Shown: in pieces, positions 1 to 64,000 of the stretch | How the letters are laid out: each line of letters opens with the position of its first letter | Position numbering within the stretch: position 1 is the first letter of the stretch | NCBI GenBank assembly: GCA_964626635.1 | Contig: CAZVFY010000002.1 | Coordinates: forward strand, 72,415 to 136,414 | Length of the DNA: 64,000 nucleotides | Direction of reading: 5' to 3' | Source: an uncultured Candidatus Saccharibacteria bacterium | GTDB lineage: Bacteria > Patescibacteriota > Minisyncoccia > Phycocordibacterales > UBA918 | Made by a program: the position numbers and the translations under genes | Notes under the pieces: model-generated | What the model was told of the DNA's origin: nothing | Databases searched by the model: none | The model's input: the letters and a program-made list of their open reading frames with translations, nothing else

Positions 1-203
1 TAACGCTTGCATTTGTAGAATCAGCGGCAACCGGCGACATCAAAGAAGAGACATTCGTGATCAGTGATCAGGAATTACAAGAGTTTGAGGTCGAACTACG
101 TGCGGCAGTTGCACAGATGCTGTCGGGGGAATGGGCCGAGACACCATGCACCGAAGCGGATTGCGAGTACTGGTATCTACTGCAACCTATTACTGAGTCG
201 TAG
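1..203 (+). CDS. 3' end of an upstream CDS (partial, unknown product)
   Basis: Frame 3 is open from the window edge to TAG at 201-203, about 67 codons (..ETFVISDQELQEFEVELRAAVAQMLSGEWAETPCTEADCEYWYLLQPITES). It has no Met start, so it is absent from the ORF track. Its stop overlaps the convergent DsbA-like gene. Confidence 0.3.
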   Translation, partial: TLAFVESAATGDIKEETFVISDQELQEFEVELRAAVAQMLSGEWAETPCTEADCEYWYLLQPITES

Positions 204-969
204 CGGGTGCCGGAGCCGTGTTGTCAGTTGCGCTTTGCCCGTCGAGCTGCGCGAGGATAAGATCAATCACGTTTTTTACAAAGGTGTATGATTCGGCACC
301 GGTGATCACGGCCTGGTCGCTCCCAGCCATCACTACTGTGTATGGCGTACCAGCGCCAGCGCCGGCGTTAAGTCCATCTTGCATATCGGCTTTCAGTCTG
401 TCCATCATCCGATCACTGTCCATGCAGGACTGATAGTCGACTGCGTTCACACCAGATTCTTCGGCAAAAGACCGCAGGCGAGTCACGTTAGTCGGCTCGA
501 TGTCGACGCGACTCTCGAACACGGCGTCAGAAAAATCCCAAAACGCCTCATTGCCGCCAATATCACCAACACAGAGCGCCGCCTCCGAGATTAGCGTGGC
601 ATTGGGGTGTACGTCAACTAGTGGGAATTGGCGATACACCCAGGCGACGCGTCCGGTCACGCCGTACTCGTCCATAATCTGGTGCATGGTATTGTGAAAA
701 CGCTTACAGTACGGACAGTCGTAGTCAGAGTATTCGATCAGCACCACCGGTGCATTAGGGTTACCAACGATGTAGTCGTCGGCGCTAACTGGCCGCACAG
801 AACTGAGGGGGTCAGCGCCGCTGACTTGGGACTCGTCAGTCAAATTTGGTGAGGCGTCTCGCGGTCCACTGGTCACAAAAATAGCGGCTGCCACGAGCGC
901 AAACCCGACAACTATTGCAATCGGCACTAGCGGCGAGGGGCCTTTTTCTGGCGTTTGGTATGGATCCAT
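190..969 (-). CDS. DsbA-like thiol:disulfide oxidoreductase, N-terminal membrane anchor
   Basis: Thioredoxin-fold CPYC active site (YSDYDCPYCKRFH). N-terminal hydrophobic helix (IAIVVGFALVAAAIFV). Confidence 0.8.
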   Translation of the reverse strand: MDPYQTPEKGPSPLVPIAIVVGFALVAAAIFVTSGPRDASPNLTDESQVSGADPLSSVRPVSADDYIVGNPNAPVVLIEYSDYDCPYCKRFHNTMHQIMDEYGVTGRVAWVYRQFPLVDVHPNATLISEAALCVGDIGGNEAFWDFSDAVFESRVDIEPTNVTRLRSFAEESGVNAVDYQSCMDSDRMMDRLKADMQDGLNAGAGAGTPYTVVMAGSDQAVITGAESYTFVKNVIDLILAQLDGQSATDNTAPAPATTQ

Positions 970-1015
970 ACAATTTAATTATCCTACAATTACGTATGCA
1001 GTATACCATGCAGAC

Positions 1016-1843
1016 GTGCTACACTCGTTTACAATGAGTGTAGTCGAAGCAATAGTCCTTGGTCTCGTGCAAGGCATCACCGAGTTTTTACCTATCTCGT
1101 CGACCGGCCACTTGGTGTTGGCACGCGAATGGCTACAGATTGACGGAGTCAACGCGCTGGCGATTGATGCGGTGCTGCACTTTGCAACGTGTGCCGCAGT
1201 CATTATTTATTTTAGGCGGGATTTGTGGGTACTGCTGCAGGCCCTATTACGTAAGCTGGGGCGGTTGCCGGTTGATCCCAAGCCACTACGACTGCTCAGC
1301 GCGCTCGCGGTCGGTACTGTACCCGCCGTGGTGGCCGGGCTGTTGCTACAATCGACCGTCGAGACCTACACGCAATCGGCATTGTTTGTGGCTGGGGTGT
1401 TGTTTGTAGCGTCGATATTTTTCTTGTTTGCCGAGTGGCGCTACATGCTGAATCCGCCACGCGGCTCTATCACCGTTAAGCGCGGATTACTGGTCGGGGC
1501 ATTCCAAGTGTTGGCGCTATTGCCGGGTATGTCACGCTCGGGAGTGACGATTGCGGGCGGGATGTTGCTGGGGCTGAAACGGGATGAGGCAACGCGGTTT
1601 TCGTTCCTACTGGCCATACCAATTACATTTGGGGTGGGACTGAAACTAATGATTGATTTGCTAGCTGAGGGTGGTGAAGTAGAGTGGCTACCGATCTATT
1701 ATGCGGCTGGGGTCGCGTTTGTAACAGCGCTGTTGGTGATCCATTTATTTTTACAGTTCATTCGTCGCCACACGCTCTGGCCGTTCGTGTGGTATGGGAT
1801 TATTTTGTCTAGTCTGGTAGCGTACTCCGCGTTTATTGCATAG
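1016..1843 (+). CDS. uppP: Undecaprenyl-diphosphatase (BacA/UppP)
   Basis: N-terminal signature VEAIVLGLVQGITEFLPISSTGHL. Multi-TM, 275 aa. Confidence 0.9.
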   Translation: MLHSFTMSVVEAIVLGLVQGITEFLPISSTGHLVLAREWLQIDGVNALAIDAVLHFATCAAVIIYFRRDLWVLLQALLRKLGRLPVDPKPLRLLSALAVGTVPAVVAGLLLQSTVETYTQSALFVAGVLFVASIFFLFAEWRYMLNPPRGSITVKRGLLVGAFQVLALLPGMSRSGVTIAGGMLLGLKRDEATRFSFLLAIPITFGVGLKLMIDLLAEGGEVEWLPIYYAAGVAFVTALLVIHLFLQFIRRHTLWPFVWYGIILSSLVAYSAFIA

Positions 1844-1893
1844 TAAATAACACACTTTGCACGCAGCTACGTGCTATAAATCTCGCTTTAAGA

Positions 1894-2511
1894 CTAGAAC
1901 AACAAACTATGTGTCATGGCGGCGTCTTCGCGGACTTCCCAGTGGGCAGTATCGAGCGGGATCTCGCGTTTGCGGTGGCCGTCTTTAAATTTTACAAAAC
2001 CGTTCTGACGGGCAAACTCGAATACTTCTTTAGTGACTTTGACGTCTTGCTCGCAGTACTTTTTAATGTCTTTGATATTGCCTTCTCGCCACCAGCGAAC
2101 TGCCTGCAGGCCGTCGGCAGACTTTTTGGCGCCAACTGTTGCCTGTGCGACACTGTCGAGTCGCAGACGCCGCCCGAGCGAAGCTTTAATATCTTCTAGT
2201 AGGTCAATGCTTTTGATCTGCGTCAGGTCGCCTGGGTAGTACTTATCGAGGAGTGGAATATCAAAATGGTTGCTGTTGTACCCGACCAGTGCATCGGCCG
2301 CCTCGATGATCGGCCAGAGCGTGTCAATTTCGTCGATTGTGACGGTGGTGTACGTGTCAGTTTTGGAGTCGTACACAGTTGCGACCGAAATATCCAAATC
2401 AGCCGGATTAGAGGAACCGACTTCCTGGAAAATGTTCTGGGTTTCGAGGTCAAAAACGATGTAGCGCATATTATGACAGTGTAGCAGAGTAATGCTGAGC
2501 AATTTTTTCAA
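1894..2511 (-). CDS. DEDDy-type RNase H-fold 3'-5' exonuclease (PolB-exo-like, COG3298-like)
   Basis: YIVFDLETQ (Exo I), GYNSNHFDIPLL (Exo II) and YCEQDVKVT (Exo III YxxxD) motifs. Confidence 0.55.
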   Translation of the reverse strand: MKKLLSITLLHCHNMRYIVFDLETQNIFQEVGSSNPADLDISVATVYDSKTDTYTTVTIDEIDTLWPIIEAADALVGYNSNHFDIPLLDKYYPGDLTQIKSIDLLEDIKASLGRRLRLDSVAQATVGAKKSADGLQAVRWWREGNIKDIKKYCEQDVKVTKEVFEFARQNGFVKFKDGHRKREIPLDTAHWEVREDAAMTHSLLF

Positions 2512-3757
2512 TTGGCCAGCGCTCTATGAAATTAGGTTTGCTGGTGTTCAAACTAAATTGGAATGTGTTGGTGGCCATTGCTTCCTCGTCAACTTTAAAA
2601 AATGTCAAGACGACAGGGTCCTTTAGTGCCGCATTCAGCTTTTTATCAATGGCACGCGCTGAGGTGTCTGTAACGCAATTTAGTCCGTGCGCACGAAACG
2701 CCTCTGCTATCCGCAGGGTTGCGAGGTTGTATGCTGGTGCTTCAGAAATAAGCTTGAGGACTTTAGGTTTCATGATGTTACCTAGTAAATTATGTGTCTT
2801 GAGAAAATCAAGCATCGTCACATCACCCAGCCCAAACCCAATGCCGCTCACTGGCTCGCCGCCGAAGAGTCCGGTCAGGTTGTCGTAGCGGCCGCCACCC
2901 AGCAATGACCGACGGTTATCACGGTGGGTGTCTTTAATTTCAAATATTGTACCGGTGTAGTAATCAAACCCACGAGCCAGCGACCGATCCAGTCGGACAT
3001 TGTTAATTCCCAGTTCACGCAATAAGGAAACGACTTGTGAGTCACCAGGGTCGCTCGTCTCGATCATGCTCTTGATATCATGCGCCAGTCGTTCGTCTTT
3101 CACTAACTCTTGCAGGGCTGCCAAGTAGTCGCTGTCGCTAATCTTTTCTTTGCGATCATTGAGGCGGGTGATGGCGGTGACGGTGTTAGCGTCCAAGATC
3201 CCAAGCGCCGCGTACGCGTGATTCATCGTCGCGCGGTTATTGACGAGGATCTCGAACATGTCGTCAGTCGCACCGAACGTCGTAAAAATTTGATGCGCGA
3301 GCTGGATCATCTCGACGTCCTGCATGATGTCAGATGGGCCAAAAATATCACAATTTAATTGCCAGTGTTCGCGCAACCGTCCGCGCTGCGCGCGCTCGTA
3401 CCGAAACAGATTTGGGATCGAGTACCACCGCAGCGGAAACGCCAACTCACGTCGTCGCGCAGCGACCATGCGTGCGACTGTTGGTGTCATTTCGGGGCGT
3501 AATGTGACAGAGCGATCACCGCGGTCAGTGAAGGTGTACGTTTGCTCATTAGCCAGCTCGGCGTTCTCGGCGCCTTTGGCGGTGTAGAGTGCCGATGGTT
3601 CAAGGACGCTGGCGTCATAGCGTACAAATCCAAATTGCTCGGCCGCCTGGGCCCAGGTGTCGAAGATGTACTGCTGCACCGCAAAATCTGCCGGATAAAA
3701 ATCACGGACGCCTTTGTAGGGGTTGGTTGAAAGTGGTTCAGATGACAGGTCGCTCAT
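2471..3757 (-). CDS. hisS: Histidine--tRNA ligase
   Basis: Class II HisRS motifs LRPEMTPTVAR, RYERAQRGRLREHWQ and GGGRYDNL. 428 aa. Confidence 0.9.
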   Translation of the reverse strand: MSDLSSEPLSTNPYKGVRDFYPADFAVQQYIFDTWAQAAEQFGFVRYDASVLEPSALYTAKGAENAELANEQTYTFTDRGDRSVTLRPEMTPTVARMVAARRRELAFPLRWYSIPNLFRYERAQRGRLREHWQLNCDIFGPSDIMQDVEMIQLAHQIFTTFGATDDMFEILVNNRATMNHAYAALGILDANTVTAITRLNDRKEKISDSDYLAALQELVKDERLAHDIKSMIETSDPGDSQVVSLLRELGINNVRLDRSLARGFDYYTGTIFEIKDTHRDNRRSLLGGGRYDNLTGLFGGEPVSGIGFGLGDVTMLDFLKTHNLLGNIMKPKVLKLISEAPAYNLATLRIAEAFRAHGLNCVTDTSARAIDKKLNAALKDPVVLTFFKVDEEAMATNTFQFSLNTSKPNFIERWPIEKIAQHYSATLS

Positions 3758-3862
3758 ATCAAAGATTGTACGGCACTAACTACTAAAATAAAAGCTGACA
3801 TTGACAATATAACACATTAATGTCAAAGTGAAATTAACTTACACCAGTGAAAGGAGGTTGTA

Positions 3863-4483
3863 ATGTTGGACCGAGTAAGGACGCTCTTTGAAACGCACAC
3901 GGACCGCGCGGCCTTCTTTGCCCCAATTGGGAGATCGTTCCCACCAGGAGGGAGAGAGTACGAGCTGATCGAAAAGGCATATAATATCGCCAAAGACGCG
4001 TTCCGTCAGGAATCGCGTGAGGGCGGCGAACGCTACTTCGAGCATCTGCGAGCAGTTGCCCTAGTGGTAATGCAGCATCTGCGCATCAAAGATGCCCCAA
4101 TGATCGCGGCTGCACTCTTGCATGACCTAGTAGAAGACGTCTACGAGTGGACGCATGACCGTGTCCGGCTCGAGTTTGGTGATGAGGTCGCAGAACTCGT
4201 TTGGTGGGTCACCAAACCGCATGTCAATGAATACGATGGCGATAAGGAAGCTCGCAATCGTGTGTACCACGAGAATCTACGGCGGGCACCGCGCAACGCA
4301 ATCGTGATCAAACTTGCCGATCGGCTCCATAACGTCATGACGCTCGGATCCACACCGGACGCCAAGCAAGTGCGCAAAGTCCGCGAGACGCAGGACTTCT
4401 ATCTCCCGTTAGCAGAGTGCCACACTCTGTTAATCCATGAGATTGAAGACGCATTGCGATTGGTAATGCCAGCAGTGAGATGA
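3863..4483 (+). CDS. HD-domain (p)ppGpp hydrolase (SpoT/Mesh1-like small alarmone hydrolase)
   Basis: RelA/SpoT-type HD motif HLRAVALVV...AALLHDLVEDV. RBS GAAAGGAGG 6 nt upstream of the ATG. Confidence 0.7.
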   Translation: MLDRVRTLFETHTDRAAFFAPIGRSFPPGGREYELIEKAYNIAKDAFRQESREGGERYFEHLRAVALVVMQHLRIKDAPMIAAALLHDLVEDVYEWTHDRVRLEFGDEVAELVWWVTKPHVNEYDGDKEARNRVYHENLRRAPRNAIVIKLADRLHNVMTLGSTPDAKQVRKVRETQDFYLPLAECHTLLIHEIEDALRLVMPAVR

Positions 4484-4493
4484 GCCGTATAAG

Positions 4494-4528
4494 AAGCCGG
4501 CGACGTACACACGTCGCCGGCTTTATCA
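4494..4528 (+). terminator. Rho-independent terminator hairpin
   Basis: AAGCCGGCGACG-tacaca-CGTCGCCGGCTTT followed by a TTATCATT tract, between convergent genes. Confidence 0.6.
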
Positions 4529-4560
4529 TTCCGTCACTTACGACTAAGGTCCGTTGCCAA

Positions 4561-5154
4561 CTACATGTCAAAACGCTCACTGTCACGGCCGAGTGGGGTA
4601 GTGTCGGACATACTATCTAATTCGCGCAAGCGAATGTCCATGGCTTTTTGGATGGTGGCTTGGAGGCCTTTGGGGTCAGGCAGGCCGCTGCTGACAAAAT
4701 TGCTGGCGTGGGCACCGGCAGTCTGCGCCTTAAGGGTACCAAAATTGAGGAGGGTAGCAATCAGGCCGCTAACCCGGAATTGAATGTCTTGCATCCGCTC
4801 GAGCCGAAAAATACTTACATTGCGATTGAAAAATGAAATTTGGTCAACCACGATAATTCTTCGATCAGTGATAATCCATAAGTCTAAATAATAATGTGTC
4901 CACACCGCAAAAGTAGCCAGCGTTACTAAAAACGTAAATGCCAGCGACCCAAAAATAAACGCACCCAAGAATGCCGATAGATCAATGGTAGTGGTGGTCA
5001 GGCTAGTGAACGCAATGTATCCCACAAATCCGAGTAAGGGCAGCAATAGTAAAAACCCCATCGCTAGCAACTCGATGGTAATCACAAACCAGTGCTTGCG
5101 GACAGTTTTAAGGATCTCCTCGCCTGGCTCTAGTTCAATTTTGTCGAGTAACAT
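4561..5154 (-). CDS. Membrane protein with a bacterial PH domain (bPH_2, YdbS-like)
   Basis: Two N-terminal TM helices followed by a PH-like domain (WIITDRRIIVVDQISFFNRNVSIFRLERMQDIQF). Confidence 0.6.
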   Translation of the reverse strand: MLLDKIELEPGEEILKTVRKHWFVITIELLAMGFLLLLPLLGFVGYIAFTSLTTTTIDLSAFLGAFIFGSLAFTFLVTLATFAVWTHYYLDLWIITDRRIIVVDQISFFNRNVSIFRLERMQDIQFRVSGLIATLLNFGTLKAQTAGAHASNFVSSGLPDPKGLQATIQKAMDIRLRELDSMSDTTPLGRDSERFDM

Positions 5155-5164
5155 ATTATTAAGG

Positions 5165-5362
5165 CTATAGACTAATTAGCACACTCAGACCCATCAGTAA
5201 CAGCAGGGGTAGGGTGGTCGCTGCATAAGTGATGTAGGTCCGACGAGTAACAGTTGTGTTCATGCTGTACTCGCGCCAGTGATAGTGCAAAATATAGCTG
5301 TACACAATATAAATTGCGAGCAGTACAAGAAAGATAAGTCCGAGCAGTGATCCAGTAGTCAT
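5165..5362 (-). CDS. Small 2-TM membrane protein, hypothetical
   Basis: 65 aa with two hydrophobic helices. It lies between prmC and the bPH gene on the same strand. Confidence 0.35.
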   Translation of the reverse strand: MTTGSLLGLIFLVLLAIYIVYSYILHYHWREYSMNTTVTRRTYITYAATTLPLLLLMGLSVLISL

Positions 5363-5374
5363 GGTTCTATTCTA

Positions 5375-6226
5375 TCACCCTTGAATCAGTACACTGTAGC
5401 GGGTGCGGCCATACTGGTCCCGCTCGTTTGTGACAGCAAAGCCATGCTCACTCCCTAGTGCTGTGATAGCTGCGGCTTGTTCTGGTTCGTGCTCGATCCA
5501 GAGTTGACCGCGTAGGGTGAGGTGGTGGGGCGCGGCGGCGATAATACTATTGATTAATTCGACGCCGCCGCGCCCGCCGTACAGTGCTAGGTGCGGCTCA
5601 TAGGTTTTGACTGATTGCTCGGCTCGGTCAACGGCCGGGTCTATGTACGGGGGATTGGTCAGTATAAAATCGTATGTAGTGTCGCTCGGCAAGTTTGCGA
5701 ACAGGTCTGATTCAAATACTCGACAGCGTTCCGATTCCTCAACATTTGCGTCAATATTTTTTTGGATGGTCGACAAGAGGCGCGGATCGATTTCTGCGAA
5801 ATCAACCCGCGCCTCCGCCACGTGCTCGGCAACAGCTACCCCGATACAGCCGCTACCAGCACAGAGGTCGAGCACTTGCGGGGTGTTCGCTGATAGAAGG
5901 CGCTCCTTTTCCGCTTGTCCTCGCTCGGAGTATGCTCGCTGTGGACGCTGCAAATGAACGCCTTCTATCTGCTTCTGTATTAGTCCGATCGCTATCTCCA
6001 CCCAATACTCTGTCTCAACTCGGGGAATCAGCGGCTTCGCTACATCGCCAATACTCGTTTCTGCCTGTAGAAATATTTTGCAATTTAAAAATGGCACGTG
6101 CCCGATCACATACCCAAGCGGCTCGCCGGCGTTGAGTCGTGCGCAGTCCGCGCGAAATGCAGCGGACTCGACGCCGTTGTGCTTTTCGTGTAGTAACCAT
6201 CGTTTGCCTTGATCTATACTATTCAC
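5375..6226 (-). CDS. prmC: Release factor glutamine N5-methyltransferase (HemK/PrmC)
   Basis: NPPY motif (FILTNPPYI), SAM-binding LDLCAGSGCIG and HemK N-terminal EPLGYVIGH. Confidence 0.8.
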   Translation of the reverse strand: MNSIDQGKRWLLHEKHNGVESAAFRADCARLNAGEPLGYVIGHVPFLNCKIFLQAETSIGDVAKPLIPRVETEYWVEIAIGLIQKQIEGVHLQRPQRAYSERGQAEKERLLSANTPQVLDLCAGSGCIGVAVAEHVAEARVDFAEIDPRLLSTIQKNIDANVEESERCRVFESDLFANLPSDTTYDFILTNPPYIDPAVDRAEQSVKTYEPHLALYGGRGGVELINSIIAAAPHHLTLRGQLWIEHEPEQAAAITALGSEHGFAVTNERDQYGRTRYSVLIQG

Positions 6227-6257
6227 AGTATGTGACAGATTATACTAGTAAATAAAT

Positions 6258-6287
6258 TTGTACAAACCTTCTTAACCCGCGTACAAT
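6258..6287 (+). promoter_or_regulatory. Sigma70-like promoter (TTGTAC-18-TACAAT); ABC gene transcript apparently leaderless
   Basis: The -10 TACAAT sits at 6282-6287 and the ATG at 6294. No RBS can fit in the gap. Confidence 0.4.
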
Positions 6288-6293
6288 ATCGAC

Positions 6294-7040
6294 ATGAGTG
6301 CACCAATGCTGGAAATCAAACACCTCACCAAAGTCTACGACAAAGGCAAGGAAGCTAAAACCGCCGTTGATGATATCTCGTTAACCGTTAAGCGCGGTGC
6401 CTTTTACGGCTTGCTCGGTGGGAATGGCGCTGGCAAATCAACGACCATTCACTGCATCACCGGCATCGCGCAGCCCACGAGCGGACAGATCCTCGTTGAC
6501 GGGGTTGACGTGGTCGCAGACTACCGCACCGCCCGCACCAAAGTCGGACTCAGTCCACAGGAATTTAACGTCGATATTTTTGCGACACCGTATCAGCTGA
6601 TGGATTATATGGGCGGGTACTACGGCATCAAACAAGCCGAGCGCGAGTCGCGGATCGAAGAGCTGATTAAACGCTTTGACCTGCAGGAGCACCGTGACGT
6701 CAAATTCCAAAAGTTATCAGGCGGGCTCAAGCGGCGTGCGATGCTCGGGCGCGCGCTCATTCATACGCCGGACTTGTTAATCCTCGATGAACCGACCGCG
6801 GGGGTGGATGTCGAGCAACGGCACGACCTGTGGAAATACCTCAAACAAATGAACGAGCGCGGCAAGACTATCATCTTGACCTCGCACTACCTCGAAGAGA
6901 TCCAATACCTCTGCAAAGAAATTGTTATCATTAACCACGGTAAAATCGTAGCCGAAGGTACCAAAGCGGACTTTATGAAGGACGGTAAATCGGTCGAAGA
7001 AACGTATCTAAAAATTACGAGTAAGGATAATCAACAGTAA
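6294..7040 (+). CDS. ABC transporter ATP-binding protein
   Basis: Walker A GGNGAGKST, ABC signature LSGGLKRR and Walker B LILDEPTAGVD. Confidence 0.9.
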   Translation: MSAPMLEIKHLTKVYDKGKEAKTAVDDISLTVKRGAFYGLLGGNGAGKSTTIHCITGIAQPTSGQILVDGVDVVADYRTARTKVGLSPQEFNVDIFATPYQLMDYMGGYYGIKQAERESRIEELIKRFDLQEHRDVKFQKLSGGLKRRAMLGRALIHTPDLLILDEPTAGVDVEQRHDLWKYLKQMNERGKTIILTSHYLEEIQYLCKEIVIINHGKIVAEGTKADFMKDGKSVEETYLKITSKDNQQ

Positions 7041-7165
7041 AACAGGGATAATGTTTACTGTCAGCTGAAAGCACGAACCAAGTACTATGCTCAGACTTTT
7101 TCAAAAAAGTCTTCCGCAAGTCTTTCTGCCGGCAGCAACCATTAACCGTCACAAAGCATCATATT

Positions 7166-7927
7166 ATGAACACCATTGGACTCATCACTATGTTCCGTCG
7201 CGAAGTACAGCGCACCATGCGCGTGGCGATCCAAACGCTGGTGGCTCCCGTTATTTCGGCCGCTTTATATATTTTTATTTTTGGTACCGTTATTGGGACT
7301 CGGATAGAAGATTTTGCGGGTGTGCCGTACATCGAATTTGTGTTCCCGGGTGTGTTGATGCTATCTATTATCAATGCATCATTTTCTAGTGCCTCAAGTT
7401 CACTGTACTTTATGCGTTTTACCCGTGGTATCGAAGAGATTCTGATTGCTCCGTTTTCGTACCTTGAAATGCTCATTGGGTTTGTCGGGAGCGCAGTGCT
7501 GCGCGCACTTCTAGTGGGGTTTCTAATCCTTGGGGTGGGGGTGTTGTTTGGTGCGGTGTCGCTGGTGAATCCACTGGCTTTTGCTGTGTATACGGCCGCA
7601 ATAGCTGCTATATTTGCAATGCTCGGGATCATCACGGCACTGTGGGCCGAAGGGTTCGAGCAGCTCCAGAGTCTTAATACATTTGTAATTACGCCGCTGA
7701 CGTACCTTGGAGGAATTTTCTACAGTATTACTTTTTTGCCCGATTTGGCCGCGACCATCACTCGCTTTAACCCGTTCTTTTATTTTGCTGACGGCATTCG
7801 CAGTAGCATGATCGGGTATTCCGAAGCCAATACAACGGTTGGTGTGTTGATCATTGGCACGCTTGTGATTGCGCTTGGCACGTTAGTAACCCTGTTGTTC
7901 AAACGGGGGTGGAAAATTAGAGCTTAG
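7166..7927 (+). CDS. ABC-2 family transporter permease
   Basis: Six predicted TM helices. It follows the ABC ATPase. Confidence 0.8.
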   Translation: MNTIGLITMFRREVQRTMRVAIQTLVAPVISAALYIFIFGTVIGTRIEDFAGVPYIEFVFPGVLMLSIINASFSSASSSLYFMRFTRGIEEILIAPFSYLEMLIGFVGSAVLRALLVGFLILGVGVLFGAVSLVNPLAFAVYTAAIAAIFAMLGIITALWAEGFEQLQSLNTFVITPLTYLGGIFYSITFLPDLAATITRFNPFFYFADGIRSSMIGYSEANTTVGVLIIGTLVIALGTLVTLLFKRGWKIRA

Positions 7928-7987
7928 TTGACAAAAATCTAAAATAAGTACATAACTATAATAGTTGGTTCCGCCAAGGAGATGAAA

Positions 7988-8137
7988 ATGACTAACCAGA
8001 ACTATGCCGCAGCGGCTGTTATTGCCGCTATTCTGAACTTGTTAGCGATTGTATTTTTCCCTTCTGAGCGTTGGTTAGTAACAGGAACAGGAGCGGTAAT
8101 GATGTATTTCTTTTTCATGTACATATACAGACTGTAA
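7988..8137 (+). CDS. Small hydrophobic protein (about 49 aa), hypothetical
   Basis: RBS AAGGAG 6 nt upstream of the ATG at 7988. The product is a 2-TM peptide (MTNQNYAAAAVIAAILNLLAIVFF...MMYFFFMYIYRL). A GC hairpin terminator follows directly. It is below the 60-aa cutoff of the ORF track. Confidence 0.4.
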   Translation: MTNQNYAAAAVIAAILNLLAIVFFPSERWLVTGTGAVMMYFFFMYIYRL

Positions 8138-8146
8138 GTTGGGGAC

Positions 8147-8175
8147 GGGCGGCGCGGATACGCGCCGCCCTTTGC
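8147..8175 (+). terminator. Rho-independent terminator
   Basis: GGGCGGCGCG-gata-CGCGCCGCCC followed by TTTGC. Confidence 0.65.
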
Positions 8176-8187
8176 TATGCTAGTAGT

Positions 8188-9189
8188 ATGAAAAATAATA
8201 GCAAACTATACGAAACCGCTGCGGCCTTGATGGCCAGCGGCAAAGGCATCCTCGCCGCCGACGAATCAGACCCAACCGCCGGTAAGCGCCTAACCCAAGT
8301 CCATTTACCAAACACCCCTGAAAATCGCCAAGACTTTCGGGAAATTCTATTTACCGCGCCGGGGATCGAAGAATTCATTTCTGGCGTCATTATGTATGAC
8401 TCATCAATCCGCAACACGACAGATTCCGGCATTCCGTTCCCGGACGTACTGATCGCCAAAGGTATCATCCCAGGCATCAAGGTAGACCGAGGCGTCCGCG
8501 ATCACGAGGGTTTCCCAGACGAGGTAATCACTCAGGGTCTCGATGATCTCGGTGAGCGCCTGGAGGCGTACTACGGCATGGGCGCTCGGTTTGCGAAATG
8601 GCGCATGGTGGTAAACATCGACGGTGATGAAACACCGACCTACGAGACAGTCAAAATGAACTGCGTCATGATGACGCGCTACGCTCAACTGTGTCAGGCG
8701 GCGGGCATCGTACCGATCGTCGAACCAGAGGTCATTCACGCTGGCGACCACAGTCTCGAGAAAGCCGAACTTGAAACCACTCGGACATTGCAGATCTTGT
8801 TTGCGACGTTGCAGGAATATCGAGTGGATCTTGGCGGGTTGATCCTCAAGTCGTCGATGGTCTTGGCGGGGGACAAATACCGCGAACAAACCACCCCCGA
8901 ACAAGTCGCCCAAGCAACCTTGCGGACATTCCACTTGTCAGTACCACATGACTGTGCCGGGATCGTATTCCTGTCTGGTGGACAAACGCCCGAGCGTTCA
9001 ACTGACAATCTGCGGGCGATTGCTGCCCTTGGTACGCAGCCGTGGCCGATTACATTTTCCTTCTCACGAGCACTCGAAAACCCGGTCCTTGATGCGTGGG
9101 ACGGCAAGCCTGATAATGTCGACGCCGCCAAAGTCGCGATGTACGAGGTGGCCAAGCGCAACGCGGCGGCCAGTCTGGGGCAGGAGTAA
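8188..9189 (+). CDS. Fructose-bisphosphate aldolase class I
   Basis: Class I FBA motif GKGILAADES. The ORF-track start at 8071 overlaps the upstream terminator, so the start was moved to ATG 8188 (MKNNSKLYETAAALMASGKGILAADES). Confidence 0.85.
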   Translation: MKNNSKLYETAAALMASGKGILAADESDPTAGKRLTQVHLPNTPENRQDFREILFTAPGIEEFISGVIMYDSSIRNTTDSGIPFPDVLIAKGIIPGIKVDRGVRDHEGFPDEVITQGLDDLGERLEAYYGMGARFAKWRMVVNIDGDETPTYETVKMNCVMMTRYAQLCQAAGIVPIVEPEVIHAGDHSLEKAELETTRTLQILFATLQEYRVDLGGLILKSSMVLAGDKYREQTTPEQVAQATLRTFHLSVPHDCAGIVFLSGGQTPERSTDNLRAIAALGTQPWPITFSFSRALENPVLDAWDGKPDNVDAAKVAMYEVAKRNAAASLGQE

Positions 9190-9296
9190 TGTTAGTTCAG
9201 TCAGTTTTAAAACGAACCGTGTTTCGACAGACGGGTGGGTTTGGCTGGGGCGGCCGAGAAATATGGAGCGATTTTAAAACCATAATTTATAGAAGT

Positions 9297-9333
9297 AAAC
9301 AAATCCCGACGCATGCCGGGATTTGTTTATTTC
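9297..9333. terminator. Bidirectional Rho-independent terminator
   Basis: AAACAAATCCCG-acgcatg-CCGGGATTTGTTT flanked by an A-run and a T-run, between convergent genes. Confidence 0.65.
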
Positions 9334-9497
9334 TTTTGCTTATAGTCTTCGTGTTGGCGCGTGAATTTGTTGTACTTGCGCGTCATGAACTTTTTACTCG
9401 GGTCTTTCTTGTTTTTGTTATTAAACCGAGTGTAGTACACGTGACCAGCTCCGCCCTCGGCTTTGGTCATCATTTGTCGTATGAGATCTTGTGACAT
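9327..9497 (-). CDS. Small Lys-rich basic protein (about 56 aa), hypothetical
   Basis: Internal Met of the 121-aa ORF (MSQDLIRQMMTKAEGGAGHVYYTRFNNKNKKDPSKKFMTRKYNKFTRQHEDYKQKK). The upstream part of the long ORF looks spurious. Confidence 0.3.
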   Translation of the reverse strand: MSQDLIRQMMTKAEGGAGHVYYTRFNNKNKKDPSKKFMTRKYNKFTRQHEDYKQKK

Positions 9498-9651
9498 AGT
9501 GGGGGAATAGTACCGGACAGACGTACAGGTGTCAATCAATTCCGTGAAAGGGAAAGTAATGAATGGCAAAGGGGTGTAATTAACAGGGTTTTTGCGTTGT
9601 ACTGCAGCCGACACGGTATGATGTAGATAGCTCACGCATGGTGTCGCTTTT

Positions 9652-10872
9652 ATGAAGGTACTCACGTTCAGTTGGGAGTTTCCGCCCGCCAAAAATGGCG
9701 GGCTGGGCGTGGCGTGCTATGGATTGACGCGCGAACTGCTACAAAATGGCCTCGATGTGACGCTGGTGCTGCCCAAAACGCAAAAGACGCTCGGTACAGC
9801 CAAATTCATCTTTGCTGATACCGAGCGACTATTGCGGACTGGTGAAATAGGCGAGACATTCTATGGTCCGTACTGTGAATCCACCACCAGTATTTATTCC
9901 CTGGTCGAATACGACGAGACCGGCAGACCAGTGATCGTTCGCCGCAGCATCCTCGATGAGGCGCACCGATTTGCGCATGAAGCCAGCCTGATCGCCAGTC
10001 AGTCGGACTGTGACGTCATTCATGCGCATGACTGGACGTCGTACCTGGCCGGTGTCGCCGCCAAACAAGCTACCGGCAGGCCACTGGTGGTCCACGTGCA
10101 CGCGACCTCGTACGACCAAGCTGGCGGGAATAACGTTGATCCCAGCATTAAACACATCGAGCAGCAAGGATTTCAGGCCGCCGACGAGATCATTGCGGTC
10201 AGTCAGTTCACTAAAAATATGATCGTTTCCAAGCATGGCGTTGACCCCGATCGCGTCATTGTGATCCACAACGGCTGCGACGCCGAACCTGTCGAACCAC
10301 AACCGCCAACGCTGGCTGCCCTCAAGGCAGCCGGTCGTAAAATCGTCCTGTACCACGGTCGTATCAGTATCCAGAAGGGTGTCGATCATTTCATACGAGC
10401 CGCCCGTTTGGTGGTTGACGCCGATCCGTCAGTGTTATTCGTAATCTCGGGGTCGGGCGATATGGAGCGTCAAATTATGCATCAGGTCGGCGAGCTCGGA
10501 TTGTCCGAGCATGTGCGATTTGCTGGCGCCCTCTGGGACACTGACCGCGACCGGATGTATCAAGCGGCGGATTTATTCGTGATGCCGTCGGTATCAGAAC
10601 CATTTGGTTTGGTGCCGCTCGAGGCGTTGCAGCACGGCACGCCGAGCGTCATCACCAAACAATCAGGCGTGGGCGAGGTACTACCCCAAGCCCTGCGCGT
10701 AGACTTTTGGGACCACGAGGCCATGGCTGCGCGGATCATCGAGGTGCTGCGTTACCCCGTCCTCAAGGAGCAGCTGGTCAGCGAAGGTCGAGCGATCTTG
10801 CCTTGGTTGTCGTGGCGCCGCGCCGCCGTCAAGGTCGAAGGATTGTTCCGTCGTCTGTTACAATATGCCTAG
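9652..10872 (+). CDS. Glycogen/alpha-glucan synthase-like glycosyltransferase (GT5/GT4, GlgA-like)
   Basis: N-terminal MKVLTFSWEFPPAKNGGLG (KTGGL-like) and C-terminal PSVSEPFGLVPLEALQHGTP, as in GlgA. Confidence 0.65.
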   Translation: MKVLTFSWEFPPAKNGGLGVACYGLTRELLQNGLDVTLVLPKTQKTLGTAKFIFADTERLLRTGEIGETFYGPYCESTTSIYSLVEYDETGRPVIVRRSILDEAHRFAHEASLIASQSDCDVIHAHDWTSYLAGVAAKQATGRPLVVHVHATSYDQAGGNNVDPSIKHIEQQGFQAADEIIAVSQFTKNMIVSKHGVDPDRVIVIHNGCDAEPVEPQPPTLAALKAAGRKIVLYHGRISIQKGVDHFIRAARLVVDADPSVLFVISGSGDMERQIMHQVGELGLSEHVRFAGALWDTDRDRMYQAADLFVMPSVSEPFGLVPLEALQHGTPSVITKQSGVGEVLPQALRVDFWDHEAMAARIIEVLRYPVLKEQLVSEGRAILPWLSWRRAAVKVEGLFRRLLQYA

Positions 10873-10875
10873 CTT

Positions 10876-12246
10876 ATGTTAAGTGTTTGTCCCTATTTTC
10901 ATGTCCATCAGCCATTTCGAGTAAAGCCGTACCGCGTGTTCGCAGTCGGTGAAGACCCGTATTATTTTAATGACGAATCAGGCCGCGACACTGACAATCG
11001 ATTTATTGTTGAGAAAGTGGCTGAGAAGTCCTACCGCCCGACCAACGCCATCCTGCAGGAGTTACTCGATCGTCATCCGCAATTTCGGTTTACTTTATCA
11101 TTCTCCGGGACCGTCCTCGAACAATTCGAAACCTACGCCCCAGACGTGCTCGAATCATTCCAGCGACTGATCGCTACCGGCCGGGTCGACGTGGTAGCAG
11201 ACACGTACCACCACTCGTTGGCGTTCTTTTATTCAGTACCCGAATTTGAGCGCCAAGTGTTGCAACACGAGCGCATTATCAAGCGTCTGTTCGGCGTCCG
11301 ACCACGCGTATTTCGTAACACTGAACTATCGTATCGCAACGACCTGGCCAAGTGGTGTGAGAATCGTGGTTATTTGGGCATCATGGCCGAGGGTTGGGAT
11401 CCGTACCTCGCCGGACGCAGTCCTAACTTTGTCTATCGGCCGGCTGGCTGTAACCGTATTAAAGTCCTCCTTAAAAATTACAAGTTATCTGACGACGTGG
11501 CCTTTCGGTTTGGGAACCAAGATTGGGAAGGTTGGCCGCTGTCGGCAGACACGTACGCCAGCTGGATCAACTCGACGCACGGTGACGGTCAGACAGTTAA
11601 CTTGTTCATGGATTACGAGAGTTTTGGTGAGCACCAGTGGGCTGATACGGGGATCTTTGATTTCTTGCGCAATTTGCCGACAGAATTATTGCGCCACCCG
11701 AACACCACGTTCCGGACCGCGACCGAAACTGTCCAGGCGCTCAGTGCGATAGGGGACTACGACGTACCAGACATTCTGACCTGGGCCGACACTGACCGCG
11801 ATCTCACTGCCTGGGTTGGCAATGATATCCAACGGGACGCGATCGCCGCGACCTTCCGGATGGAGGAGGATGTGTTGGCGACTGACAACCTTGAACTAAT
11901 TGAAACGTGGCGCAAATTGACCACCAGTGATCACTTTTATTTCATGTGCACCAAATGGTCTGAGGATGGTGATGTGCACGCGTATTTCTCGCCCTACGAA
12001 TCGCCCTATGAGGCCTATATCAATTTTATGAACGCCCTGACAGACCTGCGCCATCGCGTTGACGCGGCCAAGGCTGAAGCGCAAGCGGCGCGCGCCCGCG
12101 TCGAGGCATTTGCACCACAACCCAAGGGACGCGCGGCGACTAGTGCGCGCCGTAGGCGGGTGTCGCCAGGGCGTCAGGCCGACGCGTCAGTACCGAGCCC
12201 GCTTTCATTTTGGGCTAAATTACGCGACCGGTTGTTCCCACGATAG
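10876..12246 (+). CDS. Glycoside hydrolase family 57 (alpha-amylase/branching-enzyme-like)
   Basis: N-terminal CPYFHVHQP (the HQP motif of GH57). Length 456 aa. Confidence 0.7.
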   Translation: MLSVCPYFHVHQPFRVKPYRVFAVGEDPYYFNDESGRDTDNRFIVEKVAEKSYRPTNAILQELLDRHPQFRFTLSFSGTVLEQFETYAPDVLESFQRLIATGRVDVVADTYHHSLAFFYSVPEFERQVLQHERIIKRLFGVRPRVFRNTELSYRNDLAKWCENRGYLGIMAEGWDPYLAGRSPNFVYRPAGCNRIKVLLKNYKLSDDVAFRFGNQDWEGWPLSADTYASWINSTHGDGQTVNLFMDYESFGEHQWADTGIFDFLRNLPTELLRHPNTTFRTATETVQALSAIGDYDVPDILTWADTDRDLTAWVGNDIQRDAIAATFRMEEDVLATDNLELIETWRKLTTSDHFYFMCTKWSEDGDVHAYFSPYESPYEAYINFMNALTDLRHRVDAAKAEAQAARARVEAFAPQPKGRAATSARRRRVSPGRQADASVPSPLSFWAKLRDRLFPR

Positions 12247-12252
12247 TGTGTC

Positions 12253-14280
12253 GTGTCGACTGCGCTGCGTGGTATAATGTGTGCAAATGATCTTTGTATG
12301 GCGCGCAGTGTAACAGTCGGCAATGGGCAGATGTTGGTCGGACTTGATGGTCGTGGTCAGGTGCGTGATTTGTATTATCCGTACGTAGGCGAGAGTAACC
12401 ACGTGTCTGGCGCCAGTGGATCACACGTGCACCGCATCGGTGTGCAAGTAACTAGAGACAATAAATCTGAATTTAGTTGGCTCGACGATGCTGGTTGGAG
12501 CATCAGTGTCGGTGGAGACGAACACACGTGTGTCGGGTCGTTGTTTGCCGAGCACGACCGACTCGGGGTCACGATCGCTACGCGCGATACAGTACACAAC
12601 GAACACAATGTTTTCTTGCGTGAGTTTACTCTCACCAATACCGGCAGCACCGATGCGTCAATCAAATTATTCGTGGCGCAGCAATTTCGCATCCAGGAGT
12701 CGCGGCGCGGTGACACGGGGTACTTTGACCCCCGGGTCAATGCCATTGTGCACTACAAAGGGTCAGTGACATTACTGGTCAATGCGTTTTTGGACGGAGC
12801 GCAATTTAGTGAATACAATATCGGTATTTTTGGCATTGAAGGCAAAGAAGGTACTTGGCGTGACGCCGAAGACGGCCGGCTCGAAGGTAATCCGATCGAG
12901 CACGGCTCGGTTGACTCGGTGATCGCGGTCGAGTCCTCGCTCGAGGCCGGTGTGAGTACGACGGGGTATTACTGGATTATCGCCGCCGACAATATCCCCG
13001 CCGCACACGTGCTGGATGAGCTGGTACTACAAGAAACGCCAGCTGCGCTCATTCGCTCGACCGATGCCTACTGGTCCGCCTGGCTCGAAAAGCATGGTCG
13101 CGATCTGACCAGCCTACCGGCCACTTTGCAGACACTCTACCGCCGCTCGTTGATGATCATGCGGGTACATACAGATAACAACGGTGGGATTATTGCCTCG
13201 AGCGACACCGAGATGTTGCATCACGGCCGTGATTGTTATTCGTATGTGTGGCCGCGTGATGGGGCGCTGATCGCGCACGCCTTTGATCAGACCGGGTACC
13301 GTGATGTGGCGCGACAGTTTTTCTTATTTATGCGAGAGTGCCAAGAGCCGGCCGGGTACCTGATGCACAAATACCGCACCGACGGAGCGCTCGGTAGTTC
13401 GTGGCATCCATGGATCATTGACGGTCAGGCCAGACTACCAATCCAAGAGGATGAGACAGCGAGCATTCTGTTCGTACTCTGGAAACATTTCCAGCGTTAC
13501 AAAGACGTCGAGTTTGTCGAGTCAATGTATAACTCGTTCATTGAACCAGCCGCCAATTTTATGGTGGACTATATCGAGCCGACCACTGGTCTTCCCTCGG
13601 CGTCATTTGATTTGTGGGAGGAAAAGTACGGTACTAGCACATACACGGCAGCCAGTGTCTACGCCGGGTTAGCGGCCGCCAGTAAGTTTGCGCAACTCCT
13701 TGGCAAAGCCGAGCCAGCACGTACGTATGGGGCAGTAGCGTCCAGGCTCAAGCGTGCGATCGATGAGCATCTGTGGGATGAAGCACGCGGTGCGTACATC
13801 AAACACGTCTACCACACCGAAGACGGATTACAGTATGATCGGACCATTGATACTAGTAGTTTATACGGTATGTTGTTTTTCGAGGTAGCCTCACACACTG
13901 ACGAACGACTGGCGCGGATGCTACAAACTGTCGAACAAACACTCGCGGTGCGCGGCAACGCAGAGGGCTACATGCGCTACGAAGGCGACAATTACTACAA
14001 ACAAAATGACGCTGACACACCAAACCCGTGGGTTATCTGTACGTTGTGGGTGGCGCAGTTTTATATTGCCGTCGCGACCGACAAACAGGGACTACAAAAG
14101 GCTCTCGAGCTGCTCGAATGGACAGCCTCGCATGCGACCAGTAGCGGCGTTCTGGCTGAACAAATGCACCCGGATACGCGCGCGCAGTTATCGACCGCGC
14201 CCCTCACTTGGAGCCACGCGGAATTTGTGATGGCGTGTGAGGCGTACATGAAAAAGTGGCACGCGCTACAACAAAATTAA
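12253..14280 (+). CDS. Glycoside hydrolase family 15 (glucoamylase/glucodextranase-like)
   Basis: GH15 N-terminal domain (VGNGQMLVGLDGRGQVRDLYYP) plus an (alpha/alpha)6 catalytic region with DLWEEKYG. The start may be a later Met (12277 or 12298). Confidence 0.75.
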   Translation: MSTALRGIMCANDLCMARSVTVGNGQMLVGLDGRGQVRDLYYPYVGESNHVSGASGSHVHRIGVQVTRDNKSEFSWLDDAGWSISVGGDEHTCVGSLFAEHDRLGVTIATRDTVHNEHNVFLREFTLTNTGSTDASIKLFVAQQFRIQESRRGDTGYFDPRVNAIVHYKGSVTLLVNAFLDGAQFSEYNIGIFGIEGKEGTWRDAEDGRLEGNPIEHGSVDSVIAVESSLEAGVSTTGYYWIIAADNIPAAHVLDELVLQETPAALIRSTDAYWSAWLEKHGRDLTSLPATLQTLYRRSLMIMRVHTDNNGGIIASSDTEMLHHGRDCYSYVWPRDGALIAHAFDQTGYRDVARQFFLFMRECQEPAGYLMHKYRTDGALGSSWHPWIIDGQARLPIQEDETASILFVLWKHFQRYKDVEFVESMYNSFIEPAANFMVDYIEPTTGLPSASFDLWEEKYGTSTYTAASVYAGLAAASKFAQLLGKAEPARTYGAVASRLKRAIDEHLWDEARGAYIKHVYHTEDGLQYDRTIDTSSLYGMLFFEVASHTDERLARMLQTVEQTLAVRGNAEGYMRYEGDNYYKQNDADTPNPWVICTLWVAQFYIAVATDKQGLQKALELLEWTASHATSSGVLAEQMHPDTRAQLSTAPLTWSHAEFVMACEAYMKKWHALQQN

Positions 14281-14288
14281 TGTGGTTC

Positions 14289-15278
14289 TTAGATGGGTTC
14301 TTTAGACCAGCGCTGAGTCGCGGTATCAAACGTACCAATCTTTACCCGATGAATGCGCCACGCGAGGCCAACTGTGCTCAGTTGCATCGCGATTACACAG
14401 GCGAGTGTGCGCATGTACGTACCTGAACTGCAGCTGCAACGAAAGTGTAGAATAGAGTAGGTTGCTGGCAATAGTGTGTCAGACCATGTATCGTCTCGCA
14501 CTTGCTCCCAATCTGTTCGTACATCCGTGCGGCGGAAGTCAGCACCCAGGACTTTGCGATCATCAGTCACTGGCGGCATGGTGTTGATGTTTGCAAGTGC
14601 GGTTTCGGCAATCGTGGCGCGGTCGAGCTTGTCACTGCCTACATATTCTAATGAGTAAATGGTTGATTGTCGCTCTGGGATCGTTATCTCGTGCAAGCGA
14701 TTTTCTAGCGCCCACTGAAACAAAGGTTTTCCATTAACCGTTTTGCTCGAGTACGCCGGATAGGGAAGAGAGATCTGCCCAGTGAGTTTTGCACATATTG
14801 GTCTTATTTCATTCTCAAGAATCGAAGGCGATAAAAATGCGCGCTGCGCGCTAAGAGTAGGGGAAGGCATTTTTATCGCTTTCGATTCTTTCTCTGCTGG
14901 CGAACTGGTCAGACCGGTATCACCAAGCCTTCCCCCAGTCTTAGGCCGAAGGCCGCTTGGTGATACCGGCATGGCCGGGTGAGTCTCATTTGTATCCGTG
15001 TACAGCCGCCCCAACACATCATGCGTGTCCGATCCGATGCCCAGCAACACCGAAAATTCGTATGCTTTGTCTAGTCCCAAATACAACTCTTTTCTCTTGC
15101 ATTCCTCGCCAACCAGCACCAGTAATTGCCCAGTAGCCATCGGATCCAGTCGGCCGGCGTACGTTAGGGGAATGTCAGCGGGAATACCGGCTGTATCCCG
15201 CCACGCTTCGAGGCAGGCGAGCGGCGTTTGCCCCAATTGCTTATCAAGTACGACTCGAGACGGGTACGGTGATGACAT
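14289..15278 (-). CDS. truB: tRNA pseudouridine synthase (TruB family)
   Basis: VVLDKQLGQT, YAGRLDPMATGQL (catalytic Asp) and DKAYEF..LGIGSDTHDVLG motifs. A Ser/Pro/Ala-rich insertion sits mid-protein. Confidence 0.7.
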   Translation of the reverse strand: MSSPYPSRVVLDKQLGQTPLACLEAWRDTAGIPADIPLTYAGRLDPMATGQLLVLVGEECKRKELYLGLDKAYEFSVLLGIGSDTHDVLGRLYTDTNETHPAMPVSPSGLRPKTGGRLGDTGLTSSPAEKESKAIKMPSPTLSAQRAFLSPSILENEIRPICAKLTGQISLPYPAYSSKTVNGKPLFQWALENRLHEITIPERQSTIYSLEYVGSDKLDRATIAETALANINTMPPVTDDRKVLGADFRRTDVRTDWEQVRDDTWSDTLLPATYSILHFRCSCSSGTYMRTLACVIAMQLSTVGLAWRIHRVKIGTFDTATQRWSKEPI

Positions 15279-15433
15279 ATTGTGCGTCTTTATCAGTATT
15301 AAGCACCAAACGGATCACCTCCGACAAAGGCATTCCAGATGAGTAACAGCACCAGTGCGCCAAAAGCCAATAAAAAGACTTTCATATATTCAAACTCTAC
15401 CACGTCCTGGCTGGCTTACGCAGTGGTGTTGGG

Positions 15434-15461
15434 TTGACTCACCACAGTGAGGGTGTACTAT
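15434..15461 (+). promoter_or_regulatory. Promoter of the V-ATPase operon (TTGACT-16-TGtTACTAT)
   Basis: -35 TTGACT at 15434-15439 and an extended -10 TGTTACTAT ending at 15461. The first in-frame ATG at 15460 overlaps the -10, so the start is more likely 15475. Confidence 0.45.
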
Positions 15462-15474
15462 GCAGGCGCAAACT

Positions 15475-15786
15475 ATGAAAAATCATGTGCTCGATCAAGT
15501 CCTAGAAGCCGAAACCAAGGCCGACAGTATCCTGTCTAATGCCCGCACGGCAGCCGGAGAGCGGATCGCTGCCGCGCGCGTTGCGGCCGATCAAACTATT
15601 GCTACGACGCAAAAGACGCTCGAAACTAAGGCACAAGACGAACTGCGCGCGCTCGAGCAGTCGCTGCAGGGAACTTTGGTAGATATCCAGGCCGCCGGGG
15701 AAAAAGATGCGGCCAAAATTCAGTCAGACGCGACCAAAAAGCAGGCAGAATTAGTCGCGCAAGCAATGCAAGTTCTCAGCGTATAA
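15475..15786 (+). CDS. V/A-type ATPase subunit G (peripheral stalk)
   Basis: About 103 aa, all coiled-coil, first gene of the operon, in the Thermus order G-I-K-E-C-F-A-B-D. Confidence 0.55.
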   Translation: MKNHVLDQVLEAETKADSILSNARTAAGERIAAARVAADQTIATTQKTLETKAQDELRALEQSLQGTLVDIQAAGEKDAAKIQSDATKKQAELVAQAMQVLSV

Positions 15787-15795
15787 ACCAGTGTT

Positions 15796-17745
15796 ATGGC
15801 AGTTATCCCAATGCAAAAACTGGCGTATTACGTACCGAAGTCTCAGACTGATGATTTTTTGCGTGTCGTCCAAAAGTACGCTGCGTTCGAGATCGACCAG
15901 TCAGCCGCACCAGCTGATCTGGTAGCGAGTCAATTGCCAGATATGCAACACGGCGAGTTGGCGGCCCGGCTTGAACAGGCACTGGCCTTCGCTAGTGGCT
16001 ACACCGAAGCACCCAGCGCGTACCATACATTCCGATACGGGTCCGGAGTGTCATTGTCCGAACTGCAAATCGCTAGCTACCTGCATGAGGTAGACGATTT
16101 GCAGTCTGCCCTCGGCAGTGTCGAGACTTTGCGGTACGAACTGAACACTGTTGATCAGCAAATCACCGCCCTCGAAGAGAAGCGTGCCAGCCTCGAACCA
16201 TTTGCCGATCTCGGTGCGCCACTACAGTCGCTACGCACCAGTCGGACGCAGTCATTTGTGGTGCAGCGCAACGGCGTATTGGTAGAAGACATCGTCGCCG
16301 CGCTCGCTCGTGATGGTGTGGTCGCCCACGCAACTGAACTGGACAGTCGGGCGCTCGTCACTATTTACATGCAAATGCTTGAGACAGATGCCGCTGTCCG
16401 ATTGTTAGAGGCGACCACAGTCGATGTCTACGACACCCCTGCCGTTACCGGTGTCGCAAGCGAAGCCTTACAAGAGGTCGCCGATGCGCTCGTCGGACTC
16501 GCTGCCACTCGAGATGGTATCGTCGTACGCGTGCGCGCCGCCGTCGCCGAGCATCACATATTGCTCGCGACGTACGCCGAGCTATTTTCGTGGGTGCGCG
16601 CCCGGTCTGATGCGGCACAATTGGGCGCTGCCACGGCCACTGCCCACGTCTACACCGGTTGGTTGCAAGCTCCATTGCGGGAGACTGTCGAATCAGAGCT
16701 GTCTGACGCTGGCGTCGCATTCGCCAAGAGCGATGTGCCGCTCGCCGCAAATGAAGAACCTCCGGTAGAAATCAAAAATAATCGACTCATCCAACCGTTC
16801 GAGGCGGTCACGCGTCTTTACGGCATGCCCGGGTACAAAGACCTAGACCCGACGCTATTCCTGGCGGGCTTCTTCTTTTTGTTCTTTGGTCTTTCGCTGA
16901 CTGACGTTGGCTACGGCCTGAGCCTCGTGGCAGTCAGTGCGATCGTGTTGCTGTTTGGAAAAGTGAACGACACCATCCGATCATTCATGAAATTGCTGCT
17001 GTTCATCGGGTCGGCCACGGTATTAGTCGGGATGTTGTTCGGCGGGTACTTTGGGATTGATATCGGTCTCTTGCCAGCGCCACTCCAAGCTCTGCAGGTG
17101 TTTGACCCGATCGGCAATCCGCTGCCGGTGTTCTACCTGGCGCTCGGGCTCGGTGTGTTCCAAGTAATGGTTGGGCTGCTCTTGCGGATTTATTCGGATG
17201 CACGCAACGGGCAGTTCCTGGATGGATTGTGGGAGCAAGGACCGTGGCTGTTCTTGTTCGGGGTAGGAATCACGTACGTGTTGTCTATCGTTGAATGGGT
17301 CGCGGTGTCTCCAGAACTGTTGACTCGTCTCACGTATGCTGGCCTGGCTCTGCTGGTCGTAGGGGCACTGCGCAAGAGCACAGGCGTCCTCAGTGCCTTG
17401 ATGAATGTGTTCGGTAGTCTCTACAATTCGGTTGGGTTCCTGTCGGACATCTTGTCGTACTCGCGCTTACTGGCGCTCGGACTCGCGACCACGGCGCTGG
17501 CGTTTGCGGTCAATCTGATTGCTGGTATCGTGTACGAAGCTGTCCCTTATGTCGGCGTAGTTTTTGCCATCCTAATCCTCATCATTGGACATACATTTAC
17601 GCTGGCAGTGAACACGCTCGGGGCGTTCATCCATAGTGCCCGGTTGCAGTTTGTCGAATTTTTTGGCAAATTTGTGGTCGGTACTGGGCGCGCTTTCAAG
17701 CCGCTCGCTCGCTCGTATAACCACGTAACGGTTACCAAGGAGTGA
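15796..17745 (+). CDS. V/A-type ATPase subunit I (a subunit)
   Basis: 649 aa. Soluble N-terminal half and a C-terminal multi-TM domain, in operon position. Confidence 0.8.
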   Translation: MAVIPMQKLAYYVPKSQTDDFLRVVQKYAAFEIDQSAAPADLVASQLPDMQHGELAARLEQALAFASGYTEAPSAYHTFRYGSGVSLSELQIASYLHEVDDLQSALGSVETLRYELNTVDQQITALEEKRASLEPFADLGAPLQSLRTSRTQSFVVQRNGVLVEDIVAALARDGVVAHATELDSRALVTIYMQMLETDAAVRLLEATTVDVYDTPAVTGVASEALQEVADALVGLAATRDGIVVRVRAAVAEHHILLATYAELFSWVRARSDAAQLGAATATAHVYTGWLQAPLRETVESELSDAGVAFAKSDVPLAANEEPPVEIKNNRLIQPFEAVTRLYGMPGYKDLDPTLFLAGFFFLFFGLSLTDVGYGLSLVAVSAIVLLFGKVNDTIRSFMKLLLFIGSATVLVGMLFGGYFGIDIGLLPAPLQALQVFDPIGNPLPVFYLALGLGVFQVMVGLLLRIYSDARNGQFLDGLWEQGPWLFLFGVGITYVLSIVEWVAVSPELLTRLTYAGLALLVVGALRKSTGVLSALMNVFGSLYNSVGFLSDILSYSRLLALGLATTALAFAVNLIAGIVYEAVPYVGVVFAILILIIGHTFTLAVNTLGAFIHSARLQFVEFFGKFVVGTGRAFKPLARSYNHVTVTKE

Positions 17746-17763
17746 TCGTACGACATTATTTAA

Positions 17764-18267
<504 letters not shown>

Positions 18268-18271
18268 TTCT

Positions 18272-18829
18272 ATGTCTAATCCTGTCGCAGACAAAATCAT
18301 TGCTGACGCTGAATCCGAGGCTGTACGTATGCAAGCTGAGGCAGACGCTACGATTGCTGTAATCGAGGCCGAGACAATGGCGCGGACAAAGTCATTAGAA
18401 TCCGAAGCAACTGCGGCCAGGCAAAAGGCGGCTACTGCGCGGCAAAAAGTCCTGACTGCCAAGGCCGAGCAAGCTGCCAATCTCTCGCGCCAAGGCGCCA
18501 AGCGCGCAGCAATCGAATCAGTCTTGCAAGCCGTACATAGCGAACTAGAGAACGAACCGGCTAACGCGTACATCTCGAGGTACAGCGAACTATTGCAACG
18601 CAGCGATATCAAGGCCGCTGACGTGACCAGTGTACTCGCTCCGGCAAATCGCGTTGACGAAACCAAAGCGATCCTGGCTGCAGCTGACATTGAATCTGCC
18701 GCCGAGACCGGTGATTTTACGGCCGGACTGATCGTCGTCACCACGCATGGTCGATACGACCTCACGGCCGCTCGACTGCTGCGCGATTGTAAACCAGAGA
18801 TCGAGGTCGCACTACAAAAGATTCTGTAA
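18272..18829 (+). CDS. V/A-type ATPase subunit E
   Basis: Internal Met of ORF 18203 chosen (MSNPVADKIIADAESEAVRMQAEADA...), so the gene begins right after the K stop. Ala/Glu-rich coiled coil typical of subunit E. Confidence 0.65.
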   Translation: MSNPVADKIIADAESEAVRMQAEADATIAVIEAETMARTKSLESEATAARQKAATARQKVLTAKAEQAANLSRQGAKRAAIESVLQAVHSELENEPANAYISRYSELLQRSDIKAADVTSVLAPANRVDETKAILAAADIESAAETGDFTAGLIVVTTHGRYDLTAARLLRDCKPEIEVALQKIL

Positions 18830-18837
18830 ACAATTCT

Positions 18838-19695
18838 ATGACTACCCGTTACATCTACAGCAACAGTTACATTCGCGCCCTGGAGGGGATGTTGCTAACG
18901 CGTGCAGATGTAGACCGGTTAGTCTCGATTGAGAACGAAGCAGACTACACGCGGGCACTCAATGACACCTTTCTGGCGCCGCACCTACGCGACGATGACG
19001 TGGACGCAGCGTTGATCGCATACGTGCAGTCTGGCCGTGCTTTATTACGAAGGATCGCTCCCACACCAGCGATCGCGGAGTTGTTGTGGTTGCAAGACGA
19101 CATGCGCGACCTGCGCCTAGCGGCCAAAGAGATCGCGCTCGGTGAGGACCCAAGTGTCGAGGTAGAAGAAGTGTTACTCGCGCATCCACGCTGGACGCCA
19201 GCGTACACCGAAGCCATCTCGCTCCTCCAAAATAGCCAGGTCAAGCAAGCCGAGCAAACCCTTGATCTGCTCTACGAAGCGACCATCGGGCGCCGTCTGA
19301 GCGAAGCTACTGGCTTCCCAGTGACTACCGCCTTGCTCGACGCCAAGCTTGCTGCACTCTGGTACAAACAAGCCCTCCGTTCGAATGATGAAGCACGCAT
19401 CGATGATACGCGTACTAGTCTGCGGGCGATCCCGTATTTTGTGGCAGCGGTAGAAGCATTCGACAATGGGGATGTCTACCCGCTCAGTGTCGCGCTGGAG
19501 CTGTACCCTTACCAGGCAGCCAAGCGTACCGTTACTGGCGCCTTTGGGTTCGGGGTGTTGGTGCAGTTCTATGCTCGCATCGTTACCTCGGCGACGGTCG
19601 TACGCACCCTCAAAGTCGCTGTCGCCGCCACTACACCAAACGAAGTAAAACGAGATCTAATCGCGCCGTACACGGCCCTCATGTATGAATTCTAA
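18838..19695 (+). CDS. V/A-type ATPase subunit C (d)
   Basis: 285 aa helical protein, in operon position. Confidence 0.7.
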   Translation: MTTRYIYSNSYIRALEGMLLTRADVDRLVSIENEADYTRALNDTFLAPHLRDDDVDAALIAYVQSGRALLRRIAPTPAIAELLWLQDDMRDLRLAAKEIALGEDPSVEVEEVLLAHPRWTPAYTEAISLLQNSQVKQAEQTLDLLYEATIGRRLSEATGFPVTTALLDAKLAALWYKQALRSNDEARIDDTRTSLRAIPYFVAAVEAFDNGDVYPLSVALELYPYQAAKRTVTGAFGFGVLVQFYARIVTSATVVRTLKVAVAATTPNEVKRDLIAPYTALMYEF

Positions 19696-20014
19696 CCACC
19701 ACATCGCTATCATTGGGCCGACCGATATGGTGGCAGGCTTTCGGACGCTCGGCATCGAGGCGATCAACGCGACGTCTGGCATTGAGGCGCTCGCGGCGCT
19801 ACGCAGGCTTCGTCAAAATCCTGATCGACAGTACGCCGTGGTGTGTCTGATCGAAGAACTGTTTACAAACATTGATCCAGTTGAATTCGAGAAGGCCACG
19901 ACGGGCGCACTCCCCGCAGTCGTGCTGTTGCCAGGCACCGGTGGCGCAAGCGGTGTCGCGCTCGCGCGCCTGAGGCGCTTAGCCGAACGAGCGGTTGGTT
20001 CAGCCATCATTTAA
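19685..20014 (+). CDS. V/A-type ATPase subunit F
   Basis: 109 aa. HIAIIGPTDMVAGFRTLGIEAIN. Confidence 0.75.
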   Translation: MNSNHHIAIIGPTDMVAGFRTLGIEAINATSGIEALAALRRLRQNPDRQYAVVCLIEELFTNIDPVEFEKATTGALPAVVLLPGTGGASGVALARLRRLAERAVGSAII

Positions 20015-20040
20015 TTACTTACTCATTTATTACACTTACT

Positions 20041-21852
20041 ATGTCTACCGATACCACTAAATCAACCAGTAAAACTACTTTTACACCCGGCACCATTGTC
20101 CGCGTGACCGGACCGCTTGTCCGAGCGAGCGGTATGCGCGACGCGCGGCTCTACGAACTGGTCGAAGTGTCCGACGAGCGGCTGATGGGCGAGATCATCG
20201 AACTATCTGATGATGTGGCGTCAATCCAGGTGTACGAAGACACCGCTGGGGTTGGTCCCGGAGACGTAGTGCATCGCACCGGACGGACGATGTCGGTAGC
20301 GCTCGCGCCGGGCTTGCTCACCTCAATCTATGACGGCGTACAGCGTCCGCTGCGCGACATCGAGGCGGCTGCCAACGGTCCGTACATCAAGCGCGGGATC
20401 GAAGCTGAACCAATCGACACAAAGAAAAAGTGGGCGTTCCAGGCTGTTGCGAAGAAGGGCGCAACGGTCATCGGCGGAGACGTCCTTGGTACGGTGCAAG
20501 AAACCTCAGTCATCGAACACAAAGTCATGGTGCCGCCGGACATCAGCGGGGAACTGCTCGACATCAAAACAGGTGACATGACCGTCACTGAGCCAATCGC
20601 CACTATTAAAACCGAGGACGGCGACATCACCGTACCGATGCTACAGTACTGGCCGATCCGCAACGCGCGACCAAAGACCGCCAAAATTTTTCCGACCGAA
20701 CCACTGAAAACCGGTGGCCGATCAATCGACACTTTCTTTCCAATCGCTAAGGGTGGCGCTGGGTGTATTCCTGGACCATTTGGTGCCGGCAAAACCGTGA
20801 CGCAGCAATCGATTGCCAAGTACTGTGACGCCGAGATCATCGTATACATCGGCTGCGGCGAGCGCGGCAACGAGATGACCGAGGTACTGTCCGAGTTCCC
20901 GCACCTCGTTGACCCGAACACCGGCGAGCCGCTGATGAAGCGCACCATTTTGATTGCGAACACCTCAAACATGCCAGTCGCCGCGCGTGAGGCGTCCGTG
21001 TACACCGGGATCACCATCGCCGAGTATTACCGCGATATGGGGTACAACGTCGCGCTGATGGCTGACAGTACCTCACGGTGGGCCGAGGCTATGCGTGAGA
21101 TCTCAGGACGATTAGAAGAAATGCCTGGTGAGGAAGGGTACCCAGCGTATCTATCATCAAGAACGGCCGAATTTTACGAACGAGCTGGGATGGTACAGAC
21201 ACTCGGTTCAAAAGAGCGTACTGGCTCACTGACAGTGATCGGCGCGGTGTCGCCTCCTGGTGGCGACCTCTCCGAGCCAGTGTCACAAGCAACCCTGCGG
21301 GTCACTAAAACCTTCTGGTCGCTTGATGCCGGCTTGGCGTACAAAAAACACTTTCCGAGTATCAACTGGCTAGTGTCGTACTCACTTTACGTAGAAAACT
21401 TCAAGGGGTACTGGGCAGAACACATCGCGCCGGACTTTGCTGAGATCCGCGCGATTGCGATGACACTCCTCGAGCAAGAATCATCACTCCTCGAGATCGT
21501 CCGTCTCGTCGGGATGGAATCTCTCTCGGCGTCAGACCGACTAGTACTTGAGGTGGCGCGGATGATCCGCGAAGACTACTTGTTCCAGGATGCCTTCTCG
21601 CCAGACGATGCGTACACGCCGCTTGATCGGCAGTACGGCATGCTGAAATCTATCATTGCCTTTTATACGCACGGTCAAGACGTCGTCACAGCCGAAGAAT
21701 TTGACTTTACCAAGTTCACCAGCATCCCGACCTTTAGCGAGGTCGCTACCCTCAAAGACAAACTTGACTGGAAAGCCGCTGACTTTGAAGCGTTCCAAGA
21801 TCGCGTCAAAACTGACATTATGAGCCTGCGCACCAACGCACCCACTAACTAA
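20041..21852 (+). CDS. atpA: V/A-type ATPase catalytic subunit A
   Basis: Walker A GPFGAGKTV. 603 aa, including the non-homologous insert typical of A subunits. Confidence 0.95.
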   Translation: MSTDTTKSTSKTTFTPGTIVRVTGPLVRASGMRDARLYELVEVSDERLMGEIIELSDDVASIQVYEDTAGVGPGDVVHRTGRTMSVALAPGLLTSIYDGVQRPLRDIEAAANGPYIKRGIEAEPIDTKKKWAFQAVAKKGATVIGGDVLGTVQETSVIEHKVMVPPDISGELLDIKTGDMTVTEPIATIKTEDGDITVPMLQYWPIRNARPKTAKIFPTEPLKTGGRSIDTFFPIAKGGAGCIPGPFGAGKTVTQQSIAKYCDAEIIVYIGCGERGNEMTEVLSEFPHLVDPNTGEPLMKRTILIANTSNMPVAAREASVYTGITIAEYYRDMGYNVALMADSTSRWAEAMREISGRLEEMPGEEGYPAYLSSRTAEFYERAGMVQTLGSKERTGSLTVIGAVSPPGGDLSEPVSQATLRVTKTFWSLDAGLAYKKHFPSINWLVSYSLYVENFKGYWAEHIAPDFAEIRAIAMTLLEQESSLLEIVRLVGMESLSASDRLVLEVARMIREDYLFQDAFSPDDAYTPLDRQYGMLKSIIAFYTHGQDVVTAEEFDFTKFTSIPTFSEVATLKDKLDWKAADFEAFQDRVKTDIMSLRTNAPTN

Positions 21853-23334
21853 TTGCATATGAAAGAATATACTTCAGTCAAAGAACTCGCCGGACCACTG
21901 ATGGTCGTTGATGGCGTGGAAGGAGCCAAATACGAAGAGCTCGTCGAGGTGCAGGTACCAGGCGAAAAGCGCGTGCGCTACGGTAAAGTGCTGGACACCA
22001 GCAAGGGACGCGCGGTGGTGCAGATGTTCGATGCCACGGCCGGCATGACCACCGCTGGAACGCGCGTGCGATTCCGGGGCGAGACCCTCAAGCTCGGTGT
22101 GTCAGAAGACATGCTCGGGCGAGTATTTACCGGGGCGGGCGAAGTGGCCGATGGTGGCCCGGCGATCGTGCCAGAGGCGCGACTTGATATCGCTGGTGAA
22201 CCGATCAACCCGTACTCACGAGAATTCCCCAACGATTTTATCCAGACCGGGATCGGTTCGATCGACGTAATGAACACGCTCGTGCGTGGGCAAAAGCTAC
22301 CGATTTTCTCGGGGGCTGGGTTGCCACACGCGCGGCTGGCGGCGCAGATCGCGCGGCAAGCAACTGTGAGTGACGGCGCGAACTTCGCGATCGTATTTGG
22401 GACGCTCGGGGTGTCATTTGAAGAGGCAGAATACTTCCGTCGCGAATTCGAAGAGGCGGGCGCGCTCGAGCGCAGTGTGCTGTTTATCAACACCGCAGCT
22501 GACCCAGTGGTCGAGCGTGTCTCGACGCCGCGCATGGCGCTAACGACCGCCGAGTACCTGGCGTTCGAAAAAGGTATGCACGTCCTCGTGATCTTGACTG
22601 ACCTCACCAACTACTGTGAAGCACTACGCGAGGTGTCGAGCGCGCGCAAAGAAGTCCCCGGGCGTCGCGGGTATCCTGGATACTTGTACACTGACCTGTC
22701 GACGATCTACGAACGCGCTGGGCGCGTCAAAGGCAAAGAGGGAACTATCACCCAGATCCCCATCCTGACTATGCCCGACGACGACAAAACCCACCCGGTC
22801 CCCGACCTCACTGGGTACATTACCGAAGGACAGTTCGTCGTATCACGCGAACTTTACCGCAAAGAGATATTCCCGCCAGTTGATGTGCAGGGGTCACTGT
22901 CGCGACTCTGGGCGGCTGGTGTTGGCGAGGGCAAGACCCGCGCTGATCATAAGAACCTCAAGGACCAGCTTTTTGCGTCGTACGCCGTTGGTACCGAAGT
23001 GCGCGAGCTAGCCGTGGTGCTGGGCGAGGCGTCACTAGACGACAACGATCGCGCGCACTTACGGTTTGCCGATGCCTTTGAGAAAGAGTTCGTCGGCCAA
23101 GGCGAATACGAGAACCGTAGTGTCGCTGAGTCACTCGATATTGGGTGGAAATTATTGCGGATGCTACCACGCAATACCCTCAAGCGTGTAAAAGCCGCCG
23201 AGATTGACCAGTACATGGGGGCCGAGGCACCCGAGGCAGATGCAGCAGCTGATCAGGTGTCAGAAGGTGAGGTGGCTGCAGGGGCGCCAGAGCCAAGTAT
23301 GATGGGGGATAACAAAAACCAACCAGTTGCGTAA
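21853..23334 (+). CDS. atpB: V/A-type ATPase subunit B
   Basis: 493 aa alpha/beta family member without a canonical P-loop, directly after A. Confidence 0.95.
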
Positions 23335-23342
23335 TACCTATC

Positions 23343-23975
23343 ATGGCAATCTTAAAAATCAGTCCAACGCGGGTCTCACTCCTCAAACTAAAAAAGGAGC
23401 TCAAGACCGCCAAGAAAGGCCATAAACTCCTCAAGGATAAACGCGACGGTCTCGTCAAGAAATTCATGAGCGTGATCTACGAAGCTAAGGCGACTCGTGA
23501 ATCAGTCGAGGAGCGCCTGGGGTCAGCATTCGCGAGTTACCAGCGCGCCAGTATGGTCGCCAGCCCCGGCGCGCTCGAGGTGGCGACTAAATTGCCTGGT
23601 GCGTCGCTCTCTCTCGGCGTCAGTGTCAAGCGTGTTATGTCAGTCCCGGTGCCGGAATTTACGGTCGACAAGACTGGGGAGGCGGCCGTGTACAGTCAGG
23701 CCGATACGCCAATCGAACTAGATACCGCCATCACAAAATTTGATGATGTGATCGTTGATATTCTGACACTCGCGGCACTCGAGAAAACCGCCGCGAACCT
23801 GGCCGAAGAGATAGAGAAGACGCGCCGCCGCGTATCCGCCCTCGAGAATATCCGCATTCCGAACCTGCAAGACACGATTAAATTCATCACCATGCAACTG
23901 GATGAGCGTAACCGGGACGCGGTGGTGTCGACGATGCGAGTGAAAGCAATGATTGTTGCCAAGGAAAACGCCTAA
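23343..23975 (+). CDS. V/A-type ATPase subunit D
   Basis: 210 aa coiled-coil central stalk protein, last gene of the operon. Confidence 0.85.
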   Translation: MAILKISPTRVSLLKLKKELKTAKKGHKLLKDKRDGLVKKFMSVIYEAKATRESVEERLGSAFASYQRASMVASPGALEVATKLPGASLSLGVSVKRVMSVPVPEFTVDKTGEAAVYSQADTPIELDTAITKFDDVIVDILTLAALEKTAANLAEEIEKTRRRVSALENIRIPNLQDTIKFITMQLDERNRDAVVSTMRVKAMIVAKENA

Positions 23976-23979
23976 AACA

Positions 23980-24156
23980 ATGAGTGTACCCATCATACAA
24001 TTTAATTACAAAACCGCTGTAATCTTACTATTGCTTGTTATTGTAGTATTGCTAATTTGGATCGCATTCGTCTTGGATGATATATATTGGTTAGTTACTG
24101 AAACTAATTTAAATACAGAAATTTTATTCAACAGAACGGTTGAGTCAGATAACTAA
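23980..24156 (+). CDS. Small single-TM protein, hypothetical
   Basis: 58 aa (MSVPIIQFNYKTAVILLLLVIVVLLIWIAFVL...) in an AT-rich stretch after the V-ATPase operon. Weak support. Confidence 0.25.
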   Translation: MSVPIIQFNYKTAVILLLLVIVVLLIWIAFVLDDIYWLVTETNLNTEILFNRTVESDN

Positions 24157-24984
24157 TATAATCTCTTCAGGTAGCGTCAATTCGCGGTTATCTAAATCTG
24201 AAATTTGCAACAACGTCGTCGCCCATACATCTGCATCTGTCGCGTTCTGCGCGGTGAGGTACACGGCGTCTCTCACTGTCGCTTCGGCAACAATATGATG
24301 TTGTTCGCTAGTACCGCGACTAGCGTCACGTACGGGCCAGCGGCGTTTAAGCGGACTACTGGCGGCGAAGGCTTGATTATGTAAGTGCGTCGTGCCGACG
24401 ACCACGCCCGGACGAAGTGGGTCTTCGAGATAAATTTCGACTGGCTCGCCATTGTGGTGCGTCGCGTAAATATCGCCACCACCATTGATCAAAAATTGTT
24501 CGAGGCCGTGCTGGTGGTGCAGGGCTGTAGCGAGTAAATCAATCAGATATCCTTTCCCATACCCCCCAATATCGACGTGCGTGTGACCGAGTAGTTGGAT
24601 CTCGCCGTCGGTCATAATGATGCCGGTGGTTGGATTGCCCGGCGTGCGATCGGCCGCCCCGTCGTAGCGGAACGAGTAATTGGCGTCATAGCCATTGGCG
24701 ATTTGGATATGGCCGGTCAGGATGTTGAATAGCCCGTTAGTGCGGCGGTAGTATTCGATCCCGGTGTGGAGGAGGGTGCGAGTCTCGTCGCTTGGCGACG
24801 CGAGCACCCGGTCGTGGTTTAGGCGACTGATCAAACTGTCAGTCTTGAACCGGGAAAATTTGTTTTCAAATTCATTTACGATCAAGCGGCAGAAACGTTC
24901 CGTTTCTGCCGCTTGTTCTTTAGTTTGAGTGTCCCAGATCTCAATCCACCACTGGGTGCCGAGGGCAGGGAAATTACATTGCAT
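24145..24984 (-). CDS. apbE: FAD:protein FMN transferase (ApbE family)
   Basis: ApbE motifs DSLISRLN, DIGGYGKGYLID, INGGGDIYA and HHIV. 279 aa. Confidence 0.7.
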   Translation of the reverse strand: MQCNFPALGTQWWIEIWDTQTKEQAAETERFCRLIVNEFENKFSRFKTDSLISRLNHDRVLASPSDETRTLLHTGIEYYRRTNGLFNILTGHIQIANGYDANYSFRYDGAADRTPGNPTTGIIMTDGEIQLLGHTHVDIGGYGKGYLIDLLATALHHQHGLEQFLINGGGDIYATHHNGEPVEIYLEDPLRPGVVVGTTHLHNQAFAASSPLKRRWPVRDASRGTSEQHHIVAEATVRDAVYLTAQNATDADVWATTLLQISDLDNRELTLPEEIILVI

Positions 24985-24992
24985 GCAGATCT

Positions 24993-25538
24993 CTATGACT
25001 GCGCGCGCATTGCGGCCACTGCCTCGTTAAACGCTTCACTCGTGAGGGAAGCGCCACCAACGCGTGAAAGATTAATTTCGTTTAAACGTTTGCCTACTAC
25101 CTCGCTCGTGTATGCTGCATCAAACGCTTGATGGCTAGGGGTGACACCAGCCCCGCCATCGTACGTAACATCTGCGTCTACCACTACCCGATCTTTGAGT
25201 GTAAGAGAAACGAGAATCTCATGCTCGGTGCGACGTGGAGTAAAGTACGACGCTTCAGCCGTGAGGATGCGCTCATCGTCGGTGGGGTCAAACGCTTCGT
25301 CAGTTATCCTCGCGCTATCATTTGGTACCATCGCTTCTTCATCAACTGGCGCTCCGCGCACTGCGCTCGCTTCTTCGGCTGCTTCTACCGCTTCCCGGGC
25401 CGACTCCACGGCAGTGATTGGTGTAGTGTTTGTCTCATCGCTACTGGTACCGCCGATCATGACAAACGCCAACACTGCGCCGATTACTATTACAACTCCA
25501 AAAATAACTATAGGCATATAAAAATTAATTAACTTCAT
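24993..25538 (-). CDS. Membrane-anchored FMN_bind-like (NqrC/RnfG-like) domain protein
   Basis: N-terminal TM helix (PIVIFGVVIVIGAVLAFVMIGG) and an acidic linker. The C-terminal roughly 85 aa resemble the FMN_bind fold and end in RVGGASLTSEAFNEAVAAM, cf. canonical DxxSGAT(I)TS. The start is uncertain between 25517 and 25583. Confidence 0.45.
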   Translation of the reverse strand: MKLINFYMPIVIFGVVIVIGAVLAFVMIGGTSSDETNTTPITAVESAREAVEAAEEASAVRGAPVDEEAMVPNDSARITDEAFDPTDDERILTAEASYFTPRRTEHEILVSLTLKDRVVVDADVTYDGGAGVTPSHQAFDAAYTSEVVGKRLNEINLSRVGGASLTSEAFNEAVAAMRAQS

Positions 25539-25553
25539 GCTAGTATAGCGATC

Positions 25554-27134
25554 ATGAGACAACTTGTACATATACCGTATCACGCATGGATGTATGCGAT
25601 GAAGAAAATTGATGCGACAGGTATGTATCGCATTGTATCGGTAACACTTGCTTTGCTAGTCCTTTGCAGCTTACTCGCAAGTAGTATTGGGCAACTGGCG
25701 TATACTCTGCCCGCGCTGTTTACTTCTTTGGTACTCGCAGTGCTGGTGGCACTGGGGCTTAATAAAGTGATCGGAATGCTGTTGCGAGTTCCAGTTAATC
25801 AAGAATCAGCCCTTATTACCGGTCTCATTTTGTTTTTTATGATGATACCAAGCGCCAACTTGGTCGAGAACTGGTACCTGGTTGCAGCAGTGGCGCTGGC
25901 CATTCTCTCGAAGTACTTAATTGTGTATCGTCGCCAACACATAGTAAATCCGGCGGCGGCTGGTGCTGTCGGTCTTGTACTCATCATCGGTGGAGTAAAT
26001 GTAGTACAAGGTACGAGCTACAACACAGACATTTTTTCTTGGTGGGTGGCCAACCCTATTTTGTTTTTGCCAGTCCTTTTGCTGGGTGCAGCCGTAGTTC
26101 AAAAAATTAGAAAATGGCCGGGAGTTTTGGCGCTAATAATTGTTGGTTTAGTGGTATTTGTGTATGAGTCGCTCACGTTTGGGCTTTCGGCACTGTCTGC
26201 GACACAACTTTTCTTTGTTTCGTTTCCGACGCTTTTCCTTGCGTTTTACATGTTTACTGAGCCGACCACGATGCCGCCGCGAAAATGGCATCAGGTAACC
26301 TACGGGGCTCTCGTTGGTGCACTGATGAGCACGACGCTCTTTGCGCCTTACCTTGCAATGACGCCAGAGCTGGCGTTGGTGCTAGGTAACGTATATGCGT
26401 ACAGCTTTCGAGCGAGGCGTAAGCTGTACCTCACATTAGTCGAAACACGATCACTAACGCGCAATGTATTAGAGTTTGTTTTCAAGAAGCCAACAGACTT
26501 TTATTTTCGAGCCGGACAATATCTGGAATGGATGTTACCGCACGAAAAAGCAGACGATCGCGGTGCGCGTCGCTATTTTACGATAGCGTCGAGCCCGACC
26601 GAAGACGTTGTACGACTGGCTCTAAAAGTGCCAGAAAACCCAAGCACGTACAAACAATCTTTGACTGATATGAAAGTCGGTGAACAACTAATTGCGAGCC
26701 AGCTTGCCGGAGACTTTCTATTGCCTACTACACCTCAGTACATGCTCGGGCTGATTGCTGGCGGTATTGGCATCACTCCTTTTCGAAGCCAGCTGCGGTA
26801 CTTACATGATCAGGGGCGCATAGTCGATACTGTGCTATTTTACTGTGCGCCTACGAGCGCTGACCTTGCGTACAAAGATGAGCTTAAAGAATACCAGCCT
26901 GACCTTTGTCTAGTTCCAGTGCTTGACTCAACTGAAGATAATCAAGATAAAGATGATGTAATCGAAGGGTATCTCACAACAGCATCACTCACCAAGCATG
27001 CACCAGACTATCTTGAGCGGCACTGGTATTTATCCGGCCCTCCAGGCTTGGTAAATGCTTACAAAAAGCTTTTACTGCAAGCGAAAGTGCCGCGGCGCAA
27101 TATCAAGACTGATTATTTCCCGGGACTTGCGTAG
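25554..27134 (+). CDS. Membrane oxidoreductase: RnfD/NqrB-like polytopic domain fused to an FNR-type FAD/NAD(P)-binding reductase domain
   Basis: About 8 TM helices containing HIVNPAAAGAVGLV (an FNPAL-like motif). The C-terminal domain carries RRYFTIASSP (RxYS FAD motif), GGIGITPF (NAD(P) binding) and a C-terminal YLSGPPGLV. Alternative starts at 25590 or 25599 are possible. Confidence 0.55.
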   Translation: MRQLVHIPYHAWMYAMKKIDATGMYRIVSVTLALLVLCSLLASSIGQLAYTLPALFTSLVLAVLVALGLNKVIGMLLRVPVNQESALITGLILFFMMIPSANLVENWYLVAAVALAILSKYLIVYRRQHIVNPAAAGAVGLVLIIGGVNVVQGTSYNTDIFSWWVANPILFLPVLLLGAAVVQKIRKWPGVLALIIVGLVVFVYESLTFGLSALSATQLFFVSFPTLFLAFYMFTEPTTMPPRKWHQVTYGALVGALMSTTLFAPYLAMTPELALVLGNVYAYSFRARRKLYLTLVETRSLTRNVLEFVFKKPTDFYFRAGQYLEWMLPHEKADDRGARRYFTIASSPTEDVVRLALKVPENPSTYKQSLTDMKVGEQLIASQLAGDFLLPTTPQYMLGLIAGGIGITPFRSQLRYLHDQGRIVDTVLFYCAPTSADLAYKDELKEYQPDLCLVPVLDSTEDNQDKDDVIEGYLTTASLTKHAPDYLERHWYLSGPPGLVNAYKKLLLQAKVPRRNIKTDYFPGLA

Positions 27135-27139
27135 TGTTG

Positions 27140-27811
27140 CTACCAGTTGATGGGCGAATAGCCGTGCTCCACCAAGTATGCATTACATTTTGAAAAATGC
27201 CGATTCCCAAAAAAGCCTTTGTCGGCCGAAAAGGGAGACGGATGCGGGGAGGTAAGTATACGGTGTTTGGTCTCGTCAATCAGTTCTGACTTACTGATCG
27301 CGAACTTACCCCACAGTAAGAACACAACGTGTTCGCGTTCGCGAGAGATAGTGCTGATAACCGCATTGGTAAACGTTTCCCAGCCTAGTTTTTGGTGACT
27401 ACCTGGTCGGCCTTTCTCGACTGTCAGCGTGGCGTTGAGTAGCAATACCCCTTGCTTAGCCCAGTTGGTCAGGTCGCCGCTGGTACGCTGCGTTGCAGGT
27501 ACGCCGGTGTCAGACTCTATTTCTTTGTAGATATTTTGGAGCGACGGGGGAACGCGAATACCGTCGGCGACGCTAAATGACAACCCCATGGCTTGGCCTG
27601 GTCCGTGGTACGGGTCTTGACCCAGGATAACTACGCGCACCTGGTCGAGCGGCGTTTGGTTAAAGGCATTAAACACCAATGGTGCTGGTGGGTAGACCGG
27701 CGGGTCGGCGATCAGGTAACTAGCGCGGACTTCATTCGTTAGATTTATAAAATACTCCTGCTCGAACTCATTCGATAGCACCGTTTTCCAGGATTCGTGA
27801 ATCTTGACCAT
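27140..27811 (-). CDS. ung: Uracil-DNA glycosylase (family 1)
   Basis: GQDPYHGPGQAMGLSFSV and HPSPFSA motifs. Confidence 0.9.
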   Translation of the reverse strand: MVKIHESWKTVLSNEFEQEYFINLTNEVRASYLIADPPVYPPAPLVFNAFNQTPLDQVRVVILGQDPYHGPGQAMGLSFSVADGIRVPPSLQNIYKEIESDTGVPATQRTSGDLTNWAKQGVLLLNATLTVEKGRPGSHQKLGWETFTNAVISTISREREHVVFLLWGKFAISKSELIDETKHRILTSPHPSPFSADKGFFGNRHFSKCNAYLVEHGYSPINW

Positions 27812-27835
27812 GTATATGCAGTATACTGAAACGAT

Positions 27836-28189
27836 ATGAAAGACGCACGTCGCCGCAGTATCGCCAAAGCCCTCACGTGGCGCGTGATTGCGACTACGAC
27901 TACCATGGCGCTCGCGTACGCCGCTACCGGTGATCTAAAGCTGGCTGGCACTATCGGCGCGCTCGACGTCGTTATTAAATTAGCGTTTTACTACGCGCAC
28001 GAACGCGCATGGGGAAGGGTGCAGTGGGGAAAAGGCACAAGGTTACAATTTTACCAGTTCCAGGAATCGCCGCCGGGCCGAAGCCGGCGATTCGGAACAA
28101 AATTTCGTAATAGTCATTGCATTCCTTTACTCATTTTTGACACCCGGGACAATAGTGCGTCCCACGCCCGGCGCAGCGGATTTTTTTAA
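27836..28189 (+). CDS. DUF2061-like small membrane protein
   Basis: KALTWRVIATTTTMALAYAATGDLKLAGTIGALDVVIKLAFYYAHERAW. The 3' end overlaps fpg and the true stop is uncertain. Confidence 0.45.
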   Translation: MKDARRRSIAKALTWRVIATTTTMALAYAATGDLKLAGTIGALDVVIKLAFYYAHERAWGRVQWGKGTRLQFYQFQESPPGRSRRFGTKFRNSHCIPLLIFDTRDNSASHARRSGFF

Positions 28190-28994
28190 TAATTGCGCCA
28201 CACCGCGAGCAGTTTGTGCCTTGTTGGCCAAAGACTTGTAGGTAGTCGGTAAAATTACCGTTCTCACCGCCAGTGTCCTTAAAATGTTGAAAGGTCGTGC
28301 CGCCCACGGCAATCGATTCATTCATAACGTCACCGGCGGCTTTGCACAGTAGCGCAGCCTCGGTCTTCGTCACCCGTGACGCCCGCCTCGTCGGACGCAC
28401 TCGCGCGCGCCAGAGCGCTTCGTCTACGTAAATATTCCCGAGACCAGCGACAAATGATTGATCGAGTAGTGCTGCCTTCACGGGCGTATTGCGCTTTTTG
28501 AGTTTGGCGGTAAACCATTCACAGTCAAAGTCTGATCGGATCGGTTCGGGACCAAACGCACTGCGAGCCAGCTCGACATCCGCGGCAGTCGCGAGACGAA
28601 AGTACCCAAACAATCGCATGTCATTGAAATACAGGTGTGAGCCATCAGTGAATTCTAGGGCTACTCGGGTGTGCTTGTTCGGTAGTATCAGTGACGGCTC
28701 GCTCATGCTGTGGCCGCCACCACTCGCGCGGCCAGCTGGAGTAACATAAAAGTACTGCCCAGTCATCTTGAGGTGGGTCAAGATAAACAGATCTGCTTGG
28801 CCCTGGAACGCAATAATAAGTAGTTTGCCCACGCGGTCAATTGTCCGTATGGTTTTGCCGGCGAGTTGCGGCTGCAGACTGTCGTGCGGCTCGATCGGCT
28901 TGGGGTGGAGGGCATCGATGCGCGCAATGGTCTTGCCGCGCACTTTCTTTAATAGCTGCAAACGGACTGTCTCGACTTCGGGTAACTCGGGCAT
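28131..28994 (-). CDS. mutM: Formamidopyrimidine-DNA glycosylase (Fpg/MutM)
   Basis: Start moved to MPELPEVETV (catalytic Pro2). C-terminal zinc finger CSRCGAIIKKIRCAGRGTHYCPGC. Confidence 0.85.
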   Translation of the reverse strand: MPELPEVETVRLQLLKKVRGKTIARIDALHPKPIEPHDSLQPQLAGKTIRTIDRVGKLLIIAFQGQADLFILTHLKMTGQYFYVTPAGRASGGGHSMSEPSLILPNKHTRVALEFTDGSHLYFNDMRLFGYFRLATAADVELARSAFGPEPIRSDFDCEWFTAKLKKRNTPVKAALLDQSFVAGLGNIYVDEALWRARVRPTRRASRVTKTEAALLCKAAGDVMNESIAVGGTTFQHFKDTGGENGNFTDYLQVFGQQGTNCSRCGAIIKKIRCAGRGTHYCPGCQK

Positions 28995-29077
28995 GTTCGT
29001 ATTGTACCTGGCTGGGGGGCACAATACTAGTGATATGTACAATTTGTACACCAGTGTATTCGTGCTAGACTGTTATT

Positions 29078-29425
29078 ATGATCGATAAAACCCAACAACT
29101 TAAACAGCTTGATCAACTAGAAGGTTTTGTGCGTTTGATGGACACACAGTTTGGGGTACCTGGATTTCGTTTTGGATTAGATGGAATTATTGGGCTTGTT
29201 CCTGGAATTGGTGACTTTGTGGGCGGGTTAATTTCATTAGGATTGGTGCTCCGCATGCGGCAAATTGGCGTACCAAGTGAATGTATTAATAAAATGATTC
29301 GTAACGTTCTAATTGACGTCATCGTGGGTGGTGTACCAATCCTCGGTGATGGGTTTGACTTCTTTTTTAAAGTAAATGAACGCAACCTACGCATTGCTCG
29401 ACGCTGCCTGACGGTCGAGGTCTAG
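29078..29425 (+). CDS. DUF4112 domain membrane protein
   Basis: GVPGFRFGLDGIIGLVPGIGDFVGGLISLGLV..VPILGDGFDFFFKVNERN. Confidence 0.6.
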   Translation: MIDKTQQLKQLDQLEGFVRLMDTQFGVPGFRFGLDGIIGLVPGIGDFVGGLISLGLVLRMRQIGVPSECINKMIRNVLIDVIVGGVPILGDGFDFFFKVNERNLRIARRCLTVEV

Positions 29426-29440
29426 TGATAGACTTACGAT

Positions 29441-30007
29441 ATGGATACAAGACGCCTTAGAATTACTGTCATCAGTATTGTGGTATTTATTGTCGTGTGG
29501 TCGCTGGTCGTTTATTTTGTGGGGGCCGAGCGCATTATAGATTACATTGGCGTCGAAAATAGCTACATTGTGGTATTTTTTATAGCTCTGATTGGCGGAG
29601 CGACGTCGCTAGGGGGAGTGACGTACGTGTCAGCAATTCTGACGACCGTCGCGGGTGGCGCCGAGCCGCTCTACATCGGACTGGCGGCTGGGGCGGGTAC
29701 GTGTTTAGGGGACTCGCTTTACTATCTTGTAAGTTATTATGGTAGCCATGCGTTTGCCACCGGTACCATCGACAAACACCTCGACCGCGTACAGGATTGG
29801 GCAGACCAGCGTCCGTGGTACACGCGCTGGCTGACTATCTATGGGCTGCTTGGGTTTACGCCAATGCCGAACGACTTGCTCACGGTGTCGCTTGGCCTTA
29901 TCAAGCAACCCAAACGGCTGGTTCTAACCGCGATTGCCGCTGGGACTTTTACCCTTGCTTTACTATTAGCGTACTTTGGTTCAGCACTGCCATTGGTGGG
30001 TGGGTAG
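29441..30007 (+). CDS. DedA/TVP38-like membrane protein
   Basis: Multi-TM. LAAGAGTCLGDSLYYLVSYYGS. Confidence 0.5.
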   Translation: MDTRRLRITVISIVVFIVVWSLVVYFVGAERIIDYIGVENSYIVVFFIALIGGATSLGGVTYVSAILTTVAGGAEPLYIGLAAGAGTCLGDSLYYLVSYYGSHAFATGTIDKHLDRVQDWADQRPWYTRWLTIYGLLGFTPMPNDLLTVSLGLIKQPKRLVLTAIAAGTFTLALLLAYFGSALPLVGG

Positions 30008-30094
30008 TGGTTTCGCCGTACCATTAATTGGACTTGTAACTTCCCAAAAAGTCAGTAATATACTGGTACTTGCGTAAACAAGCAAAACTATGAT

Positions 30095-30122
30095 TCCGAC
30101 GTAAGGGAAACCTTGCGTCGGA
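30095..30122 (+). other. 12-bp stem with GAAA (GNRA) tetraloop RNA hairpin
   Basis: UCCGACGUAAGG-GAAA-CCUUGCGUCGGA with one G-U pair. No U-tract follows. It lies 54 nt upstream of tRNA-Asn. Confidence 0.4.
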
Positions 30123-30175
30123 ACCCCGGATGTTAAATAAAAATGAATAAATTCATTTTTGCTTGGATCCTCCAT

Positions 30176-30248
30176 TCCGCCGTAGCTCAGCGGTAGAGCA
30201 GTTGGCTGTTAACCAATTGGTCGTAGGTTCGAATCCTACCGGCGGAGC
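30176..30248 (+). tRNA. tRNA-Asn (GTT)
   Basis: Manual cloverleaf. 7-bp acceptor TCCGCCG/CGGCGGA, D-arm GCTC..GAGC, anticodon loop CTGTTAA, T-arm GTAGG-TTCGAAT-CCTAC, discriminator G. CCA is not encoded. Confidence 0.9.
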
Positions 30249-30252
30249 AAAA

Positions 30253-30277
30253 AGGAGGCCTGGTCGGCCTCCTTCAC
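30253..30277 (+). terminator. Hairpin terminator after the tRNA
   Basis: AGGAGGCC-tggtc-GGCCTCCT followed by a T-poor tail. Confidence 0.45.
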
Positions 30278-30280
30278 CCT

Positions 30281-30760
30281 TCACATCCCAGCCATTTTTT
30301 TGTATAGGTTGGTTCCCCTATTGCCAGTAGACTGCGCGACTAGGGTAAAACCTAGTTTGATGTACAGTGCGTTCGCTGCCTGTCGCGATGGGCGGCTAGT
30401 TAAGTACACTTTTATCTTGCTTTTTTTGCGTACGGCAAATTCATCCACTAGCGCCAGCAGCGATTGCACCAGCGATTCACCAACTCCTTGTCCGCGTTCT
30501 TGCTGGTCTACAACCACGTCGTGAATCTCTGCCATCCAGCGAGCCAGATTTCTTTGCAGAAAGACAGTTGCCATCCCAACAATTTCCCTTTCCTTAACAG
30601 GTGATTTAGCCACTAGTAAGCAAAAGTTAGGGTTCTTTAACGCTTCAGTAAGGTCTAACGAGGATATGGTCTTGGCGGTACCAGGCGATTGTTGTTGCAG
30701 CAACCTGTTGATCTCATGTATGTCGACTGAGTCTGCGGTTGTAACGCGTTGAATGTTCAT
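30281..30760 (-). CDS. GNAT family N-acetyltransferase
   Basis: Acetyl-CoA binding VVDQQERGQGVGESLV. Confidence 0.75.
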   Translation of the reverse strand: MNIQRVTTADSVDIHEINRLLQQQSPGTAKTISSLDLTEALKNPNFCLLVAKSPVKEREIVGMATVFLQRNLARWMAEIHDVVVDQQERGQGVGESLVQSLLALVDEFAVRKKSKIKVYLTSRPSRQAANALYIKLGFTLVAQSTGNRGTNLYKKMAGM

Positions 30761-30838
30761 AACCCATCCTTTGTTTGTAGGTGTTATTCCAAATTAAATT
30801 TAATTGCTCTCAACTGAATTGTCAACAAATCTAGTCTG

Positions 30839-31333
30839 TTAGCCGGGTTTCAACTCCGCATAATTAAACAACTCACTAAACGTTACACACCAGTACATCA
30901 CATAGCGGTACTCGCTAATGTCAATGTCATTTGGGACGGTGTAATTGATGTTACCGCTGGTGCCGCGAACCGGACCAAGATCGACGAAATCAGACGCTTC
31001 TAGGTCGTTGGCGAGGTACAAGTGCACCCGCGGGCCGCTGACCGTTTGGAAATCTTCGTAGCGGATAATGGTGTTATCTGCCGTTTCGATGATTCTGACG
31101 TGACCGCTGGCGGGGTAATTATCAGTATCTATAATGGGTAGCGCTGGCTGTGTAATAGATTCAAGAGCTTCAGTGGTACTGGCTACTGATGCCTCGTCGC
31201 TATTACTACCTGGATCGAGTAACGCAGTCGGTAGCGCATCGTCAACTACAACCTGCACATCGCGAAACAACACATACCACACCACTGCAGCCAATCCGAC
31301 AATTACGGCTACAAAATAAACAGCGTATTTCAT
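30839..31333 (-). CDS. DM13 domain protein with N-terminal membrane anchor
   Basis: N-terminal TM helix. C-terminal DM13-like region (GPRVHLYLAN..GNINYTVPNDIDISEYRYVMYWC). Confidence 0.55.
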   Translation of the reverse strand: MKYAVYFVAVIVGLAAVVWYVLFRDVQVVVDDALPTALLDPGSNSDEASVASTTEALESITQPALPIIDTDNYPASGHVRIIETADNTIIRYEDFQTVSGPRVHLYLANDLEASDFVDLGPVRGTSGNINYTVPNDIDISEYRYVMYWCVTFSELFNYAELKPG

Positions 31334-31339
31334 ACTGCG

Positions 31340-31591
31340 CTAAATGATAAAAAACGTTAGATAGCCAATGTACAAAGCGGCAATCGCGTACAACACAGCC
31401 CAGCCCCGCGTAATAGGTAAGTAGCGTTTGATGAACCAGTTCTGTTCGATGGTGGTATCACCTACCCGGGTAAAGCTAATAACGAGCGCTAAGCACGCAT
31501 CAATCAATACCAGTGTGGCAATAATTTCAAATAGCATAGCTACATTATAACAGTTTGAAACTCTATAAAAATTAATGGCAATACATAGCAT
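31340..31591 (-). CDS. Small 3-TM membrane protein, hypothetical
   Basis: 83 aa, hydrophobic. Confidence 0.35.
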   Translation of the reverse strand: MLCIAINFYRVSNCYNVAMLFEIIATLVLIDACLALVISFTRVGDTTIEQNWFIKRYLPITRGWAVLYAIAALYIGYLTFFII

Positions 31592-31651
31592 TATATTTTA
31601 AAACGCACGCAGCTTGGCTGCGTGCGTTTTATGTTACGTGCTACTACTTTG

Positions 31652-32434
31652 TTAACGACGTAAAATGCTGTATGGTGTCGCCTTATATGAGCGCCGTGCG
31701 GCCGATTCAACCAGGCGGTTGCTCTCGAATGCGCGAATGATTTTGTTCATCGGCCATTCGTTCAGGCCTTGTAACCACTCATCATCGTACCCCGTATCAG
31801 CCATATCAGCATTGTGATGGACAAATGATTCGTTGTGCTGATGCAACACGGCGTCCGGAATGAGGGCGAATTTGATGTCGCAGTGTTCGTGCAGGGCGGT
31901 GCCCAACTCTTCGTCTTCTCGACCGTCACCTTCGTACGAGTCATTGAATTCAACGCAATCAAAGAAGGCAGCTCGATCAATCGAAAATGCCAGCGACCAG
32001 AACTCGGTGTGTGACACTGGTTCAGGAGCGGGGAAGTACTGGCGATCAGGGTGTTCGATCGCCTCTTCTAGAATGTCATCGTAGTTCATGTCGGTCGGGG
32101 TTGATGGCAAATATAGTGGGTATGGCATCAATACCGTATCTGGCTGATGGTATCGCTTGACGGTCCGCAGCAATGTTGGTGTCACTATACAGTCTGCGTC
32201 GAGAAATAATAATACGTCACCAGTTGAGTGCTCGGCGCCAATTTGGCGTGCCGCTAGTGAATTCATGCCGCTGGCGTCAATTACTTTGGTGGTTTTGGTT
32301 GCACTGATCGCTGGGCGATCAAGACAAATAATAATGTGTTCGTGTGGGGTTCGGTCTTGGGCTTCGATAGATTTAATTTGGTTTTGTACTTGGGCGTATC
32401 GTCCTTTTACGATTGTAATGATACTAATTTGCAT
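31652..32434 (-). CDS. Glycosyltransferase family 2
   Basis: MQISIITIVKGR.. and a DAD-like motif LFLDADCI. Confidence 0.7.
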   Translation of the reverse strand: MQISIITIVKGRYAQVQNQIKSIEAQDRTPHEHIIICLDRPAISATKTTKVIDASGMNSLAARQIGAEHSTGDVLLFLDADCIVTPTLLRTVKRYHQPDTVLMPYPLYLPSTPTDMNYDDILEEAIEHPDRQYFPAPEPVSHTEFWSLAFSIDRAAFFDCVEFNDSYEGDGREDEELGTALHEHCDIKFALIPDAVLHQHNESFVHHNADMADTGYDDEWLQGLNEWPMNKIIRAFESNRLVESAARRSYKATPYSILRR

Positions 32435-32447
32435 ATTATGGTATTGA

Positions 32448-32465
32448 ACGTTTTTAATTAAAAAC
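32448..32465. repeat. Perfect 18-bp palindrome CGTTTTTAATTAAAAACG
   Basis: Read directly. It is centred on TTAATTAA, 13 nt upstream of the GT2 start codon (minus strand), in the divergent intergenic region. Confidence 0.9.
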
Positions 32466-32704
32466 GCTGTACACGTTTCAGTTGGGCGGTAATGGAGGGA
32501 GTTGCGGTAGTAGTTTTAATATCTTGCTTCAATGCTTCTTAACCAAAGTAGATGAGTGTAGGCAATACAGCATCACTTTGTCAGTTTACAATAACATAAT
32601 TTGGGGAGGATATGTAAAGAAAGCTCATGTGGATAAGAGTTATAGGTTTAAATAACTTTATTTTGACAAAAAGAAATATCTCATAGACATAGTATAATAG
32701 ACCG

Positions 32705-34108
32705 ATGTTGCACGCTCTTTCTGAACCAATCGTATTCAGTGATGTCGAAACCACTGGCGGGAACGCCGTACGCAATCGCGTCACCGAAGTAGCGGCGATT
32801 CGCTATGAAGGCGGTGTAGAAGTCGGGCGCCTTAATACGTTAGTCAACCCGCAGGCACGCATCCCGTTCAATATCACCATGCTCACCGGCATCAGTAACA
32901 CGATGACAGACACGGCGCCCGAGTTTGCTGATATTGCGGATGATGTGGCTGAGCTGTTTGCGGGGGCGACACTCATCGCGCACCACGCACGGTTTGATTA
33001 CTCGTTTATTCGGGCCGAGATGAATCGGGCTGGACACCAATTTGAATGTCCGCAAATCTGTACTGCCAAATTATCACGCGCGCTCTACAGCGAATACCGG
33101 ACGCATAATCTGTCTGACATTATTGAGCGATTTGGGTTTACGTGCGAGGCTCGCCACCGAGCGATGGGAGATACCGAGGTGCTGGTGCAGCTCGCGCACC
33201 AAATTGACAATGACTTTAGTCAGTCGACTATCACGAACGCCCTCGAGCGTAGTCAATCACGCGCTACGCTACCACCCAATGTGCCCAAAGACACCATCGA
33301 CCGACTGCCGCATACGCCGGGTGTATACAGTTTTTATGGTAAAGACGGCGAGCTACTGTACGTCGGCAAGAGTATTGATATACGTGGGCGGGTACTGAGT
33401 CATTTCAGTAATGCCTCGCGTGATAGTAAATCAAGGCGGATATTTACCGAGGTCTACGACGTCCAGTACGAAGAGACCGCGGATGATTTCTCAGCGCAGC
33501 TCCTCGAGATTCATAAGATTAAACATGACATGCCAATCTATAACCGTAAACTGCGCCGCAACGAACGATTGTGGGCACTAACGGCCAAGAATGACAATGG
33601 TGGCAATGCCATCGCTGATGATTCGGCGCCAGTCGCGTTTACCTTGACCCCGCTCGACGCCGAATTACAACAACAGCCCGAGCGGGTGTACGCCGTGTAC
33701 CGCACCAAACGTGCCGCCAAAACTGCGCTCGATGGCCTGGTCAAAACCCATGGCCTTTGTCCTAAATTACTCGGCGCCGAGTCTGGTAAAGGGGCGTGTT
33801 TTTCATCACAGTTAGGGGTGTGTCAGGGTGCGTGTACTGGACGTCTGTCAGCCAAAGAGTACAACCAGCAAGTTGCAAAAGTGTTCGAGAAGCAACGCTT
33901 GCGCCATTGGCCGTACGCTGGCCCCCGAGAGATCATTAAACGCACGCCAGATATGCAGCGATCAGAACGGTTCGTGGTCGATAACTGGGTATTGCAGTCG
34001 GCGACAATTCTCGAGGAACAGGCAGAGCGCGCGTTCTTTCCTACCGGCGAACTGCAGTTTGACTATGATGTATACAAAGTCTTGGTCAAAGAACTATTGC
34101 GCGCATAG
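32705..34108 (+). CDS. DnaQ-family 3'-5' exonuclease fused to a GIY-YIG (UvrC-like) endonuclease domain
   Basis: N-terminal DEDDh exonuclease (IVFSDVETTG...HHARFDYSF...HRAMGD). Central GIY-YIG (PGVYSFYGKDGELLYVGKSIDIRGRVLSHF). A perfect TATAAT lies 12 nt upstream of the ATG. Confidence 0.75.
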   Translation: MLHALSEPIVFSDVETTGGNAVRNRVTEVAAIRYEGGVEVGRLNTLVNPQARIPFNITMLTGISNTMTDTAPEFADIADDVAELFAGATLIAHHARFDYSFIRAEMNRAGHQFECPQICTAKLSRALYSEYRTHNLSDIIERFGFTCEARHRAMGDTEVLVQLAHQIDNDFSQSTITNALERSQSRATLPPNVPKDTIDRLPHTPGVYSFYGKDGELLYVGKSIDIRGRVLSHFSNASRDSKSRRIFTEVYDVQYEETADDFSAQLLEIHKIKHDMPIYNRKLRRNERLWALTAKNDNGGNAIADDSAPVAFTLTPLDAELQQQPERVYAVYRTKRAAKTALDGLVKTHGLCPKLLGAESGKGACFSSQLGVCQGACTGRLSAKEYNQQVAKVFEKQRLRHWPYAGPREIIKRTPDMQRSERFVVDNWVLQSATILEEQAERAFFPTGELQFDYDVYKVLVKELLRA

Positions 34109-34164
34109 TGGCTGGTAGCAATTAGTGGTATAATAATTGTATTACACAATAACGACTGATCAAT

Positions 34165-34479
34165 ATGTTAACACTGTATTACAAGGAAACGTGTCCATTC
34201 TGTCAGCGCGTTATGGAAATGGCAGCCAACCTGAGCGTCACGTTTGATGAAACCAAAGACATCGAAGAATCTGGCATCGCCGACGAACTAATTACGCGCG
34301 GCGGCAAGCGTCAAGTGCCGTACCTCGTCGACTCTGATCGCGACGTTGCGATGTATGAATCAAATGACATCATCGACTATTTGCGCGAGCATTACGCTGG
34401 TACCGCGACCGATACTGACAAAAAGCCCAAGATTCACAATGCCGGAGCCGGCGCCACTTGTGTCGCGTGCGAAGGCTAG
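34165..34479 (+). CDS. Glutaredoxin-like / GST N-terminal thioredoxin-fold protein
   Basis: CPFC active site. Resembles Grx2-type (LTLYYKETCPFCQRV..GKRQVPYLVD..YESNDIIDYL). Confidence 0.6.
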   Translation: MLTLYYKETCPFCQRVMEMAANLSVTFDETKDIEESGIADELITRGGKRQVPYLVDSDRDVAMYESNDIIDYLREHYAGTATDTDKKPKIHNAGAGATCVACEG

Positions 34480-34527
34480 CGCCACCCAAACAGTCACGAA
34501 TAGCCACTATTCACTAACAACAGTTCT

Positions 34528-34896
34528 ATGGACATCCAATACCATTTCAATGGATTACGGGAAGCCGAAGAATTACGAGACACTGTCACGCAGAAACTAG
34601 AGCAGCTCAAAAAGTTTACCAAACGCGCGAACAGTGTGTACGCTGAAGTTGAATTTAGTAAAACGGCCGCGCAACACAATGGTCCGGTCTATCGATGCGA
34701 GGTAAATTTGCGGGTCGATGGGGCACTGTATCGCGCCGAAGCGACCGAAGAATCATTCTTGGCCGCCGTGGACGAAGTGCGGAACGAATTAGATAAAGAA
34801 CTACGTCGCGCCAAGGGTAAGTACTTCGCGCTACGCGAGAAAGCCGGCCGCACGATCAAGCGTCTGATGCGTCGCGGCGGCGGCGAACTAGCATAG
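34528..34896 (+). CDS. hpf: Ribosome hibernation promoting factor (HPF/RaiA, short form)
   Basis: MDIQYHFNGLREAEELRDTVTQKLEQL..VYAEVEFSK..YRCEVNLRVDG. Confidence 0.8.
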   Translation: MDIQYHFNGLREAEELRDTVTQKLEQLKKFTKRANSVYAEVEFSKTAAQHNGPVYRCEVNLRVDGALYRAEATEESFLAAVDEVRNELDKELRRAKGKYFALREKAGRTIKRLMRRGGGELA

Positions 34897-34948
34897 TCGC
34901 AGGATTAGCAAGGTGCAGCGACTCAGCTCTACGCGAGGCCACTGACGA

Positions 34949-35827
34949 CTACCGTAGCGACGCCAGCCAATCTGTAAACGTGACTGGCTTGCGACCGGCT
35001 GGCACCACCACGAGGGGGCACAGTACACTACCGGTGTACTGTGCTTCTTTTAGTTTAATCCGCTCGCCCTCATGCATGAAAAATGTGTCACCCATCCCCG
35101 CGTACGCATTGACCTTGAGCCAAGCGTCCCACGCACCTGTGCCCGTCGGTAGGTCATGCGGGTCGAGGGCGATCTCGGCGTCCGCGCGACTCAGTTTGCT
35201 GCAGTAGGTGGCAGCGGCGTGGTCTTGGGGTGCTGGGTGTATTTTGCCTGCGATGAATGACGGCAAGGTGGTTGCCAACAACCTGCCACCAATCTCTCCC
35301 AGTTCGGTATCCAGGTGCGGGCCAGGCGACGGCCACTCGGGCGGGGTGTAGGCTTGTTGGGCAAGGATTGGTCCGTGGTCCATCTCCTCGTCGAGCAGCA
35401 TGACGCTCACCCCCAGTGCCTCGGGCTGATCGCGCAAAATCGCACTGCGAATCGGGCTGGCACCACGCAGTAACGGTAATAAAGATGGATGAACATTGAG
35501 CGTGCCGAGTGCAGGGATCGCCAGCAGCCAGCTCGGTACAATATAATTGTACGCCACTACCACAAACACTTGGGCGTGCACAGCCTCGAGCGCGCTGGTC
35601 AAATCAGCCTTCGCCTCGGGAGTTTTGTAGGTCGCAGGCTGCAAGCAGGGAATATCATGTGCCTCGGCCCAGGCGGCGACCGGTGGCTGAGTCATGACTT
35701 GTTTGCGGCCGACGGGCTTGTCGGGGCTAGCGATGATCAGTGACGGCGTCAGGCCAGCCGCCGCGAGTTGCTCTAGCACCGGAACGCCGATTGGTTCACC
35801 ACCAAAGTAGACAAAGGGAACATTCAT
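34949..35827 (-). CDS. fmt: Methionyl-tRNA formyltransferase
   Basis: NVHPSLLPLLRGASPI motif, 292 aa. Adjacent to def. Confidence 0.9.
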   Translation of the reverse strand: MNVPFVYFGGEPIGVPVLEQLAAAGLTPSLIIASPDKPVGRKQVMTQPPVAAWAEAHDIPCLQPATYKTPEAKADLTSALEAVHAQVFVVVAYNYIVPSWLLAIPALGTLNVHPSLLPLLRGASPIRSAILRDQPEALGVSVMLLDEEMDHGPILAQQAYTPPEWPSPGPHLDTELGEIGGRLLATTLPSFIAGKIHPAPQDHAAATYCSKLSRADAEIALDPHDLPTGTGAWDAWLKVNAYAGMGDTFFMHEGERIKLKEAQYTGSVLCPLVVVPAGRKPVTFTDWLASLR

Positions 35828-35833
35828 ACCGTT

Positions 35834-36367
35834 CTAGTCGCCAGCTTCTCTGATGCCATCAGGCGCTTCGCCAGCTTTCCAGGTGCGCTCGGCGCGATCA
35901 GGAAAGAGAATACCATCAAGATGATCGTATTCGTGCTGGATAATCTGCGCCAGTAGTCCACCCGCCCCACGTTCGTATAGTTGCCCGTCCTCATTGAGGG
36001 CTGACATGGTGACGTTTTTGTGGCGACGAACCAGGCCGTATAGGTTTGGCAGAGAGAGGCAGCCTTCGCCCATTTCCTGCGTTTTTTTGGACACGCTAGT
36101 AAAGTGGGGATTGACCGCCACCAGACTAGGTAGTCGATCGGCGTCTTTGGATTGGTCTTCGATAATAAACACCCGTTTGCTGATACCGACTTGCGGCGCG
36201 GCGATCGCAACGGCCGCGTAGCCATCGACGTCGTACTGTTTAATAGCGCTCCGCAGATCTTTCACGATTTTAGCCAGGGTACCATCATTAAATTCCTCCG
36301 GGGTGACTTCCTCGGCGATGGTGTGGAGGGCTGGATGGGTCGGGGGGACGAGTTTGCTCATGGTCAC
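35834..36367 (-). CDS. def: Peptide deformylase
   Basis: Three PDF motifs: IAAPQVG, EGCLS and QHEYDHLDG. Confidence 0.9.
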   Translation of the reverse strand: MTMSKLVPPTHPALHTIAEEVTPEEFNDGTLAKIVKDLRSAIKQYDVDGYAAVAIAAPQVGISKRVFIIEDQSKDADRLPSLVAVNPHFTSVSKKTQEMGEGCLSLPNLYGLVRRHKNVTMSALNEDGQLYERGAGGLLAQIIQHEYDHLDGILFPDRAERTWKAGEAPDGIREAGD

Positions 36368-36415
36368 ACTATACGTAATGATCGGGTATTTGAAAAGAGT
36401 AACAGCTGACGATTG

Positions 36416-38317
36416 CTATACAATTCGGCAAGGATTCACTTCAATTTTTACGTACGGCGGAAGTAATTGCAGCGTACGAACAATGTCCGCATGCGACTGA
36501 TCGGGTGTGATCCGTAGCAATCCGTGGCGCAGCACGTGCGCGCGGGTACTGGTGGGGTTGGTGTACCACTCGAATTCAGTTGCCAGCGTTCCAAGTATTT
36601 GCTTGATATTCGCCTCGGCTGGTTTGACCACGTCACTAGCGCCTCGCCAACTGAGCAGCACCAGTGTCACGAATGGCGGATACTGCATAGCACTCCGCAG
36701 CGCTAGCTCCTCATCATAAAATTTCTCTACCGCGCCGCGCCTGGCAATGTTGATAATCGCATCGTGATCCTCGTCATAATCAGCCCGGGTTTGCAAGAGG
36801 ACATCGCCGCTGGTGCACTCACGCAGGGTCAGTAATAACTGCAACAGTTCTTGGTCAGCTTCCCAGGTGGGGACGCTGCGAGCGCTCTCAAGCGAGCTGA
36901 CCACAGATAGATCGGAGGACGCCATATGAGGTAGCGACAGCTTGGTGCCGATTAGTACGGACCCGGGCGTGTCGTGGTACTGCCGGATGGCTTGTTTGAG
37001 AGCGGTAACAGTTTTGGTTGACTCGGCGTCAACGACGATTGGCGTGCTATCAGGGAACCATGCTGACCACGCATCAACGATCTGCTGGATCCCAACCCCG
37101 CGTTCGCTCAGTCGCCACGACCGACATTGTGGACACGTGTCTGGCGCCGTCGACCGCGCACCTGACACCGAATCAACGACTAGCCGCACAGTTTCGCCAG
37201 CTCGATTCGTCGTCTCTAATAGTGAGTAAACGCCGCCGGTGGTGGCGTTTTGTAATACATGTCCACAGTCCCGACACATGATGAGCGGCGCTAACCCGCG
37301 ACGCGGACAGTACACGTACACGCGGCCGCGATTGTCTATCGTCTGTTGGATCTGCTCTCTCACAGCCGCGTGAATCAGTTCGTATGGTTGGGTCGGAGTT
37401 GGCGCCGGATGCGGCTGCAGTACCAAGCTACCAGGCAAATTCAACCGCCTGACACTGCTGCCGCGGGTGTCGTAGTGTTCGCTACGCCGGTGGTGTTCTA
37501 TGGTGACCGGCAGCAGCGTGTCCGCCAGTAATAATGGGACATCAAGCGCCTGAGAGTACGCCTCGAGAGCCGTGCGATGATCAATGTATGGGCGGCGATT
37601 GCTGACGTAGCTGCGATGACTGACATCATCTACTATCACCTGGCCGTACGCCAAGACTGACTCGTAAGCGTGGGCCGGAGTGGTCACAACGACAATCGGC
37701 TTGCCGGCTTGCTGCAGCGCGAGGCGTTTGGTGTGGGTGCGCTTGTTCGTATCTCGCAGCAGGAGCGTGCGCTCGGGCAGACTGTCGAGAAATGGCTGGG
37801 AGAGACGCTCTGCCAAGACTTTGCTAGGCGCGACGAGTAACAGTGAGCGACCGTGAGCCAACGTTTCGCGAGCCAGCAGTTGGTATTCGGCGATGCGTTC
37901 GGCCCGACTGAGCGCGAGGGTGCTAACGCTGTGCGTGATGGGGCTAGCGTCCATCTGGGGTGGGGCGGTTGCGAGCGTGTGGTCGCCCGAGCGCACGTCA
38001 CTTGGTAACAATTGGTACAAGAGTGCGCCGAGCGACGCTGGGTACCTCGCCGAGAGTGTCTCGGCAGTCTTGATCAGTTCCGCTGGTACCTGGGCTGCCG
38101 CAGACTGGCTAGGTAGTTTGCGTAACGTGAAGCTGGCCGTCCGTAATGCCGCCTTGTCCGTAGTCACGGGATCGCAGGCCACTACTAGACCGGTGCGAGT
38201 TTGTTTACGAATGGGAATCGTGATCAGTGATCCGATGGGGTGCTCGACCTTAGAATAATAAGTGAGTTCCTCGATATTCTGACCGCGCACCAAGGGCGTA
38301 ACTCGAACCGTGAACAT
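36416..38317 (-). CDS. priA: Primosomal protein N' (PriA-like), with a degenerate Walker A
   Basis: N-terminal 3'-DNA-binding domain (MFTVRVTPLVRGQNIEELTYY). DExH-like VIVDDVSH. Cys-rich zinc-binding region (CPRRG...CRDCGH...CPQC). No GxxxxGK[ST] was found. Confidence 0.6.
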   Translation of the reverse strand: MFTVRVTPLVRGQNIEELTYYSKVEHPIGSLITIPIRKQTRTGLVVACDPVTTDKAALRTASFTLRKLPSQSAAAQVPAELIKTAETLSARYPASLGALLYQLLPSDVRSGDHTLATAPPQMDASPITHSVSTLALSRAERIAEYQLLARETLAHGRSLLLVAPSKVLAERLSQPFLDSLPERTLLLRDTNKRTHTKRLALQQAGKPIVVVTTPAHAYESVLAYGQVIVDDVSHRSYVSNRRPYIDHRTALEAYSQALDVPLLLADTLLPVTIEHHRRSEHYDTRGSSVRRLNLPGSLVLQPHPAPTPTQPYELIHAAVREQIQQTIDNRGRVYVYCPRRGLAPLIMCRDCGHVLQNATTGGVYSLLETTNRAGETVRLVVDSVSGARSTAPDTCPQCRSWRLSERGVGIQQIVDAWSAWFPDSTPIVVDAESTKTVTALKQAIRQYHDTPGSVLIGTKLSLPHMASSDLSVVSSLESARSVPTWEADQELLQLLLTLRECTSGDVLLQTRADYDEDHDAIINIARRGAVEKFYDEELALRSAMQYPPFVTLVLLSWRGASDVVKPAEANIKQILGTLATEFEWYTNPTSTRAHVLRHGLLRITPDQSHADIVRTLQLLPPYVKIEVNPCRIV

Positions 38318-38414
38318 GTGAGTCAGTGTAGCAAATTACGCATCTGGCGGCTCGTGTCGCCCGCGCGGCAGGCACTTGCTACCAGTCCTTCGTGCACAAT
38401 AATTATCATCGGGA

Positions 38415-39731
38415 CTAATCTTGGTGTCGGTATTTGATATCCGCGCCGAGCGCGCTCAGTCGCTCGACCAGTCCCTCGTAGCCGCGATTAATTGAGTAAA
38501 TATTGCGCAAAGTCGAAGTACCGGTGGCAGCTAGCATACCGATCAGCAGGATCGTTGCGGGGCGCAGGGCCGGCGGACAGACCAGTTCGGCGGCGCGCAG
38601 TGGCGTCGGCCCGTTCACAAATATACGGTGCGGGTCAGCCAGGATCGTGTCAGCCCCTAGTCGATCTAGTTCGGTAAAGTAAATCGCGCGCTTTTCGTAG
38701 ACCCAGTCATGGATCATGGTGGTACCAGTCGCCTGCGTCGCGATCACCGCAAAAAATGGCAAGTTGTCGATATTGATGCCGGGATAGGGACGGGGAGCAA
38801 TTTTTTCGGGTGGCGCGACGAGGGTCGAGGGTCGGGTGGTGATATCAACTAGGCGGGTGTGGCCGTTCTCGTGTCGGTATTCCTCGCTGCGGCTGTACTG
38901 TAGCCCCATCTTTTCTAATACTAATAGCTCCAGCTCAAGGAATTCGATCGGGCAGCGCTTGATCTCTAGTTCGCTACCGGTGGTGATTGCCGCCGCGAGG
39001 AAAAACATACTGTCGGTCGGGTCCTCGGTCAGGGTGTAGTCGACCGCTTGATCAATCGTGTCGACGCCGGTGACGGTCAGGGTGGTGGTGCCGATGCCGT
39101 CAATCTGTACGCCCAGCTGTGTCAAGAATACACACAATTCCTGCACCATGTAGTTGGCACTGGCGTACCGGATCGTGGTCGTGCCGGGTGTCATGGCCGC
39201 TGCCATCAGCGCGTTTTCGGTCACGGTGTCACCTGATTCGTACAAGATTACCTCACCCGGGGTAGTTTGATTGTAGGTGATTTCGTAGTCAGTGTCGGTC
39301 ACAGTGATATCGACGCCGAATTTTTCGAGCGCATAAAAGTGCGGCCGCACGGTGCGACTACCGAGCTTGCAGCCACCGGATTGTGGGAGTTTAAATTTCG
39401 CAAACAAATGAATGAGGGATCCAATACACATCACAATGCTGCGGGTGCGCTCGGCGGCGGCGCGGTCAATCGCATCCAGATCGTACCCATTCGTCGGCGG
39501 CGTGAGCGTCAGCGTGCTGTCAGCCCACTCGGCTTGAATGCCGACGCTGCGCAAGACTTCGACGATGCGATTGACTTCTTCGATCCGGGGCATTCGGTGG
39601 AGGGTGGTCGTGCCACGATTAAGGAGACTGGCACACAGTAGCCCAACAGCGCCGTTTTTGCTGGTATTTGTGGTGACTGTTCCGCGCAGGGTATTGCCGC
39701 CGGTGATAGTGAGGTTCAAGGTAGGTTGCAT
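38415..39731 (-). CDS. murA: UDP-N-acetylglucosamine 1-carboxyvinyltransferase
   Basis: EPSP-synthase fold, 438 aa. N-terminal LTITGGNTLRGTVTTNTSKNGAVGLLCASLL matches MurA. Confidence 0.85.
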   Translation of the reverse strand: MQPTLNLTITGGNTLRGTVTTNTSKNGAVGLLCASLLNRGTTTLHRMPRIEEVNRIVEVLRSVGIQAEWADSTLTLTPPTNGYDLDAIDRAAAERTRSIVMCIGSLIHLFAKFKLPQSGGCKLGSRTVRPHFYALEKFGVDITVTDTDYEITYNQTTPGEVILYESGDTVTENALMAAAMTPGTTTIRYASANYMVQELCVFLTQLGVQIDGIGTTTLTVTGVDTIDQAVDYTLTEDPTDSMFFLAAAITTGSELEIKRCPIEFLELELLVLEKMGLQYSRSEEYRHENGHTRLVDITTRPSTLVAPPEKIAPRPYPGINIDNLPFFAVIATQATGTTMIHDWVYEKRAIYFTELDRLGADTILADPHRIFVNGPTPLRAAELVCPPALRPATILLIGMLAATGTSTLRNIYSINRGYEGLVERLSALGADIKYRHQD

Positions 39732-39800
39732 GCATGGCAGTATACCAATTTAATTTCGATTCGTTTACCGCACGCGCCTGACTTGCTACACTATCGACAC

Positions 39801-40817
39801 ATGAAGTTTCCGACATTTTCGCCCAAGGTTGGCATCGACCTTGGCACTACTAATATTCTGGTGTTTATCCCGGGGCAAGGAGTGGTACTGAACGAGCCGT
39901 CGGTCGTCGCCGTATCTAGTGACGGCCGGGTGGTGGCGGTGGGGTCCGAAGCCAAATTGATGATCGGTCGCACGCCTGACGATATCCGCGCCTACCGGCC
40001 GATGCGCGACGGCGTGATTGCTGACTACCGGGTGACCGAGGCGATGTTGCGCTATTTTCTCAAGAAATCTCTCAGTCAGTATAGTTTGTTCCGGCCGGAA
40101 GTGATGGTGTCGGTTCCGGCGGGTGTCACCAGCACTCAACGCCGCGCGGTGGTCGAGGCGGCCATGCGCGCCGGAGCCAAGACTGCTTTTGTCGTCAAAG
40201 AACCAATTCTGGCTGCCATCGGCGCTGGCGTTCCAATCTATGAACCGCAGGGGCACATGATCGTCGATATTGGCGGCGGGACGATTGACGTAGCGGTGAT
40301 CGCGCTCGGCGGAATTGTGGCGGCGAATTCGGTCAAGGTTGCTGGCAATCACATTGACGCAGCCATCGTTGACTACGTCAAGAAGCACAAAAATCTCGCC
40401 ATCGGTGACAAAACTGCAGAGGAGATTAAGATTCAGATCGGTTCCGCATTGCCGCTAACCGACGAACTAAAAATGGAAATGAAGGGTCGTGACATCGTCA
40501 CCGGCTTGCCGCGCACGGTCGAAATGCGTAGTAATGAGATCGTCAAAGCGATCAGTAAGGAACTAAAGGAAATGATCGCTGCGATCCGGGATGTCTTCCA
40601 GGAAACGCCGCCGGAACTGGCCGCCGATATCATCGACTCGGGCATTATTATGACGGGCGGGACGTCGCAGTTGCGGAATTTTCCCGAACTCATTAAACGC
40701 CGGTTGGGCGTAAAAGCCCAGGTGTCAGACCAAGCATTGTTGTGTGTGGTCAAAGGGACTGGTGTCGCGCTTGAACACTTAGGTGTCTACAAACGCGCGG
40801 TATTGGCGAAGAAATAA
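39801..40817 (+). CDS. mreB: Rod shape-determining protein MreB (paralog 1)
   Basis: Start moved to MKFPTFSPKVGIDLGTTN. Actin-fold phosphate loops DLGTTN and DIGGGT. Confidence 0.85.
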   Translation: MKFPTFSPKVGIDLGTTNILVFIPGQGVVLNEPSVVAVSSDGRVVAVGSEAKLMIGRTPDDIRAYRPMRDGVIADYRVTEAMLRYFLKKSLSQYSLFRPEVMVSVPAGVTSTQRRAVVEAAMRAGAKTAFVVKEPILAAIGAGVPIYEPQGHMIVDIGGGTIDVAVIALGGIVAANSVKVAGNHIDAAIVDYVKKHKNLAIGDKTAEEIKIQIGSALPLTDELKMEMKGRDIVTGLPRTVEMRSNEIVKAISKELKEMIAAIRDVFQETPPELAADIIDSGIIMTGGTSQLRNFPELIKRRLGVKAQVSDQALLCVVKGTGVALEHLGVYKRAVLAKK

Positions 40818-40878
40818 TGCCACGTTAATCGTCAATAACCAGCAAACGACTATCGGCAGAGCGGTATACTGGATAAGT

Positions 40879-43686
40879 ATGGAACAGCCGCCACAGCGAT
40901 TTGCCAATCCAACCGACGAAGTGGTATTTCTGCGTGAGCAGTTAGCGGCGCGCGAGCGAGAACTGTTCGAACGCCAGCCAGCGGCCGAGACACCCGAGTC
41001 ACAAACCGCCCAAAAAGAAGCGCTACGCGCCTACCACCAGTTCACTCCACAGTCAGTGCTAGACCCGAGCTATGAACTGTCAGGCCATGCACTTCGCGCA
41101 GCTGAGGCCGGGCTAGAAGTCGCGCATGATCCAGTTGCAGAAGTGCTAGAAATCGCTAAGACTCACGGCATCAAAAACGCGCTTGGGGTGCTCGAGCGAC
41201 AATCAGATATCTCGGCGCACACGATTGATGAGGTGCATCGACAACTGATCGAGCACATCCGGGGTGGGGTGGCGTTAGTAGATCTTCGCGAAGGCGTCCC
41301 GCCCTGGCACGTCATGCACATGACGCTCTATTCGATTGCGCTCCCAGAACAAACTGGCACCACTGACGCCGGTGGTCACGCCGAGCTAGTCGGCCGGATG
41401 CAGCAGCTACTCCAAGGCTTGCGCGTCATTGGCAGCAAGCAATCCCTCAATCACATCGCCTTCGAGGTGGCGGTCGCTAATGATACTCAAGACATCGTGT
41501 TCTACGTCGCGGTGCCAGACGAGTACCGCGAATTATTTGAAAAGCAAACGTTGTCGCTGTTTCCACACGCGGTGTTGGCGCTCGAGCCACATGATTACAA
41601 TGTGTTCGGGGGCGACGGGGCGGTGGCTGGTGCGACCGTGTCGCTCAAAAAGCACATGCTTTATCCGCTCGCAACGGCAGCAGACTTGGCGACCGATCCG
41701 CTCGAGGTGCTCCTGAATGCTTGTTCGGATGTCACCATGGGTGAGGGAGTGGCCGTGCAGTTCCTAGTGCGCTACCCAACGGCTACCTACCGACGAGACA
41801 TTGAACAAATTAAAAAACAGATTGAAAAGGGTGCCAAAGTCGGCGAAGCGATCAGTCGCAGCACCCTCGGTGGCGCGGTACTGGCCGAAGTGGGTTCATT
41901 ATTCACATCAAAGAAACCAAGCACTGACACCGAACCAAAAGACATCGACACCGCGACAATCGAGCAAATCAACACCAAACTACAGTCAGACATCATTGAA
42001 GTACAAATCCGCGTGGTTGCTTCGGCGCACAACATCGGTCGTAGTGAGGACATCTTGACCGAGCTACTGGCGTCCCTGGCGCAGTTCGAGAACGTAGCCG
42101 GGAACACACTGGTAACCAAACGTGTGCCGCATAAATCCCTGCGTCAATTCGAGAAAGCCTTCTCGTTTCGGCAGTTCGATAAGTCCGCGGCCATGCCGCT
42201 TAATCTCACTGAACTGGCCAGTCTGGTGCACTTTCCCGGCAACGGAGTGGCGGCCGCGCACCAATTCCGCCAGTCATCAGCGCAAACTGCCCCCGCACCA
42301 ACCGAGCTACCGACCAAGGGGACATTGTTGGGCCGTAACGTACACCGCGCCGTCGAGCGGGACGTGCGCATCACAGACGAAGATCGTTTGCGGCATTTCT
42401 ATATCATTGGACAGACTGGTACCGGTAAGACGACCCTCATGAAGAATATGATTGTCCAAGACATCCAGCGGGGTGACGGGGCGTGCCTGATCGACCCGCA
42501 CGGCACAGACATCGAAGATGTCCTCGGTGCCGTGCCACCGGAGCGGGCTGATGATGTCATTTACTTTGATCCGTCGCGGATGGATAGGGTGCTCGGCCTC
42601 AATATGCTGGAATTTGATGAGACTAAGCCGGAGCAAAAAACCTTTGTGGTCAACGAATTGTTCTCCATCTTTCAAAAATTATACGGTGCCAATCCAGAGT
42701 CGATGGGGCCGATGTTCGAGCAGTATTTCCGTAATGCCACCATGTTGGTAATGGAAGACCCGGCGTCCGGCAATACCCTGATGGACATTGGTCGCGTCAT
42801 GGCCGACGCGCAGTATCGCCGCTATAAACTCAGTAAGGCTACCAATCCAGTCGTGGTGCAGTTCTGGCGTGAGATCGCCGGGAAGGCCGGCGGGGAAGCG
42901 TCGCTCGAGAATATCGTGCCGTACATCGTGTCCAAATTTGATGTCTTTACGGCGAACGATTACATGCGTCCGATCATCGGGCAGCAGCAATCAGCGTTTA
43001 ATTTCCGGCAGATTATGGATGAGCGCAAGATTTTACTGGTCAATCTGTCAAAAGGTCGGCTGGGCGAGATCAACGCGAACTTGATCGGGATGATTTTGGT
43101 GGGCAAGATCTTGATGGCTGCTTTGTCGAGGGTCGACGATTCGAGTAAGGGCTACCCGCCGTTTTATTTACACATGGATGAGTTCCAAAATATCTCGACC
43201 AATTCTATCTCGGCCATTTTGTCCGAAGCTCGCAAATACAAATTAGGACTGACCATGGCGCACCAGTTCATCGCGCAGCTGCAGCCTGACATCAAAGACG
43301 CCGTATTTGGGAACGTTGGGTCAATGGCGGCGTTCCGGGTCGGGCCGGAGGATTCGCAGTTCCTCGAATCACAATTCAACCCACCATTCACCGCCAGCGA
43401 CCTGATGAACGTCCCAAACCGCAATGCGTTCTTGCGCGTCCTCGCGAATGGAACACCGACCAAACCATTCAGCATCAGCACCATGCGCCCAGTCGAGCCA
43501 GACCTAACTCGGACTGCCGAGCTGATCGAGCGCAGCCTGGATCGCTACGGCCAGCCGCGTAGCGTGATCGAGGCGGATATCAGTGCGCGCTACCAAAAGC
43601 CAAAATTGAACGGTGCACCAACTCCAGCGCCAGGCCTGCCAGGCAACAATCCCCCTCAGCCGACTGCTCCTACAGTCCGCGTATAG
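40879..43686 (+). CDS. Large P-loop NTPase of the HerA/FtsK-TraD/VirD4 (DUF87 / type-IV coupling-protein-like) superfamily, no TM anchor
   Basis: Walker A IIGQTGTGKTT, a downstream LIDPHG, Walker B FYLHMDEFQNI, and ARKYKLGLTMAHQFIAQL (a HerA/VirD4-like C-motif). The roughly 500-aa N-terminal region is unassigned. A start at 40783 would overlap mreB, so 40879 is preferred. Confidence 0.6.
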   Translation: MEQPPQRFANPTDEVVFLREQLAARERELFERQPAAETPESQTAQKEALRAYHQFTPQSVLDPSYELSGHALRAAEAGLEVAHDPVAEVLEIAKTHGIKNALGVLERQSDISAHTIDEVHRQLIEHIRGGVALVDLREGVPPWHVMHMTLYSIALPEQTGTTDAGGHAELVGRMQQLLQGLRVIGSKQSLNHIAFEVAVANDTQDIVFYVAVPDEYRELFEKQTLSLFPHAVLALEPHDYNVFGGDGAVAGATVSLKKHMLYPLATAADLATDPLEVLLNACSDVTMGEGVAVQFLVRYPTATYRRDIEQIKKQIEKGAKVGEAISRSTLGGAVLAEVGSLFTSKKPSTDTEPKDIDTATIEQINTKLQSDIIEVQIRVVASAHNIGRSEDILTELLASLAQFENVAGNTLVTKRVPHKSLRQFEKAFSFRQFDKSAAMPLNLTELASLVHFPGNGVAAAHQFRQSSAQTAPAPTELPTKGTLLGRNVHRAVERDVRITDEDRLRHFYIIGQTGTGKTTLMKNMIVQDIQRGDGACLIDPHGTDIEDVLGAVPPERADDVIYFDPSRMDRVLGLNMLEFDETKPEQKTFVVNELFSIFQKLYGANPESMGPMFEQYFRNATMLVMEDPASGNTLMDIGRVMADAQYRRYKLSKATNPVVVQFWREIAGKAGGEASLENIVPYIVSKFDVFTANDYMRPIIGQQQSAFNFRQIMDERKILLVNLSKGRLGEINANLIGMILVGKILMAALSRVDDSSKGYPPFYLHMDEFQNISTNSISAILSEARKYKLGLTMAHQFIAQLQPDIKDAVFGNVGSMAAFRVGPEDSQFLESQFNPPFTASDLMNVPNRNAFLRVLANGTPTKPFSISTMRPVEPDLTRTAELIERSLDRYGQPRSVIEADISARYQKPKLNGAPTPAPGLPGNNPPQPTAPTVRV

Positions 43687-43698
43687 TATATTTAGCGT

Positions 43699-45273
43699 AT
43701 GTCATTTGAAGGTGCTCCACCAATAGCCGAAACCGGGCTGCCAATCAGGCCAGCCAGTGCTAGGCAGAGTTTGGCACAGGAATACGGTGATATGCTTGCT
43801 AATGCCAACAATAGCAATCAATCAGAGCTCGCCGAGGTAGAGCTCGATGCAACTGCTGACGACGAAGATCAAGATTCTGATCCAGATCTGAGCGGATACG
43901 TACGCCCGCAATTGGACGCGCCAACCGAGGAGCCTAGCCCCGACACTACTGCCACGGACGCCGAGCTAGCTCATCAGTACACTGAATTAGGATACGAGGC
44001 GAACGTCTTGCCAGATGACCTTACTGCGGATACCGCTGTAGAAGTATCCGAGTCAATAGACTCATCTGAAAAATTGGGAGAAGAGGTCAAGTTGGACGAA
44101 AAGGGGTTAGATTACACCCAAGCTGCACTCGATGACTATCTCGCCAATGCAGTCACTGCTACTGAACAAAATATTTCCGCGTGGCAACAGGATCCAGAAA
44201 CTGCCTCAGCATATCTGCAGCAATCAGAAGAATTTGCGAACGCTGTACGCGCCGCTGACACCCTTACAGAACTGAAAGAAAGACTATCTGATGGCGGCAG
44301 CATTACTGACAAGGATGCCAAGCTGGTGCAATCACTGACTGACGCGATCGCAAAAGCTGAAATTACTATTCCGATGAGTACCCTTTCCGCAGAAACAGGA
44401 CCGTCAGATAGCACTCAAACCCAGCTACATATAGAACAAGTTGAAAGAACACAGTCCGACGAGGAGATGCTAGAACCAGAACCAGAAGACTCGCCACTAG
44501 TCGGGCGTCCACGTGGATCTCTTGCGCCTGTAGGGTTAGATCCTAAAGAGGGAGATCAAATTGGCATTACGGCCAATGGCCGTCAGATACAACGGACTAA
44601 TGAGTTAACAAATAACTGGCCTGCTGAGGCTGATGCAGATCGGTTGCAGCTGCAACGTCGACTGTATGGTCCAGAGGTAGCAAATGATATGGAGGCTTTA
44701 CGCAAAATGGCTGACGCGCGGCGAAATTCCACCGAAGTAAGAAGCTCTGTTTTTACGCCGAAATCTTTACGCGCAACAGCAGAAAGAGAAGAAGTACATC
44801 ATCATACAGAATTCGACCCAACCACTGCCGCTCCCGAGGCACTACAAGCCAACGATGCTGAATGGCCACAGGTCGCAGTTGATCAAATTATCCTTGATGT
44901 CGAATCAGTTGCCAGTCAGTCGCGCGGCGCCTGGTCGAAATTTGTCCACCGTTTAACAAAGGGTAACGGATTTGTTTATGGGTGTGGCAATCGACCATTC
45001 AATCAATTTGTCGCGTTGTGTGATCCTGCTAAAAATTCTATGACGCAGATAAAAGAAACTGTCCTCAAACCAGTTGATGTTGATTACAACACGTTTAACG
45101 CTTGGCGTGATCGGCTTGACGACATGATTGATATTCAGGATGAGTATGATATGCCCATATTGAACAAGGGGGGTACGCCCCCGGTGAGATCATTCAGCGA
45201 AGTGGCTGAGCTATATGCCAGACGTATGCTAACGCTGGAGCGCGGCTCTGCAATGGGTCATTATTTACAATGA
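43699..45273 (+). CDS. Acidic, largely disordered protein with a conserved-looking C-terminal globular region, hypothetical
   Basis: 524 aa, rich in D/E/A/T/Q. C-terminal segment ..GNGFVYGCGNRPFNQFVALCDP... No signal peptide or TM. Confidence 0.5.
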   Translation: MSFEGAPPIAETGLPIRPASARQSLAQEYGDMLANANNSNQSELAEVELDATADDEDQDSDPDLSGYVRPQLDAPTEEPSPDTTATDAELAHQYTELGYEANVLPDDLTADTAVEVSESIDSSEKLGEEVKLDEKGLDYTQAALDDYLANAVTATEQNISAWQQDPETASAYLQQSEEFANAVRAADTLTELKERLSDGGSITDKDAKLVQSLTDAIAKAEITIPMSTLSAETGPSDSTQTQLHIEQVERTQSDEEMLEPEPEDSPLVGRPRGSLAPVGLDPKEGDQIGITANGRQIQRTNELTNNWPAEADADRLQLQRRLYGPEVANDMEALRKMADARRNSTEVRSSVFTPKSLRATAEREEVHHHTEFDPTTAAPEALQANDAEWPQVAVDQIILDVESVASQSRGAWSKFVHRLTKGNGFVYGCGNRPFNQFVALCDPAKNSMTQIKETVLKPVDVDYNTFNAWRDRLDDMIDIQDEYDMPILNKGGTPPVRSFSEVAELYARRMLTLERGSAMGHYLQ

Positions 45274-45333
45274 TAGGTAATTCACACGAAGACATGTTGA
45301 TAACGAGTCCGAGTGCTACACTACTAGTAAGTT

Positions 45334-47031
45334 ATGGCACGTTCTTTTTCTTTTGACACCCCAGAGGAGGTAATGCATGTGTTGGCATCACTGCGTGCGA
45401 GCCAGCTTTCAATGGCTGATCAGGGTCGCATGCGCGATCTGATACTTTCTTACACGAATGGCGGGAAAGATCCTTCGCTTAAGAATCAGATTCAAAGAGA
45501 ATTACAGGCGCTACACGTGGCACCAAGTGAAGTGGAGACCAGATTAGAAGTTGGTCAAGTGCATTCGTTCGGATCATCCCGATCGACGCCGACCTTTCGT
45601 CCGCCAGTACCGGAAACTCCGCCCACCGCTGAGCCAGTTTCCCCTCACCCGGTTACTGAGCCAATACCAGTTCAAGTTAAACCGTTAGCAGCGCCCGCAT
45701 CAGCACCACTAAACACACTGCAAACACCTCCCCAGCCAGCAACTGCACACCCGTCAGCACAAACCAACACACCCGGATCGGACCTAGACACCGAACCAGC
45801 TACATCAGCGGATGCAGTTACAGCGACTAATTCGACGGTTCCTGCAAATGATAGCGGTGAGACTCCGTTAGTTCACACGCCAGCTGCACCGACCGCAACT
45901 TTAGATCGTATTCGCGCTATTAAATCTGAGATTAATCAGCTAGTTGGTAACCCAGTGCATCTGGTTGAAACAAATAACGAGATTGGTCGTGAATACATGG
46001 CTGCCATGCTGAATGCAATGAAATCCATTAGTGCTGGCGGCACTGAAGAGGCAATGGAACGGCTGGAAACGGCGTTTGCAGCTGCCAAATCTACTATTGC
46101 CAAACAACCTGCAGAGACCCCGCAAGCCCCCCAAGCAGATGTTTTGCAGCCAACACCAACGCCACCAGAAGTCATTCAAAACCAGGCCGCCCCGCACCCT
46201 TCGTCCGTCGCCAACCCACCCCAGCCAGCACAAACAAATCAAACTCCATCAGTCCCTCGGGCTGAAACGCCGGCACAAGCAGTACCAATTGTAACTACAG
46301 CGCCAGTACCAACTGCTGCGAGACAGGTACAGCCGCGCCCTGAACCAGAAGTCGTGCCCGCCAGCAGTTCTGATGTTACCTCTGTTTCGGCCGCTCCGGG
46401 ACGACCAGACAGCTCGGCGCCAATAGTGCTGGATCAGACGGATACGGGTGATAGCGCGTCACGCTGGAAGGATGTGCCAATGCAATTCCAAACAAATACT
46501 ACTACGACACCACCTCAACCACCGACTTCAGAACCTGCTCGTTCTACGCCAGCAGTTCCAGCCAGCTCTAATTTAGGCGCTCAGCCACCAGTCCCACCAC
46601 CACCCGCATCGGCCACACCACCGAGTAAACTAAAACCGTTAGCTGAAGCTGGTGAACCTCTCCATACACCAACCGAGCTACCAACCGCTACAGAGATGGC
46701 GCAAAAGCACCCTGGTGACCCGCTTTATACCCAGGCGGTGACCGATGGTTTACAACAGTTGCTCCTTGATTGGCAATTGTTTAATAAAAGCGGATTATTT
46801 GGCACTGGGCCGAAAGGTCTAGAGCACCCACTTTTCCTTAAAACTAAAGACATGCTGATTCCTATCTTATTAGCTGGGCGCTTTGATGGTGCGAGTCAAG
46901 AGATCAAGCAAAGTGTCACCGATTACATGAATGGGTGGCGCTACGAGCAGGGAATTGTCTACGAACAAGGCGAGACGTTCGAACATTACTTACGCCGCGT
47001 GATCAAGCACATTCTTGATCTTCACGCTTAA
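45334..47031 (+). CDS. Pro/Thr/Ala/Gln-rich low-complexity protein with a C-terminal globular region, hypothetical
   Basis: 565 aa. Central PxP/TPP-rich region of about 400 aa. C-terminal ..LFGTGPKGLEHPLFLKTKDMLIPILLAGRFDG... No signal peptide. Confidence 0.5.
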   Translation: MARSFSFDTPEEVMHVLASLRASQLSMADQGRMRDLILSYTNGGKDPSLKNQIQRELQALHVAPSEVETRLEVGQVHSFGSSRSTPTFRPPVPETPPTAEPVSPHPVTEPIPVQVKPLAAPASAPLNTLQTPPQPATAHPSAQTNTPGSDLDTEPATSADAVTATNSTVPANDSGETPLVHTPAAPTATLDRIRAIKSEINQLVGNPVHLVETNNEIGREYMAAMLNAMKSISAGGTEEAMERLETAFAAAKSTIAKQPAETPQAPQADVLQPTPTPPEVIQNQAAPHPSSVANPPQPAQTNQTPSVPRAETPAQAVPIVTTAPVPTAARQVQPRPEPEVVPASSSDVTSVSAAPGRPDSSAPIVLDQTDTGDSASRWKDVPMQFQTNTTTTPPQPPTSEPARSTPAVPASSNLGAQPPVPPPPASATPPSKLKPLAEAGEPLHTPTELPTATEMAQKHPGDPLYTQAVTDGLQQLLLDWQLFNKSGLFGTGPKGLEHPLFLKTKDMLIPILLAGRFDGASQEIKQSVTDYMNGWRYEQGIVYEQGETFEHYLRRVIKHILDLHA

Positions 47032-47049
47032 ACAGGCCACACTGGCAAC

Positions 47050-47631
47050 ATGATCACACAGGTTGTTCGCTCGACTGAGCCGTACCAGTACACCACTGAG
47101 TCAGCAGCTGATCAGTCAGTGATCTACGTTGACGCCGATTTGTTTGGTATCAACGATGCCAGGGCGTTGGTACATGAGGCAAATACCACTAGTTTGGAGG
47201 CCGCCACCAAACTGATCGTCGTCCGCGCACTGGGTATCACATTAGAAGCGCAGCAAGCACTATTGAAAATAATTGAAGAGCCACCAACCGGGAGCAGCTT
47301 GCGTTTTGTGGTGCCGCCAACGGTTGAATTGTTACCGACGATTACATCGCGCGTGCACTCCGAAACCTTTAACACGGACACCTTAATTAACGGCACCTGG
47401 GAACAGTTCCTGCACGCAACGTACGCCGAGCGGCAAAAGCAGATTGATGCCTACCAAAAAACCAAAAATGCCGAGTGGCTCTACGCCATTCGAACTGGTC
47501 TGCTGTCATACCTCGAGAGTGGCGTGTCGGTGTCGCCGCTACTGTACTTGGCCGCCAAAAAACTACAGACACGCGGCGCCGTTAACAAATGGTTACTTGA
47601 GGCACTGCTGCTCGAATTGCCGGTTGAATGA
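47050..47631 (+). CDS. holB: DNA polymerase III delta' (HolB)-like clamp-loader subunit, N-terminally truncated
   Basis: Clamp-loader hallmarks ALLKIIEEPP and LPTITSRV. Only 193 aa and lacks the P-loop region. Confidence 0.5.
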   Translation: MITQVVRSTEPYQYTTESAADQSVIYVDADLFGINDARALVHEANTTSLEAATKLIVVRALGITLEAQQALLKIIEEPPTGSSLRFVVPPTVELLPTITSRVHSETFNTDTLINGTWEQFLHATYAERQKQIDAYQKTKNAEWLYAIRTGLLSYLESGVSVSPLLYLAAKKLQTRGAVNKWLLEALLLELPVE

Positions 47632-47649
47632 TGCTACACTAGCGAAGAT

Positions 47650-48195
47650 ATGGATGAGAAACAGATCGCACAAAAGTTACAAGAAACAGTCGAATGGCTG
47701 CGGGGTGAATACGCCAGCATCCGCACCGGACAGGCAGCTCCTGGATTGGTCGAGAAAGTGCTGGTCGAATCGTATGGTGCTCGGGTACCGATCAACCAGA
47801 CCGCAACGGTCAGCGTTGAGGATGCGCGGACGCTGCGAATTTCACCCTGGGACGCATCAACGATTCCAGCCATTGAAACCAGCTTGCGCGAATCAGATCT
47901 CGGTCTGTCAGTCGCCACTGACTCATCTGGCTTGCGGGCAATTTTCCCAGAGCTAACCGCCGAACGAAGAGCGCAGCTCAGCAAGCTGGCCAGCCAAAAG
48001 CATGAAGACGCCCGCATCCGGGTACGCGGCATTCGCGATGACGCCAGCAAGGCCATCGACAAACAAGAAAAAGCGGGGGAGATCAGCCAGGACGATAAGT
48101 TCGCCGAGAAAGAATCGCTCCAGACCCAGATCGATAAAGTCAACGCTGATTTAGAAACGCTCTACAAACAAAAGGTTAGCGAGTTGACTGCATAA
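47650..48195 (+). CDS. frr: Ribosome recycling factor
   Basis: WLRGEYASIRTGQAAPGLVEKVLVESYGARVPINQ..RISPWD. Confidence 0.9.
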   Translation: MDEKQIAQKLQETVEWLRGEYASIRTGQAAPGLVEKVLVESYGARVPINQTATVSVEDARTLRISPWDASTIPAIETSLRESDLGLSVATDSSGLRAIFPELTAERRAQLSKLASQKHEDARIRVRGIRDDASKAIDKQEKAGEISQDDKFAEKESLQTQIDKVNADLETLYKQKVSELTA

Positions 48196-48198
48196 GCT

Positions 48199-49347
48199 AT
48201 GAATTACGGTTACTTGTTTTTAGCGCTCATCTTATTTTTGTTATTTACCGTGGGATCGTCTCTCGCAATATTTTTAGTTGTGCTATTTGTGCTCATCCTG
48301 GTGCACGAATGGGGGCATTACATCACGGCCAAGAAAACTGGCATGCGAGTTGACGAATTTGGGATTGGCTTTCCGCCGAAATTATTCGGGGTCAAAAAGG
48401 GTGAGACCGAGTACACCTTTAACGCGCTGCCAATTGGCGGATTTGTGCGGATTTATGGCGAAAACTCTGAAGACGACCGGCCAGACGATGCGCCACGCGC
48501 GTTCAATAACCGTCCGAAATGGGCGCAGGCAGTCGTGCTACTCGCTGGGGTGACTATGAACGTACTGCTGGCGTGGGTACTGTTTTTTGCGACGTTTTTG
48601 ATCGGTGTACCAACGCTAATAGAAGATGAATCGACCGCCGGACCAGACGCACAACTGCTTGTGCAGGGCGTATTGCCGGATGGCCCGGCCGCGAACGTGC
48701 TGCCGCTTGGGAGCGTGATCACTGGTGCGACAGCAGGCGACCAGTCACTCGATACACTGACGCCGAGCGCCCTCACCGCATTTGTAAATGACAATCCAGA
48801 CTCTGTCATTACCATTGGTTACAAACGCGGTGGCGAGACAGACACCGTGTCTATAACGCCAGTCACCGGACTGTCTGCTGATGATCCAGCACGCGCGCTC
48901 ATCGGAATACAGCCAGCACTGATCGAAACCCAGTCACTCGGGATCACTCGCGCCTTCACCGAATCTATCAGCCAGACTATTACAGCGACTGGCCAGATTG
49001 TCACTGGACTGACCGACTTGATCGTCGGCAGTATCCAGGGAACGGCTGATTACTCGCAGATTGCCGGGCCGGTCGGGATCGTAGGACTCGTAGGGGATGC
49101 TGCGTCGATTGGGATTGTGGCACTCCTCACGTTCACTGCCTTTATTTCACTCAATTTAGCAGTGATTAATTTGCTGCCGTTTCCAGCCCTTGACGGTGGA
49201 CGGTTAGTGTTTGTCGCTGTCGAAGCCATCACCGGCAAAACCATTCCCGCCGATTGGGCCGGCCGACTGAACCTCGTCGGGTTTGCGTTCTTGCTGCTGC
49301 TAATGGTGGCGGTAACGTACAACGATATTATTAGACTCTTCAGTTGA
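48199..49347 (+). CDS. rseP: RIP site-2 metalloprotease (RseP family)
   Basis: HExxH in TM1 (LVHEWGHYITAK), a PDZ-like middle region and a C-terminal LDGG motif. Confidence 0.8.
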   Translation: MNYGYLFLALILFLLFTVGSSLAIFLVVLFVLILVHEWGHYITAKKTGMRVDEFGIGFPPKLFGVKKGETEYTFNALPIGGFVRIYGENSEDDRPDDAPRAFNNRPKWAQAVVLLAGVTMNVLLAWVLFFATFLIGVPTLIEDESTAGPDAQLLVQGVLPDGPAANVLPLGSVITGATAGDQSLDTLTPSALTAFVNDNPDSVITIGYKRGGETDTVSITPVTGLSADDPARALIGIQPALIETQSLGITRAFTESISQTITATGQIVTGLTDLIVGSIQGTADYSQIAGPVGIVGLVGDAASIGIVALLTFTAFISLNLAVINLLPFPALDGGRLVFVAVEAITGKTIPADWAGRLNLVGFAFLLLLMVAVTYNDIIRLFS

Positions 49348-49374
49348 TGAGTATCCAACCACCAACAAAACTGT

Positions 49375-50640
49375 ATGCGACAATCTCAACTATTTACCAA
49401 AACGCAAAAGGAAGCCCCGAGTGACGAGACTGCGCGGAACGCGCAACTACTCATTCGCGCTGGCTATATTCACAAAGAAATGGCCGGTGTATATCAACTA
49501 TTGCCACTTGGTCTCATGGTAGTGCAAAATATCAAACAGATCGTCCGCGAAGAAATGACCGCACTCGGCACCAACGAACTACTGGCCACTAATCTACAAC
49601 CAAAAGAATTATGGGAGCGCACTGACCGCTGGAGTAGCGACCAGGTTGATGTATGGTTTAAATCTGACCTGCAGGCCGGTGGTGAGGTCGGGCTAGCCTG
49701 GAGCCACGAAGAGCCGCTTGGCAATATGATGAAGAATCACATTGCTTCATACAAAGACTTGCCGCTGGCGGTCTATCAATTCCAAAACAAATTACGCAAC
49801 GAGGTCCGCGCTAAAAGCGGCATGATGCGCGGGCGCGAATTTATTATGAAAGATGCGTACAGCTTTGCAGCGACCGAAGCACAGCACAACGATTTCTATG
49901 ACCGCTGCAAGGAGGCGTATATGAAATGTTTTGAGCGGATGGGCGTGGGTGATGACACGTACGTCACGTTTGCGGCTGGTGGTTCATTTACGGCTTTCTC
50001 GCACGAATTTCAGACTGTGTGTGAGGCTGGCGAAGATGTGACGTACATCGCTAAGGACAAAGGCGTCGCCATTAATGAAGAAGTGTTAGATACGGCCGAC
50101 CTAGATGAACTAGGCGTAACACGCGACGAGCTCGTGCCCACCAAAACCGCTGAGGTTGGTAATATCTTTAATTTCGGTCGCACCAAAGGGGAGGAAGTCG
50201 GGTTGTTTTTTAAAGACGAAACTGGTGAACGTGTACCAGTGTGGATGGGGTCCTACGGTATCGGCATCACTCGCATGATGGGTGTATTGGTCGAGAAATT
50301 TGCCGATGAGAAAGGCATCGTCTGGCCCGAGAGTGTTGCGCCATACCAGGTGCACTTAGTGGCGCTCAACACTGATGACGCAGAACTGCGTGACTGGGCC
50401 GAGGGAATCTACACGGCACTGCGCCGGCGCGGTGTGACAGTGTTGTTCGATGATCGGGATGCCAGGCCGGGTGAGAAATTTGCTGACAGCGATTTGCTCG
50501 GAATGCCCTACCGCGTTGTAGTCAGCCGCAAAGGCAAGGAAGCCGGCATATTCGAAGTTGTCACCCGCGCGACAGGCGACACTAGGCACCTGACCGAGCA
50601 AGAACTGTACGATGATTTTGCCCCAAACACAGCCGCGTAG
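49375..50640 (+). CDS. proS: Proline--tRNA ligase (short bacterial form without editing insertion)
   Basis: N-terminus QSQLFTKTQKEAPSDETARNAQLLIRAGYI..GVYQLLPLG. Class II motifs. 421 aa. Confidence 0.85.
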   Translation: MRQSQLFTKTQKEAPSDETARNAQLLIRAGYIHKEMAGVYQLLPLGLMVVQNIKQIVREEMTALGTNELLATNLQPKELWERTDRWSSDQVDVWFKSDLQAGGEVGLAWSHEEPLGNMMKNHIASYKDLPLAVYQFQNKLRNEVRAKSGMMRGREFIMKDAYSFAATEAQHNDFYDRCKEAYMKCFERMGVGDDTYVTFAAGGSFTAFSHEFQTVCEAGEDVTYIAKDKGVAINEEVLDTADLDELGVTRDELVPTKTAEVGNIFNFGRTKGEEVGLFFKDETGERVPVWMGSYGIGITRMMGVLVEKFADEKGIVWPESVAPYQVHLVALNTDDAELRDWAEGIYTALRRRGVTVLFDDRDARPGEKFADSDLLGMPYRVVVSRKGKEAGIFEVVTRATGDTRHLTEQELYDDFAPNTAA

Positions 50641-50652
50641 TACAATGGCAGC

Positions 50653-51726
50653 ATGAAGCGTCGCTGGCCTATTCTAGACTCTGTATTTGGTACGCTTTCG
50701 ACTGATATCGCTGTCGACCTAGGGACTGCCAACACGTTGGTATATGTCAAAGGCAAAGGTATTATTCTAAACGAGCCAACGATTGTGGCACTCAATAAAA
50801 AAACCGGTCAAATTGTCGCCGTCGGCACCGAGGCCAAATCAATGCAAGGTCGAACGCCACAACACATTGAGGTAGTCCGACCACTGGTCGACGGCGTTAT
50901 TTCCGATTTTGAGGTCGCCGAGGAATTATTCACGTACCTCATCAACAAGGTCCGCAGTGACGTCCGGATGATCGTCCCGCCGCGCATGTTGGTCGGTGTC
51001 CCGTCTGGTATTACCAATGTCGAGATGCGGGCCGCCGAGGACGCGGCTCGCAACGCTGGTGCCCGCGAAGTGTTTTTGGTCGAAGAACCAGTGGCCGCGG
51101 CCATCGGCGCCAAACTGCCAGTTGGTAAAGCCATGGGCAGCATGATCGTCGACATTGGTGGGGGAACTAGCGATATCGCAGTGCTGTCACTCAATGGATT
51201 AGTCCACTCTAAAAACATCCGGGTGGCTGGAGATCACTTGACCGCTGCCATCGTGACGTATATCCGAGACCAATTCAAGGTCCAAATTGGCGAGAAAACA
51301 GCCGAAGACGCCAAGATCGCGCTGGCGGCTATTTCCGAATCGAAAGACGGCCGCGAGATGGTCGCCCGTGGCCGGGACGTGGTTGGTGGACTGCCGCGTG
51401 AAATAATAATCACTGATACCGACGTGCGAGACGCTGTAGCGCCGCTCGTCGAGAAGATCGTCTCGAATGTTCGCAGTGTGCTGGAATCAACACCACCAGA
51501 GGTAGTGGCAGATATTATGCAGCGCGGTATTTATCTCTCTGGTGGGGGAGCGTTGATTCCTGGTCTCAGTGACCTCCTTGAACACGCGCTTGAGGTGCCA
51601 GTGATTGTCGTGCCTGACCCACTACGGGCAGTCATCCGAGGAGCAGGTATAATTATCGAAGATTTGCCCAACTACCAAGAACTGCTGATTGATCATGAAA
51701 CCACACTTACAACGCAGCTCAACTAA
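50653..51726 (+). CDS. mreB: Rod shape-determining protein MreB (paralog 2)
   Basis: DIAVDLGTANTLVYVKGKGIILNEPT..VDIGGGTSD. Heads an mreC-mreD-like-PBP2 cluster. Confidence 0.85.
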   Translation: MKRRWPILDSVFGTLSTDIAVDLGTANTLVYVKGKGIILNEPTIVALNKKTGQIVAVGTEAKSMQGRTPQHIEVVRPLVDGVISDFEVAEELFTYLINKVRSDVRMIVPPRMLVGVPSGITNVEMRAAEDAARNAGAREVFLVEEPVAAAIGAKLPVGKAMGSMIVDIGGGTSDIAVLSLNGLVHSKNIRVAGDHLTAAIVTYIRDQFKVQIGEKTAEDAKIALAAISESKDGREMVARGRDVVGGLPREIIITDTDVRDAVAPLVEKIVSNVRSVLESTPPEVVADIMQRGIYLSGGGALIPGLSDLLEHALEVPVIVVPDPLRAVIRGAGIIIEDLPNYQELLIDHETTLTTQLN

Positions 51727-52645
51727 AAAGAAGCGCCAAGTGGTAAAAGTTACCCTGCTCGTCGTGGTGGGTGGGCTGCTGCTGTCAACCGTATTGCCGG
51801 GCGTATTTAATGCAATCGGTAGCGTGGTCGTGTATCCGGTGGCTCGAGTCGCCGAATGGGTGTCGACTACTGACCAGACCATCCCGGTCTTATGGCGGGA
51901 CAAGCTCGCCATGCAAGAAGAAATCAATGAACTGCAACAGCAAATCGAAACTGGCCGCACGGCAGTGACAGTTGCCCGTTTAGAGGAAGAGAACGACCGT
52001 CTGCGCGCCATGCTACAGGCGACCAGCAGCCCGCTACTGGCCGCCGGAGTCGTCGCTGGTCCAGATCAGCTACCGTATGACTTACTGCAAATTGATCAGG
52101 GCACCCAAGACGGGGTGGTGCTGTATGCACCGGTATACAGCAATGCCGATACGCTGATCGGTATGGTGAGTGCGGTGTACCGACAGTACGCTATTGTCAC
52201 ACTGTTTAGCGCCCCGAGGATCGAGAGTCGCGGGTATTTAGCGGGGCCTGATCTGCTATTGGCGTACAGTGGGATCGGTGGCGGGGTTATGCGCGTATCA
52301 GTGCCACAAGGAGTGGTGGTGCGCAAAGGTGATGTGTTGTACGCGCCAATCATTGATCCGGGTGTACTGGGGCAGGTGGTATCGATCGAGACCAGCCCGA
52401 CTGATGCTGAGCAGTTTGCGTACGTAATAGCGCCACACAATATTCGCTCGTTGCGGTACGTGACTGTCGGCGATAACCCGCTACCACCGAGCGTGGTCGA
52501 GTCAGAGGTGGTTGACAATATTGATAGGATTAATCAGCGATTACAAGTGCCCCTATTGCAACTAGCGACCGCGACGTCAACTGCCACGACCTCTGACAGC
52601 GGCACGGCGACCACTACGAACGCCACCAGCAGTGAATCTATATGA
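51689..52645 (+). CDS. mreC: Rod shape-determining protein MreC
   Basis: N-terminal TM, then a coiled coil (LAMQEEINELQQQIE..LEEENDRLRA), then a beta-rich domain. A start at 51695 is possible, overlapping the mreB2 3' end. Confidence 0.65.
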   Translation: MIMKPHLQRSSTKKKRQVVKVTLLVVVGGLLLSTVLPGVFNAIGSVVVYPVARVAEWVSTTDQTIPVLWRDKLAMQEEINELQQQIETGRTAVTVARLEEENDRLRAMLQATSSPLLAAGVVAGPDQLPYDLLQIDQGTQDGVVLYAPVYSNADTLIGMVSAVYRQYAIVTLFSAPRIESRGYLAGPDLLLAYSGIGGGVMRVSVPQGVVVRKGDVLYAPIIDPGVLGQVVSIETSPTDAEQFAYVIAPHNIRSLRYVTVGDNPLPPSVVESEVVDNIDRINQRLQVPLLQLATATSTATTSDSGTATTTNATSSESI

Positions 52646-52914
52646 CCCGAACGTTTCTGTTATTATTTCTATTTTTAGTCAGTATTCTCGAGGGATGGCT
52701 ATTATTGTCGGTGCTAGCCGCGACTTGGTATGGCTACTGGTATCCGGCGTGGGGGTTGTTTGTTGTAACGATACTAGTGGACGGGTACGTGGGACAGTTT
52801 GGGCATGGACAATGGCCAATACTCAGTATGGCGGTGGGTGGATTTGTGATTTTGTTAGAAATCCTTAAAATGTACTTACGTGGTACGGCAGCTGCGCCAA
52901 AAGCAACTGCTTAA
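52642..52914 (+). CDS. Small 3-TM membrane protein (possible MreD-like)
   Basis: Position between mreC and PBP2. 90 aa, hydrophobic. Shorter than typical MreD. Confidence 0.35.
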   Translation: MTRTFLLLFLFLVSILEGWLLLSVLAATWYGYWYPAWGLFVVTILVDGYVGQFGHGQWPILSMAVGGFVILLEILKMYLRGTAAAPKATA

Positions 52915-52920
52915 TAACAA

Positions 52921-54669
52921 ATGAAACATAATCGACCCAATCACCAAGTGTCCATTGATGAGGTATTGTTAGATGCTACGAACGTCAATGATTTAGACCA
53001 TGAACGGTTTGAGGGCAAGCGTGAGACCAAAATACCTAAACGCAACGTCCGACTGGTTTGGGTCGTCTTCTTATGTGTTGGCGCAGGGTTTTTATATCAG
53101 TTAATTGAGCTCCAAATTGTATCCGGCGCTGAGTTTCGCACGATCGCCGAGAACAACCAGGTCGACGAAGCAGTTATCATCGCTGAGCGCGGTGTGGTGG
53201 TTGATCGTAATGGAGAACCGATGATCTGGAACGAACGAGATGAGACAGGTGAGTATGATTTTCCAATCAGGGCGTACACTGATCGGGCTGGGTTGGGGCA
53301 GGTGCTGGGGTATGTCAGTTACCCCAAGCGTGATAGTAGTGGAGTGTTTTTCCGAACTGAATACGTTGGGCGTAACGGAGTCGAGGCGGCCTACGAAGAC
53401 GTACTGCGTGGCACAAATGGTACCAAACTGATTGAGGTTGACGCCAAGCAGGCAGTCGTCAGCGAGCACGCGATCGCCGCCCCAACGCCAGGCGGGCAAC
53501 TGCAGTTATCGATCGACGCCGAGCTGTCTGAAGCGATGTACGATATCATCGCGACCAGCAGTGCGGCGGCGGGGTTTCGTAGTGGTGCTGGCGCTATAAT
53601 GAATGTGCACACTGGCGAGCTGATCGCGCTGACGAGCTTTCCGTCGTATGACCCTGAAGTGATGGCTGATGGTGATGATGTGGCTCTCATTAATGAATAC
53701 AACAACGATGAGCGACTACCGTTCCTTAATAAAGTCATCGGTGGCGCGTACACCCCGGGATCGATTGTCAAACCATTCGTCGCGTACGCCGCCCTCAGAG
53801 AGCGAGTGCTGTCGGAAGACACACAGATGTACAGCAATGGGACACTGGTCATCCCGAACCGGTATAACCCATCAAACCCATCGTATTTCAATGACTGGCG
53901 CTCGCACGGACAAATGACTGTCCGCGAAGCGATCGCGTATTCATCTAACATCTACTTTTATGTCGCTGGCGGTGGTTTGCCGGACTATGCCGCCCCCCAG
54001 GCCGGCTTACAGTCCGGCATCCCCGGCCTCGGCATCACCAAAATGGCCGAACACTACCGCGCTTTTGGCCTTGGTACTACTACTGGTATCAACCTTGCCC
54101 AGGAACAAGCTGGGGTGGTGCCAGATCCAGCTTGGAAACGAGCGACGTTCGATGATGATTGGCGCCTCGGTGACACGTATTTTACTGCCATTGGCCAGTT
54201 TGGGTTCCTGACCACGCCGATCCAGATGTTACGCGCCTACAGCGCACTTGCAAGTGGTGGCACGCTGGTGCGGCCCCACGTCAATATTGGTCAGATCCTC
54301 GAAACCGAGACGGTTGAGTTAGATCCAGCCATCGTGCAAATCGTCCATGAGGGTATGCGCAAAACCGTCAATTTCCCAGGCGGCACGGCGCGCGCGCTCG
54401 AGCGAGATGACGTAGCGATCGCAGCTAAATCGGGTACGGCCGAGATCGGCGCTGGCAACGCCTACGTCAATTCATGGGCAGCGGGCTTCTGGCCATACGA
54501 GGAGCCGCAGTATGCATTTATTTTGATGATGGATCGCGCCCCACGCAGCAATAGTCTCGGCGCTACGCGGATTATGGGTGACGTGGTGGAATGGATGAGC
54601 GAGTACCGGCCCGAGTATCTCAGTATTAACGCTGCCACTACCACGGAAACTATAGCCACAATCGAGTAA
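52921..54669 (+). CDS. mrdA: Penicillin-binding protein 2 (elongasome transpeptidase)
   Basis: SxxK (GSIVKP), SxN (YSSNIYF), KSG (KSGTAE). N-terminal TM plus dimerisation domain. Confidence 0.8.
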   Translation: MKHNRPNHQVSIDEVLLDATNVNDLDHERFEGKRETKIPKRNVRLVWVVFLCVGAGFLYQLIELQIVSGAEFRTIAENNQVDEAVIIAERGVVVDRNGEPMIWNERDETGEYDFPIRAYTDRAGLGQVLGYVSYPKRDSSGVFFRTEYVGRNGVEAAYEDVLRGTNGTKLIEVDAKQAVVSEHAIAAPTPGGQLQLSIDAELSEAMYDIIATSSAAAGFRSGAGAIMNVHTGELIALTSFPSYDPEVMADGDDVALINEYNNDERLPFLNKVIGGAYTPGSIVKPFVAYAALRERVLSEDTQMYSNGTLVIPNRYNPSNPSYFNDWRSHGQMTVREAIAYSSNIYFYVAGGGLPDYAAPQAGLQSGIPGLGITKMAEHYRAFGLGTTTGINLAQEQAGVVPDPAWKRATFDDDWRLGDTYFTAIGQFGFLTTPIQMLRAYSALASGGTLVRPHVNIGQILETETVELDPAIVQIVHEGMRKTVNFPGGTARALERDDVAIAAKSGTAEIGAGNAYVNSWAAGFWPYEEPQYAFILMMDRAPRSNSLGATRIMGDVVEWMSEYRPEYLSINAATTTETIATIE

Positions 54670-54676
54670 TCCACAT

Positions 54677-54704
54677 TTGACCCTTGCGCGGATGTGTATA
54701 TAAT
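54677..54704 (+). promoter_or_regulatory. Sigma70-like promoter TTGACC-16-TATAAT upstream of greA
   Basis: -35 at 54677-54682, -10 at 54699-54704, ATG at 54727. Confidence 0.5.
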
Positions 54705-54726
54705 TACGAAAAATAACTTTCGCAGT

Positions 54727-55197
54727 ATGTCAGACCAACAATCGTTCCTTACCCAAGCAAAATTCGATGAACTAAAAAAAGAACTCGAACACCTCAAAAC
54801 CGTCCGCCGCAAAGAAGTAGCCGAGTCGCTCGAATACGCCCGCAGCCTCGGTGACCTGTCGGAGAACGCCGAATACCAAGAGGCGCGTGACATGCAGGCA
54901 GCGATCGAGGAACGCATCACATACCTCGAGAAAACAATCAAGGAATCAACGATTGTTTCTGACAAGAAAAAAGGTGATGTCATTGGGCTTGGATCGGTTG
55001 TCACAATCCAGAAAGACAAAGATAAGGACAAGCGAGAATACACCATCGTAGGATCAGACGAAGCTAATATTCACGAACGTAAACTATCCTACCTATCGCC
55101 ACTCGGTGAGGCACTGATGGGCAAGACCAAGGGTGACGCATTTGATTTTGATACGCCAGTCGGCAAACAGAAGTATAAGGTTCTGACAGTCGGATAG
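54727..55197 (+). CDS. greA: Transcription elongation factor GreA
   Basis: Start at MSDQQSFLTQAKFDELKKELEHLK. Coiled-coil N-terminal domain plus FKBP-like C-terminal domain. Confidence 0.85.
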   Translation: MSDQQSFLTQAKFDELKKELEHLKTVRRKEVAESLEYARSLGDLSENAEYQEARDMQAAIEERITYLEKTIKESTIVSDKKKGDVIGLGSVVTIQKDKDKDKREYTIVGSDEANIHERKLSYLSPLGEALMGKTKGDAFDFDTPVGKQKYKVLTVG

Positions 55198-55199
55198 TC

Positions 55200-56666
55200 A
55201 TGTCTGACGACCAGTCACAACCAGAATCTAGCGACGTCCACGCGGAGCGTACGCGTATCCTTGCTCAAGCAGTCGCAGCTGGACATGATCCGTACCCAGC
55301 TAGTACCGACCAAACGCACACCATCGCAGCATTTCTCGAACAGTTCGAGTCGCTCGGTGAATCGATTAGTGTAACCTTGGTCGGACGGGTAATGGCAACG
55401 CGCGAGCATGGCGCGATCGCCTTCTTTGACATATTTGATGGCACGGGTCGCACCCAGGCATTCCTCAGTGTTGAGGCGATGGGACAAGAAGCGTTTGACG
55501 CCTGCCTGTCGTACGTCAGTACAGCCGACTTTATCCAAGTTACTGGCACGCCGTTTTTGAACAAGCGTGGTAAACAAGTCGTACTTGTGACTGACTGGCG
55601 TCTCTTGACCAAAGCGACTGCCAATATGCCAACCGAACATTTCGGTATTAAAGACGAGGACGAACGATTGCGTAAGCGCTACCTAGATCTGCTCCTAAGT
55701 GATGAGCAGCGCGAGCTGTTCGTTCAGAAAGCCAAGTTCTGGGACGTCACGAGGACCTTTATGAAAGAACGTGGCTTCCTAGAGGTCGAGACGCCATATT
55801 TTGAAACCACTACCGGTGGGGCAGAGGCCAGGCCATTTATTACGCACCACAATGATTTTGGCATTGATGGGTACTTGCGGATCTCGGTCGGTGAGCTGTG
55901 GCAAAAACGCCTCATGGCCGCTGGGTTCCCCAAAACATTCGAGATCGGCAAAGTGTTCCGCAACGAAGGCACTAGTTCCGAACACCTCCAAGAGTTCACC
56001 AACATGGAATTTTACTGGGCGTACGCAGACTACCGTGATGGCATGACGCTGACACGCGATTTGTACATCACGATTGCTCAGGAAGTGTTCGGCACGACCC
56101 AGTTCGAAGTGCGTGGACACTCGTTTGATTTGGCGGATGAGTGGCGCGAGATTCACTATGTCAGCGAGGTGCTTGCGCAAACTGGTATTGATGTCACCAG
56201 CGCCAGCGAGGATGAGATGAAAACAAAATTGAACGAGCTCGGTGTGCAGTACGACGGTGATAATCGCGAGCGTTTGACGGACACACTGTGGAAATACTGC
56301 CGCAAGCATATTGCGGGGCCGGCGTTCCTCGTCAATCACCCGCTACTGGTCGCGCCACTCGCCAAAGCCAATGCTGATGGCCTGACCGCACAAATGTTTC
56401 AGCCGATCATCGCTGGTAGCGAAGTCGGTCGTGGCTACAGCGAGCTGAACGACCCTGATGAGCAACGGCGACGGTTTGAAGTGCAGCAACAGCTACTCGA
56501 TGCGGGGGACGACGAAGCGATGATGCCGGACTGGGAGTTCGTCGAGATGCTCGAACACGGCATGCCACCCACGTGCGGGTTTGGATTTGGCGAGCGATTG
56601 TTTGCATTTTTAGCAGGGAAGTCACTGCGCGAGACGCAGCTGTTTCCACTGGTGAAGCCAAAGTAG
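55200..56666 (+). CDS. lysS: Lysine--tRNA ligase (class II)
   Basis: OB-fold N-terminal domain. Class II motifs FEIGKVFRNEG and GFGFGERL. Confidence 0.9.
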   Translation: MSDDQSQPESSDVHAERTRILAQAVAAGHDPYPASTDQTHTIAAFLEQFESLGESISVTLVGRVMATREHGAIAFFDIFDGTGRTQAFLSVEAMGQEAFDACLSYVSTADFIQVTGTPFLNKRGKQVVLVTDWRLLTKATANMPTEHFGIKDEDERLRKRYLDLLLSDEQRELFVQKAKFWDVTRTFMKERGFLEVETPYFETTTGGAEARPFITHHNDFGIDGYLRISVGELWQKRLMAAGFPKTFEIGKVFRNEGTSSEHLQEFTNMEFYWAYADYRDGMTLTRDLYITIAQEVFGTTQFEVRGHSFDLADEWREIHYVSEVLAQTGIDVTSASEDEMKTKLNELGVQYDGDNRERLTDTLWKYCRKHIAGPAFLVNHPLLVAPLAKANADGLTAQMFQPIIAGSEVGRGYSELNDPDEQRRRFEVQQQLLDAGDDEAMMPDWEFVEMLEHGMPPTCGFGFGERLFAFLAGKSLRETQLFPLVKPK

Positions 56667-56694
56667 TTGACAAACAATTTAATTCGTGTATAGT
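56667..56694 (+). promoter_or_regulatory. Strong sigma70-like promoter TTGACA-16-TATAGT
   Basis: Perfect -35 TTGACA at 56667-56672 and TATAGT at 56689-56694 with a TG immediately 5'. Starts 1 nt after the lysS stop. Confidence 0.6.
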
Positions 56695-56732
56695 ATAGAC
56701 ATAAGTTCCTCTAGCGCCATAAGGAGATAACC

Positions 56733-56897
56733 ATGGCCAAGCTCCACAAGACCCCGCCGTCCAGCAACAACCGCGCGGCGCGCAAGCGTCGCGAGCGCGA
56801 GGTCAACGCCCGCCGCTACGGCTGCGACATCGACATCCGTCGCGGCGCCCCCGTCGCCGGAACCAGCATCAAGAACTCCAAGGCTCGCGATGGCTAA
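56733..56897 (+). CDS. Mini-gene encoding a 54-aa basic protein, hypothetical; codon usage foreign to this window
   Basis: RBS AAGGAG 6 nt from the ATG. MAKLHKTPPSSNNRAARKRREREVNARRYGCDIDIRRGAPVAGTSIKNSKARDG. Third-codon positions are about 90% G/C. Own promoter and terminator. The 154-aa ORF on the opposite strand looks spurious. Confidence 0.4.
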   Translation: MAKLHKTPPSSNNRAARKRREREVNARRYGCDIDIRRGAPVAGTSIKNSKARDG

Positions 56898-56915
56898 GTC
56901 CTTAAGTTCATCCAC

Positions 56916-56946
56916 CCGCCCCACATCCGACGATGGGGCGGTTTTT
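56916..56946 (+). terminator. Rho-independent terminator
   Basis: CCGCCCCA-catccgacga-TGGGGCGG followed by TTTTT. Confidence 0.65.
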
Positions 56947-56971
56947 CGTTTGTCCCCACACAAATGCAGCA

Positions 56972-57019
56972 AAGTGGGGCAAAGTGGTATATAGTGTAAA
57001 AGTGGTGGGAGATAGTGGT
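56972..57019 (+). promoter_or_regulatory. Array of five direct AAAGTGG-type repeats phased at 10-11 bp (MraZ-box-like operator)
   Basis: AAAGTGG (56971), AAAGTGG (56981), ATAGTGT (56991), AAAGTGG/TGGG (57000-57009) and ATAGTGG (57012-57018), read directly. They sit about 190 nt upstream of mraZ. Confidence 0.55.
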
Positions 57020-57130
57020 ATAGATTCTGGTGTTTGTGTCTAGAATCTATATTGAAATCTCGCACGGATGGATTCTGGTAGCCTCGGCTACACAGGCTGT
57101 CTTGCGATATTTCGGGACGATCAGAGGGGT

Positions 57131-57182
57131 CTTCCGGCGACAATGCAAACCAATCTCCACGAATTGTATTGTCGGCGGAAGG
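57131..57182 (+). other. Long imperfect hairpin in the mraZ 5' leader
   Basis: CTTCCGGCGACAAT ... ATTGTCGGCGGAAGG: 14/15 complementary with one G-G mismatch and a 23-nt loop. Confidence 0.4.
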
Positions 57183-57208
57183 CCGCTTGATCCACCAGTT
57201 TAGTTATT

Positions 57209-57643
57209 ATGTTGATCGGCGAGCACAAGCATACGTTGGATCCCAAGAAACGGCTGTCTTTGCCCAGCAAATGGCGCAAAGAACTTGGGAAAACGCTCGT
57301 CGTGACACGAGGGCTAGACAACTGTCTCTTTGTGTACACGCTACCCGAATGGCAAAAGATCACCGACAAGGTATCTGAACTGCCGCTTGGGTCAGCGGAT
57401 ACACGAAGTTTCAATCGCTTCTTTTTATCAGGCGCGGTTGAAGTTGAAGTCGATAGTGCCGGACGCATTCTCGTACCAGATTTCCTGAAGCAATTTGCAC
57501 AGCTCGATACCAAAGTTGTATTGGCGGGCGTGCATTCTCGCATCGAAATTTGGGACGAGGAAAAGTGGGAAGCCTACACTGCCAGCATGGAACGCGATGC
57601 GGATACGCTCGCCGAAAAGCTCAGTGAGATTGGCGTCTTATAA
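57209..57643 (+). CDS. mraZ: Transcriptional regulator MraZ
   Basis: MLIGEHKHTLDPKKRLSLPSKWRKELGKTLVVTRGLDNCLFVYTLPEW. Tandem MraZ/SpoVT-AbrB-type halves. Confidence 0.85.
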   Translation: MLIGEHKHTLDPKKRLSLPSKWRKELGKTLVVTRGLDNCLFVYTLPEWQKITDKVSELPLGSADTRSFNRFFLSGAVEVEVDSAGRILVPDFLKQFAQLDTKVVLAGVHSRIEIWDEEKWEAYTASMERDADTLAEKLSEIGVL

Positions 57644-57678
57644 GCCATCAATTAATTCCGAACAACCAGTCGCGAGTC

Positions 57679-58572
57679 ATGTCACACCAAACTGTTCTAC
57701 TCCACGAAGCTGTCGCTGCACTGCGCATCAAGTCAGGCGACACCGTAGTAGACGCAACGTTTGGGGCTGGCGGGCACGCCACACTCATGAGTGAGCAGGT
57801 TGGTCCAGACGGTAGGTTGATCGGATTAGACGTCGATGCGACCGCCCTGCGTCAGCACCCGCTCGACCATTATTCCAATACCACACTGGTGAACAGCAAC
57901 TTTGCCGATCTGACAGACACCCTTCGTTCTTTAGAGATAGAAAACGTGGCCGGTATCCTGGCTGATCTGGGGTGGCGGACTGAACAGTTCCTCACGCCTC
58001 CTGGCCAGACAGGCAAGGGCTTCTCGTTCCGCGAGGATGAGCCGCTACTGATGACGCTTGGTGATCCGGCTGCATACTCGTTTACCGCAGCGGATATTGT
58101 CAACGACTGGGACGAAGAAGTGCTGGCGAACATTATCTACGGCTATGGCGAAGAGCGCCAAGCCAGACGGATCGCGGCACACATCATCGACGCCCGCGCC
58201 AAAACGCCGATCAGTAGCAGCTTGCAGCTGGCTGAAATCGTAGCTGGCGCCATCCCAAAACGGTTTCATAACCCACGGGTGCATCCAGCCACCAAAACCT
58301 TCCAGGCGATCCGGATTGCGGTCAATGACGAGTTAGGAGTACTAGAGCGCTTCTTACTCGCTGCCAGTCAAGTACTGGATCACGATGGCCGGTTGGCCAT
58401 CATCACGTTCCATTCGTTAGAAGATCGGCTGGTCAAGCATACGTTCCGCGCGTGGGCGGATCGAGAGATCGGTACTGTCATCACCAAAAAGCCGATCACA
58501 CCCACCAAAGAAGAGATCGCTGCCAACCCTCGGGCCCGCAGCGCCAAACTCAGAATATTTGCCCATTACTAA
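57679..58572 (+). CDS. rsmH: 16S rRNA (cytosine1402-N4)-methyltransferase
   Basis: LLHEAVAALRIKSGDTVVDATFGAGGHA. 297 aa. Confidence 0.9.
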   Translation: MSHQTVLLHEAVAALRIKSGDTVVDATFGAGGHATLMSEQVGPDGRLIGLDVDATALRQHPLDHYSNTTLVNSNFADLTDTLRSLEIENVAGILADLGWRTEQFLTPPGQTGKGFSFREDEPLLMTLGDPAAYSFTAADIVNDWDEEVLANIIYGYGEERQARRIAAHIIDARAKTPISSSLQLAEIVAGAIPKRFHNPRVHPATKTFQAIRIAVNDELGVLERFLLAASQVLDHDGRLAIITFHSLEDRLVKHTFRAWADREIGTVITKKPITPTKEEIAANPRARSAKLRIFAHY

Positions 58573-58583
58573 TAGTCGCGCCT

Positions 58584-58898
58584 ATGCCTCCACATATTGC
58601 CTCCACCATTTTACATACAAAAACCGCAGCCGTAGTCCTGGGTTTTCTGGTGATCGTTTCATCTGTTTTGTACGTGTATTTTCTTAATAGTGCAGTCGTA
58701 CTGGCGGTCATGGAAAAGCAGCATCGCTACGACATCCAAGATACCAAAACCAAGATTGCCGAACTGGAAACGAGGTATATCACGGCCCAACACTCGGTCA
58801 CCAAGCGCATGGCCGAAGTGTCTGTCCTCGTCGTATCCGACCAGAAAACCTTCGTCAAGCGTGACGGCGGCGATAGTCTTGTGTTACAACAGAGGTAA
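58584..58898 (+). CDS. ftsL: FtsL-like cell division protein
   Basis: Internal Met start (MPPHIASTILHTKTAAVVLGFLVIVSSVLYVYFL). Single TM plus a short coiled coil. Position between rsmH and ftsI. Confidence 0.5.
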   Translation: MPPHIASTILHTKTAAVVLGFLVIVSSVLYVYFLNSAVVLAVMEKQHRYDIQDTKTKIAELETRYITAQHSVTKRMAEVSVLVVSDQKTFVKRDGGDSLVLQQR

Positions 58899-58906
58899 TC
58901 TGAATT

Positions 58907-60625
58907 ATGCGCAAACGTGACCGCACTATCCGAATACGAGTCGTGGCTGGGGTGCTGTGCGTGGTCGCACTATTCCTAGTGTCCCGCAGTTACTACATAC
59001 AAGTCGCCCGCGGCGCCGAATTCTCGGTCGAGGCGAACAACCAATACGTGCATAGCAGTAGCGGCCAGTACACGAGAGGGTCGATTTATTACACAACGCG
59101 TACTGGCGAGCGATTGTCGGCGGCCTCGTTGCGTGCAGGCTACACGGTCGCGGTCAATCCCCAAAAAGTTATTGATGCTACCGAGCTGTGTCAGCAGCTA
59201 GTAGCGGTGCTACCAGTTGAACGCGATGTCTGTGTGCGGCGCAGTACCCTGCCGCAGCGCACCTACGTCGAACTAGCGACCCGGATTGACGAGGAAACGA
59301 GTAACATCGTCCGTACCATCGAATCAAGCGCCCTGCACATCGTACCGGTGCAGTGGCGGTACTATCCGGGCGGGGAATTATCGTCAAGAGTAGTGGGATT
59401 CGTTGGACACACCAATGATTCCGAGGAACTTCGTGGACTTTACGGTCTCGAGCGAGAATACGATGACACACTATTCCAGACCAGTAACTTGCGCCGCGTC
59501 AATCACTTTGCCAAGTTGTTCTCGGATCTTGGCGAATACGTACCCAATCAAAAGGGTGTGGGCGTCGGTGACATCGTCACTACTCTCGAACCAACGGTAT
59601 CCAGAATGCTCGAGTCAACACTGCAACAGACTCACGAGCAATACGACAGCCAACTAACCGGCGCGATCATCATGCGGCCTGATACTGGCGCGATTGTCGC
59701 CATGAGCGCGGTGCCTGGATTTGACGCCAATGACCGAGCGGGTGCCACCATCGATCAGTTCCGTAATCCGCTGGTCGAGAATGTCTACGAATTTGGCTCG
59801 ACCATCAAGGCTTTGACGGTGGCGGCTGGTCTCGACGGAGCGGTCATCACGCCCCGCAGTACCTACGTAGATGCGGGTTCGCTGTCGCTTGACGGGTTTA
59901 CGATTCACAATTTTGACGGTCGCGCTCGGGGGGAAGTGCTCGTCCAAGAAATCCTCAGCCAGTCCCTCAATACAGGAGTGTCACACATTGTGCAGTTACT
60001 TGGCAAAGAACGATTCCGTGAATACTTTCTGAGGTTTGGGCTCGGTGAGCGGTCTGGGGTAGACTTGCCGAACGAGGCGCCCGGACTCGTCGACAACCTC
60101 TACGCCAACACTGATGTCGAGTACGCTACGGCATCATTCGGGCAGGGGATCGCGGTGTCACCAGTGGCGGCGACGCGTGCCCTCGCATCACTAGCGAACG
60201 GGGGATATTTGGTTACGCCGCATATCGGTCACGAAATCGCGCTAGATACCGGATTGACGGAAACCCTCGAGCAGCCAGAGTCAACCCAAGTGTTGTCGGC
60301 TAGGGCTAGTGACGAGATATCCCGGATGCTCGTCACGGTAGTAGACGAAGCGCTGCGCGGTGGCGGCGTGGCTCTACCCAATCACACGATTGCCGCTAAA
60401 ACTGGTACGGCCCAGATACCTGACCCGGTCAATGGTGGATATTACGAAGACAAATTCCTACACTCGTTTTTTGGGTACTTTCCGGCCTATGATCCAGAAT
60501 TCATTGTCTTTTTATATACAGTCGAGCCGCAGGGTGTACGGTACGCGTCGGAAACGCTGACTGAACCGTTTATGACGATGACTGAATTCCTGATAAACTA
60601 CTACACAATACCCCCTGATCGATAA
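58907..60625 (+). CDS. ftsI: Cell-division penicillin-binding protein (FtsI/PBP3-like transpeptidase)
   Basis: SxxK (STIKALT), SxN (SLN), KTG (KTGTAQ). N-terminal TM. Confidence 0.8.
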   Translation: MRKRDRTIRIRVVAGVLCVVALFLVSRSYYIQVARGAEFSVEANNQYVHSSSGQYTRGSIYYTTRTGERLSAASLRAGYTVAVNPQKVIDATELCQQLVAVLPVERDVCVRRSTLPQRTYVELATRIDEETSNIVRTIESSALHIVPVQWRYYPGGELSSRVVGFVGHTNDSEELRGLYGLEREYDDTLFQTSNLRRVNHFAKLFSDLGEYVPNQKGVGVGDIVTTLEPTVSRMLESTLQQTHEQYDSQLTGAIIMRPDTGAIVAMSAVPGFDANDRAGATIDQFRNPLVENVYEFGSTIKALTVAAGLDGAVITPRSTYVDAGSLSLDGFTIHNFDGRARGEVLVQEILSQSLNTGVSHIVQLLGKERFREYFLRFGLGERSGVDLPNEAPGLVDNLYANTDVEYATASFGQGIAVSPVAATRALASLANGGYLVTPHIGHEIALDTGLTETLEQPESTQVLSARASDEISRMLVTVVDEALRGGGVALPNHTIAAKTGTAQIPDPVNGGYYEDKFLHSFFGYFPAYDPEFIVFLYTVEPQGVRYASETLTEPFMTMTEFLINYYTIPPDR

Positions 60626-60634
60626 TAGTGATGT

Positions 60635-61924
60635 ATGAAAAATCTTTTTAAACAGCTGGTAATTACAGTATTGCAATGGGAGGCCCGGCTGGTGCTGCGC
60701 CGCCACCGGCCGACCGTCGTCTGTATCACCGGTAGTGTCGGCAAAACCACCACCAAAGACGCCATCTACGCCGCTGTCAGTGACTCCGTACCGGCTCGCA
60801 AAAGCGAAAAAAGCTACAACTCTGAATTTGGGGTGCCGCTCACCGTATTGGGGCTGCGCAACGGCTGGAATAATCCTTTCTTGTGGGTATTGATTCTGAT
60901 TGAGGGGGCTGTGGTGGCGCTATTTTCTAGGCGGTATCCAGCCGTACTGATATTAGAAACTGGCGTTGATCACCCCGGTGATATGCAGCGCCTCACCAGC
61001 TGGCTGACACCGGACGTGGTCGTGCTGACCAGGTTCCCGACGGTGCCTGTCCACGTCGAGCAGTTCGACGGCCCAGAATACGTGATCGAGGAGAAAATGG
61101 ATTTGCCTCGTGCCTTGCGCCAGAATGGTGTGCTCATTATTAACGCCGATGATGATCTGGTGATGAACGCAGCCAAAGAAATACGTCAGACGCACATCAC
61201 GTACGGACGCTATCGCGAGGCGGCAGTCCGCACCACTGACGTCAGTCTGACCTACGTCGACAATCGCCCGGCCGGCACCAAATTTACCATCACCAGTCCG
61301 TCTGGCGCAGCGGACGTAGTCATCAATGGTGTGCTCGGGGAGCAGCAAGCATACGCCGCAGCGGCAGCCGCTGCAGTCGCTGGTCATCTAGGAGTGACAA
61401 TGCCGGACGCTGCCGCCGGACTGGGGACGCTCGTGCCTCCCCGTGGCCGTATGCGAGTCTTACCTGGATTGAAGGGTACCACCCTGATTGATGATACCTA
61501 CAACTCTTCACCTGCGGCTGCTGTCCACGCTCTTGAGACCTTGGCCAAGATCAAACACGCCAAACGACGCATCGTCGTGATGGGAGACATGCTGGAACTT
61601 GGACGTTTCTCCAAAGAAGAGCACCTAGCGATCGGCAAGACGGTCGCCACTGTCGGCGACGTGCTGCTGACGGTCGGGGTACGGGCCCGCGGCGTGGCGC
61701 GCGGCGCGCTCAATCACGGTATGGACGAAGCCAATATATTGCAATACGAAAAGACTGACCGCGCTGGCCGCGAGCTGCAAACTCTGTTGCAGCCGGGCGA
61801 TGTGGTGTTGGTGAAAGGTTCGCAAGGTATACGAATGGAACGGATCGTCAAAGAAGTCATGAACGAACCAGACCGCGCCAGCGAATTGCTAGTACGCCAA
61901 GAATCCGTGTGGGATAAGCGGTAG
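60635..61924 (+). CDS. murF: UDP-MurNAc-tripeptide--D-Ala-D-Ala ligase (MurF), lacking the N-terminal domain
   Basis: VVCITGSVGKTTTKD, NSEFGVPLTVLGL, IDDTYNSSP, VVMGDMLELG and VLVKGSQGIRMERIV match MurF rather than MurE. 429 aa. Confidence 0.8.
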   Translation: MKNLFKQLVITVLQWEARLVLRRHRPTVVCITGSVGKTTTKDAIYAAVSDSVPARKSEKSYNSEFGVPLTVLGLRNGWNNPFLWVLILIEGAVVALFSRRYPAVLILETGVDHPGDMQRLTSWLTPDVVVLTRFPTVPVHVEQFDGPEYVIEEKMDLPRALRQNGVLIINADDDLVMNAAKEIRQTHITYGRYREAAVRTTDVSLTYVDNRPAGTKFTITSPSGAADVVINGVLGEQQAYAAAAAAAVAGHLGVTMPDAAAGLGTLVPPRGRMRVLPGLKGTTLIDDTYNSSPAAAVHALETLAKIKHAKRRIVVMGDMLELGRFSKEEHLAIGKTVATVGDVLLTVGVRARGVARGALNHGMDEANILQYEKTDRAGRELQTLLQPGDVVLVKGSQGIRMERIVKEVMNEPDRASELLVRQESVWDKR

Positions 61925-61968
61925 CGGGCTAGCTCGTAGCCACGACCAATACTGATCGAGCCAGGCAA

Positions 61969-63102
61969 TCAGTGGCTATGACCGTGTCCGCCCCCGTGTG
62001 CATGACTATGCCCGTGCCGCGAGCCGTGTTTGGGTATGTAGTCTTTTAAAACATAGACCGCCAATACCGTGACAATTGGCACCGTACAAATTAGTCCAAT
62101 ACTACCGACAATCATCCGGACGATCTCGGTCGCGAATAATTCGCTGTTGAGCGCCAGTGATAGACTACTGGCCGAGTGAAAATAAAATAGCAGCAATGGT
62201 AACGCCGCTCCGGTGTACGCCAGCACCAGCGTATTCACTAGTGCTCCGACGTGTTCACGACCCACGCGCAGCGCTCGCCCGTAGACTTCGCGCCGAGTGA
62301 TTACTTTGTTACTGGTAAACAGCTCAGTTACTACAGCTGCCTGAGTAATCGCGATATCATCCAGCACCCCCAGAACTCCGACAATTATGGCTGCCAGCAA
62401 CAACAACGTAAAGTCTATCTGTCCACCCGTGGCAATATTCAATGTGGTGGAACCGTCTGCGCCAAATCCACTGAGACTGGTGAGTGCGACAGCCCACAGC
62501 GCGACCAACATCGTTACGCCGACTGCGATCATCGTGCCAGCGTACGCCACTAGCGATTCACGATTGAAGCCATGCGTAAAGAATATTGCTGCAAACAGCA
62601 CCAGTCCGGCTACGACACTGGCGAGTAGGAGGGGATTGTAGCCAGCGAGAATGCCTGGTAATAAGACGCCGAACACTGCTAGCAAACTACCACCGAGCGA
62701 ACCAATCGACCGTACCCCTTGCCAGCCACTGAGCGCAATGACCGCCGCCACAAACATCAGCGCCAATACGCCTAGTTCGAATCTACGATCAACGTACAAC
62801 ACCCCGTAGGCCTCTGAATTATCAATAAATACGCTGCGTTGATAGTAAAACCGATCGTTAACCTCTAGTCCCAAATAATCATCATTTACCGTAATGACTT
62901 CGCCAGTTTGTTGGCCCGAGAGGACCTGGGCGCGCAGAGTTTGTAGCTGAGTTGTCGTGTCTGTACCGGGAATGATGGTGTCGGTTTGTTCGACGATTTC
63001 TATTACCTTGGCGCGTTCGATCGCTGCAGTGTCTTGATGGACTGTCTGCGCGCTCGCCAGGAAGGGAAATAACAATACTATAGAAGCCAAAGGCATTTTC
63101 AT
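61969..63102 (-). CDS. YibE/F-family membrane protein with a His-rich C-terminal tail
   Basis: Signal-like N-terminus, then an extracytoplasmic domain, then a polytopic TM region. C-terminus HGSRHGHSHAHGGGHGHSH. Confidence 0.6.
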   Translation of the reverse strand: MKMPLASIVLLFPFLASAQTVHQDTAAIERAKVIEIVEQTDTIIPGTDTTTQLQTLRAQVLSGQQTGEVITVNDDYLGLEVNDRFYYQRSVFIDNSEAYGVLYVDRRFELGVLALMFVAAVIALSGWQGVRSIGSLGGSLLAVFGVLLPGILAGYNPLLLASVVAGLVLFAAIFFTHGFNRESLVAYAGTMIAVGVTMLVALWAVALTSLSGFGADGSTTLNIATGGQIDFTLLLLAAIIVGVLGVLDDIAITQAAVVTELFTSNKVITRREVYGRALRVGREHVGALVNTLVLAYTGAALPLLLFYFHSASSLSLALNSELFATEIVRMIVGSIGLICTVPIVTVLAVYVLKDYIPKHGSRHGHSHAHGGGHGHSH

Positions 63103-63170
63103 GACCTCAAGTATACGACATTTGTCTGGGTTAGGTAGCCTAGCCTCGATTAGTGTTGCACAAGATACAT

Positions 63171-63199
63171 TTGCACGGTTATGTACAATATGTTATAAT
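63171..63199 (+). promoter_or_regulatory. Promoter TTGCAC-17-TGtTATAAT; downstream gene leaderless
   Basis: -35 at 63171-63176, extended -10 at 63191-63199, ATG at 63207. Confidence 0.5.
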
Positions 63200-63206
63200 T
63201 GTACGT

Positions 63207-63758
63207 ATGCAAAAAACGCACATCAAAAATCCAGCCATTAACAATTCGTTAGTACTCGTGACTGCTAAAGAACAAGGCAAATTATACGAGATCAAAGGCA
63301 ACACTCTACAGATCATTGACTACGTAGCCGAACACCCACCAGAATATTCTGATAATGAGGGCTACTTTATGCGCTCGGGTGGGGGTGAACTATATGGCAG
63401 CGGCAATCCCCGAGAAGAAGACGACAAGGCCAATCTCGACCGTTTTATCAATGCAATTGAGCAAGAAGCCAGCGAAGCCCTCAAGCGTGGCGCGTACGAA
63501 CGCATCCTGGTCATTGAACCTGAACACCTTAAAGGCAAGGTCGCAGCGCACATCAATAACCCATCCCATCTGCCGGTCGAAGTCGTGGCGTACGGAAACT
63601 ATGTGCAGCATGACCCCAACGCATTGGCCGAATTGCTCGACTGGCATAACAACGAGCAGCTAGATCCAGCCGATCCAGCGTCAGTGGCCGGTGAAGAGAA
63701 CGCCGAAGAAAAGCGCAAGATCCTAGAAACTGCCGAATTACTCCGCAACCAATCGTAA
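63207..63758 (+). CDS. Host-attachment-protein family (PF10116-like, baeRF/eRF1-fold) protein
   Basis: LVLVTAKEQGKLYEIKG ... ERILVIEPEHLKGKVAAHI matches the family pattern. The start was moved to the Met right after the promoter. Confidence 0.5.
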   Translation: MQKTHIKNPAINNSLVLVTAKEQGKLYEIKGNTLQIIDYVAEHPPEYSDNEGYFMRSGGGELYGSGNPREEDDKANLDRFINAIEQEASEALKRGAYERILVIEPEHLKGKVAAHINNPSHLPVEVVAYGNYVQHDPNALAELLDWHNNEQLDPADPASVAGEENAEEKRKILETAELLRNQS

Positions 63759-63760
63759 AT

Positions 63761-63973
63761 ATGAAATTCAATAAAGGCGACAGTATCAAATGGAATTGGG
63801 GCAACGGTGAAGGGGAAGGCAAAGTCACGGAGACATTTACCGAAGAGGTGACTAAAACTATCAGCGGGTCCGATATCACCCGCAAGGCAGATACTGACAA
63901 CCCAGCCTATCTCATCACACAGGACGATGGCGACAAAGTCCTCAAATCCGAATCAGAATTATCAGCTATGTAA
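63761..63973 (+). CDS. DUF2945 / Hva1_TUDOR-domain small protein
   Basis: MKFNKGDSIKWNWGNGEGEGKVTETFTEEVTKTISGSDITRKADTDNPAYLITQDDG matches the KGDxVxWxWG..G.V family signature. Confidence 0.6.
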   Translation: MKFNKGDSIKWNWGNGEGEGKVTETFTEEVTKTISGSDITRKADTDNPAYLITQDDGDKVLKSESELSAM

Positions 63974-64000
63974 TTAATCTCGATCGCGCAGTACTAGCCT

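Follow-up and report, generated by a model that had tools for sequence, protein, structure and literature searches.

Closest described systems

An "NQR/RNF-like system" has been described bioinformatically (Méheust et al. 2021, eLife; PMC8238504) and was modelled in 2024 (PMC10979944). The 2021 study reported 127 NQR/RNF-like clusters, chiefly in Actinobacteria and the candidate phyla radiation (PMC8238504). In its proposed role, electrons flow in a single direction: NAD(P)H donates them, and a covalent FMN outside the cytosol receives them (PMC8238504; PMC10979944). In the AlphaFold-multimer model of the Ktedonobacter racemifer complex, a member of class 2 of the two classes distinguished below, the NqrC-like flavinylation site is placed at the NqrB-like protein's flavin site (PMC10979944). 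A search of the literature found no experimental work on any member of the NQR/RNF-like system.

The window, by which we mean the whole stretch of 64,000 nucleotides that was analyzed, carries three adjacent genes (Table 1) that are a further example of the published system and not a discovery, because the architecture was published in 2021 and 2024. An earlier, sequence-only reading of this DNA had called them "not a textbook complex"; as a claim of novelty this falls away, since the module was already on record as an NQR/RNF-like system. As in the published clusters, a PF03116 domain is fused to a C-terminal PF00175 domain in one protein, the genes for ApbE and the FMN_bind-like protein are immediate neighbors (the criterion being within 5 genes), the NqrB flavinylation Thr is lost, and the taxa are the candidate phyla radiation and Actinobacteria. 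The window differs in belonging to a sub-class, class 1, whose FMN-binding protein has diverged beyond the reach of the Pfam HMM and has the motif x-R/K-V-[SAG]-G-[SA]-S-L-T instead of D-x-x-S-G-A-T, accompanied by a distinct ApbE of ~285 aa; the published model covers class 2.

The Na+-NQR of Vibrio cholerae shares with the window module an NqrB-like fold, an NqrC-like FMN_bind domain with a single transmembrane (TM) anchor, an FNR-type FAD/NADH module as in the C-terminal part of NqrF, and a dependence on ApbE. However, the window module lacks NqrA, NqrD, and NqrE. Its reductase has no 2Fe-2S ferredoxin domain and is joined directly to the NqrB-like domain, which is without the covalent-FMN loop. 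Its electrons probably move in the outward direction alone, and nothing implies a quinone step. The likeness to RNF extends to RsxD, which aligns over 230 columns, and to the RsxG TGAT site, to which the motif region aligns. The nearest mechanistic analogue is the RNF limb that runs from RnfC to the riboflavin of RnfD, the FMN of RnfD, and the FMN of RnfG, reversed. Unlike RNF, the module is devoid of RnfA, RnfB, RnfE, and Fe-S clusters, has an FNR domain in place of the NuoF-like RnfC, and has the RnfD flavinylation loop deleted. A membrane redox domain joined to an NAD(P)H module of the PF00175 type in the cytoplasm, often accompanied by ApbE and an FMN-binding partner, is also the design of MsrQ-like and PepSY-like NAD-binding fusions and of NOX-type NADPH oxidases (PMC8238504). 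Their membrane domains bind heme, whereas that of the window is flavin-based and homologous to NqrB/RnfD.

Gene models and neighborhood

Table 1. Features of the three-gene module, in window coordinates
Feature	Position	Strand	Remarks
ApbE-type FAD:protein FMN transferase	24145..24984	-	279 aa, class-1 subtype
Membrane-anchored FMN_bind-like protein (gene 2; NqrC/RnfG-like subunit), longest ORF	24993..25583	-	196 aa
FMN_bind-fold domain, residues 101-196	24996..25283	-	
Variant flavinylation motif LSRVGGASLTS, residues 172-182	25038..25070	-	translation checked
Ser179, predicted flavin acceptor	25047-25049	-	within LSRVGGASLTS
N-terminal transmembrane anchor, MPIVIFGVVIVIGAVLAFVMIGG	25449..25517	-	KD15 3.23; AF2 helix 7-43
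NqrB/RnfD-like::FNR fusion (gene 3), longest ORF	25554..27134	+	526 aa
NqrB/RnfD-like membrane domain, ~10 TM helices, N-in and C-in	25623..26414	+	PF03116, hhalign
Short outside loop GTSYNTDIFSWWVAN in place of the long flavinylated-Thr periplasmic loop of RnfD/NqrB	26010..26054	+	
TEPxTMP motif, equivalent to TDPVT of RnfD/NqrB	26256..26276	+	aligns to LTDPVT of RsxD, RnfD
FNR-type FAD/NAD(P)H reductase domain	26424..27131	+	PF00175, profile search, Foldseek
RRYFTIASSP, residues 339-348	26568-26597	+	translation checked
GGIGITPF, residues 403-410	26760-26783	+	translation checked

The three ORFs have the coordinates, strands, and lengths (279, 196, and 526 aa) that the sequence-only reading had given them, and checked translations place every sequence feature that it named where it had put them. 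The longest ORFs of gene 2 and the fusion share 30 nt, and both probably begin too early. The probable start of gene 2 is M23 (MPIVIF; start codon 25517), giving 174 aa, because its homologues begin at the equivalent of this residue: all 124 start with MP followed by a TM segment, and P0121, which is 100% identical to gene 2, has 174 aa. A promoter-like site lies on the minus strand at 25570-25542. For the fusion, gene callers point to M13 (25590; 514 aa) or M16 (25599; 511 aa) as the probable start. The fusion has >5000 homologues (best non-self E = 7.5e-188), which together with the 124 homologues of gene 2 establishes that the genes are real.

The flanking genes encode V/A-ATPase subunits, UDG, DUF2061, and Fpg, with no electron-acceptor gene among them. 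Other NQR/RNF subunits (NqrA/D/E/F, RnfA/B/C/E) are absent from the window neighborhood of the fusion, and the window contains no rRNA.

The fusion protein

The membrane half had been read as RnfD/NqrB-like, and this was borne out. PF03116 (NQR2_RnfD_RnfE) scores the fusion at 27.9 bits (cut-off, 27.7) and the membrane half by itself at 30.5 bits, it matches 14/14 relatives (best, 4e-13), and no other transporter family matches. An hhalign comparison with E. coli RsxD gave a probability of 90% (E = 1.7e-6), and a fusion profile found RnfD in the PDB (8ahx_D, E = 0.023); a phmmer search of the PDB with the membrane half returned nothing relevant. Foldseek with the whole fusion gave FNR-domain matches only in its top 50 and thus did not probe the membrane half, whose identity therefore rests on Pfam and hhalign. 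The AF2 model has a mean pLDDT of 85. The HIVNPAAAG motif occupies residues 129-137 of the checked translation, and T235, E236, P237, and P241 of the TEPxTMP motif are invariant.

In NqrB/RnfD, a covalent FMN sits on an outside loop that the fusion no longer has. By hhalign, nothing in the fusion corresponds to the RsxD segment with the QATPL site, and the 15-residue outside loop of the fusion has neither a covalent-FMN [ST]GAT-type motif nor any Lys or Arg. This agrees with the report that the NqrB flavinylation Thr is not conserved in NQR/RNF-like systems (PMC10979944).

The C-terminal half proved to be an FNR-type reductase, as had been proposed. It matches PF00175 (NAD_binding_1) at E = 1.7e-14 and PF00970 (FAD_binding_6) weakly (E = 0.054), and it contains both the R-x-Y-[ST] FAD motif, as RRYFT, and the G-x-G-x-x-P NAD(P) motif, as GGIGITP. 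It also has the two-domain fold of FNR-like reductases. A profile search finds NqrF FAD domains and further FNR-family reductases. Foldseek matched the NqrF FAD domain 7qty (1.2e-13, TMt 0.70), and TMt reached 0.84 among its FNR-family and NqrF FAD domain matches.

The FMN_bind-like protein and ApbE

Gene 2 encodes an FMN_bind-fold domain on a single-TM anchor. The assignment rests on the fold and on relatives, because gene 2 itself has no match to the FMN_bind HMM (PF04205), even at E <= 1; the HMM matches 13/30 close relatives (best, 6.2e-06). The fold, the single TM segment, and the variant motif are as the sequence-only reading had them, and the Ser of the motif is invariant. A profile of gene 2 relatives found no match among PDB sequences, and its hhalign alignment to E. 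coli RsxG covers a 20-residue motif region only (E = 0.23). The gene 2 motif lines up with TGAT in RsxG, and G176, G177, A178, S179, L180, and T181 are invariant across 30 relatives. Relative to D-x-x-[ST]-G-A-[ST], gene 2 keeps G-A-S, the Asp at -6 is Ser, and the [ST] at -3 is Gly. In published mutagenesis, replacing the Asp by Ala had minor effects only, and Ser is reported to be accepted as well (PMC12052999).

The ApbE assignment was confirmed by a PF02424 match that begins at residue 8 (E = 9.3e-30), and the PDB matches are ApbE/Ftp structures (3pnd at 3.5e-08). The catalytic triad of the window ApbE is intact as judged by alignment: the Ser, His, and Asp equivalent to S254, H270, and D298 of E. 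coli are invariant in 66/66 cluster ApbEs, window included, as is the Thr that corresponds to T302 of the E. coli enzyme. A 554-aa ORF in locus L080 was considered as an FMN_bind-ApbE fusion and rejected as an over-extended frame in a high-GC genome.

Conservation across loci

The three genes are a genuine conserved module. The sequence-only reading had proposed a genomic-context survey of the fusion, and in the 81 loci surveyed (80 related loci and the window) ApbE was next to the fusion in 70. These 70 come from Patescibacteria, Chloroflexota, Actinobacteria, Alphaproteobacteria, and Spirochaetota, and most of them have an FMN_bind-type gene with a flavinylation motif. In most loci, the FMN_bind and ApbE genes lie upstream of the fusion on the same strand; the window has the divergent three-gene order, which also occurs in L001, L081, L088, and L090 (48-55% identity). 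The loci split into two classes by acceptor motif and ApbE subtype, class 1 pairing its non-canonical motif with its own ApbE subtype. Cultured hosts of class 1 include Agreia pratensis, Herbiconiux daphne, and Pseudolysinimonas yzui. ApbE subtype co-varies with motif subtype (22/22 versus 30/38), which argues for enzyme-substrate pairs.

Topology

The number of Lys and Arg residues per fusion loop alternates (roughly 0.9-3.2 versus 0-0.6). This pattern puts the FNR domain and the N terminus on the cytoplasmic side and has the loop that was once flavinylated facing outward. The actinobacterial orthologues of the FMN_bind-like protein, and that of one Peribacteria genome, have lipoprotein lipoboxes, the actinobacterial ones arguing that this domain is exported. 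Class-2 FMN_bind-like proteins have MKK signal anchors. As to which side of the membrane the FMN_bind-like domain of gene 2 lies on, a question raised by the sequence-only reading, it is predicted to be outside, with Ser179 invariant.

Proposed electron path and alternatives

We consider it reasonably likely that the three genes, from a bacterium probably of Patescibacteria type, form an NQR/RNF-like flavin module that takes electrons from NAD(P)H and delivers them outside the cell. ApbE would attach FMN to Ser179 of the gene 2 protein. NAD(P)H would hand its electrons to the FAD of the FNR domain, and they would move on to a predicted non-covalent flavin on the cytoplasmic-face side of the NqrB-like domain, at the riboflavin site of NqrB/RnfD (cofactor positions from PMC12174285). 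From there they would reach the FMN bound covalently to the small subunit, which would dock at the outer face in the position of NqrB's own FMN, and finally an extracytosolic acceptor. Overall, the module would amount to the limb of RNF that leads from RnfC through RnfD to RnfG, operated in reverse and equipped with an NAD(P)H dehydrogenase as a fused part. Its use, in a cell that ferments and is poor in quinones, could be to dispose of reducing equivalents or to reduce an external substrate, e.g., Fe(III). The sequence-only reading had offered extracytosolic electron transfer driven by NAD(P)H or ion pumping as the role; the former is the published model, while the latter is possible and gains nothing from the present results.

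That the three-protein apparatus is also a redox-driven Na+/H+ pump, feeding the neighboring V/A-type ATPase, is rather unlikely. The idea draws on the relation of RnfD/NqrB to ammonium/urea transporters and on their place as one proposed ion pathway in NQR and in the RNF of Clostridium tetanomorphum, but coupling models for NQR and RNF need the NqrD/E (RnfA/E) switches and NqrC movement (PMC12174285), and NqrD/E (RnfA/E) are missing from the window module. The fusion does keep the TEP motif, which is conserved and acidic. The window, L081, and L088 each have a V/A-ATPase operon immediately upstream, but neither L089 nor L090 retains this arrangement, which therefore looks like lineage synteny.

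With no iron-transporter or other metal-related gene within ~5 genes in the window, L081, L088, L089, or L090, it is distinctly unlikely that the module is an assimilatory reductase of ferric iron or another metal that supplies the reduced metal to an importer, although further flavinylation-linked NAD-binding membrane fusions are tied to iron and the VIT1 ferrous-iron transporter occurs in 6/127 published clusters (PMC8238504).

An N-out, C-in anchor would leave both flavinylation and the FMN_bind-like domain in the cytoplasm, with electrons shuttled between the FNR FAD and the membrane domain at the inner face. We regard this arrangement as improbable given the lipoboxes and MKK signal anchors, a net acidic C-flank (2.9 Asp plus Glu versus 0.9 Lys plus Arg), and the published multimer model, which puts the FMN_bind domain outside (PMC10979944). 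It would nevertheless suit the signal-less ApbE (0/66 cluster ApbEs with a signal peptide), and the candidate phyla radiation versions of the FMN_bind-like protein lack positive charges ahead of the TM helix, with about one Lys or Arg following it. There is precedent for ApbEs that reside in the cytoplasm and flavinylate proteins there, e.g., the fumarate reductase of Klebsiella (PMC12052999). A fortuitous adjacency of three genes that do not work together is highly improbable, being contradicted by conservation across loci: ApbE adjoins the fusion in 70/81 loci from at least five phyla, most with a motif-bearing FMN_bind-type gene, and the enzyme and motif classes co-vary.

If the published model of outward electron transfer is right, the two-subunit module would be the smallest known relative of NQR/RNF and among the few membrane redox devices of Patescibacteria, which are mostly without respiratory chains. 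It could account for NAD(P)H re-oxidation, or for reduction at the cell surface or on the host, in these bacteria. The size of the module permits reconstitution, so that electron transfer through an isolated NqrB/RnfD-type domain could be studied. The contribution of the window itself is modest: one more member, two enzyme/motif classes, and the question of the signal-less ApbE.

ApbE without a signal peptide

ApbE/Ftp proteins typically, though not universally, have an N-terminal lipoprotein or secretion signal. Measured by the length of sequence ahead of the first conserved strand together with KD over 12 residues, a signal peptide was present in 0/66 aligned cluster ApbEs, the window ApbE included. 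The window ApbE has just 8 residues ahead of this strand, and upstream extension of its ORF is impossible; the E. coli ApbE control has 42 residues and a KD12 of 2.68. KD over 15 residues was dropped as a measure (1.99 for the E. coli control versus <=1.95 for the cluster ApbEs). Signal-less ApbEs are at odds with presumed substrates that are exported, an observation that goes against the outward electron path proposed above. Tat export was rejected as an answer to this mismatch: by eye, an RR pair occurs in 3/11 actinobacterial lipoprotein precursors.

Because the cluster ApbEs are cytoplasmic but catalytically intact and the presumed substrates are exported, we put forward tentatively, as an unlikely case, that NQR/RNF-like systems flavinylate the C-terminal acceptor motif in the cytoplasm and export the flavin-bearing protein afterwards. 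Were this so, cells without a periplasm (monoderms, candidate phyla radiation) would need no FAD export, and the class-1 pair of motif and ApbE would be a specialized version.

Domain identities of the three-gene module

The sequence-only reading took three adjacent genes, encoding ApbE, a membrane-anchored FMN_bind-like protein (gene 2) and a fusion of an NqrB/RnfD-like membrane domain with an FNR-type reductase, as a stripped-down NQR/RNF-type electron-transfer unit. Translation recovered every motif on which that reading drew, and the ApbE assignment was borne out by PF02424 (E = 9.3e-30) and by matches to solved ApbE/Ftp structures. The C-terminal half of the fusion matches PF00175 (1.7e-14), and both profile and model searches place it among reductases of the FNR family, with the NqrF FAD domain one of the matches. 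PF03116 barely passes its threshold in the full-length fusion (27.9 bits versus 27.7). The RnfD/NqrB-like identity of the membrane half was nevertheless confirmed: scanned by itself it scores 30.5 bits, 14/14 fusion relatives match PF03116 (best 4e-13), hhalign pairs the fusion family with the E. coli RNF subunit RsxD (probability 90%, E = 1.7e-6, 230 columns), and a profile run against PDB sequences picks out RnfD by a conserved T(D/E)PxT motif. For gene 2 the FMN_bind-like assignment was upheld through fold and relatives. The protein itself has no match to the Pfam FMN_bind HMM, although its AlphaFold model is confident for residues 101-196, PF04205 is reached independently by 13 of 30 relatives, and its LSRVGGASLTS motif, near-invariant across the close family, aligns with the TGAT site of E. 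coli RsxG.

Features of the window.
Feature	Position	Strand	Length	Description
Inverted repeat	14817-14890			24-nt arms, 96% complementarity, 26 nt between arms
Inverted repeat	14907-14976			22-nt arms, 86% complementarity, 26 nt between arms
V/A-type ATPase genes	19685-23975			Subunits F, A, B, D; directly upstream of ApbE
ApbE ORF	24145-24984	-	279 aa	
Hairpin	24880-24918			18-nt arms, 94% complementarity, perfect 15-bp core, 3-nt loop
Gene 2, longest ORF	24993-25583	-	196 aa	
Start-codon ambiguity	25517-25599			Database lengths: gene 2, 174 or 192 aa; fusion, 511 or 514 aa
Fusion, longest ORF	25554-27134	+	526 aa	
Downstream genes	27140-29051			After fusion gene: uracil-DNA glycosylase (UDG), DUF2061-like ORF, Fpg/MutM
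tRNA-Asn (GTT)	30176-30248			
Hairpin	31599-31631			Perfect 15 bp, 3-nt loop; between minus-strand ORFs 31340-31591 and 31652-32434

ApbE and gene 2 share a strand with a gap of 8 nt, and the fusion is divergent from both. The longest ORFs of gene 2 and the fusion share 30 nt in a head-to-head arrangement, and each is probably too long at its 5' end. Relatives of gene 2 start at the equivalent of M23 in 29/29 aligned cases (MP, then a hydrophobic stretch), a database entry with 100% identity has 174 aa, and gene callers give the fusion 514 or 511 aa. Shorter starts would leave a divergent intergenic region of ~70 to 80 bp, where a single promoter-like site is oriented toward gene 2. The 5' part of the ApbE CDS (~codons 23-35) contains a strong hairpin that could affect translation or mRNA stability.

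Two classes of fusion loci

A scan of species-representative genomes yielded 80 loci (81 with the window) in Patescibacteria, Chloroflexota, Actinobacteria, Alphaproteobacteria, Spirochaetota and others, and ApbE adjoins the fusion in 70 of the 81. They split into two classes. Class 1 comprises the window, the related locus L001, Saccharimonadales, Uhrbacteria, Peribacteria and several Actinobacteria; its ApbE (~285 aa) begins A(I/L)GTxW and carries [GA]-S-[AS] in place of the T-S-G of the others, and its acceptor motif, x-R/K-V-[SAG]-G-[SA]-S-L-T, is non-canonical in 22/22 loci. Class 2 (Ktedonobacteria, Paceibacteria, Mesorhizobium, Kaistia and others) has an ApbE of ~247 aa and the motif D-x-[VI]-[ST]-G-A-[TS], canonical in 30/38 loci. 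This covariation of ApbE type with acceptor-motif type supports a putative enzyme-substrate relationship between ApbE and the FMN_bind-like protein.

Topology and proposed mechanism

The architecture is that of the published "NQR/RNF-like system," described by Méheust et al. in 2021 (PMC8238504, section 13) as exactly such a fusion within a flavinylation cluster, with 127 clusters chiefly from Actinobacteria and the candidate phyla radiation. The sequence-only reading is upheld overall. We are highly confident that the module belongs to this class, as one more example of a type already known. In the literature searched, no experiment on a member of the system was found.

Across 31 fusion proteins, K+R counts of the loops alternate (roughly 0.9 to 3.2 in one set versus 0 to 0.6 in the other), which indicates ten membrane segments, with both the N terminus and the FNR domain on the cytoplasmic side. 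By this pattern the loop that follows HIVNPAAAG is predicted to lie outside, as the counterpart of the long periplasmic RnfD/NqrB loop bearing the flavinylated Thr. In the fusion it is shortened to ~15 residues and lacks an acceptor motif, a loss also reported in PMC10979944. The charges flanking the anchor of gene 2 are by themselves weak evidence of topology. Its domain is taken to be extracytoplasmic on the basis of lipoprotein lipoboxes in orthologues (Actinobacteria and one in Peribacteria) and MKK-type signal anchors in class-2 relatives; an inward-facing arrangement is a minor alternative.

In a model of the Ktedonobacter racemifer pair (PMC10979944, 2024), the flavinylation site of the NqrC-like protein docks onto the flavin site of its NqrB-like partner. 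Electrons would pass from NAD(P)H to FAD, an inner flavin and the covalent FMN, a path made plausible by the riboflavin near the cytoplasm and the FMN near the outside in NqrB/RnfD (PMC12174285). We favor this outward electron transfer with moderate confidence; an ion pump, which the sequence-only reading had entertained, and an iron reductase are minor alternatives.

Cluster ApbEs without signal peptides

None of 66 aligned cluster ApbEs has room for a signal peptide. A median of 9 residues precedes the first conserved strand, and none of the longer extensions is hydrophobic, while the control, the E. coli lipoprotein ApbE, has 42 residues ahead of that strand and a KD12 (hydrophobicity over 12 residues) of 2.68. 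The Ser/His/Asp triad is kept in 66/66. A signal-less ApbE appears at odds with the export of its putative substrates; cytoplasmic ApbEs are known, for cytoplasmic substrates (PMC12052999). No mention of the discrepancy, the only aspect of the module that might lead to something new, was found in the main texts of PMC8238504 and PMC10979944. The flavin might be attached prior to or in the course of export, another ApbE might be encoded elsewhere in the genome, or ApbE might leave the cell by a nonclassical route. Most precursors do not fit Tat export.

Genomic neighborhood

The divergent gene order is kept in the nearest relatives of the window (48 to 59% identity), many of which have V/A-ATPase genes on one side and UDG and Fpg on the other. 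V/A-ATPase adjacency recurs in the related loci L081 and L088 and is absent in L089 and L090; the downstream UDG and Fpg pair, probably lineage synteny, recurs in L081, L089 and L090. We read both flanks as lineage synteny and not as a functional link. Elsewhere, the 64 kb yielded a single RNA gene, tRNA-Asn, and no rRNA, two inverted repeats lie adjacent at 14817-14976, and the hairpin between two minus-strand ORFs is probably a terminator.

What the first reader, a model, noticed from the sequence alone, without database searches (positions are those of the whole stretch)
40879..47031. Orphan VirD4/HerA-like P-loop ATPase without membrane anchor, followed by two long disordered proteins
A roughly 935-aa protein has a C-terminal ATPase module of the TraD/VirD4-HerA (DUF87) type: Walker A IIGQTGTGKTT, LIDPHG, Walker B HMDEFQ, and ARKYKLGLTMAHQ. 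It has no N-terminal TM helices, so it is not a classical coupling protein. Its 500-aa N-terminal region is uncharacterised. Two genes follow with 12- and 60-nt gaps. One encodes a 524-aa strongly acidic protein and the other a 565-aa Pro/Thr-rich protein. Both share the same architecture: short N-terminal segment, roughly 350-400 aa of low complexity, and a roughly 100-aa globular C-terminus. Neither has a signal peptide or sortase motif. No other T4SS, pilus or conjugation genes are nearby. The trio sits inside a housekeeping run (mreB ... frr, rseP), which suggests a conserved, lineage-specific ATP-driven system such as a translocase for disordered substrates or a nucleic-acid motor with adaptor proteins. 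This is inference only.
Basis: partly seen in the sequence, partly recalled or inferred. Interest (0 to 1): 0.65.

Follow-up and report, generated by a model that had tools for sequence, protein, structure and literature searches.

The report
Orphan coupling-type ATPase in Paceibacteria
A membrane-anchor-less relative of conjugation "coupling" ATPases has become a highly conserved chromosomal core gene in one class of ultrasmall bacteria (Paceibacteria); one of the two neighbouring proteins looks like its real partner and the other does not, and its function is unknown.

Summary
Three co-directional genes lie at 40879-43686, 43699-45273 and 45334-47031, and all quoted motifs, gaps and compositions are present.

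The ATPase belongs to the FtsK-HerA superfamily. Its P-loop domain is closest to T4SS coupling proteins (VirD4/TrwB/TraD). Its overall fold is closest to VirB4: an N-terminal DUF8128 alpha/beta domain plus a C-terminal ATPase, with no TM helix. It is a core gene of Paceibacteria, 46-69% identical across relatives, with matches in at least 538 stretches of species-representative genomes. Its nearest relatives outside this group are plasmid and phage proteins beside relaxases or nickases.

The "trio" is not one unit.
- B has three conserved helical modules joined by variable linkers. holB follows it directly in 64 of 64 loci. One relative keeps B although the ATPase is absent.
- A is a divergent member of a hypervariable acidic family with a conserved C-terminal motif. 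This family accompanies the ATPase in two unrelated genomic contexts.
- A and B are not paralogs.

My best reading is an exapted coupling-type motor with A as its cognate substrate or adaptor. A nucleic-acid motor is the main rival. The published literature has noted orphan T4CP homologs in Patescibacteria but has not characterised them. I rate it a new variant of a known kind, of moderate interest.

The parts
40879..43686 (+). Orphan T4CP/VirB4-like ATPase, 935 aa, no TM helix. The layout is an N-terminal helical region (aa 1-145), a DUF8128 alpha/beta domain (aa ~146-450), a P-loop ATPase domain (aa ~480-905) with a helical insert (aa ~585-714), and a Pro-rich tail.
   Evidence: (PF26449 and PF01935 in homologs).
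42409..42432 (+). Walker A motif GQTGTGKT (aa 511-518).
   Evidence: Read directly from the sequence. G511 to K517 are invariant in 30 homologs.
43168..43182 (+). Walker B motif LHMDE (aa 764-768).
   Evidence: L764, H765, D767 and E768 are invariant.
43699..45273 (+). Protein A: 524 aa, acidic (pI 4.3), with no TM helix and no signal-peptide-like hydrophobic N-terminus. It is a divergent member of the hypervariable 'A-slot' family that accompanies the ATPase.
45043..45144 (+). Conserved C-terminal motif of the A family (aa 449-482...VDVDYNTFNAWRDRLDDM...). A second family motif, RSFSEVAELYARR, follows, as seen by eye against the alignment.
   Evidence: The profile of 30 A-slot proteins scores window A at 16.0 bits (E 4.9e-7 for one sequence). 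The best of 1000 shuffles scored 7.2 bits.
45334..47031 (+). Protein B: 565 aa, a conserved 'beads-on-a-string' protein with no Pfam family. holB follows it directly wherever that could be checked.
45361..45510 (+). B module 1 (aa 10-59), three predicted helices, pLDDT above 90.
45889..46104 (+). B module 2 (aa 186-257), helical, carrying the conserved motif RIR.IK...VGNPV.LV..NN..GREYM..L..AMK.
46711..47028 (+). B module 3 (aa 460-565), helical, about 70% identical across relatives (GLFGTGPKG.EHPLF ... TDYMNGWRYEQG ... GETFEHYLRRVI).
47050..47631 (+). Short holB (DNA polymerase III delta'-like, 193 aa). This is a context gene, and it follows B directly in every relative with enough downstream sequence to check.
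   Evidence: 64 of 64 loci.
39798..40817 (+). mreB paralog upstream of the ATPase. This is a context gene belonging to the syntenic backbone.
   Evidence: In L153 it directly precedes B with no ATPase between them.

Best explanation
What is shown.
- Gene 40879-43686 encodes a catalytically intact, soluble ATPase of the FtsK-HerA superfamily. Its nucleotide-binding domain belongs to the type IV coupling protein lineage (VirD4/TrwB/TraD). Its overall two-domain build (N-terminal DUF8128 alpha/beta domain plus C-terminal ATPase, no membrane anchor) resembles VirB4.
- It is a core gene of the class Paceibacteria, found in housekeeping operons rather than mobile elements. It is related to coupling ATPases of plasmids and phages of monoderm bacteria and archaea, which work beside a relaxase or nickase.

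What is inferred.
- Here the relaxase and the membrane anchor are gone, and the gene has been exapted.
- Like its relatives, it probably forms a ring that uses ATP to hand a macromolecular substrate to a membrane channel. That channel is most plausibly the chromosomal Patescibacteria T4SS encoded elsewhere.
- Protein A is probably its cognate substrate or adaptor, recognised through the one part of A that is conserved, the C-terminal domain. The rest of A is acidic and evolves too fast to align. In relatives, long versions carry a hydrophobic segment and are followed by a small acidic chaperone-like protein.
- Protein B is a separate conserved scaffold-like protein (three helical modules on flexible linkers). 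Its firmest genomic tie is to holB. Its link to the ATPase rests on synteny alone.

For: Core-gene status. Homologs are 60-69% identical over the full length. At least 538 matching stretches occur in species-representative genomes, and all 80 best are Patescibacteria. The ATPase is about as conserved as murA, and more conserved than frr, rseP or holB in the same loci. GC content is unremarkable. The window has no relaxase or T4SS genes.

Mobile-element ancestry.
- phrog_5156 matches at E 1.3e-71 over aa 191-902.
- An Embleya plasmid homolog (E 1e-49) sits in the order PrgI, VirB4-like, homolog, replication-relaxation protein, NlpC/P60.
- A B. subtilis plasmid homolog precedes a relaxase and Tcp genes.
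- SPO1 gp27.4 precedes a nickase.

A as partner.
- A-slot proteins form one family (30 of about 40 linked).
- They lie directly after the ATPase both in the mreB...holB context and in the unrelated recJ...comEC context.
- Window A matches the family's C-terminal profile (16.0 bits against at most 7.2 in 1000 shuffles).
- A proteins are always acidic and range from 213 to 1489 aa.
- Long forms carry a hydrophobic segment and are followed by a conserved ~98-aa acidic protein.

Literature. T4CP homologs occur in 2,918 of 3,035 Patescibacteria genomes and only 148 lie near virB4. Relaxases occur in only 103 genomes. The authors write that exaptation 'cannot be ruled out' (PMC12102498).
Against: - No physical or functional data exist; the mechanism is inference.
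- The ATPase occurs without any adjacent A gene in 8 loci of the mreB...holB context and in 9 loci of the map...ndk context. A is therefore not obligatorily linked to it.
- Window A lacks the family's N-terminal region, the hydrophobic segment and the small partner gene.
- T4CP homologs are reported in more Patescibacteria genomes (2,918) than VirB4 (2,407 assemblies). The T4CP homolog of S. epibionticum was not essential although the T4SS was. Both facts argue against an obligate T4SS role.
- The near-invariant helical insert of the ATPase suggests a very conserved ligand, such as nucleic acid or a core protein, rather than a fast-evolving one.
- The ATPase model is of modest quality (mean pLDDT 60; the ATPase insert is below 50).
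Confidence: 0.4

Rival explanations
1. The ATPase is a nucleic-acid motor that works independently of the T4SS. It would be a ring translocase acting on DNA or RNA, for uptake of host or environmental nucleic acid or for chromosome handling. A would serve as an accessory or tether, and B would be unrelated.
For: - Characterised relatives in the superfamily are mostly DNA pumps, and they appear among the structural matches (TrwB, HerA, FtsK, TcpA).
- The mobile-element relatives are paired with nickases or relaxases, so their substrates are DNA.
- Three loci have the order recJ, ATPase, A, C, x, comEC.
- Nine loci have the ATPase followed by ndk and an RNase J-like gene.
- In the window the gene lies near holB and a priA-position gene.
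- The helical insert is nearly invariant.
- A 2026 preprint shows a Patescibacteria isolate taking up host RNA by an unresolved mechanism (10.64898/2026.06.21.733656).
Against: - The contexts are generic housekeeping operons. secY-adk-map is simply the end of the ribosomal protein operon.
- The DNA-related neighbours differ between lineages.
- No DNA-binding domain was detected in the ATPase or in A.
- ComEC was dispensable for growth in S. epibionticum according to the review PMC12857230.
Confidence: 0.27
2. The ATPase, A and B form one lineage-specific three-component ATP-driven system, with both disordered proteins acting as substrates or adaptors.
For: - The order ATPase, (A), B is conserved. 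Of 64 genome loci with room downstream, 47 have B downstream of the ATPase.
- Of 23 loci found through B, 22 have the ATPase upstream.
- The genes are tightly spaced and co-directional, and no terminator-like site was found in the gaps between them; sites in the region as a whole are no more frequent than chance.
Against: - The whole 20-kb region is collinear across this clade, so adjacency alone says little.
- Where synteny breaks, B stays with holB and not with the ATPase. L153 has mreB, B, holB with no ATPase.
- The B profile finds nothing within 10 kb of the ATPase in 23 divergent loci.
- A and B are not homologous.
Confidence: 0.15
3. The ATPase is an ordinary conjugative coupling protein of an integrated mobile element, or a HerA-type defence ATPase.
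For: - Pfam T4CP hits are above their cut-offs.
- Relatives occur on plasmids and phages.
- There are weak PADLOC hits (mad8 at 1e-10, HerA at 1e-5).
Against: - No relaxase, integrase, VirB4 or other T4SS gene was found among the 20 larger window ORFs scanned.
- The housekeeping synteny is the same in dozens of species.
- Identity of 60-69% across species is not typical of mobile-element cargo.
- The region shows no GC anomaly.
- The protein has no TM anchor.
- NCBIfam scores are far below the curated cut-offs (48 bits against 366).
Confidence: 0.03

Closest known systems
Type IV coupling proteins (VirD4 / TrwB / TraD / TraG / DotL)
   Same: - The P-loop nucleotide-binding domain gives the best sequence matches: TIGR03743 SXT_TraD at 6.6e-13, and Pfam TrwB_AAD_bind and T4SS-DNA_transf above their gathering scores.
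- A profile of the family hits TrwB in the PDB.
- A helical insert lies between Walker A and Walker B, where the all-alpha domain sits in these proteins.
- The nearest relatives outside Patescibacteria occupy the T4CP position beside relaxases.
   Different: - It has no N-terminal TM anchor.
- It carries an extra ~480-aa N-terminal region (DUF8128).
- It has no relaxase or T4SS neighbours.
- It is a chromosomal core gene in housekeeping operons.
- Sequence similarity to solved T4CPs is confined to about 40 residues around Walker A.
- It scores far below the NCBIfam equivalog cut-offs.
VirB4 / TrwK (T4SS ATPase)
   Same: - It is soluble and of similar size, with an N-terminal domain plus a C-terminal ATPase.
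   Different: - There is no VirB4 sequence signature (TIGR00929 scores 18 bits against a cut-off of 643).
- It has no VirB3, VirB6 or VirB8 neighbours.
- In the Embleya plasmid a separate VirB4-like gene sits next to the homolog, so the family occupies the T4CP slot and not the VirB4 slot.
- The model confidence is modest.
Uncharacterised DUF87/DUF8128 ATPases of plasmids and phages (phrog_5156; SPO1 gp27.4; Bacillus phage G gp156; Bacillus, Clostridium, Streptomyces and haloarchaeal plasmids)
   Same: - Homology runs from aa ~190 to ~900, covering both the N-terminal alpha/beta domain and the ATPase. Scores are phrog_5156 at 1.3e-71, and family-profile E values of 1e-34 to 3e-63.
- Most of these proteins also lack TM helices.
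   Different: - Identity is only 21-29%.
- They are carried on mobile elements and usually lie next to a nickase or relaxase.
- They lack the Patescibacteria-specific first ~145-190 residues.
- None of these proteins is annotated with a demonstrated function in the records examined.
HerA / FtsK / EccC pumping ATPases
   Different: - No NurA partner was seen.
- There is no FtsK-like membrane anchor (no TM helix) and only a weak, below-cut-off Pfam FtsK_SpoIIIE match.
- There are no tandem ATPase domains.
- These matches are weaker than those to VirB4 and the T4CPs.

Membership tests
Type IV coupling protein (VirD4/TrwB/TraD/TraG) | FtsK-HerA-type P-loop domain with intact Walker A and Walker B motifs | tested here: met
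   GQTGTGKT and LHMDE are present and invariant in 30 homologs.
Type IV coupling protein (VirD4/TrwB/TraD/TraG) | Family HMM score above the curated cut-off | tested here: inconclusive
   Pfam TrwB_AAD_bind scores 28.5 bits against a cut-off of 20.5, but over only 43 residues. T4SS-DNA_transf scores 21.2 against 20.1. All NCBIfam TraD and VirD4 models score far below their cut-offs, for example 48 against 366.
Type IV coupling protein (VirD4/TrwB/TraD/TraG) | N-terminal transmembrane anchor | tested here: not met
   No 19-residue hydrophobic window lies in the first 700 residues. The maximum KD of 1.84 is at residue 731, inside the ATPase fold.
Type IV coupling protein (VirD4/TrwB/TraD/TraG) | All-alpha domain inserted in the nucleotide-binding domain | tested here: inconclusive
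   Helices are predicted at aa 585-714, between Walker A and Walker B, but pLDDT is below 50 there.
Type IV coupling protein (VirD4/TrwB/TraD/TraG) | Genetic linkage to a relaxase and/or T4SS channel genes | tested here: not met
   No such domain was found in 20 large window ORFs. Relatives have housekeeping neighbours within 10 kb. The rest of the genome could not be examined.
VirB4 | Two-domain soluble architecture (N-terminal domain plus C-terminal ATPase) | tested here: met
   [not shown]
VirB4 | VirB4 sequence signature and VirB3/VirB6/VirB8 neighbours | tested here: not met
   TIGR00929 scores 18 bits against a cut-off of 643, and there are no such neighbours.
Pfam DUF8128 (PF26449) + DUF87 proteins | A PF26449 match in the N-terminal half | tested here: met
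   The match is precomputed for the 100%-identical entry P0001 and for nearly all homologs. This model is not in the local Pfam copy, so it did not appear.
PHROG 5156 | A full-length profile match | tested here: met
   E 1.3e-71, with aa 191-902 matching profile positions 77-805 of 824.
HerA-type defence or repair ATPase | A partner nuclease or effector (NurA, Sir2, DUF4297) and a family HMM match | tested here: not met
   Only Walker-A-level PADLOC HerA hits were found (1e-5), and there is no such neighbour.

The most novel reading that the evidence does not exclude
The orphan coupling-type ATPase is the cytoplasmic motor that pulls host-derived nucleic acid (RNA or DNA) into Paceibacteria cells. 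This would be a conjugation ATPase run 'in reverse' as a feeding device. The hypervariable acidic A proteins would act as host-facing or channel-associated adaptors. The evidence does not exclude this reading, and three observations hint at it: the ATPase's ancestry among DNA-handling coupling proteins, its position next to ndk and an RNase J-like gene in nine loci and between recJ and comEC in three, and its near-universal presence in a group that cannot make nucleotides.
Probability: 0.12. Interest if true: 0.9.

Novelty: new variant of a known kind. Interest (0 to 1): 0.55.

Why it matters
Patescibacteria make up a large share of bacterial diversity. They live on other cells and cannot make nucleotides, lipids or most amino acids. 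How they move macromolecules to and from their hosts is an open question. Their T4SS is essential in the one tractable species, and a 2026 preprint reports uptake of host RNA by an unknown route.

This ATPase is about as conserved as MurA. It descends from conjugation coupling proteins but has lost its relaxase and membrane anchor. It is paired with a fast-evolving acidic protein family. That makes it a concrete, testable candidate component of such traffic.

The work here separates what belongs to the system from what is only syntenic. The ATPase, the A family and a small acidic protein seen in relatives travel together. B is only syntenic with the ATPase, and is itself a new conserved family tied to holB. 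This gives experimenters defined constructs and interaction hypotheses.

Tried and rejected
- A and B as paralogs. BLASTP gives E 1.9 and their architectures differ. Rejected.
- Direct PDB sequence match for the ATPase. phmmer found none. A family profile found only about 40 residues around Walker A in TrwB.
- Fold of B. The Foldseek PDB search had no hit better than E 2.9, so B's modules could not be assigned.
- Homologs of B's C-terminal domain in other architectures. The search returned only fragments of the same family. The long B homologs P0207 and P0217 are B with longer linkers, not fusions.
- Pairwise search for relatives of window A among 5,604 locus ORFs. It found none. Only the family profile detects window A.
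- The small ~98-aa 'C' protein. It is not present in the window.
- Defence-system reading. PADLOC gave only weak hits.
- Tandem DNA repeats in the low-complexity coding regions. None were found.
- Promoters and terminators between the genes. Nothing exceeded chance.
- The afdb50 fold library was unavailable.
- pLS20's own coupling protein as a characterised relative. It has two TM helices and is a different protein.
- Whether Paceibacteria lack FtsK. The literature search was uninformative.
- Co-occurrence of the ATPase with VirB4 in the same genomes.

Full report

Yes. Three co-directional ORFs lie at 40879..43686 (935 aa), 43699..45273 (524 aa) and 45334..47031 (565 aa), with gaps of 12 and 60 nt. 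A longer GTG-initiated reading of the first gene is possible. However, homolog N-termini align from the ATG (E2 and F8 are invariant), and an identical 935-aa database entry exists.

The quoted motifs are all present. The Walker A residues G511-K517, Walker B D767/E768, and R785-K786-Y787...H795-Q796 are invariant in 30 homologs, so the enzyme is very probably active. No TM helix exists. The only hydrophobic 19-mer (KD 1.84) is at residue 731, inside the P-loop fold.

A is acidic (pI 4.30) and B is rich in Pro, Ala and Thr. Neither matches Pfam or NCBIfam.

The window is a Patescibacteria chromosome segment of housekeeping genes: hisS, a V/A-type ATPase, fmt, def, murA, mreB, the trio, holB, frr, rseP, proS, mreB-mreC-PBP2, mraW, ftsI and a mur ligase. 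No T4SS, pilus or relaxase domain was found in 20 large ORFs. There is no GC anomaly.

**2. What is the ATPase?**

By sequence, it is closest to coupling proteins:
- NCBIfam SXT_TraD at 6.6e-13;
- Pfam TrwB_AAD_bind at 9.4e-7, T4SS-DNA_transf at 1.5e-4 and DUF87 at 7.7e-7.

It scores far below all curated equivalog cut-offs. Its similarity to solved structures is limited to about 40 residues around Walker A.

The N-terminal half is Pfam DUF8128 (PF26449) in the precomputed annotation of its homologs.

An AlphaFold2 model has a mean pLDDT of 60. The alpha/beta N-domain (aa ~146-450) reaches 75-90, while the helical insert (aa 574-706) is poor. The best structural matches are:

So the ATPase domain is T4CP-like in sequence, and the overall build is VirB4-like: a soluble N-terminal domain plus a C-terminal ATPase.

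**3. How widespread is it, and where does it come from?**

Full-length homologs at 60-69% identity are abundant, and every one that carries a source name is from Patescibacteria (Paceibacteria, Nomurabacteria, Kaiserbacteria). A scan of species-representative genomes found at least 538 matching stretches. The 80 best (46-68% identity) are all Patescibacteria. In the same loci the ATPase is about as conserved as MurA (65-73%) and more conserved than Frr, RseP or HolB.

The N-terminal region alone finds 727 50%-identity clusters among 1.84 billion proteins. These fall into two tiers. One tier matches the full aa 1-474. The other matches only the core aa ~146/190-460, in proteins of about 800 aa and longer (up to 1,773 aa).

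Outside Patescibacteria, relatives at 21-29% identity over aa ~190-900 lie on mobile elements:
- PHROG 5156 matches at E 1.3e-71.
- Bacillus phage proteins include phage G gp156 and SPO1 gp27.4.
- 350 plasmid records match, from Bacillus, Streptomyces, Clostridium, haloarchaea and Sulfolobus.

Their contexts are informative:
- Embleya plasmid: PrgI(VirB3), VirB4-like ATPase, homolog, replication-relaxation protein, NlpC/P60.
- B. subtilis plasmid: homolog, replication-relaxation protein, Tcp-type transfer genes.
- Phage SPO1: gp27.4, then a 'replication initiation by nicking' gene.

Most of these relatives also lack TM helices. The family is therefore a coupling-type ATPase of monoderm and archaeal mobile elements that works beside a nickase. 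The Paceibacteria copy is a chromosomal derivative with no nickase nearby.

The literature agrees in outline. T4CP homologs were found in 2,918 of 3,035 Patescibacteria genomes (5,713 copies), and only 148 lie near virB4. VirB4 of the Patescibacteria clade was found in 2,407 assemblies. Relaxases were found in only 103 genomes. The authors state that exaptation 'cannot be ruled out' (PMC12102498). 'DUF8128' appears in no paper in the library.

**4. Are the two downstream genes part of the same system?**

*B.* B is a well-conserved family with no Pfam model. It has three conserved modules that AlphaFold2 predicts confidently as helical (aa 10-59, 186-257, 460-565; pLDDT above 90). They are joined by disordered linkers whose length and composition vary between homologs, Pro-rich here and Lys/Glu-rich elsewhere. 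The C-terminal module is about 70% identical across relatives. No solved structure resembles B.

Synteny tests gave these results:
- Starting from the ATPase, 47 of 64 loci with room have B downstream, and B always directly precedes holB.
- Starting from B in metagenomes, holB follows directly in 64 of 64 loci, and the ATPase lies upstream in 22 of 23.
- The exception, L153, has the same backbone (murA, mreB, B, holB, frr, rseP, proS, mreB, mreC, PBP2) with no ATPase and no A.
- In more divergent Paceibacteria (ATPase 46-53% identical) the ATPase lies elsewhere. In nine loci it sits between map and ndk, after secY-adk, with an RNase J-like gene downstream. In three loci it sits between recJ and comEC. 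A B profile finds nothing within 10 kb in these loci.

B therefore belongs to the backbone with holB. Its link to the ATPase is only the collinearity of this clade.

*A.* The slot between the ATPase and B is hypervariable:
- It is empty in 8 loci (gap of 45-162 nt).
- Otherwise it holds one acidic protein of 213-1489 aa (pI 4.1-5.8 in all but one).
- When that protein is 825 aa or longer, a conserved ~98-aa acidic protein ('C') usually follows.

Many long forms carry a Gly/Ala-rich hydrophobic segment. Despite this variability, the proteins form one family. Thirty of about 40 are linked by pairwise phmmer through an N-terminal ~130-aa region and a C-terminal ~120-250-aa region. This includes the proteins that follow the ATPase in the unrelated recJ...comEC context, which are again followed by C.

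Window A has no pairwise relatives. It does match the family's C-terminal profile at the equivalent position, aa 449-482 (VDVDYNTFNAWRDRLDDM). The score is 16.0 bits, E 4.9e-7, against at most 7.2 bits in 1000 shuffles. A second family motif (SFSEVAELYARR) is visible by eye. Window A is thus a divergent, short member of the family, without a TM segment and without a C gene.

A and B are not paralogs.

**5. Most likely mechanism.**

Shown:
- The ATPase is an intact coupling-type or VirB4-like ATPase.
- It is a core gene with mobile-element relatives that pair with nickases.
- The A family recurs next to it in two independent contexts.

Inferred:
- The ATPase forms a ring and uses ATP to deliver a macromolecule to a membrane channel.
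- A is recognised through its conserved C-terminal domain, as T4CP substrates and adaptors are, while the rest of A diverges rapidly.
- In relatives, the small acidic C protein would act as a chaperone or adaptor. The hydrophobic segment of long A proteins could tether the complex to the membrane.
- The channel would most plausibly be the chromosomal Patescibacteria T4SS.

I give this reading about 0.4.

The main rival, at about 0.27, is a T4SS-independent nucleic-acid motor. It is favoured by three points: the DNA-handling ancestry, the recJ/comEC and ndk/RNase J neighbourhoods, and the near-invariant helical insert. It would be especially interesting given the unresolved route of host-RNA uptake in a cultivated Patescibacteria (10.64898/2026.06.21.733656).

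An ordinary mobile-element T4CP or a defence ATPase is essentially excluded by context.

**6. Novelty and verdict.**

The ATPase is not a new class. It has a DUF Pfam family, and a 2025 paper noted orphan T4CP homologs in Patescibacteria. I found no description in the library searched of the following:
- the VirB4-like two-domain build without an anchor;
- the link to phage and plasmid proteins that pair with nickases;
- the core-gene status in several housekeeping contexts;
- the A (and C) partner family;
- the B family tied to holB.

I rate it a new variant of a known kind, interest 0.55.

**Limits.** The structural model is of modest confidence. Co-occurrence with T4SS genes in the same genomes could not be tested. 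All functional statements are inference.

Noticed in passing
window 47050-47631 (+): holB is only 193 aa. It matches the DNA_pol3_delta2 profile from position 64 onward, so the N-terminal P-loop part of delta' seems to be missing. In relatives it is 192-210 aa and always lies directly after B (64 of 64 loci). B might therefore be replisome-associated.
   Followed up: partly
window 39798-40817 (+) and 50653-51726 (+): There are two mreB paralogs. One lies just upstream of the ATPase. The other heads an mreB-mreC-PBP2 cluster. Both are conserved in relatives.
   Followed up: partly
window 36416-38317 (-): A conserved 633-aa protein, also 630-633 aa in relatives, has no Pfam hit. It carries paired CxxC motifs and sits where priA would be expected, between def and murA.
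   Followed up: no
L003:17061-17360, L055:15085-15390 and about 25 other loci: A conserved ~98-aa acidic protein family ('C', with the motif EE.GT..FQSALM.YL ... YP.F..L) follows long A-family proteins in two different genomic contexts. It is absent from the window. It has no Pfam, PADLOC or PHROG match.
   Followed up: partly
L055, L061, L064 (ATPase at about 10.0-12.7 kb in L055): In one Paceibacteria lineage the ATPase lies in the order recJ, ATPase, A, C, 141-aa protein, ComEC. This places it next to DNA-uptake and DNA-processing genes.
   Followed up: partly
L060, L062, L066, L068, L069, L070, L072, L080, L082: In another lineage the ATPase is inserted after secY-adk-map and before ndk, with an RNase J-like beta-CASP gene 1-4 kb downstream. 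L072 has an additional 862-aa protein with no Pfam hit directly upstream of the ATPase.
   Followed up: partly
L088 (phage SPO1, gp27.4 at 5524-8244) and phage G gp156: Large Bacillus phages encode TM-less full-length relatives of this ATPase (PHROG 5156, function unknown). In SPO1 the gene lies directly before a 'replication initiation by nicking' gene and after a partition protein.
   Followed up: partly
window 15796-23975 (+): A V/A-type ATPase gene set is present in this Patescibacteria genome, with I, A and B subunits identified by Pfam.
   Followed up: no
window 9652-14280 (+): There is a glycogen or starch-type cluster: a GT4/GT5 synthase-like gene, GH57 and GH15. Class I fructose-bisphosphate aldolase lies upstream at 8071-9189.
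   Followed up: no
window 32705-34108 (+) and 25554-27134 (+): Two apparent domain fusions were seen: an RNase_T-type exonuclease with a GIY-YIG nuclease domain, and an RnfD/NQR2-like membrane domain with an NAD_binding_1 oxidoreductase domain.
   Followed up: no

Follow-up and report, generated by a model that had tools for sequence, protein, structure and literature searches.

The ribosomal proteins bS22, bL37 and bTHX are very small, highly basic and for the most part unstructured; they are encoded by stand-alone genes and are restricted to particular lineages. Three papers describe lineage-specific small ribosomal proteins in Actinobacteria and Borrelia (PMC10081302, PMC10085706, PMC10618245). 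Arginine-rich-motif peptides such as lambda N and the basic region of bZIP proteins such as GCN4 carry their conserved residues on one arginine-rich helix. At the level of codons, NAU-rich transcripts whose decoding depends on queuosine (PMC10570037) present a gene-specific synonymous skew that could couple translation to the tRNA pool. Horizontally acquired (‘alien’) genes are marked by codon usage sharply different from that of the surrounding genome and by a compact unit placed in a variable intergenic slot.

The mini-gene described here shares some traits with each of these systems. It lies between lysS and mraZ, with greA and rsmH also nearby, in a 64,000-nucleotide stretch of DNA (the window) that also contains a V/A-type ATPase operon at 15796-23975. 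These neighbours, and their ordinary codon usage, had been named correctly by the sequence-only reading: the fraction of G or C at third codon positions (GC3) in the long open reading frames (ORFs) of the window is 0.58 and reaches 0.68 at most. The LysS protein of the window is at most 70-72% identical to LysS proteins from metagenome-assembled genomes labelled Patescibacteria, Paceibacteria, Kaiserbacteria, Parcubacteria and Saccharibacteria; because of these identities, the host is placed within Patescibacteria (CPR), probably in Paceibacteria. The reading that we favour, with a probability of roughly 0.55, is that the mini-gene is a native, vertically inherited member of a small orphan family, that its product is likely an abundant nucleic-acid-binding mini-protein, and that its synonymous sites are under selection. 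The features of the locus are as follows.

56667..56694, + strand: sigma-70-type promoter (-35 TTGACA, 16-nt spacer, -10 TATAGT)
56695..56732, + strand: predicted 5′ leader with a Shine–Dalgarno sequence (AAGGAG, 56721-56726)
56733..56897, + strand: coding sequence of the mini-gene, 54 codons and TAA; product MAKLHKTPPSSNNRAARKRREREVNARRYGCDIDIRRGAPVAGTSIKNSKARDG, pI 11.5, net charge +10, GC3 0.907
56769..56798, + strand: invariant motif NRAARKRRER (residues 13-22), at the N-terminal end of the sole predicted α-helix
56916..56946, + strand: intrinsic terminator with an 8-bp G+C-rich stem, a 10-nt loop and TTTTT

The mini-gene is a monocistronic, self-contained cassette with a near-consensus promoter, a strong Shine–Dalgarno sequence and an intrinsic terminator, and every part of the expression unit described earlier (promoter, AAGGAG, ATG, ORF, hairpin and T5 run) was located. 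The -35 box begins one base past the stop codon of lysS. The two promoter boxes, TTGACA at 56667-56672 and TATAGT at 56689-56694, match the consensus at 11 of 12 positions. Two promoter-like sites were found in 1.6 kb, versus 0.8 expected from shuffled sequences; both represent the mini-gene promoter, the second combining the common TTGACA with a shifted -10 box. Transcription would start near 56701-56703. The Shine–Dalgarno sequence is followed by six nucleotides (ATAACC) and the ATG at 56733. The terminator arms, CCGCCCCA (56916-56923) and TGGGGCGG (56934-56941), are 100% complementary and precede the T run at 56942-46; a consensus scan missed this terminator solely owing to its 10-nt loop.

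Conservation of the gene extends to its expression signals. At locus L004, whose orthologue is 77% identical, the stretch from the -35 to the -10 box differs from that of the window by one spacer base, the leader is similar and the terminator hairpin is identical. The promoters of L085 and L086 have the form TTGACAAA...TATAGTA with a 16-nt spacer, as in the window, and AAGGAG(G) in L090 and L091 likewise lies six nucleotides 5′ of the true ATG. Comparable terminators, consisting of a hairpin and a T run, follow the gene in L085, L086, L088, L090 and L091. The role of a leader or arrest peptide finds no counterpart in this arrangement, in which the ORF is directly followed by its own terminator and the downstream gene varies (mraZ, msrA or a convergent rmuC).

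Judging by the way in which its homologues have diverged, the mini-gene is a real protein-coding gene under purifying selection, since homologues exist, dN/dS lies between 0.12 and 0.50, and 11 of the 12 amino-acid columns invariant among the eight known members use more than one codon. The comparison of the window with L004 gave 10, 10 and 19 differences at the first, second and third codon positions and a dN/dS of 0.50; within the rplU-linked trio L085/L086/L088, dN/dS was 0.12-0.34 and the differences were distributed as 5/2/15, 11/7/18 and 9/9/23. Ser11 is encoded by AGC in the window but by TCG in L004. The earlier preference for a coding sequence over an sRNA thus stands, with these dN/dS values and with substitutions at third codon positions.

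Searches covering about 15 billion predicted proteins (5.8 billion clusters, 1.84 billion representatives) returned seven homologues, all of them mini-genes, so that the family comprises eight distinct members of 53-59 aa. The protein P0002 is 77% identical to the window protein, while P0005, P0007 and P0008 are about 50% identical; P0009, P0010 and P0011 are further relatives. The gene calls of P0010 and P0011 begin inside the promoter, and the real start is an internal ATG, which gives proteins of 59 and 58 aa. An identical protein was also found in the same context on several independent assemblies (L001-L003). All eight members share the invariant motif NRAAR[KQ]RRER, one glycine and an Arg-Gly pair, and all are located on contigs of low or medium GC content, where gene order is conserved. 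No match was obtained in Pfam, NCBIfam, PHROGs or PADLOC for the window protein or for all eight members; with PHROGs, PADLOC and the phage, plasmid and viral-contig searches all empty, a small protein of phage, plasmid or defence-system origin gains no support. Peptide-pattern scans of genome, metagenome and viral contig collections retrieved no relatives; the patterns used for genome contigs were specific to the window's subfamily, and that scan says little about distant members. Literature searches on small proteins of these bacteria, GC3 outliers and highly expressed hypothetical proteins brought up nothing on the mini-protein, which, by these searches, represents an uncharacterised orphan family.

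Two genomic contexts were found. In the window and in L004, the mini-gene follows lysS and is itself followed by mraZ and msrA, respectively. In L085-L091, the order is rplU (leftward), mini-gene (rightward), rmuC (leftward) and yqeY (rightward), and six of the eight members are divergently adjacent to rplU, the gene of ribosomal protein L21. The closest species representatives have unrelated hypothetical genes in the lysS–mraZ slot, encoding 116 aa (L006) and 145 aa (L005), and the mraZ operator region downstream of the slot is conserved in them. As to presence in sister genomes, the cassette occurs after lysS in L004, and tblastn over 80 lysS loci of GTDB species representatives, whose LysS is at most 72% identical, detected no homologue downstream of lysS. 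A tblastn match ‘YGCDID’ in L082 was rejected as a chance hit, being out of frame within a longer LysS fusion ORF. The N-terminus of P0009 resembles that of the window protein, yet its gene lies in the rplU-rmuC context; this suggests an ancestral rplU context, from which the whole unit of promoter, ORF and terminator would have moved to the lysS slot in the lineage of the window.

The codon usage of the mini-gene is exceptional for its genome. Its GC content by codon position is 0.61, 0.57 and 0.907, at an overall GC content of 52.9% for the window. The 53 window ORFs of at least 150 aa have a GC3 of 0.58 (sd 0.06, maximum 0.68), and none of 15,977 in-frame 54-codon segments taken from the long ORFs reaches 0.907, the maximum being 0.870. 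The estimate of about 90% G or C at third positions, foreign to the genome, was therefore accurate. Given the amino acids encoded and the codon usage of the window, 29.8 ± 3.5 G/C-ending codons would be expected, versus 48 of 53 observed (z = 5.1); the corresponding excess for the mini-gene of L091 has z = 6.8. The GC3 values of the eight members are 0.91, 0.98, 0.85, 0.83, 0.89, 0.94, 0.95 and 0.90, and those of flanking genes are 0.33-0.73. In the pooled family, lysine is encoded by AAG in 45 of 47 cases, asparagine by AAC in 26 of 27, and NAC codons account for 45 of the 48 Asn, Asp, His and Tyr codons. The third bases at invariant residues are C (63), G (17), T (11) and A (5), which implies that synonymous turnover occurs and is confined to G and C. 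The resulting mRNA would be A/U-poor, with about 10% U.

Generic translational selection was considered as the cause of the high GC3 and rejected, as the genes of ribosomal proteins L21, L27 and L9 on the same contigs have genome-average codon usage. In L091, the C-ending fraction in NNY two-fold boxes is 0.39 for ribosomal protein genes, 0.41 for other genes and 1.00 for the mini-gene; in four-fold boxes, the respective values are 0.30, 0.26 and 0.65. In an Akashi-type test of the window lysS against 80 homologues, conserved sites were slightly enriched in G/C-ending codons (Mantel–Haenszel odds ratio 1.5-1.7, z 1.7-2.2), a weak hint that this genome prefers such codons.

The identity between mini-proteins tracks the identity between the L21, RmuC and YqeY proteins of the same loci. 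L085, L086 and L088 are close to one another, as are L090 and L091, and the two groups are distant, with RmuC 52-66% identical. For the same genome pairs, dS is 0.50-0.84 in the mini-gene versus 0.31-0.46 in the adjacent L21 gene. This tracking, together with a dS at least as high as that of the L21 gene, indicates that the mini-gene has diverged together with its hosts; it appears native and vertically inherited, and the sequence comparisons largely refute a recent import from high-GC bacteria. By the same comparisons, G/C-ending usage was kept while the gene co-diverged with hosts whose GC3 ranges from about 0.35 to 0.7, and it is not a relic of a donor. Vertical inheritance, retained GC3, a host-like promoter and the lack of any outside homologue in the searches cannot be explained by a fading donor signature, and the bias would be maintained by selection or by another gene-specific force. 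From the persistence of GC3, we infer gene-specific selection on the synonymous sites of the mini-gene. Bacteria seldom have strong synonymous-site selection on one gene alone, and it is rarer still in lineages that grow slowly, have small genomes and lack codon preference even in their ribosomal protein genes. The GC3 kept above 0.83 makes the mini-gene a clean natural test case for such selection, whether it acts through mRNA stability, decoding chemistry or otherwise.

The mini-protein had been described as very basic and rich in arginine and lysine, and this proved correct for the window protein and for the family, whose members have pI 11.5-12.0 and a net charge of +9 to +18. Two AlphaFold2 runs, which differed in the subfamily whose sequence was placed first, predicted one helix per run (residues 14-29 and 17-30) covering the invariant motif; pLDDT was about 75 in the helix and 63-66 overall, and the remainder was modelled without regular structure. 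The predicted helix has no hydrophobic face, and the tails, rich in proline, glycine and lysine, are predicted to be disordered.

The arrangement N-N-R-A-A-R-K-R-R fits the bZIP spacing N-x2-A-A-x2-[CS]-R, with arginine replacing C/S. The spacing N-x-x-A-A-R-x-x-R recalls the bZIP basic region, and, as in that region and lambda N, the conserved residues of the mini-protein lie on one arginine-rich helix, here a predicted one. In hhalign, NNRAARKRRER aligned with GCN4 NTEAARRSRARK in the bZIP register at 1% probability, and lambda N was aligned at 0.5% probability. Neither alignment is significant, and Pfam gave no bZIP match at E ≤ 10. Unlike bZIP proteins, the mini-protein has no leucine zipper: the sequence after the motif is rich in glycine, proline and lysine without heptad leucines, and the predicted helix ends at residue 29 in one of the two runs.

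According to the favoured reading, the mini-protein would be made in quantity, and its predicted arginine-rich helix would bind nucleic acid electrostatically, the target being either rRNA and the ribosome or DNA. Its mode of action would be like that of arginine-rich-motif peptides, of bZIP basic regions and of small lineage-specific ribosomal proteins. What makes the ribosome a candidate target is the divergent rplU next to six of the eight mini-genes; a role in the nucleoid is equally possible. For a core component of the ribosome or nucleoid, the presence of only eight members in about 15 billion proteins is odd. The object of selection on synonymous sites may be an A/U-poor mRNA that is stable and resistant to nucleases, namely A/U-directed RNases, or else decoding solely by Watson–Crick pairs at the wobble position, without wobble modification (cf. 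the queuosine-dependent decoding of NAU codons, PMC10570037). If the favoured reading is right, a conserved and probably abundant small basic protein would be added to the little-known cell biology of ultra-small bacteria.

A narrower interpretation, which may be entertained as a tentative alternative, sees in the mini-protein a small ribosomal protein confined to its lineage, or a ribosome-hibernation factor, analogous to bS22, bL37 or bTHX. The mini-protein is, like these proteins, tiny, extremely basic, largely unstructured, lineage-restricted and encoded by a stand-alone gene, and most mini-genes adjoin the ribosomal protein gene rplU (divergently, in the six members noted above). In size, in charge and in having one predicted helix amid mostly disordered sequence, it fits small rRNA-bound proteins; its expression signals are strong, and lineage-specific precedents are described in Actinobacteria and Borrelia (PMC10081302, PMC10085706, PMC10618245). 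However, when 177,635 PDB sequences were searched with a profile at E ≤ 10, only a chance match to a nanobody came back, and no chain of a solved ribosome showed sequence similarity. The detected distribution is also very narrow, the gene lies away from rplU in the lineage of the window, and the codon bias of the mini-gene is missing from ribosomal protein genes on the same contigs. The earlier suggestion of a nucleic-acid-binding or ribosomal-like peptide accordingly divides into two parts: the basic character is confirmed and binding to nucleic acid or the ribosome is plausible from the charge, the one predicted helix and a resemblance at motif level, but the ribosomal likeness found no match among solved chains.

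A more far-reaching interpretation, unlikely in our estimation, is that the mini-gene is written in a private codon dialect, almost solely C/G-ending and conserved over deep divergence. The dialect would allow translation of the gene, or survival of its mRNA, in the absence of wobble-base tRNA modifications (such as queuosine or xm5s2U) or under attack by A/U-directed endoribonucleases, and the product would be a ribosome or nucleoid binder of the dormancy type. Such conditions are plausible in starvation or in host-detached dormancy of host-dependent bacteria. Queuosine-dependent NAU-rich transcripts (PMC10570037) resemble the mini-gene in their gene-specific synonymous skew and serve as a lead only; unlike theirs, the skew of the mini-gene is towards C and G endings and extends to all amino acids.

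Neutral causes of the high GC3 are improbable to a similar degree. They include GC-biased gene conversion at a recombination hot spot and the slow decay of an ancient GC-rich import, and they draw on the synonymous changes polarised in the trio L085/L086/L088, which, in crude and small counts, are S>W 9, W>S 3 and S>S 6 in the mini-gene (S, G or C; W, A or T). The lean of 9 to 3 towards S>W fits slow decay, and short cassettes that shift between loci (the lysS and rplU slots) could often recombine. The same crude counts for the L21 gene are S>W 15 and W>S 9. Converted into per-site rates, however, these crude trio counts imply an equilibrium GC3 of about 0.65 for the mini-gene, still far higher than the value of about 0.27 for the adjacent L21 gene. 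The bias, moreover, halts at the boundaries of the ORF and the terminator, while promoter and leader have a host-like, A+T-rich composition, and it is seen in every lineage irrespective of host GC3.

Very unlikely is a recent horizontal transfer from a high-GC, Actinobacteria-like donor, in which the GC3 would represent donor codon usage that has not yet decayed. The codons that the mini-gene prefers (GCC, CGC, AAG, AAC, ACC, GGC and ATC) are similar to those favoured in high-GC genomes; the unit is self-contained, its slot is filled by other genes in relatives, and L004 and the window have different genes after it. Two separate acquisitions could, in principle, also lie behind the two genomic contexts. 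The proposed donor nevertheless failed to appear. Beyond the eight mini-genes, the searched proteins (5.8 billion clusters, 1.84 billion representatives) included no homologue from any other kind of organism, and tblastn found none in 50,697 phage records or 72,556 plasmids. The contigs of all seven homologues are low or medium in GC, and the neighbouring genes are conserved. No mobility genes are found nearby, and the A+T-rich, host-like promoter is conserved together with the gene. The divergence of the mini-gene tracks that of host genes, down to an RmuC identity of 52-66%, with GC3 still at least 0.83 throughout (0.83-0.98 in every member), and its dS equals or exceeds that of the adjacent L21 gene. 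The donor origin and the donor codon signature proposed by the sequence-only reading are not supported by these data. The mini-gene is like alien genes in its sharply off-genome codon usage and its compact unit in a variable intergenic slot, but unlike them in that its inheritance looks vertical, no donor was found and the atypical composition persists over deep divergence without decaying to that of the host. An ‘alien’ codon signature alone is insufficient to call horizontal transfer.

It is highly improbable that the locus works through a structured or dual-function RNA, with an incidental or secondary ORF: a G+C-rich segment in a moderate-GC genome with its own promoter and terminator recalls many sRNA genes, and the whole transcript is slightly more stable than its shuffles (z = -2.1), but this value is due to the terminator, coding regions alone showing no excess folding over dinucleotide shuffles (z = -0.55 in the window, +0.97 in L085), the substitution pattern obeys codon structure and a strong, correctly spaced Shine–Dalgarno sequence is kept. 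An Rfam scan of 56000-57600 by E-value found nothing inside the unit and only a weak P35 match outside it, at 57128-57199; tRNA and tmRNA scans gave no match within the unit. RNAalifold on the eight members produced a weak consensus of 15 weak pairs with an unfavourable covariation term of +0.77, and the structured RNA with mimicked coding periodicity that had been offered as an alternative gained nothing from Rfam, folding or covariation.

One further ORF overlaps the unit.

56679..57143, - strand: antisense ORF of 154 aa, a by-product

It was rejected as the real gene: the antisense -1 frame is stop-free in all eight family members because the codons TTA, CTA and TCA are missing from the mini-genes. 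The variable third positions of the sense codons would be first positions of the antisense codons.

The intergenic site that separates lysS from the mraZ operator is an insertion point with variable content. In the window it houses the mini-gene; in the lysS loci of the two closest species representatives (L005 and L006) the occupants are unrelated hypothetical genes, neither of which has a Pfam domain. The features on the mraZ side and in the slot are as follows.

Window 56974-57022: run of direct GTGG-containing repeats upstream of mraZ
Window 57125-57187: inverted repeat of 24 nt in the mraZ leader, 83% complementary, with a 15-nt loop
L005 5622-6059: hypothetical gene (145 aa) in the lysS-mraZ slot
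L006 5510-5860: hypothetical gene (116 aa) in the same slot

The direct repeats comprise two copies of AAAGTGGT as well as GTGGGGCAAAGTGGTATA and GTGGGAGATAGTGGTATA, the latter two at a spacing of 31 nt. This region is near-identical in L005 and L006, despite a LysS identity of only about 70%; it probably represents the MraZ operator and the mraZ promoter. The inverted repeat of the mraZ leader is missing from the aligned regions of both loci and is thus a lineage-specific insertion. Its match to Rfam P35 is weak and sub-threshold (27.5 bits, E = 0.12).

Start sites were re-assigned in two mini-gene family members located between rplU and rmuC, and a motif was noted in the leaders.

L090 592-828: public gene call, 78 aa
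L091 10001-10234: public gene call, 77 aa
Window 56704-56712, L004 (the other member following lysS) about 68-76, and the L090 and L091 leaders: GTTCC(T/C)C motif

Both public calls open within the promoter and leader, ahead of the true start, which is an internal ATG 6 nt past AAGGAG(G) and gives proteins of 59 (L090) and 58 aa (L091). The GTTCC(T/C)C motif, common to four members, lies in the 5′ leader, 15-25 nt 5′ of the Shine-Dalgarno sequence; in two other members GTTCT stands 3′ of the Shine-Dalgarno sequence, ahead of the ATG. A search for a conserved pairing partner gave none.

Base composition was also considered for other genes of the window.

Window 15796-23975: V/A-type ATPase operon (Pfam: subunits I, C/AC39, A, B and D)
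Window 43699-45273 and 45334-47031: two adjoining long ORFs (524 and 565 aa)

The ATPase operon has a GC3 of 0.64-0.66, and a 54-codon segment of its A subunit (20865-21026) reaches a phase-GC of 0.87, a value that ranks second in the window. The two long ORFs, neither of which carries a Pfam domain, have the window's minimum GC3 (0.42; mean 0.58). By composition, they are better candidates than the mini-gene for foreign or fast-evolving lineage-specific genes.

At another lysS locus, from one Patescibacteria single-cell genome (L082 3992-6103), the lysS ORF runs to 703 aa, of which about 215 aa form a C-terminal extension that is absent from the LysS of the window (488 aa).

Follow-up and report, generated by a model that had tools for sequence, protein, structure and literature searches.

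Gene neighbourhood of mraZ

The 64,000-nucleotide stretch of DNA analysed here (the window) carries a bona fide mraZ gene at position 57209, at the head of a dcw cluster. It is followed on its 3' side by rsmH, an ORF of the size of ftsL, ftsI, and a large ORF (60635-61924) whose position alone suggests that it is murF-like. On the 5' side lie lysS (55200-56666), an ORF of 54 codons with a promoter of its own, and a terminator-like hairpin.

56916-56947, forward strand: terminator-like hairpin CCGCCCCA/TGGGGCGG with a T-run, from the inverted repeat and the fold
57209-57643, forward strand: mraZ, ATG at 57209, Pfam MraZ E = 7.6e-37

The hairpin proper (56916-56941; -16.2 kcal/mol) is followed by TTTTT, closes the upstream 54-codon ORF and separates the unit of that ORF from the mraZ promoter. 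A terminator-like hairpin is also present in relatives, just 5' of the repeat array described below. The promoter of the 54-codon ORF is strong, with TTGACA-16-TATAGT at 56667-56694 matching 11 of 12 positions in a consensus promoter scan, and the GC3 of the ORF is 0.89, versus 0.57 to 0.62 in its neighbours. No homologues of the ORF were found in Pfam or in 200 related loci, many of which have lysS upstream of mraZ. Because it has no counterpart in these 200 loci, the ORF looks like an insertion, and this insertion may have removed the upstream part of an ancestral operator.

The tiny genomes of Patescibacteria have kept few transcription factors, MraZ among them, and across a large clade the sequence identity of this protein is about 80%. 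There are very many homologues at about this level of identity; the named ones belong to Kaiserbacteria, Pacebacteria, and other Patescibacteria. The window MraZ aligns without gaps to structures from Mycoplasma pneumoniae (1n0e) and M. genitalium (9qlr and related entries). In this structure alignment residues T9, D11, K13, R15, S17, D82, S83, and R86 are kept, as are both DXXXR motifs (D11-P-K13-K-R15 and D82-S-A-G-R86). Of these residues, D11, K13, R15, D82, and R86 are the ones that read DNA in M. genitalium MraZ. An identical MraZ protein is encoded on JGI metagenome contigs of one population.

Phased GTG[GT] boxes upstream of mraZ

A pattern scan for A[AT]AGTG[GT] located five boxes on the forward strand within 48 bp (56971-57018), confirming the five repeats upstream of mraZ reported in the earlier note. 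The array stretch reads caAAGTGGggcAAAGTGGtatATAGTGTaAAAGTGGTGGGagATAGTGGt on the forward strand, and positions 56970-57019 read cAAAGTGGggcAAAGTGGtatATAGTGTaAAAGTGGTGGGagATAGTGGt. Slots are given below relative to the predicted transcription start (see the next section).

56971-56977, forward strand: candidate MraZ box 1, AAAGTGG, core GTGG at 56974-56977, slot -28
56981-56987, forward strand: candidate MraZ box 2, AAAGTGG, core at 56984-56987, slot -18, abutting the -10 element
56990-56995, forward strand: predicted -10 hexamer TATAGT of the mraZ/dcw promoter, from conservation in 84 relatives
56991-56997, forward strand: candidate MraZ box 3, ATAGTGT, core GTGT at 56994-56997, slot -8, overlapping the 3' end of the -10 hexamer
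56999-57009, forward strand: candidate MraZ box 4, AAAGTGGTGGG, in-phase core GTGG(G) at 57005, slot +3
57012-57018, forward strand: candidate MraZ box 5, ATAGTGG, core at 57015-57018, slot +13

The array begins 24 nt past the T-run of the hairpin at 56916-56941 and ends 190 nt before the ATG at 57209, in agreement with its earlier placement after a mini-gene terminator and about 190 nt upstream of mraZ. The 10- to 11-bp spacing that had been claimed for the repeats holds for the cores when box 4 is read as AAAGTGGTGGG, but fails for the starts of the 7-mers. These starts (56971, 56981, 56991, 56999, and 57012) are 10, 10, 8, and 13 bp apart. The GTG[GT] cores, at 56974, 56984, 56994 (GTGT), 57005, and 57015, are spaced by 10, 10, 11, and 10 bp, a phasing that holds only with box 4 in the GTGG(G) register at 57005. 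A second GTGG, out of phase, overlaps box 4 at 57002.

The 26 further A[AT]AGTG[GT] matches in the 64-kb window are dispersed over both strands. This background rate predicts about 9e-8 chance clusters of at least five boxes in 48 bp for the whole window, and 60 simulated windows (first-order Markov) gave clusters of two boxes at most. A search of the 64 kb for arrays elsewhere, as the earlier note had proposed, found the array to be the sole chain of at least three AGTG[GT] cores at 10- to 11-bp spacing. Tandem Repeats Finder reports just the first 1.9 copies of the array, and is blind to most of the boxes because these have a short core in common rather than a whole repeat unit. A possible second site at 12269 (GTGGTATAATGT) was dismissed, being in another register and without a phased array. 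We also dropped a G-quadruplex formed by the G-runs, on the argument, rather than a computation, that relatives keep the phasing of GTGG and not the length of the G-runs and that the loops would be long.

The array almost certainly consists of the sites by which MraZ, a regulator of cell division, controls its own operon, which is the kind of element expected at this position, and it agrees with an MraZ operator in location, core sequence, spacing, conservation, and cognate protein.

Conservation of the boxes and the core promoter

The 17-mer GTGGTGGGAGATAGTGG (57002-57018) is identical in loci L001 to L012, with diverged flanks, and L013 and L014 have one spacer substitution each; these 14 loci were chosen by MraZ protein similarity only. 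To these and other protein-selected loci a scan with the 17-mer added 120 metagenome stretches, giving a set of 84 non-redundant clade mraZ promoters. The profile of this set is ungapped, with position 0 at window position 57002, and the occupancy of the phased slots in it is as follows.

Slot -49: 69%
Slot -38: 81%
Slots -28 and -18: 100% each
Slot -8: 15% for strict GTG[GT], 82% for nTG[GT]
Slots +3 and +13: 100% each, by construction in the metagenome set (the 17-mer is the search pattern) and as an independent result only in L001 to L014

Five bases out of phase, occupancy is at most 11%. GTGGG at -28 to -24 and GTG[GT] at -18 to -15 are invariant, and the -49 slot reads TGTG[GT]A[TC]AA in 60 of 85 clade promoters. 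Six occupied slots are typical of the clade and seven are the maximum. The window has five, lacking the boxes at -49 and -38 and the TTG of the -35 region and having a full GTGT in the -8 slot. Five boxes, which the earlier note contrasted with three in Escherichia coli, are no expansion for this lineage.

The same 84 promoters have an invariant T at -14, T at -12, A at -11, and T at -7, with A at -9 in 96% and A at -8 in 76%. From this conservation we read the hexamer at -12 to -7 (TAnAAT) as the sigma-70 -10 element. Its counterpart in the window, TATAGT, follows box 2 and runs into box 3. Transcription is predicted to start at about G57002, the canonical +1 position 7 nt after the -10 hexamer and inside box 4, which would place boxes 4 and 5 at about +1 to +17. 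GTGG beside a -10 element was rejected as a general promoter feature, with 9 matches versus 6 expected in the window and occurrences almost only at mraZ in the related loci.

The window has no usable -35 element, since the hexamer at 56967-56972 and those in adjacent registers match at 2 of 6 positions. Relatives have TTG at -34 to -32 in 65% to 87% of cases, or TTGAC at a distance of 16 to 17 bp, but the window has neither. In the absence of a -35 element, the promoter may be weak, dependent on an activator, or fed by read-through from the promoter at 56667-56694. Near mraZ, the consensus promoter scan, which needs at least 4 of 6 matches in the -35, returned only the promoter of the 54-codon ORF; both the promoter proposed in the earlier note and the -10 embedded in the array fail it. 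Because this -35 criterion missed candidates, the mraZ promoter was assigned by conservation.

Beyond the closest clade, we compared 80 Patescibacteria loci, for which similarity of the MraZ protein was the sole criterion of choice; with the window, this makes 81 sequences. GTGG-N6/7-GTGG is present upstream of mraZ in 72 of the 81, with 104 occurrences in 31.7 kb of upstream sequence versus 14 in the other 767 kb (both strands), an enrichment of about 180-fold. Strict GTGG triples are rarer still, numbering 75 in 2.5 Mb, and 68 of them precede a recognised mraZ start by no more than 450 nt; six of the remaining seven represent the same promoter in truncated loci. The combination GTG[GT]-NN-TAnnnT precedes mraZ in 71 of the 81 loci. 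Distant classes of Patescibacteria have a layout in common, in which GTGT-TGAC (-35) is followed by GTGG-NN-TAnAAT (-10) and, after 8 to 9 nt, by GTGG-N6-GTGG. We found no description of MraZ sites or of an MraZ operator in Patescibacteria in the literature.

A probable structured leader RNA

The leader from the predicted start to the mraZ ATG would be about 207 nt long. Compared with shuffled sequence, the stretch 57002-57220 has a much more stable fold (z = -6.5), with three hairpins.

57018-57052, forward strand: leader hairpin 1, a 13-bp stem from the fold
57054-57113, forward strand: middle leader hairpin, specific to the window, from the fold
57119-57192, forward strand: leader hairpin 2, a long stem, from the inverted repeat and the fold, with the conserved loop motif CUCCAC at 57155-57160
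57192-57201, forward strand: CCACCAGTTT before the start codon, complementary to box 4 (56999-57008)

Hairpins 1 and 2 covary in relatives. In 46 of these, the equivalent of hairpin 1 is 91% paired, with compensatory changes at all four scored pairs. For hairpin 2, 24 of 26 pairs are compensatory and 94% of cells are paired, compared with 30% to 43% in slid controls, in which the partners were moved by 1 to 3 columns. The leader consensus in these relatives comprises 30 pairs, 28 of them with compensatory changes; 93.8% of cells are paired, and the covariation score is 0.73 versus 0.09 to 0.14 in the slid controls. G-U pairs are frequent, so the structure was assigned to the sense strand. When the window was left out of the building of a covariance model, the model still matched 57002-57211 from end to end (E = 5.5e-8, a score due in part to the common 17-mer). 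The full leader family is confined to the closest subgroup, L001 to L006. Relative to this model, the middle hairpin, a structure predicted from the fold of the window, is an 86-nt insertion. A 12-nt direct repeat (57020-57031 and 57068-57079) suggests that it may derive from a partial duplication.

The covarying hairpins come right after box 5, so the start most likely lies within or upstream of the array rather than at about 57060, and the stretch 57025-57053 is most likely transcribed. The promoter that the earlier note had placed there (TTCTGG-17-TATATT) is unsupported: most of it is contained in leader hairpin 1, and the conserved -10 element is found inside the array instead. The 8-bp inverted repeat noted around it (57021-57028 and 57042-57049) is real and belongs to the longer 13-bp stem of this hairpin.

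Towards the end of the leader, CCACCAGTTT and box 4 form an inverted repeat (90% over 10 nt) and are paired in the MFE fold, and their pairing could bring together the 5' and 3' ends of the leader. GUGG(G)AG is the complement of the CUCCAC loop. Another Patescibacteria clade has a covarying hairpin whose base is made up by the last box. Part of the conservation of boxes 4 and 5 could thus act at the RNA level, as these boxes would be at the 5' end of the RNA and downstream CCAC segments can pair with them. A leader peptide after the SD-like GGGAGA at +5 was rejected by eye, since the GUG 3 nt further on opens the frame GUG GUA UAG.

Rfam scans matched no family in the leader of the window or in those of five relatives, giving only generic hairpins below threshold. 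The mraW RNA motif (RF01746) has no match at E <= 10 in 56600-57300 and none at E <= 0.1 in the loci of five relatives. This motif, a structured 5' leader RNA of the mraZ/mraW operon in Actinomycetales (Weinberg et al. 2010, PMC2864571), provides a precedent for RNA-level control of dcw genes, being likewise a conserved structured leader of an mraZ operon. The window leader differs from it in sequence, structure, and phylum, and includes a long hairpin with a CUCCAC loop.

Comparison with known MraZ operators

The closest likeness is to the Mollicutes. In M. genitalium the MraZ site consists of four boxes, AAAGTGT-N3-AAAGTGT-N3-AAAGTGT-N3-AAAGTGG, and in a cryo-EM complex (2026) residues K13, R15, and R86 read TG(T/G) of GTG(G/T) with 6-nt spacers; the mapped transcription start is a G inside an MraZ box, and stepwise mutation of the boxes relieves repression (PMC12957436). 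Most bacteria have three boxes and some Mycoplasma four (PMC12957436). The M. gallisepticum site has been described as (AAAGTG[T/G]N3)k (Fisunov et al. 2016). The window has the same 7-mer, as AAAGTG[GT] in three boxes and as ATAGTG[GT] in two, and its boxes likewise recur every 10 bp in direct orientation at the mraZ promoter; K13, R15, and R86 are present too, as is a predicted start at a G inside a box. It differs from the Mollicutes in the number of boxes (five, and six to seven slots in clade relatives, versus three to four), in one 11-bp spacing, and in boxes that flank and overlap the -10 element. Its host also differs, belonging to the Patescibacteria and having a full peptidoglycan dcw cluster and a structured leader of about 200 nt. 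The M. genitalium-like boxes and spacing, the retained base-reading residues of MraZ, and the conservation in Patescibacteria together lend good support to the earlier designation of the array as an MraZ-box-like operator.

For E. coli, Eraso et al. reportedly found in 2014 that Pmra has three TGGGN repeats with 5-nt spacers that are bound by MraZ and mediate autorepression. Phased direct repeats, a TGG(G) core, and location at the dcw promoter are common to both, and TGGG is contained in box 4 (GTGGTGGG) and box 1 (GTGGGG) of the window. The three E. coli repeats lie downstream of the promoter, whereas the five in the window are interleaved with it and have a GTG[GT] core with an A-rich 5' flank.

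In Bacillus subtilis, three GTGG[A/T]G repeats with 4-nt spacers, a triple found only at Pmra, are needed for repression, which depends on both DXXXR motifs (10.1101/2022.02.09.479790). The GTGG core and 10-bp period are the same as in the window, and the triple is unique to the mra promoter much as the phased chain is unique in the window. The two arrays differ in how many boxes they have and in where these lie with respect to the -10 and +1, and the 3' flank [A/T]G is unconserved in the window.

Relative to these systems, the array is a variant with five to seven boxes interleaved with the promoter, accompanied by a clade-specific structured leader. The occurrence of the Mycoplasma box code and spacing, unchanged, in a very distant uncultivated lineage supports a general mechanism.

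Proposed regulation of the dcw operon

With a probability of about 0.8, MraZ has its operator in this array, which is interleaved with the core of the mraZ/dcw promoter of a Patescibacteria bacterium (Paceibacteria/Kaiserbacteria-like) and serves autorepression by promoter occlusion; from the sequence we infer MraZ binding, the position of the start, and repression. With one turn of the helix from each GTG[GT] box to the next, the five boxes, at about -28, -18, -8, +3, and +13, look to the same side of the DNA. There, an open-ring MraZ oligomer would present one AbrB-like cradle (K13, R15, and R86) to each successive major groove and would span the spacer, the -10 element, and the start site, excluding RNA polymerase. 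The outcome would be autorepression of mraZ-rsmH-ftsL-ftsI and later genes. The transcript would start with boxes 4 and 5 and run into the structured leader before the mraZ ATG. This gives a testable promoter and operator map (-10, +1, and five boxes) for the control of division in bacteria that have not yet been grown alone.

The same boxes might instead serve activation, with MraZ bound at -28 and -18 recruiting an RNA polymerase that lacks a -35 contact. As cited in PMC12957436, MraZ of M. gallisepticum is reported to activate on overexpression. The lack of a -35 element (2 of 6 in every register), where relatives have TTG or TTGAC, would also suit an activator. The boxes at -8, +3, and +13, however, cover the -10 element and the start, which are classic positions for a repressor, and relatives with good -35 elements have the same boxes. 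Repression is also known in B. subtilis and M. genitalium and reportedly occurs in E. coli. We consider activation unlikely.

Alternatively, the repeats could act mainly in the transcript, with read-through from 56667 supplying the RNA, GUGG-CCAC pairing shaping the leader, and the boxes in the DNA being incidental. The strong upstream promoter is 300 nt away, and the complementarity of CCACCAGTTT to box 4 and of the CUCCAC loop to GUGG(G)AG, as well as the box at the base of a covarying hairpin in another clade, are in its favour. Against this, the terminator-like hairpin stands between the two units, and the boxes are conserved in the 200 related loci, all of which lack the 54-codon gene. 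Further, an invariant TAnAAT with a -35 at 16 to 17 bp is placed among the boxes of relatives, boxes -28 and -18 have no pairing partner, and direct repeats strictly phased at 10 bp point to a face of DNA and not to RNA. It is therefore very improbable that the DNA boxes are incidental; as a sole function an RNA role is unlikely, but it may be an added layer to the MraZ operator.

Such a combination would put the dcw operon of this clade under two coupled levels of control, an unusually long MraZ operator and a hitherto undescribed leader RNA that pairs with the GUGG boxes, a reading that we offer tentatively and regard as rather doubtful. The first level may consist of the five to seven phased boxes over the whole core promoter, often together with a perfect DnaA box. 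At the second, the CUCCAC loop, and in the window also the CCACCA before the AUG, may pair with transcribed GUGG. If so, one short motif would be bound by a protein as DNA and would base-pair as RNA, and GUGG pairing would possibly gate the translation of mraZ or the stability of the mRNA.

DnaA-box 9-mers upstream of mraZ

A last candidate ligand of the array is a protein other than MraZ, for example DnaA, since GTGG is part of the DnaA consensus TGTGGATAA as well. Exact DnaA 9-mers are strongly enriched at the mraZ promoters of the phylum: TTATCCACA or TGTGGATAA occurs 47 times in the 23.6 kb upstream of mraZ versus 7 times in 388 kb elsewhere (about 110-fold), and is present upstream of mraZ in 40 of 80 Patescibacteria loci. 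In the clade, the -49 slot matches a DnaA box at 8 to 9 of 9 positions in 60 of 85 promoters. The corresponding region of the window contains a degenerate element.

56950-56960, forward strand: TTGTCCCCACA, degenerate and DnaA-box-like, 7 of 9 positions matching TTATCCACA, best match at -52

Some relatives have TTATCCAC[CA] at this position, and a DnaA function of TTGTCCCCACA in the window is doubtful. None of the five boxes resembles a full DnaA box: AGTGGTATA (56983-56991), the one box aligned by eye, matches at 5 of 9 positions, and the best DnaA-like element nearby, TTGTCCCCA, at 7 of 9. The array and its flanks contain no DnaA box in either orientation (TTATCCACA or the relaxed TTWTNCACA). 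DnaA boxes occur in both orientations, but the array boxes are strictly direct at 10 bp, as MraZ requires. We therefore rejected a DnaA identity of the five boxes, and binding of the array by DnaA or a similar protein is highly improbable.

That the array is a chance or slippage repeat without function has a negligible probability: G/T-rich motifs of this length are frequent, and 1.9 copies are all that Tandem Repeats Finder reports, but about 1e-7 such clusters are expected, and position-by-position conservation in 84 diverged promoters with unconserved flanks contradicts it.

Two by-products go beyond what was expected of an MraZ operator and are more interesting than the operator itself, namely the covarying leader RNA absent from Rfam and the enrichment of perfect DnaA boxes upstream of mraZ. 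The two by-products hint that the control of replication and that of division are linked. Within the window, DnaA-box matches (relaxed and exact) are located at 14787, 32628, and 41899.

Structured leader RNA of mraZ

The 5' leader of mraZ, at window 57002-57211, is a structured RNA, and no family in Rfam matches it. Our leader alignment (A2) comprises L001-L006, which are Patescibacteria loci chosen by MraZ protein similarity, and about 45 metagenome loci; pair statistics were taken from 46 relatives. Among these relatives, compensatory changes occur at 28 of the 30 leader pairs, and 94% of leader cells are paired, versus 30-43% in slid controls. In the long leader hairpin, CUCCAC is conserved in the loop (window 57155-57160). 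Only the closest clade has the full RNA family.

No Shine-Dalgarno sequence precedes mraZ. The region ahead of the start codon includes the following segment:

57192-57201, pre-AUG segment, set against 56999-57008; CTATCAAG in relatives, 5-12 nt upstream of the ATG

In relatives, a conserved ACUAUC ahead of the AUG is able to pair with GAUAGU in the invariant 17-mer at the 5' end of the leader. The window differs in its pre-AUG sequence (CCACCA), whose partner is UGGUGG, likewise within the 17-mer. Such pairing may be a conserved means of closing the leader by joining its 5' and 3' ends.

A 12-nt direct repeat (ATAGATTCTGGT at 57020-57031 and ATGGATTCTGGT at 57068-57079) connects hairpin 1 with the middle hairpin (57054-57113), found in the window only. 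An alternative pairing partner for the 3' arm of hairpin 1 (57042-50) would be 57068-76.

A long hairpin is seen in another clade of Patescibacteria, with the last MraZ box (GAAGTGGTA...) as its base; the box is thus paired with a CCACTTC further downstream:

About 150-270 nt upstream of mraZ, box-based hairpin (L015, L016, L018, L022-L024, and L026)

The arms of this hairpin covary, for example GGTAAATAAC/GTTATTTACC versus GGTAGATAAC/GTTATCTACC.

Matches outside recognisable mraZ promoters

About 30% of the metagenome stretches found by the 17-mer (L092-L097, L105, L108, L126, L158, L162, and others) have no recognisable mraZ start downstream, and these were left out of all counts. These stretches include truncated mraZ promoters. 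The context ...cttgagGTGGTGGGAGATAGTGGgctg... recurs in many of the remaining ones and resembles a conserved coding motif of high-GC bacteria read on the antisense strand.

Within the window, the junction of two ORFs at 12240-12285 carries a promoter-like GTGG-TATAAT-GTGT, with ATAGTGT 23 nt upstream. We rejected it as an MraZ-type promoter; because its register is unlike that of the mraZ promoter and a phased array is absent, it is probably a chance match.

DnaA boxes upstream of mraZ

The exact DnaA-box 9-mer (TTATCCACA/TGTGGATAA) is enriched about 110-fold within 300 nt upstream of mraZ, with 47 matches, in both orientations, in 40 of 80 loci versus 7 in 388 kb elsewhere.

L015-L080, sites upstream of mraZ
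About -49 and -62 relative to the predicted start, sites in clade promoters
56950-56960, 7/9 remnant TTGTCCCCA, to which the box near mraZ is reduced in the window
32628, the one exact box in the window

This enrichment suggests that the dcw promoter of Patescibacteria receives input from DnaA.

Upstream ORF

56733-56897, 54-codon ORF, in a unit (56667-56947) with a near-consensus promoter, strong Shine-Dalgarno sequence, and terminator

This ORF looks like a recent foreign insertion. Its GC content is 0.75 and its GC3 0.89, versus a GC3 of 0.57-0.62 in neighbours. Pfam gives no match to it, and none of 200 related loci, many of which have lysS upstream of mraZ, contains a counterpart. Its presence coincides with the loss of a -35 element and two upstream operator slots.
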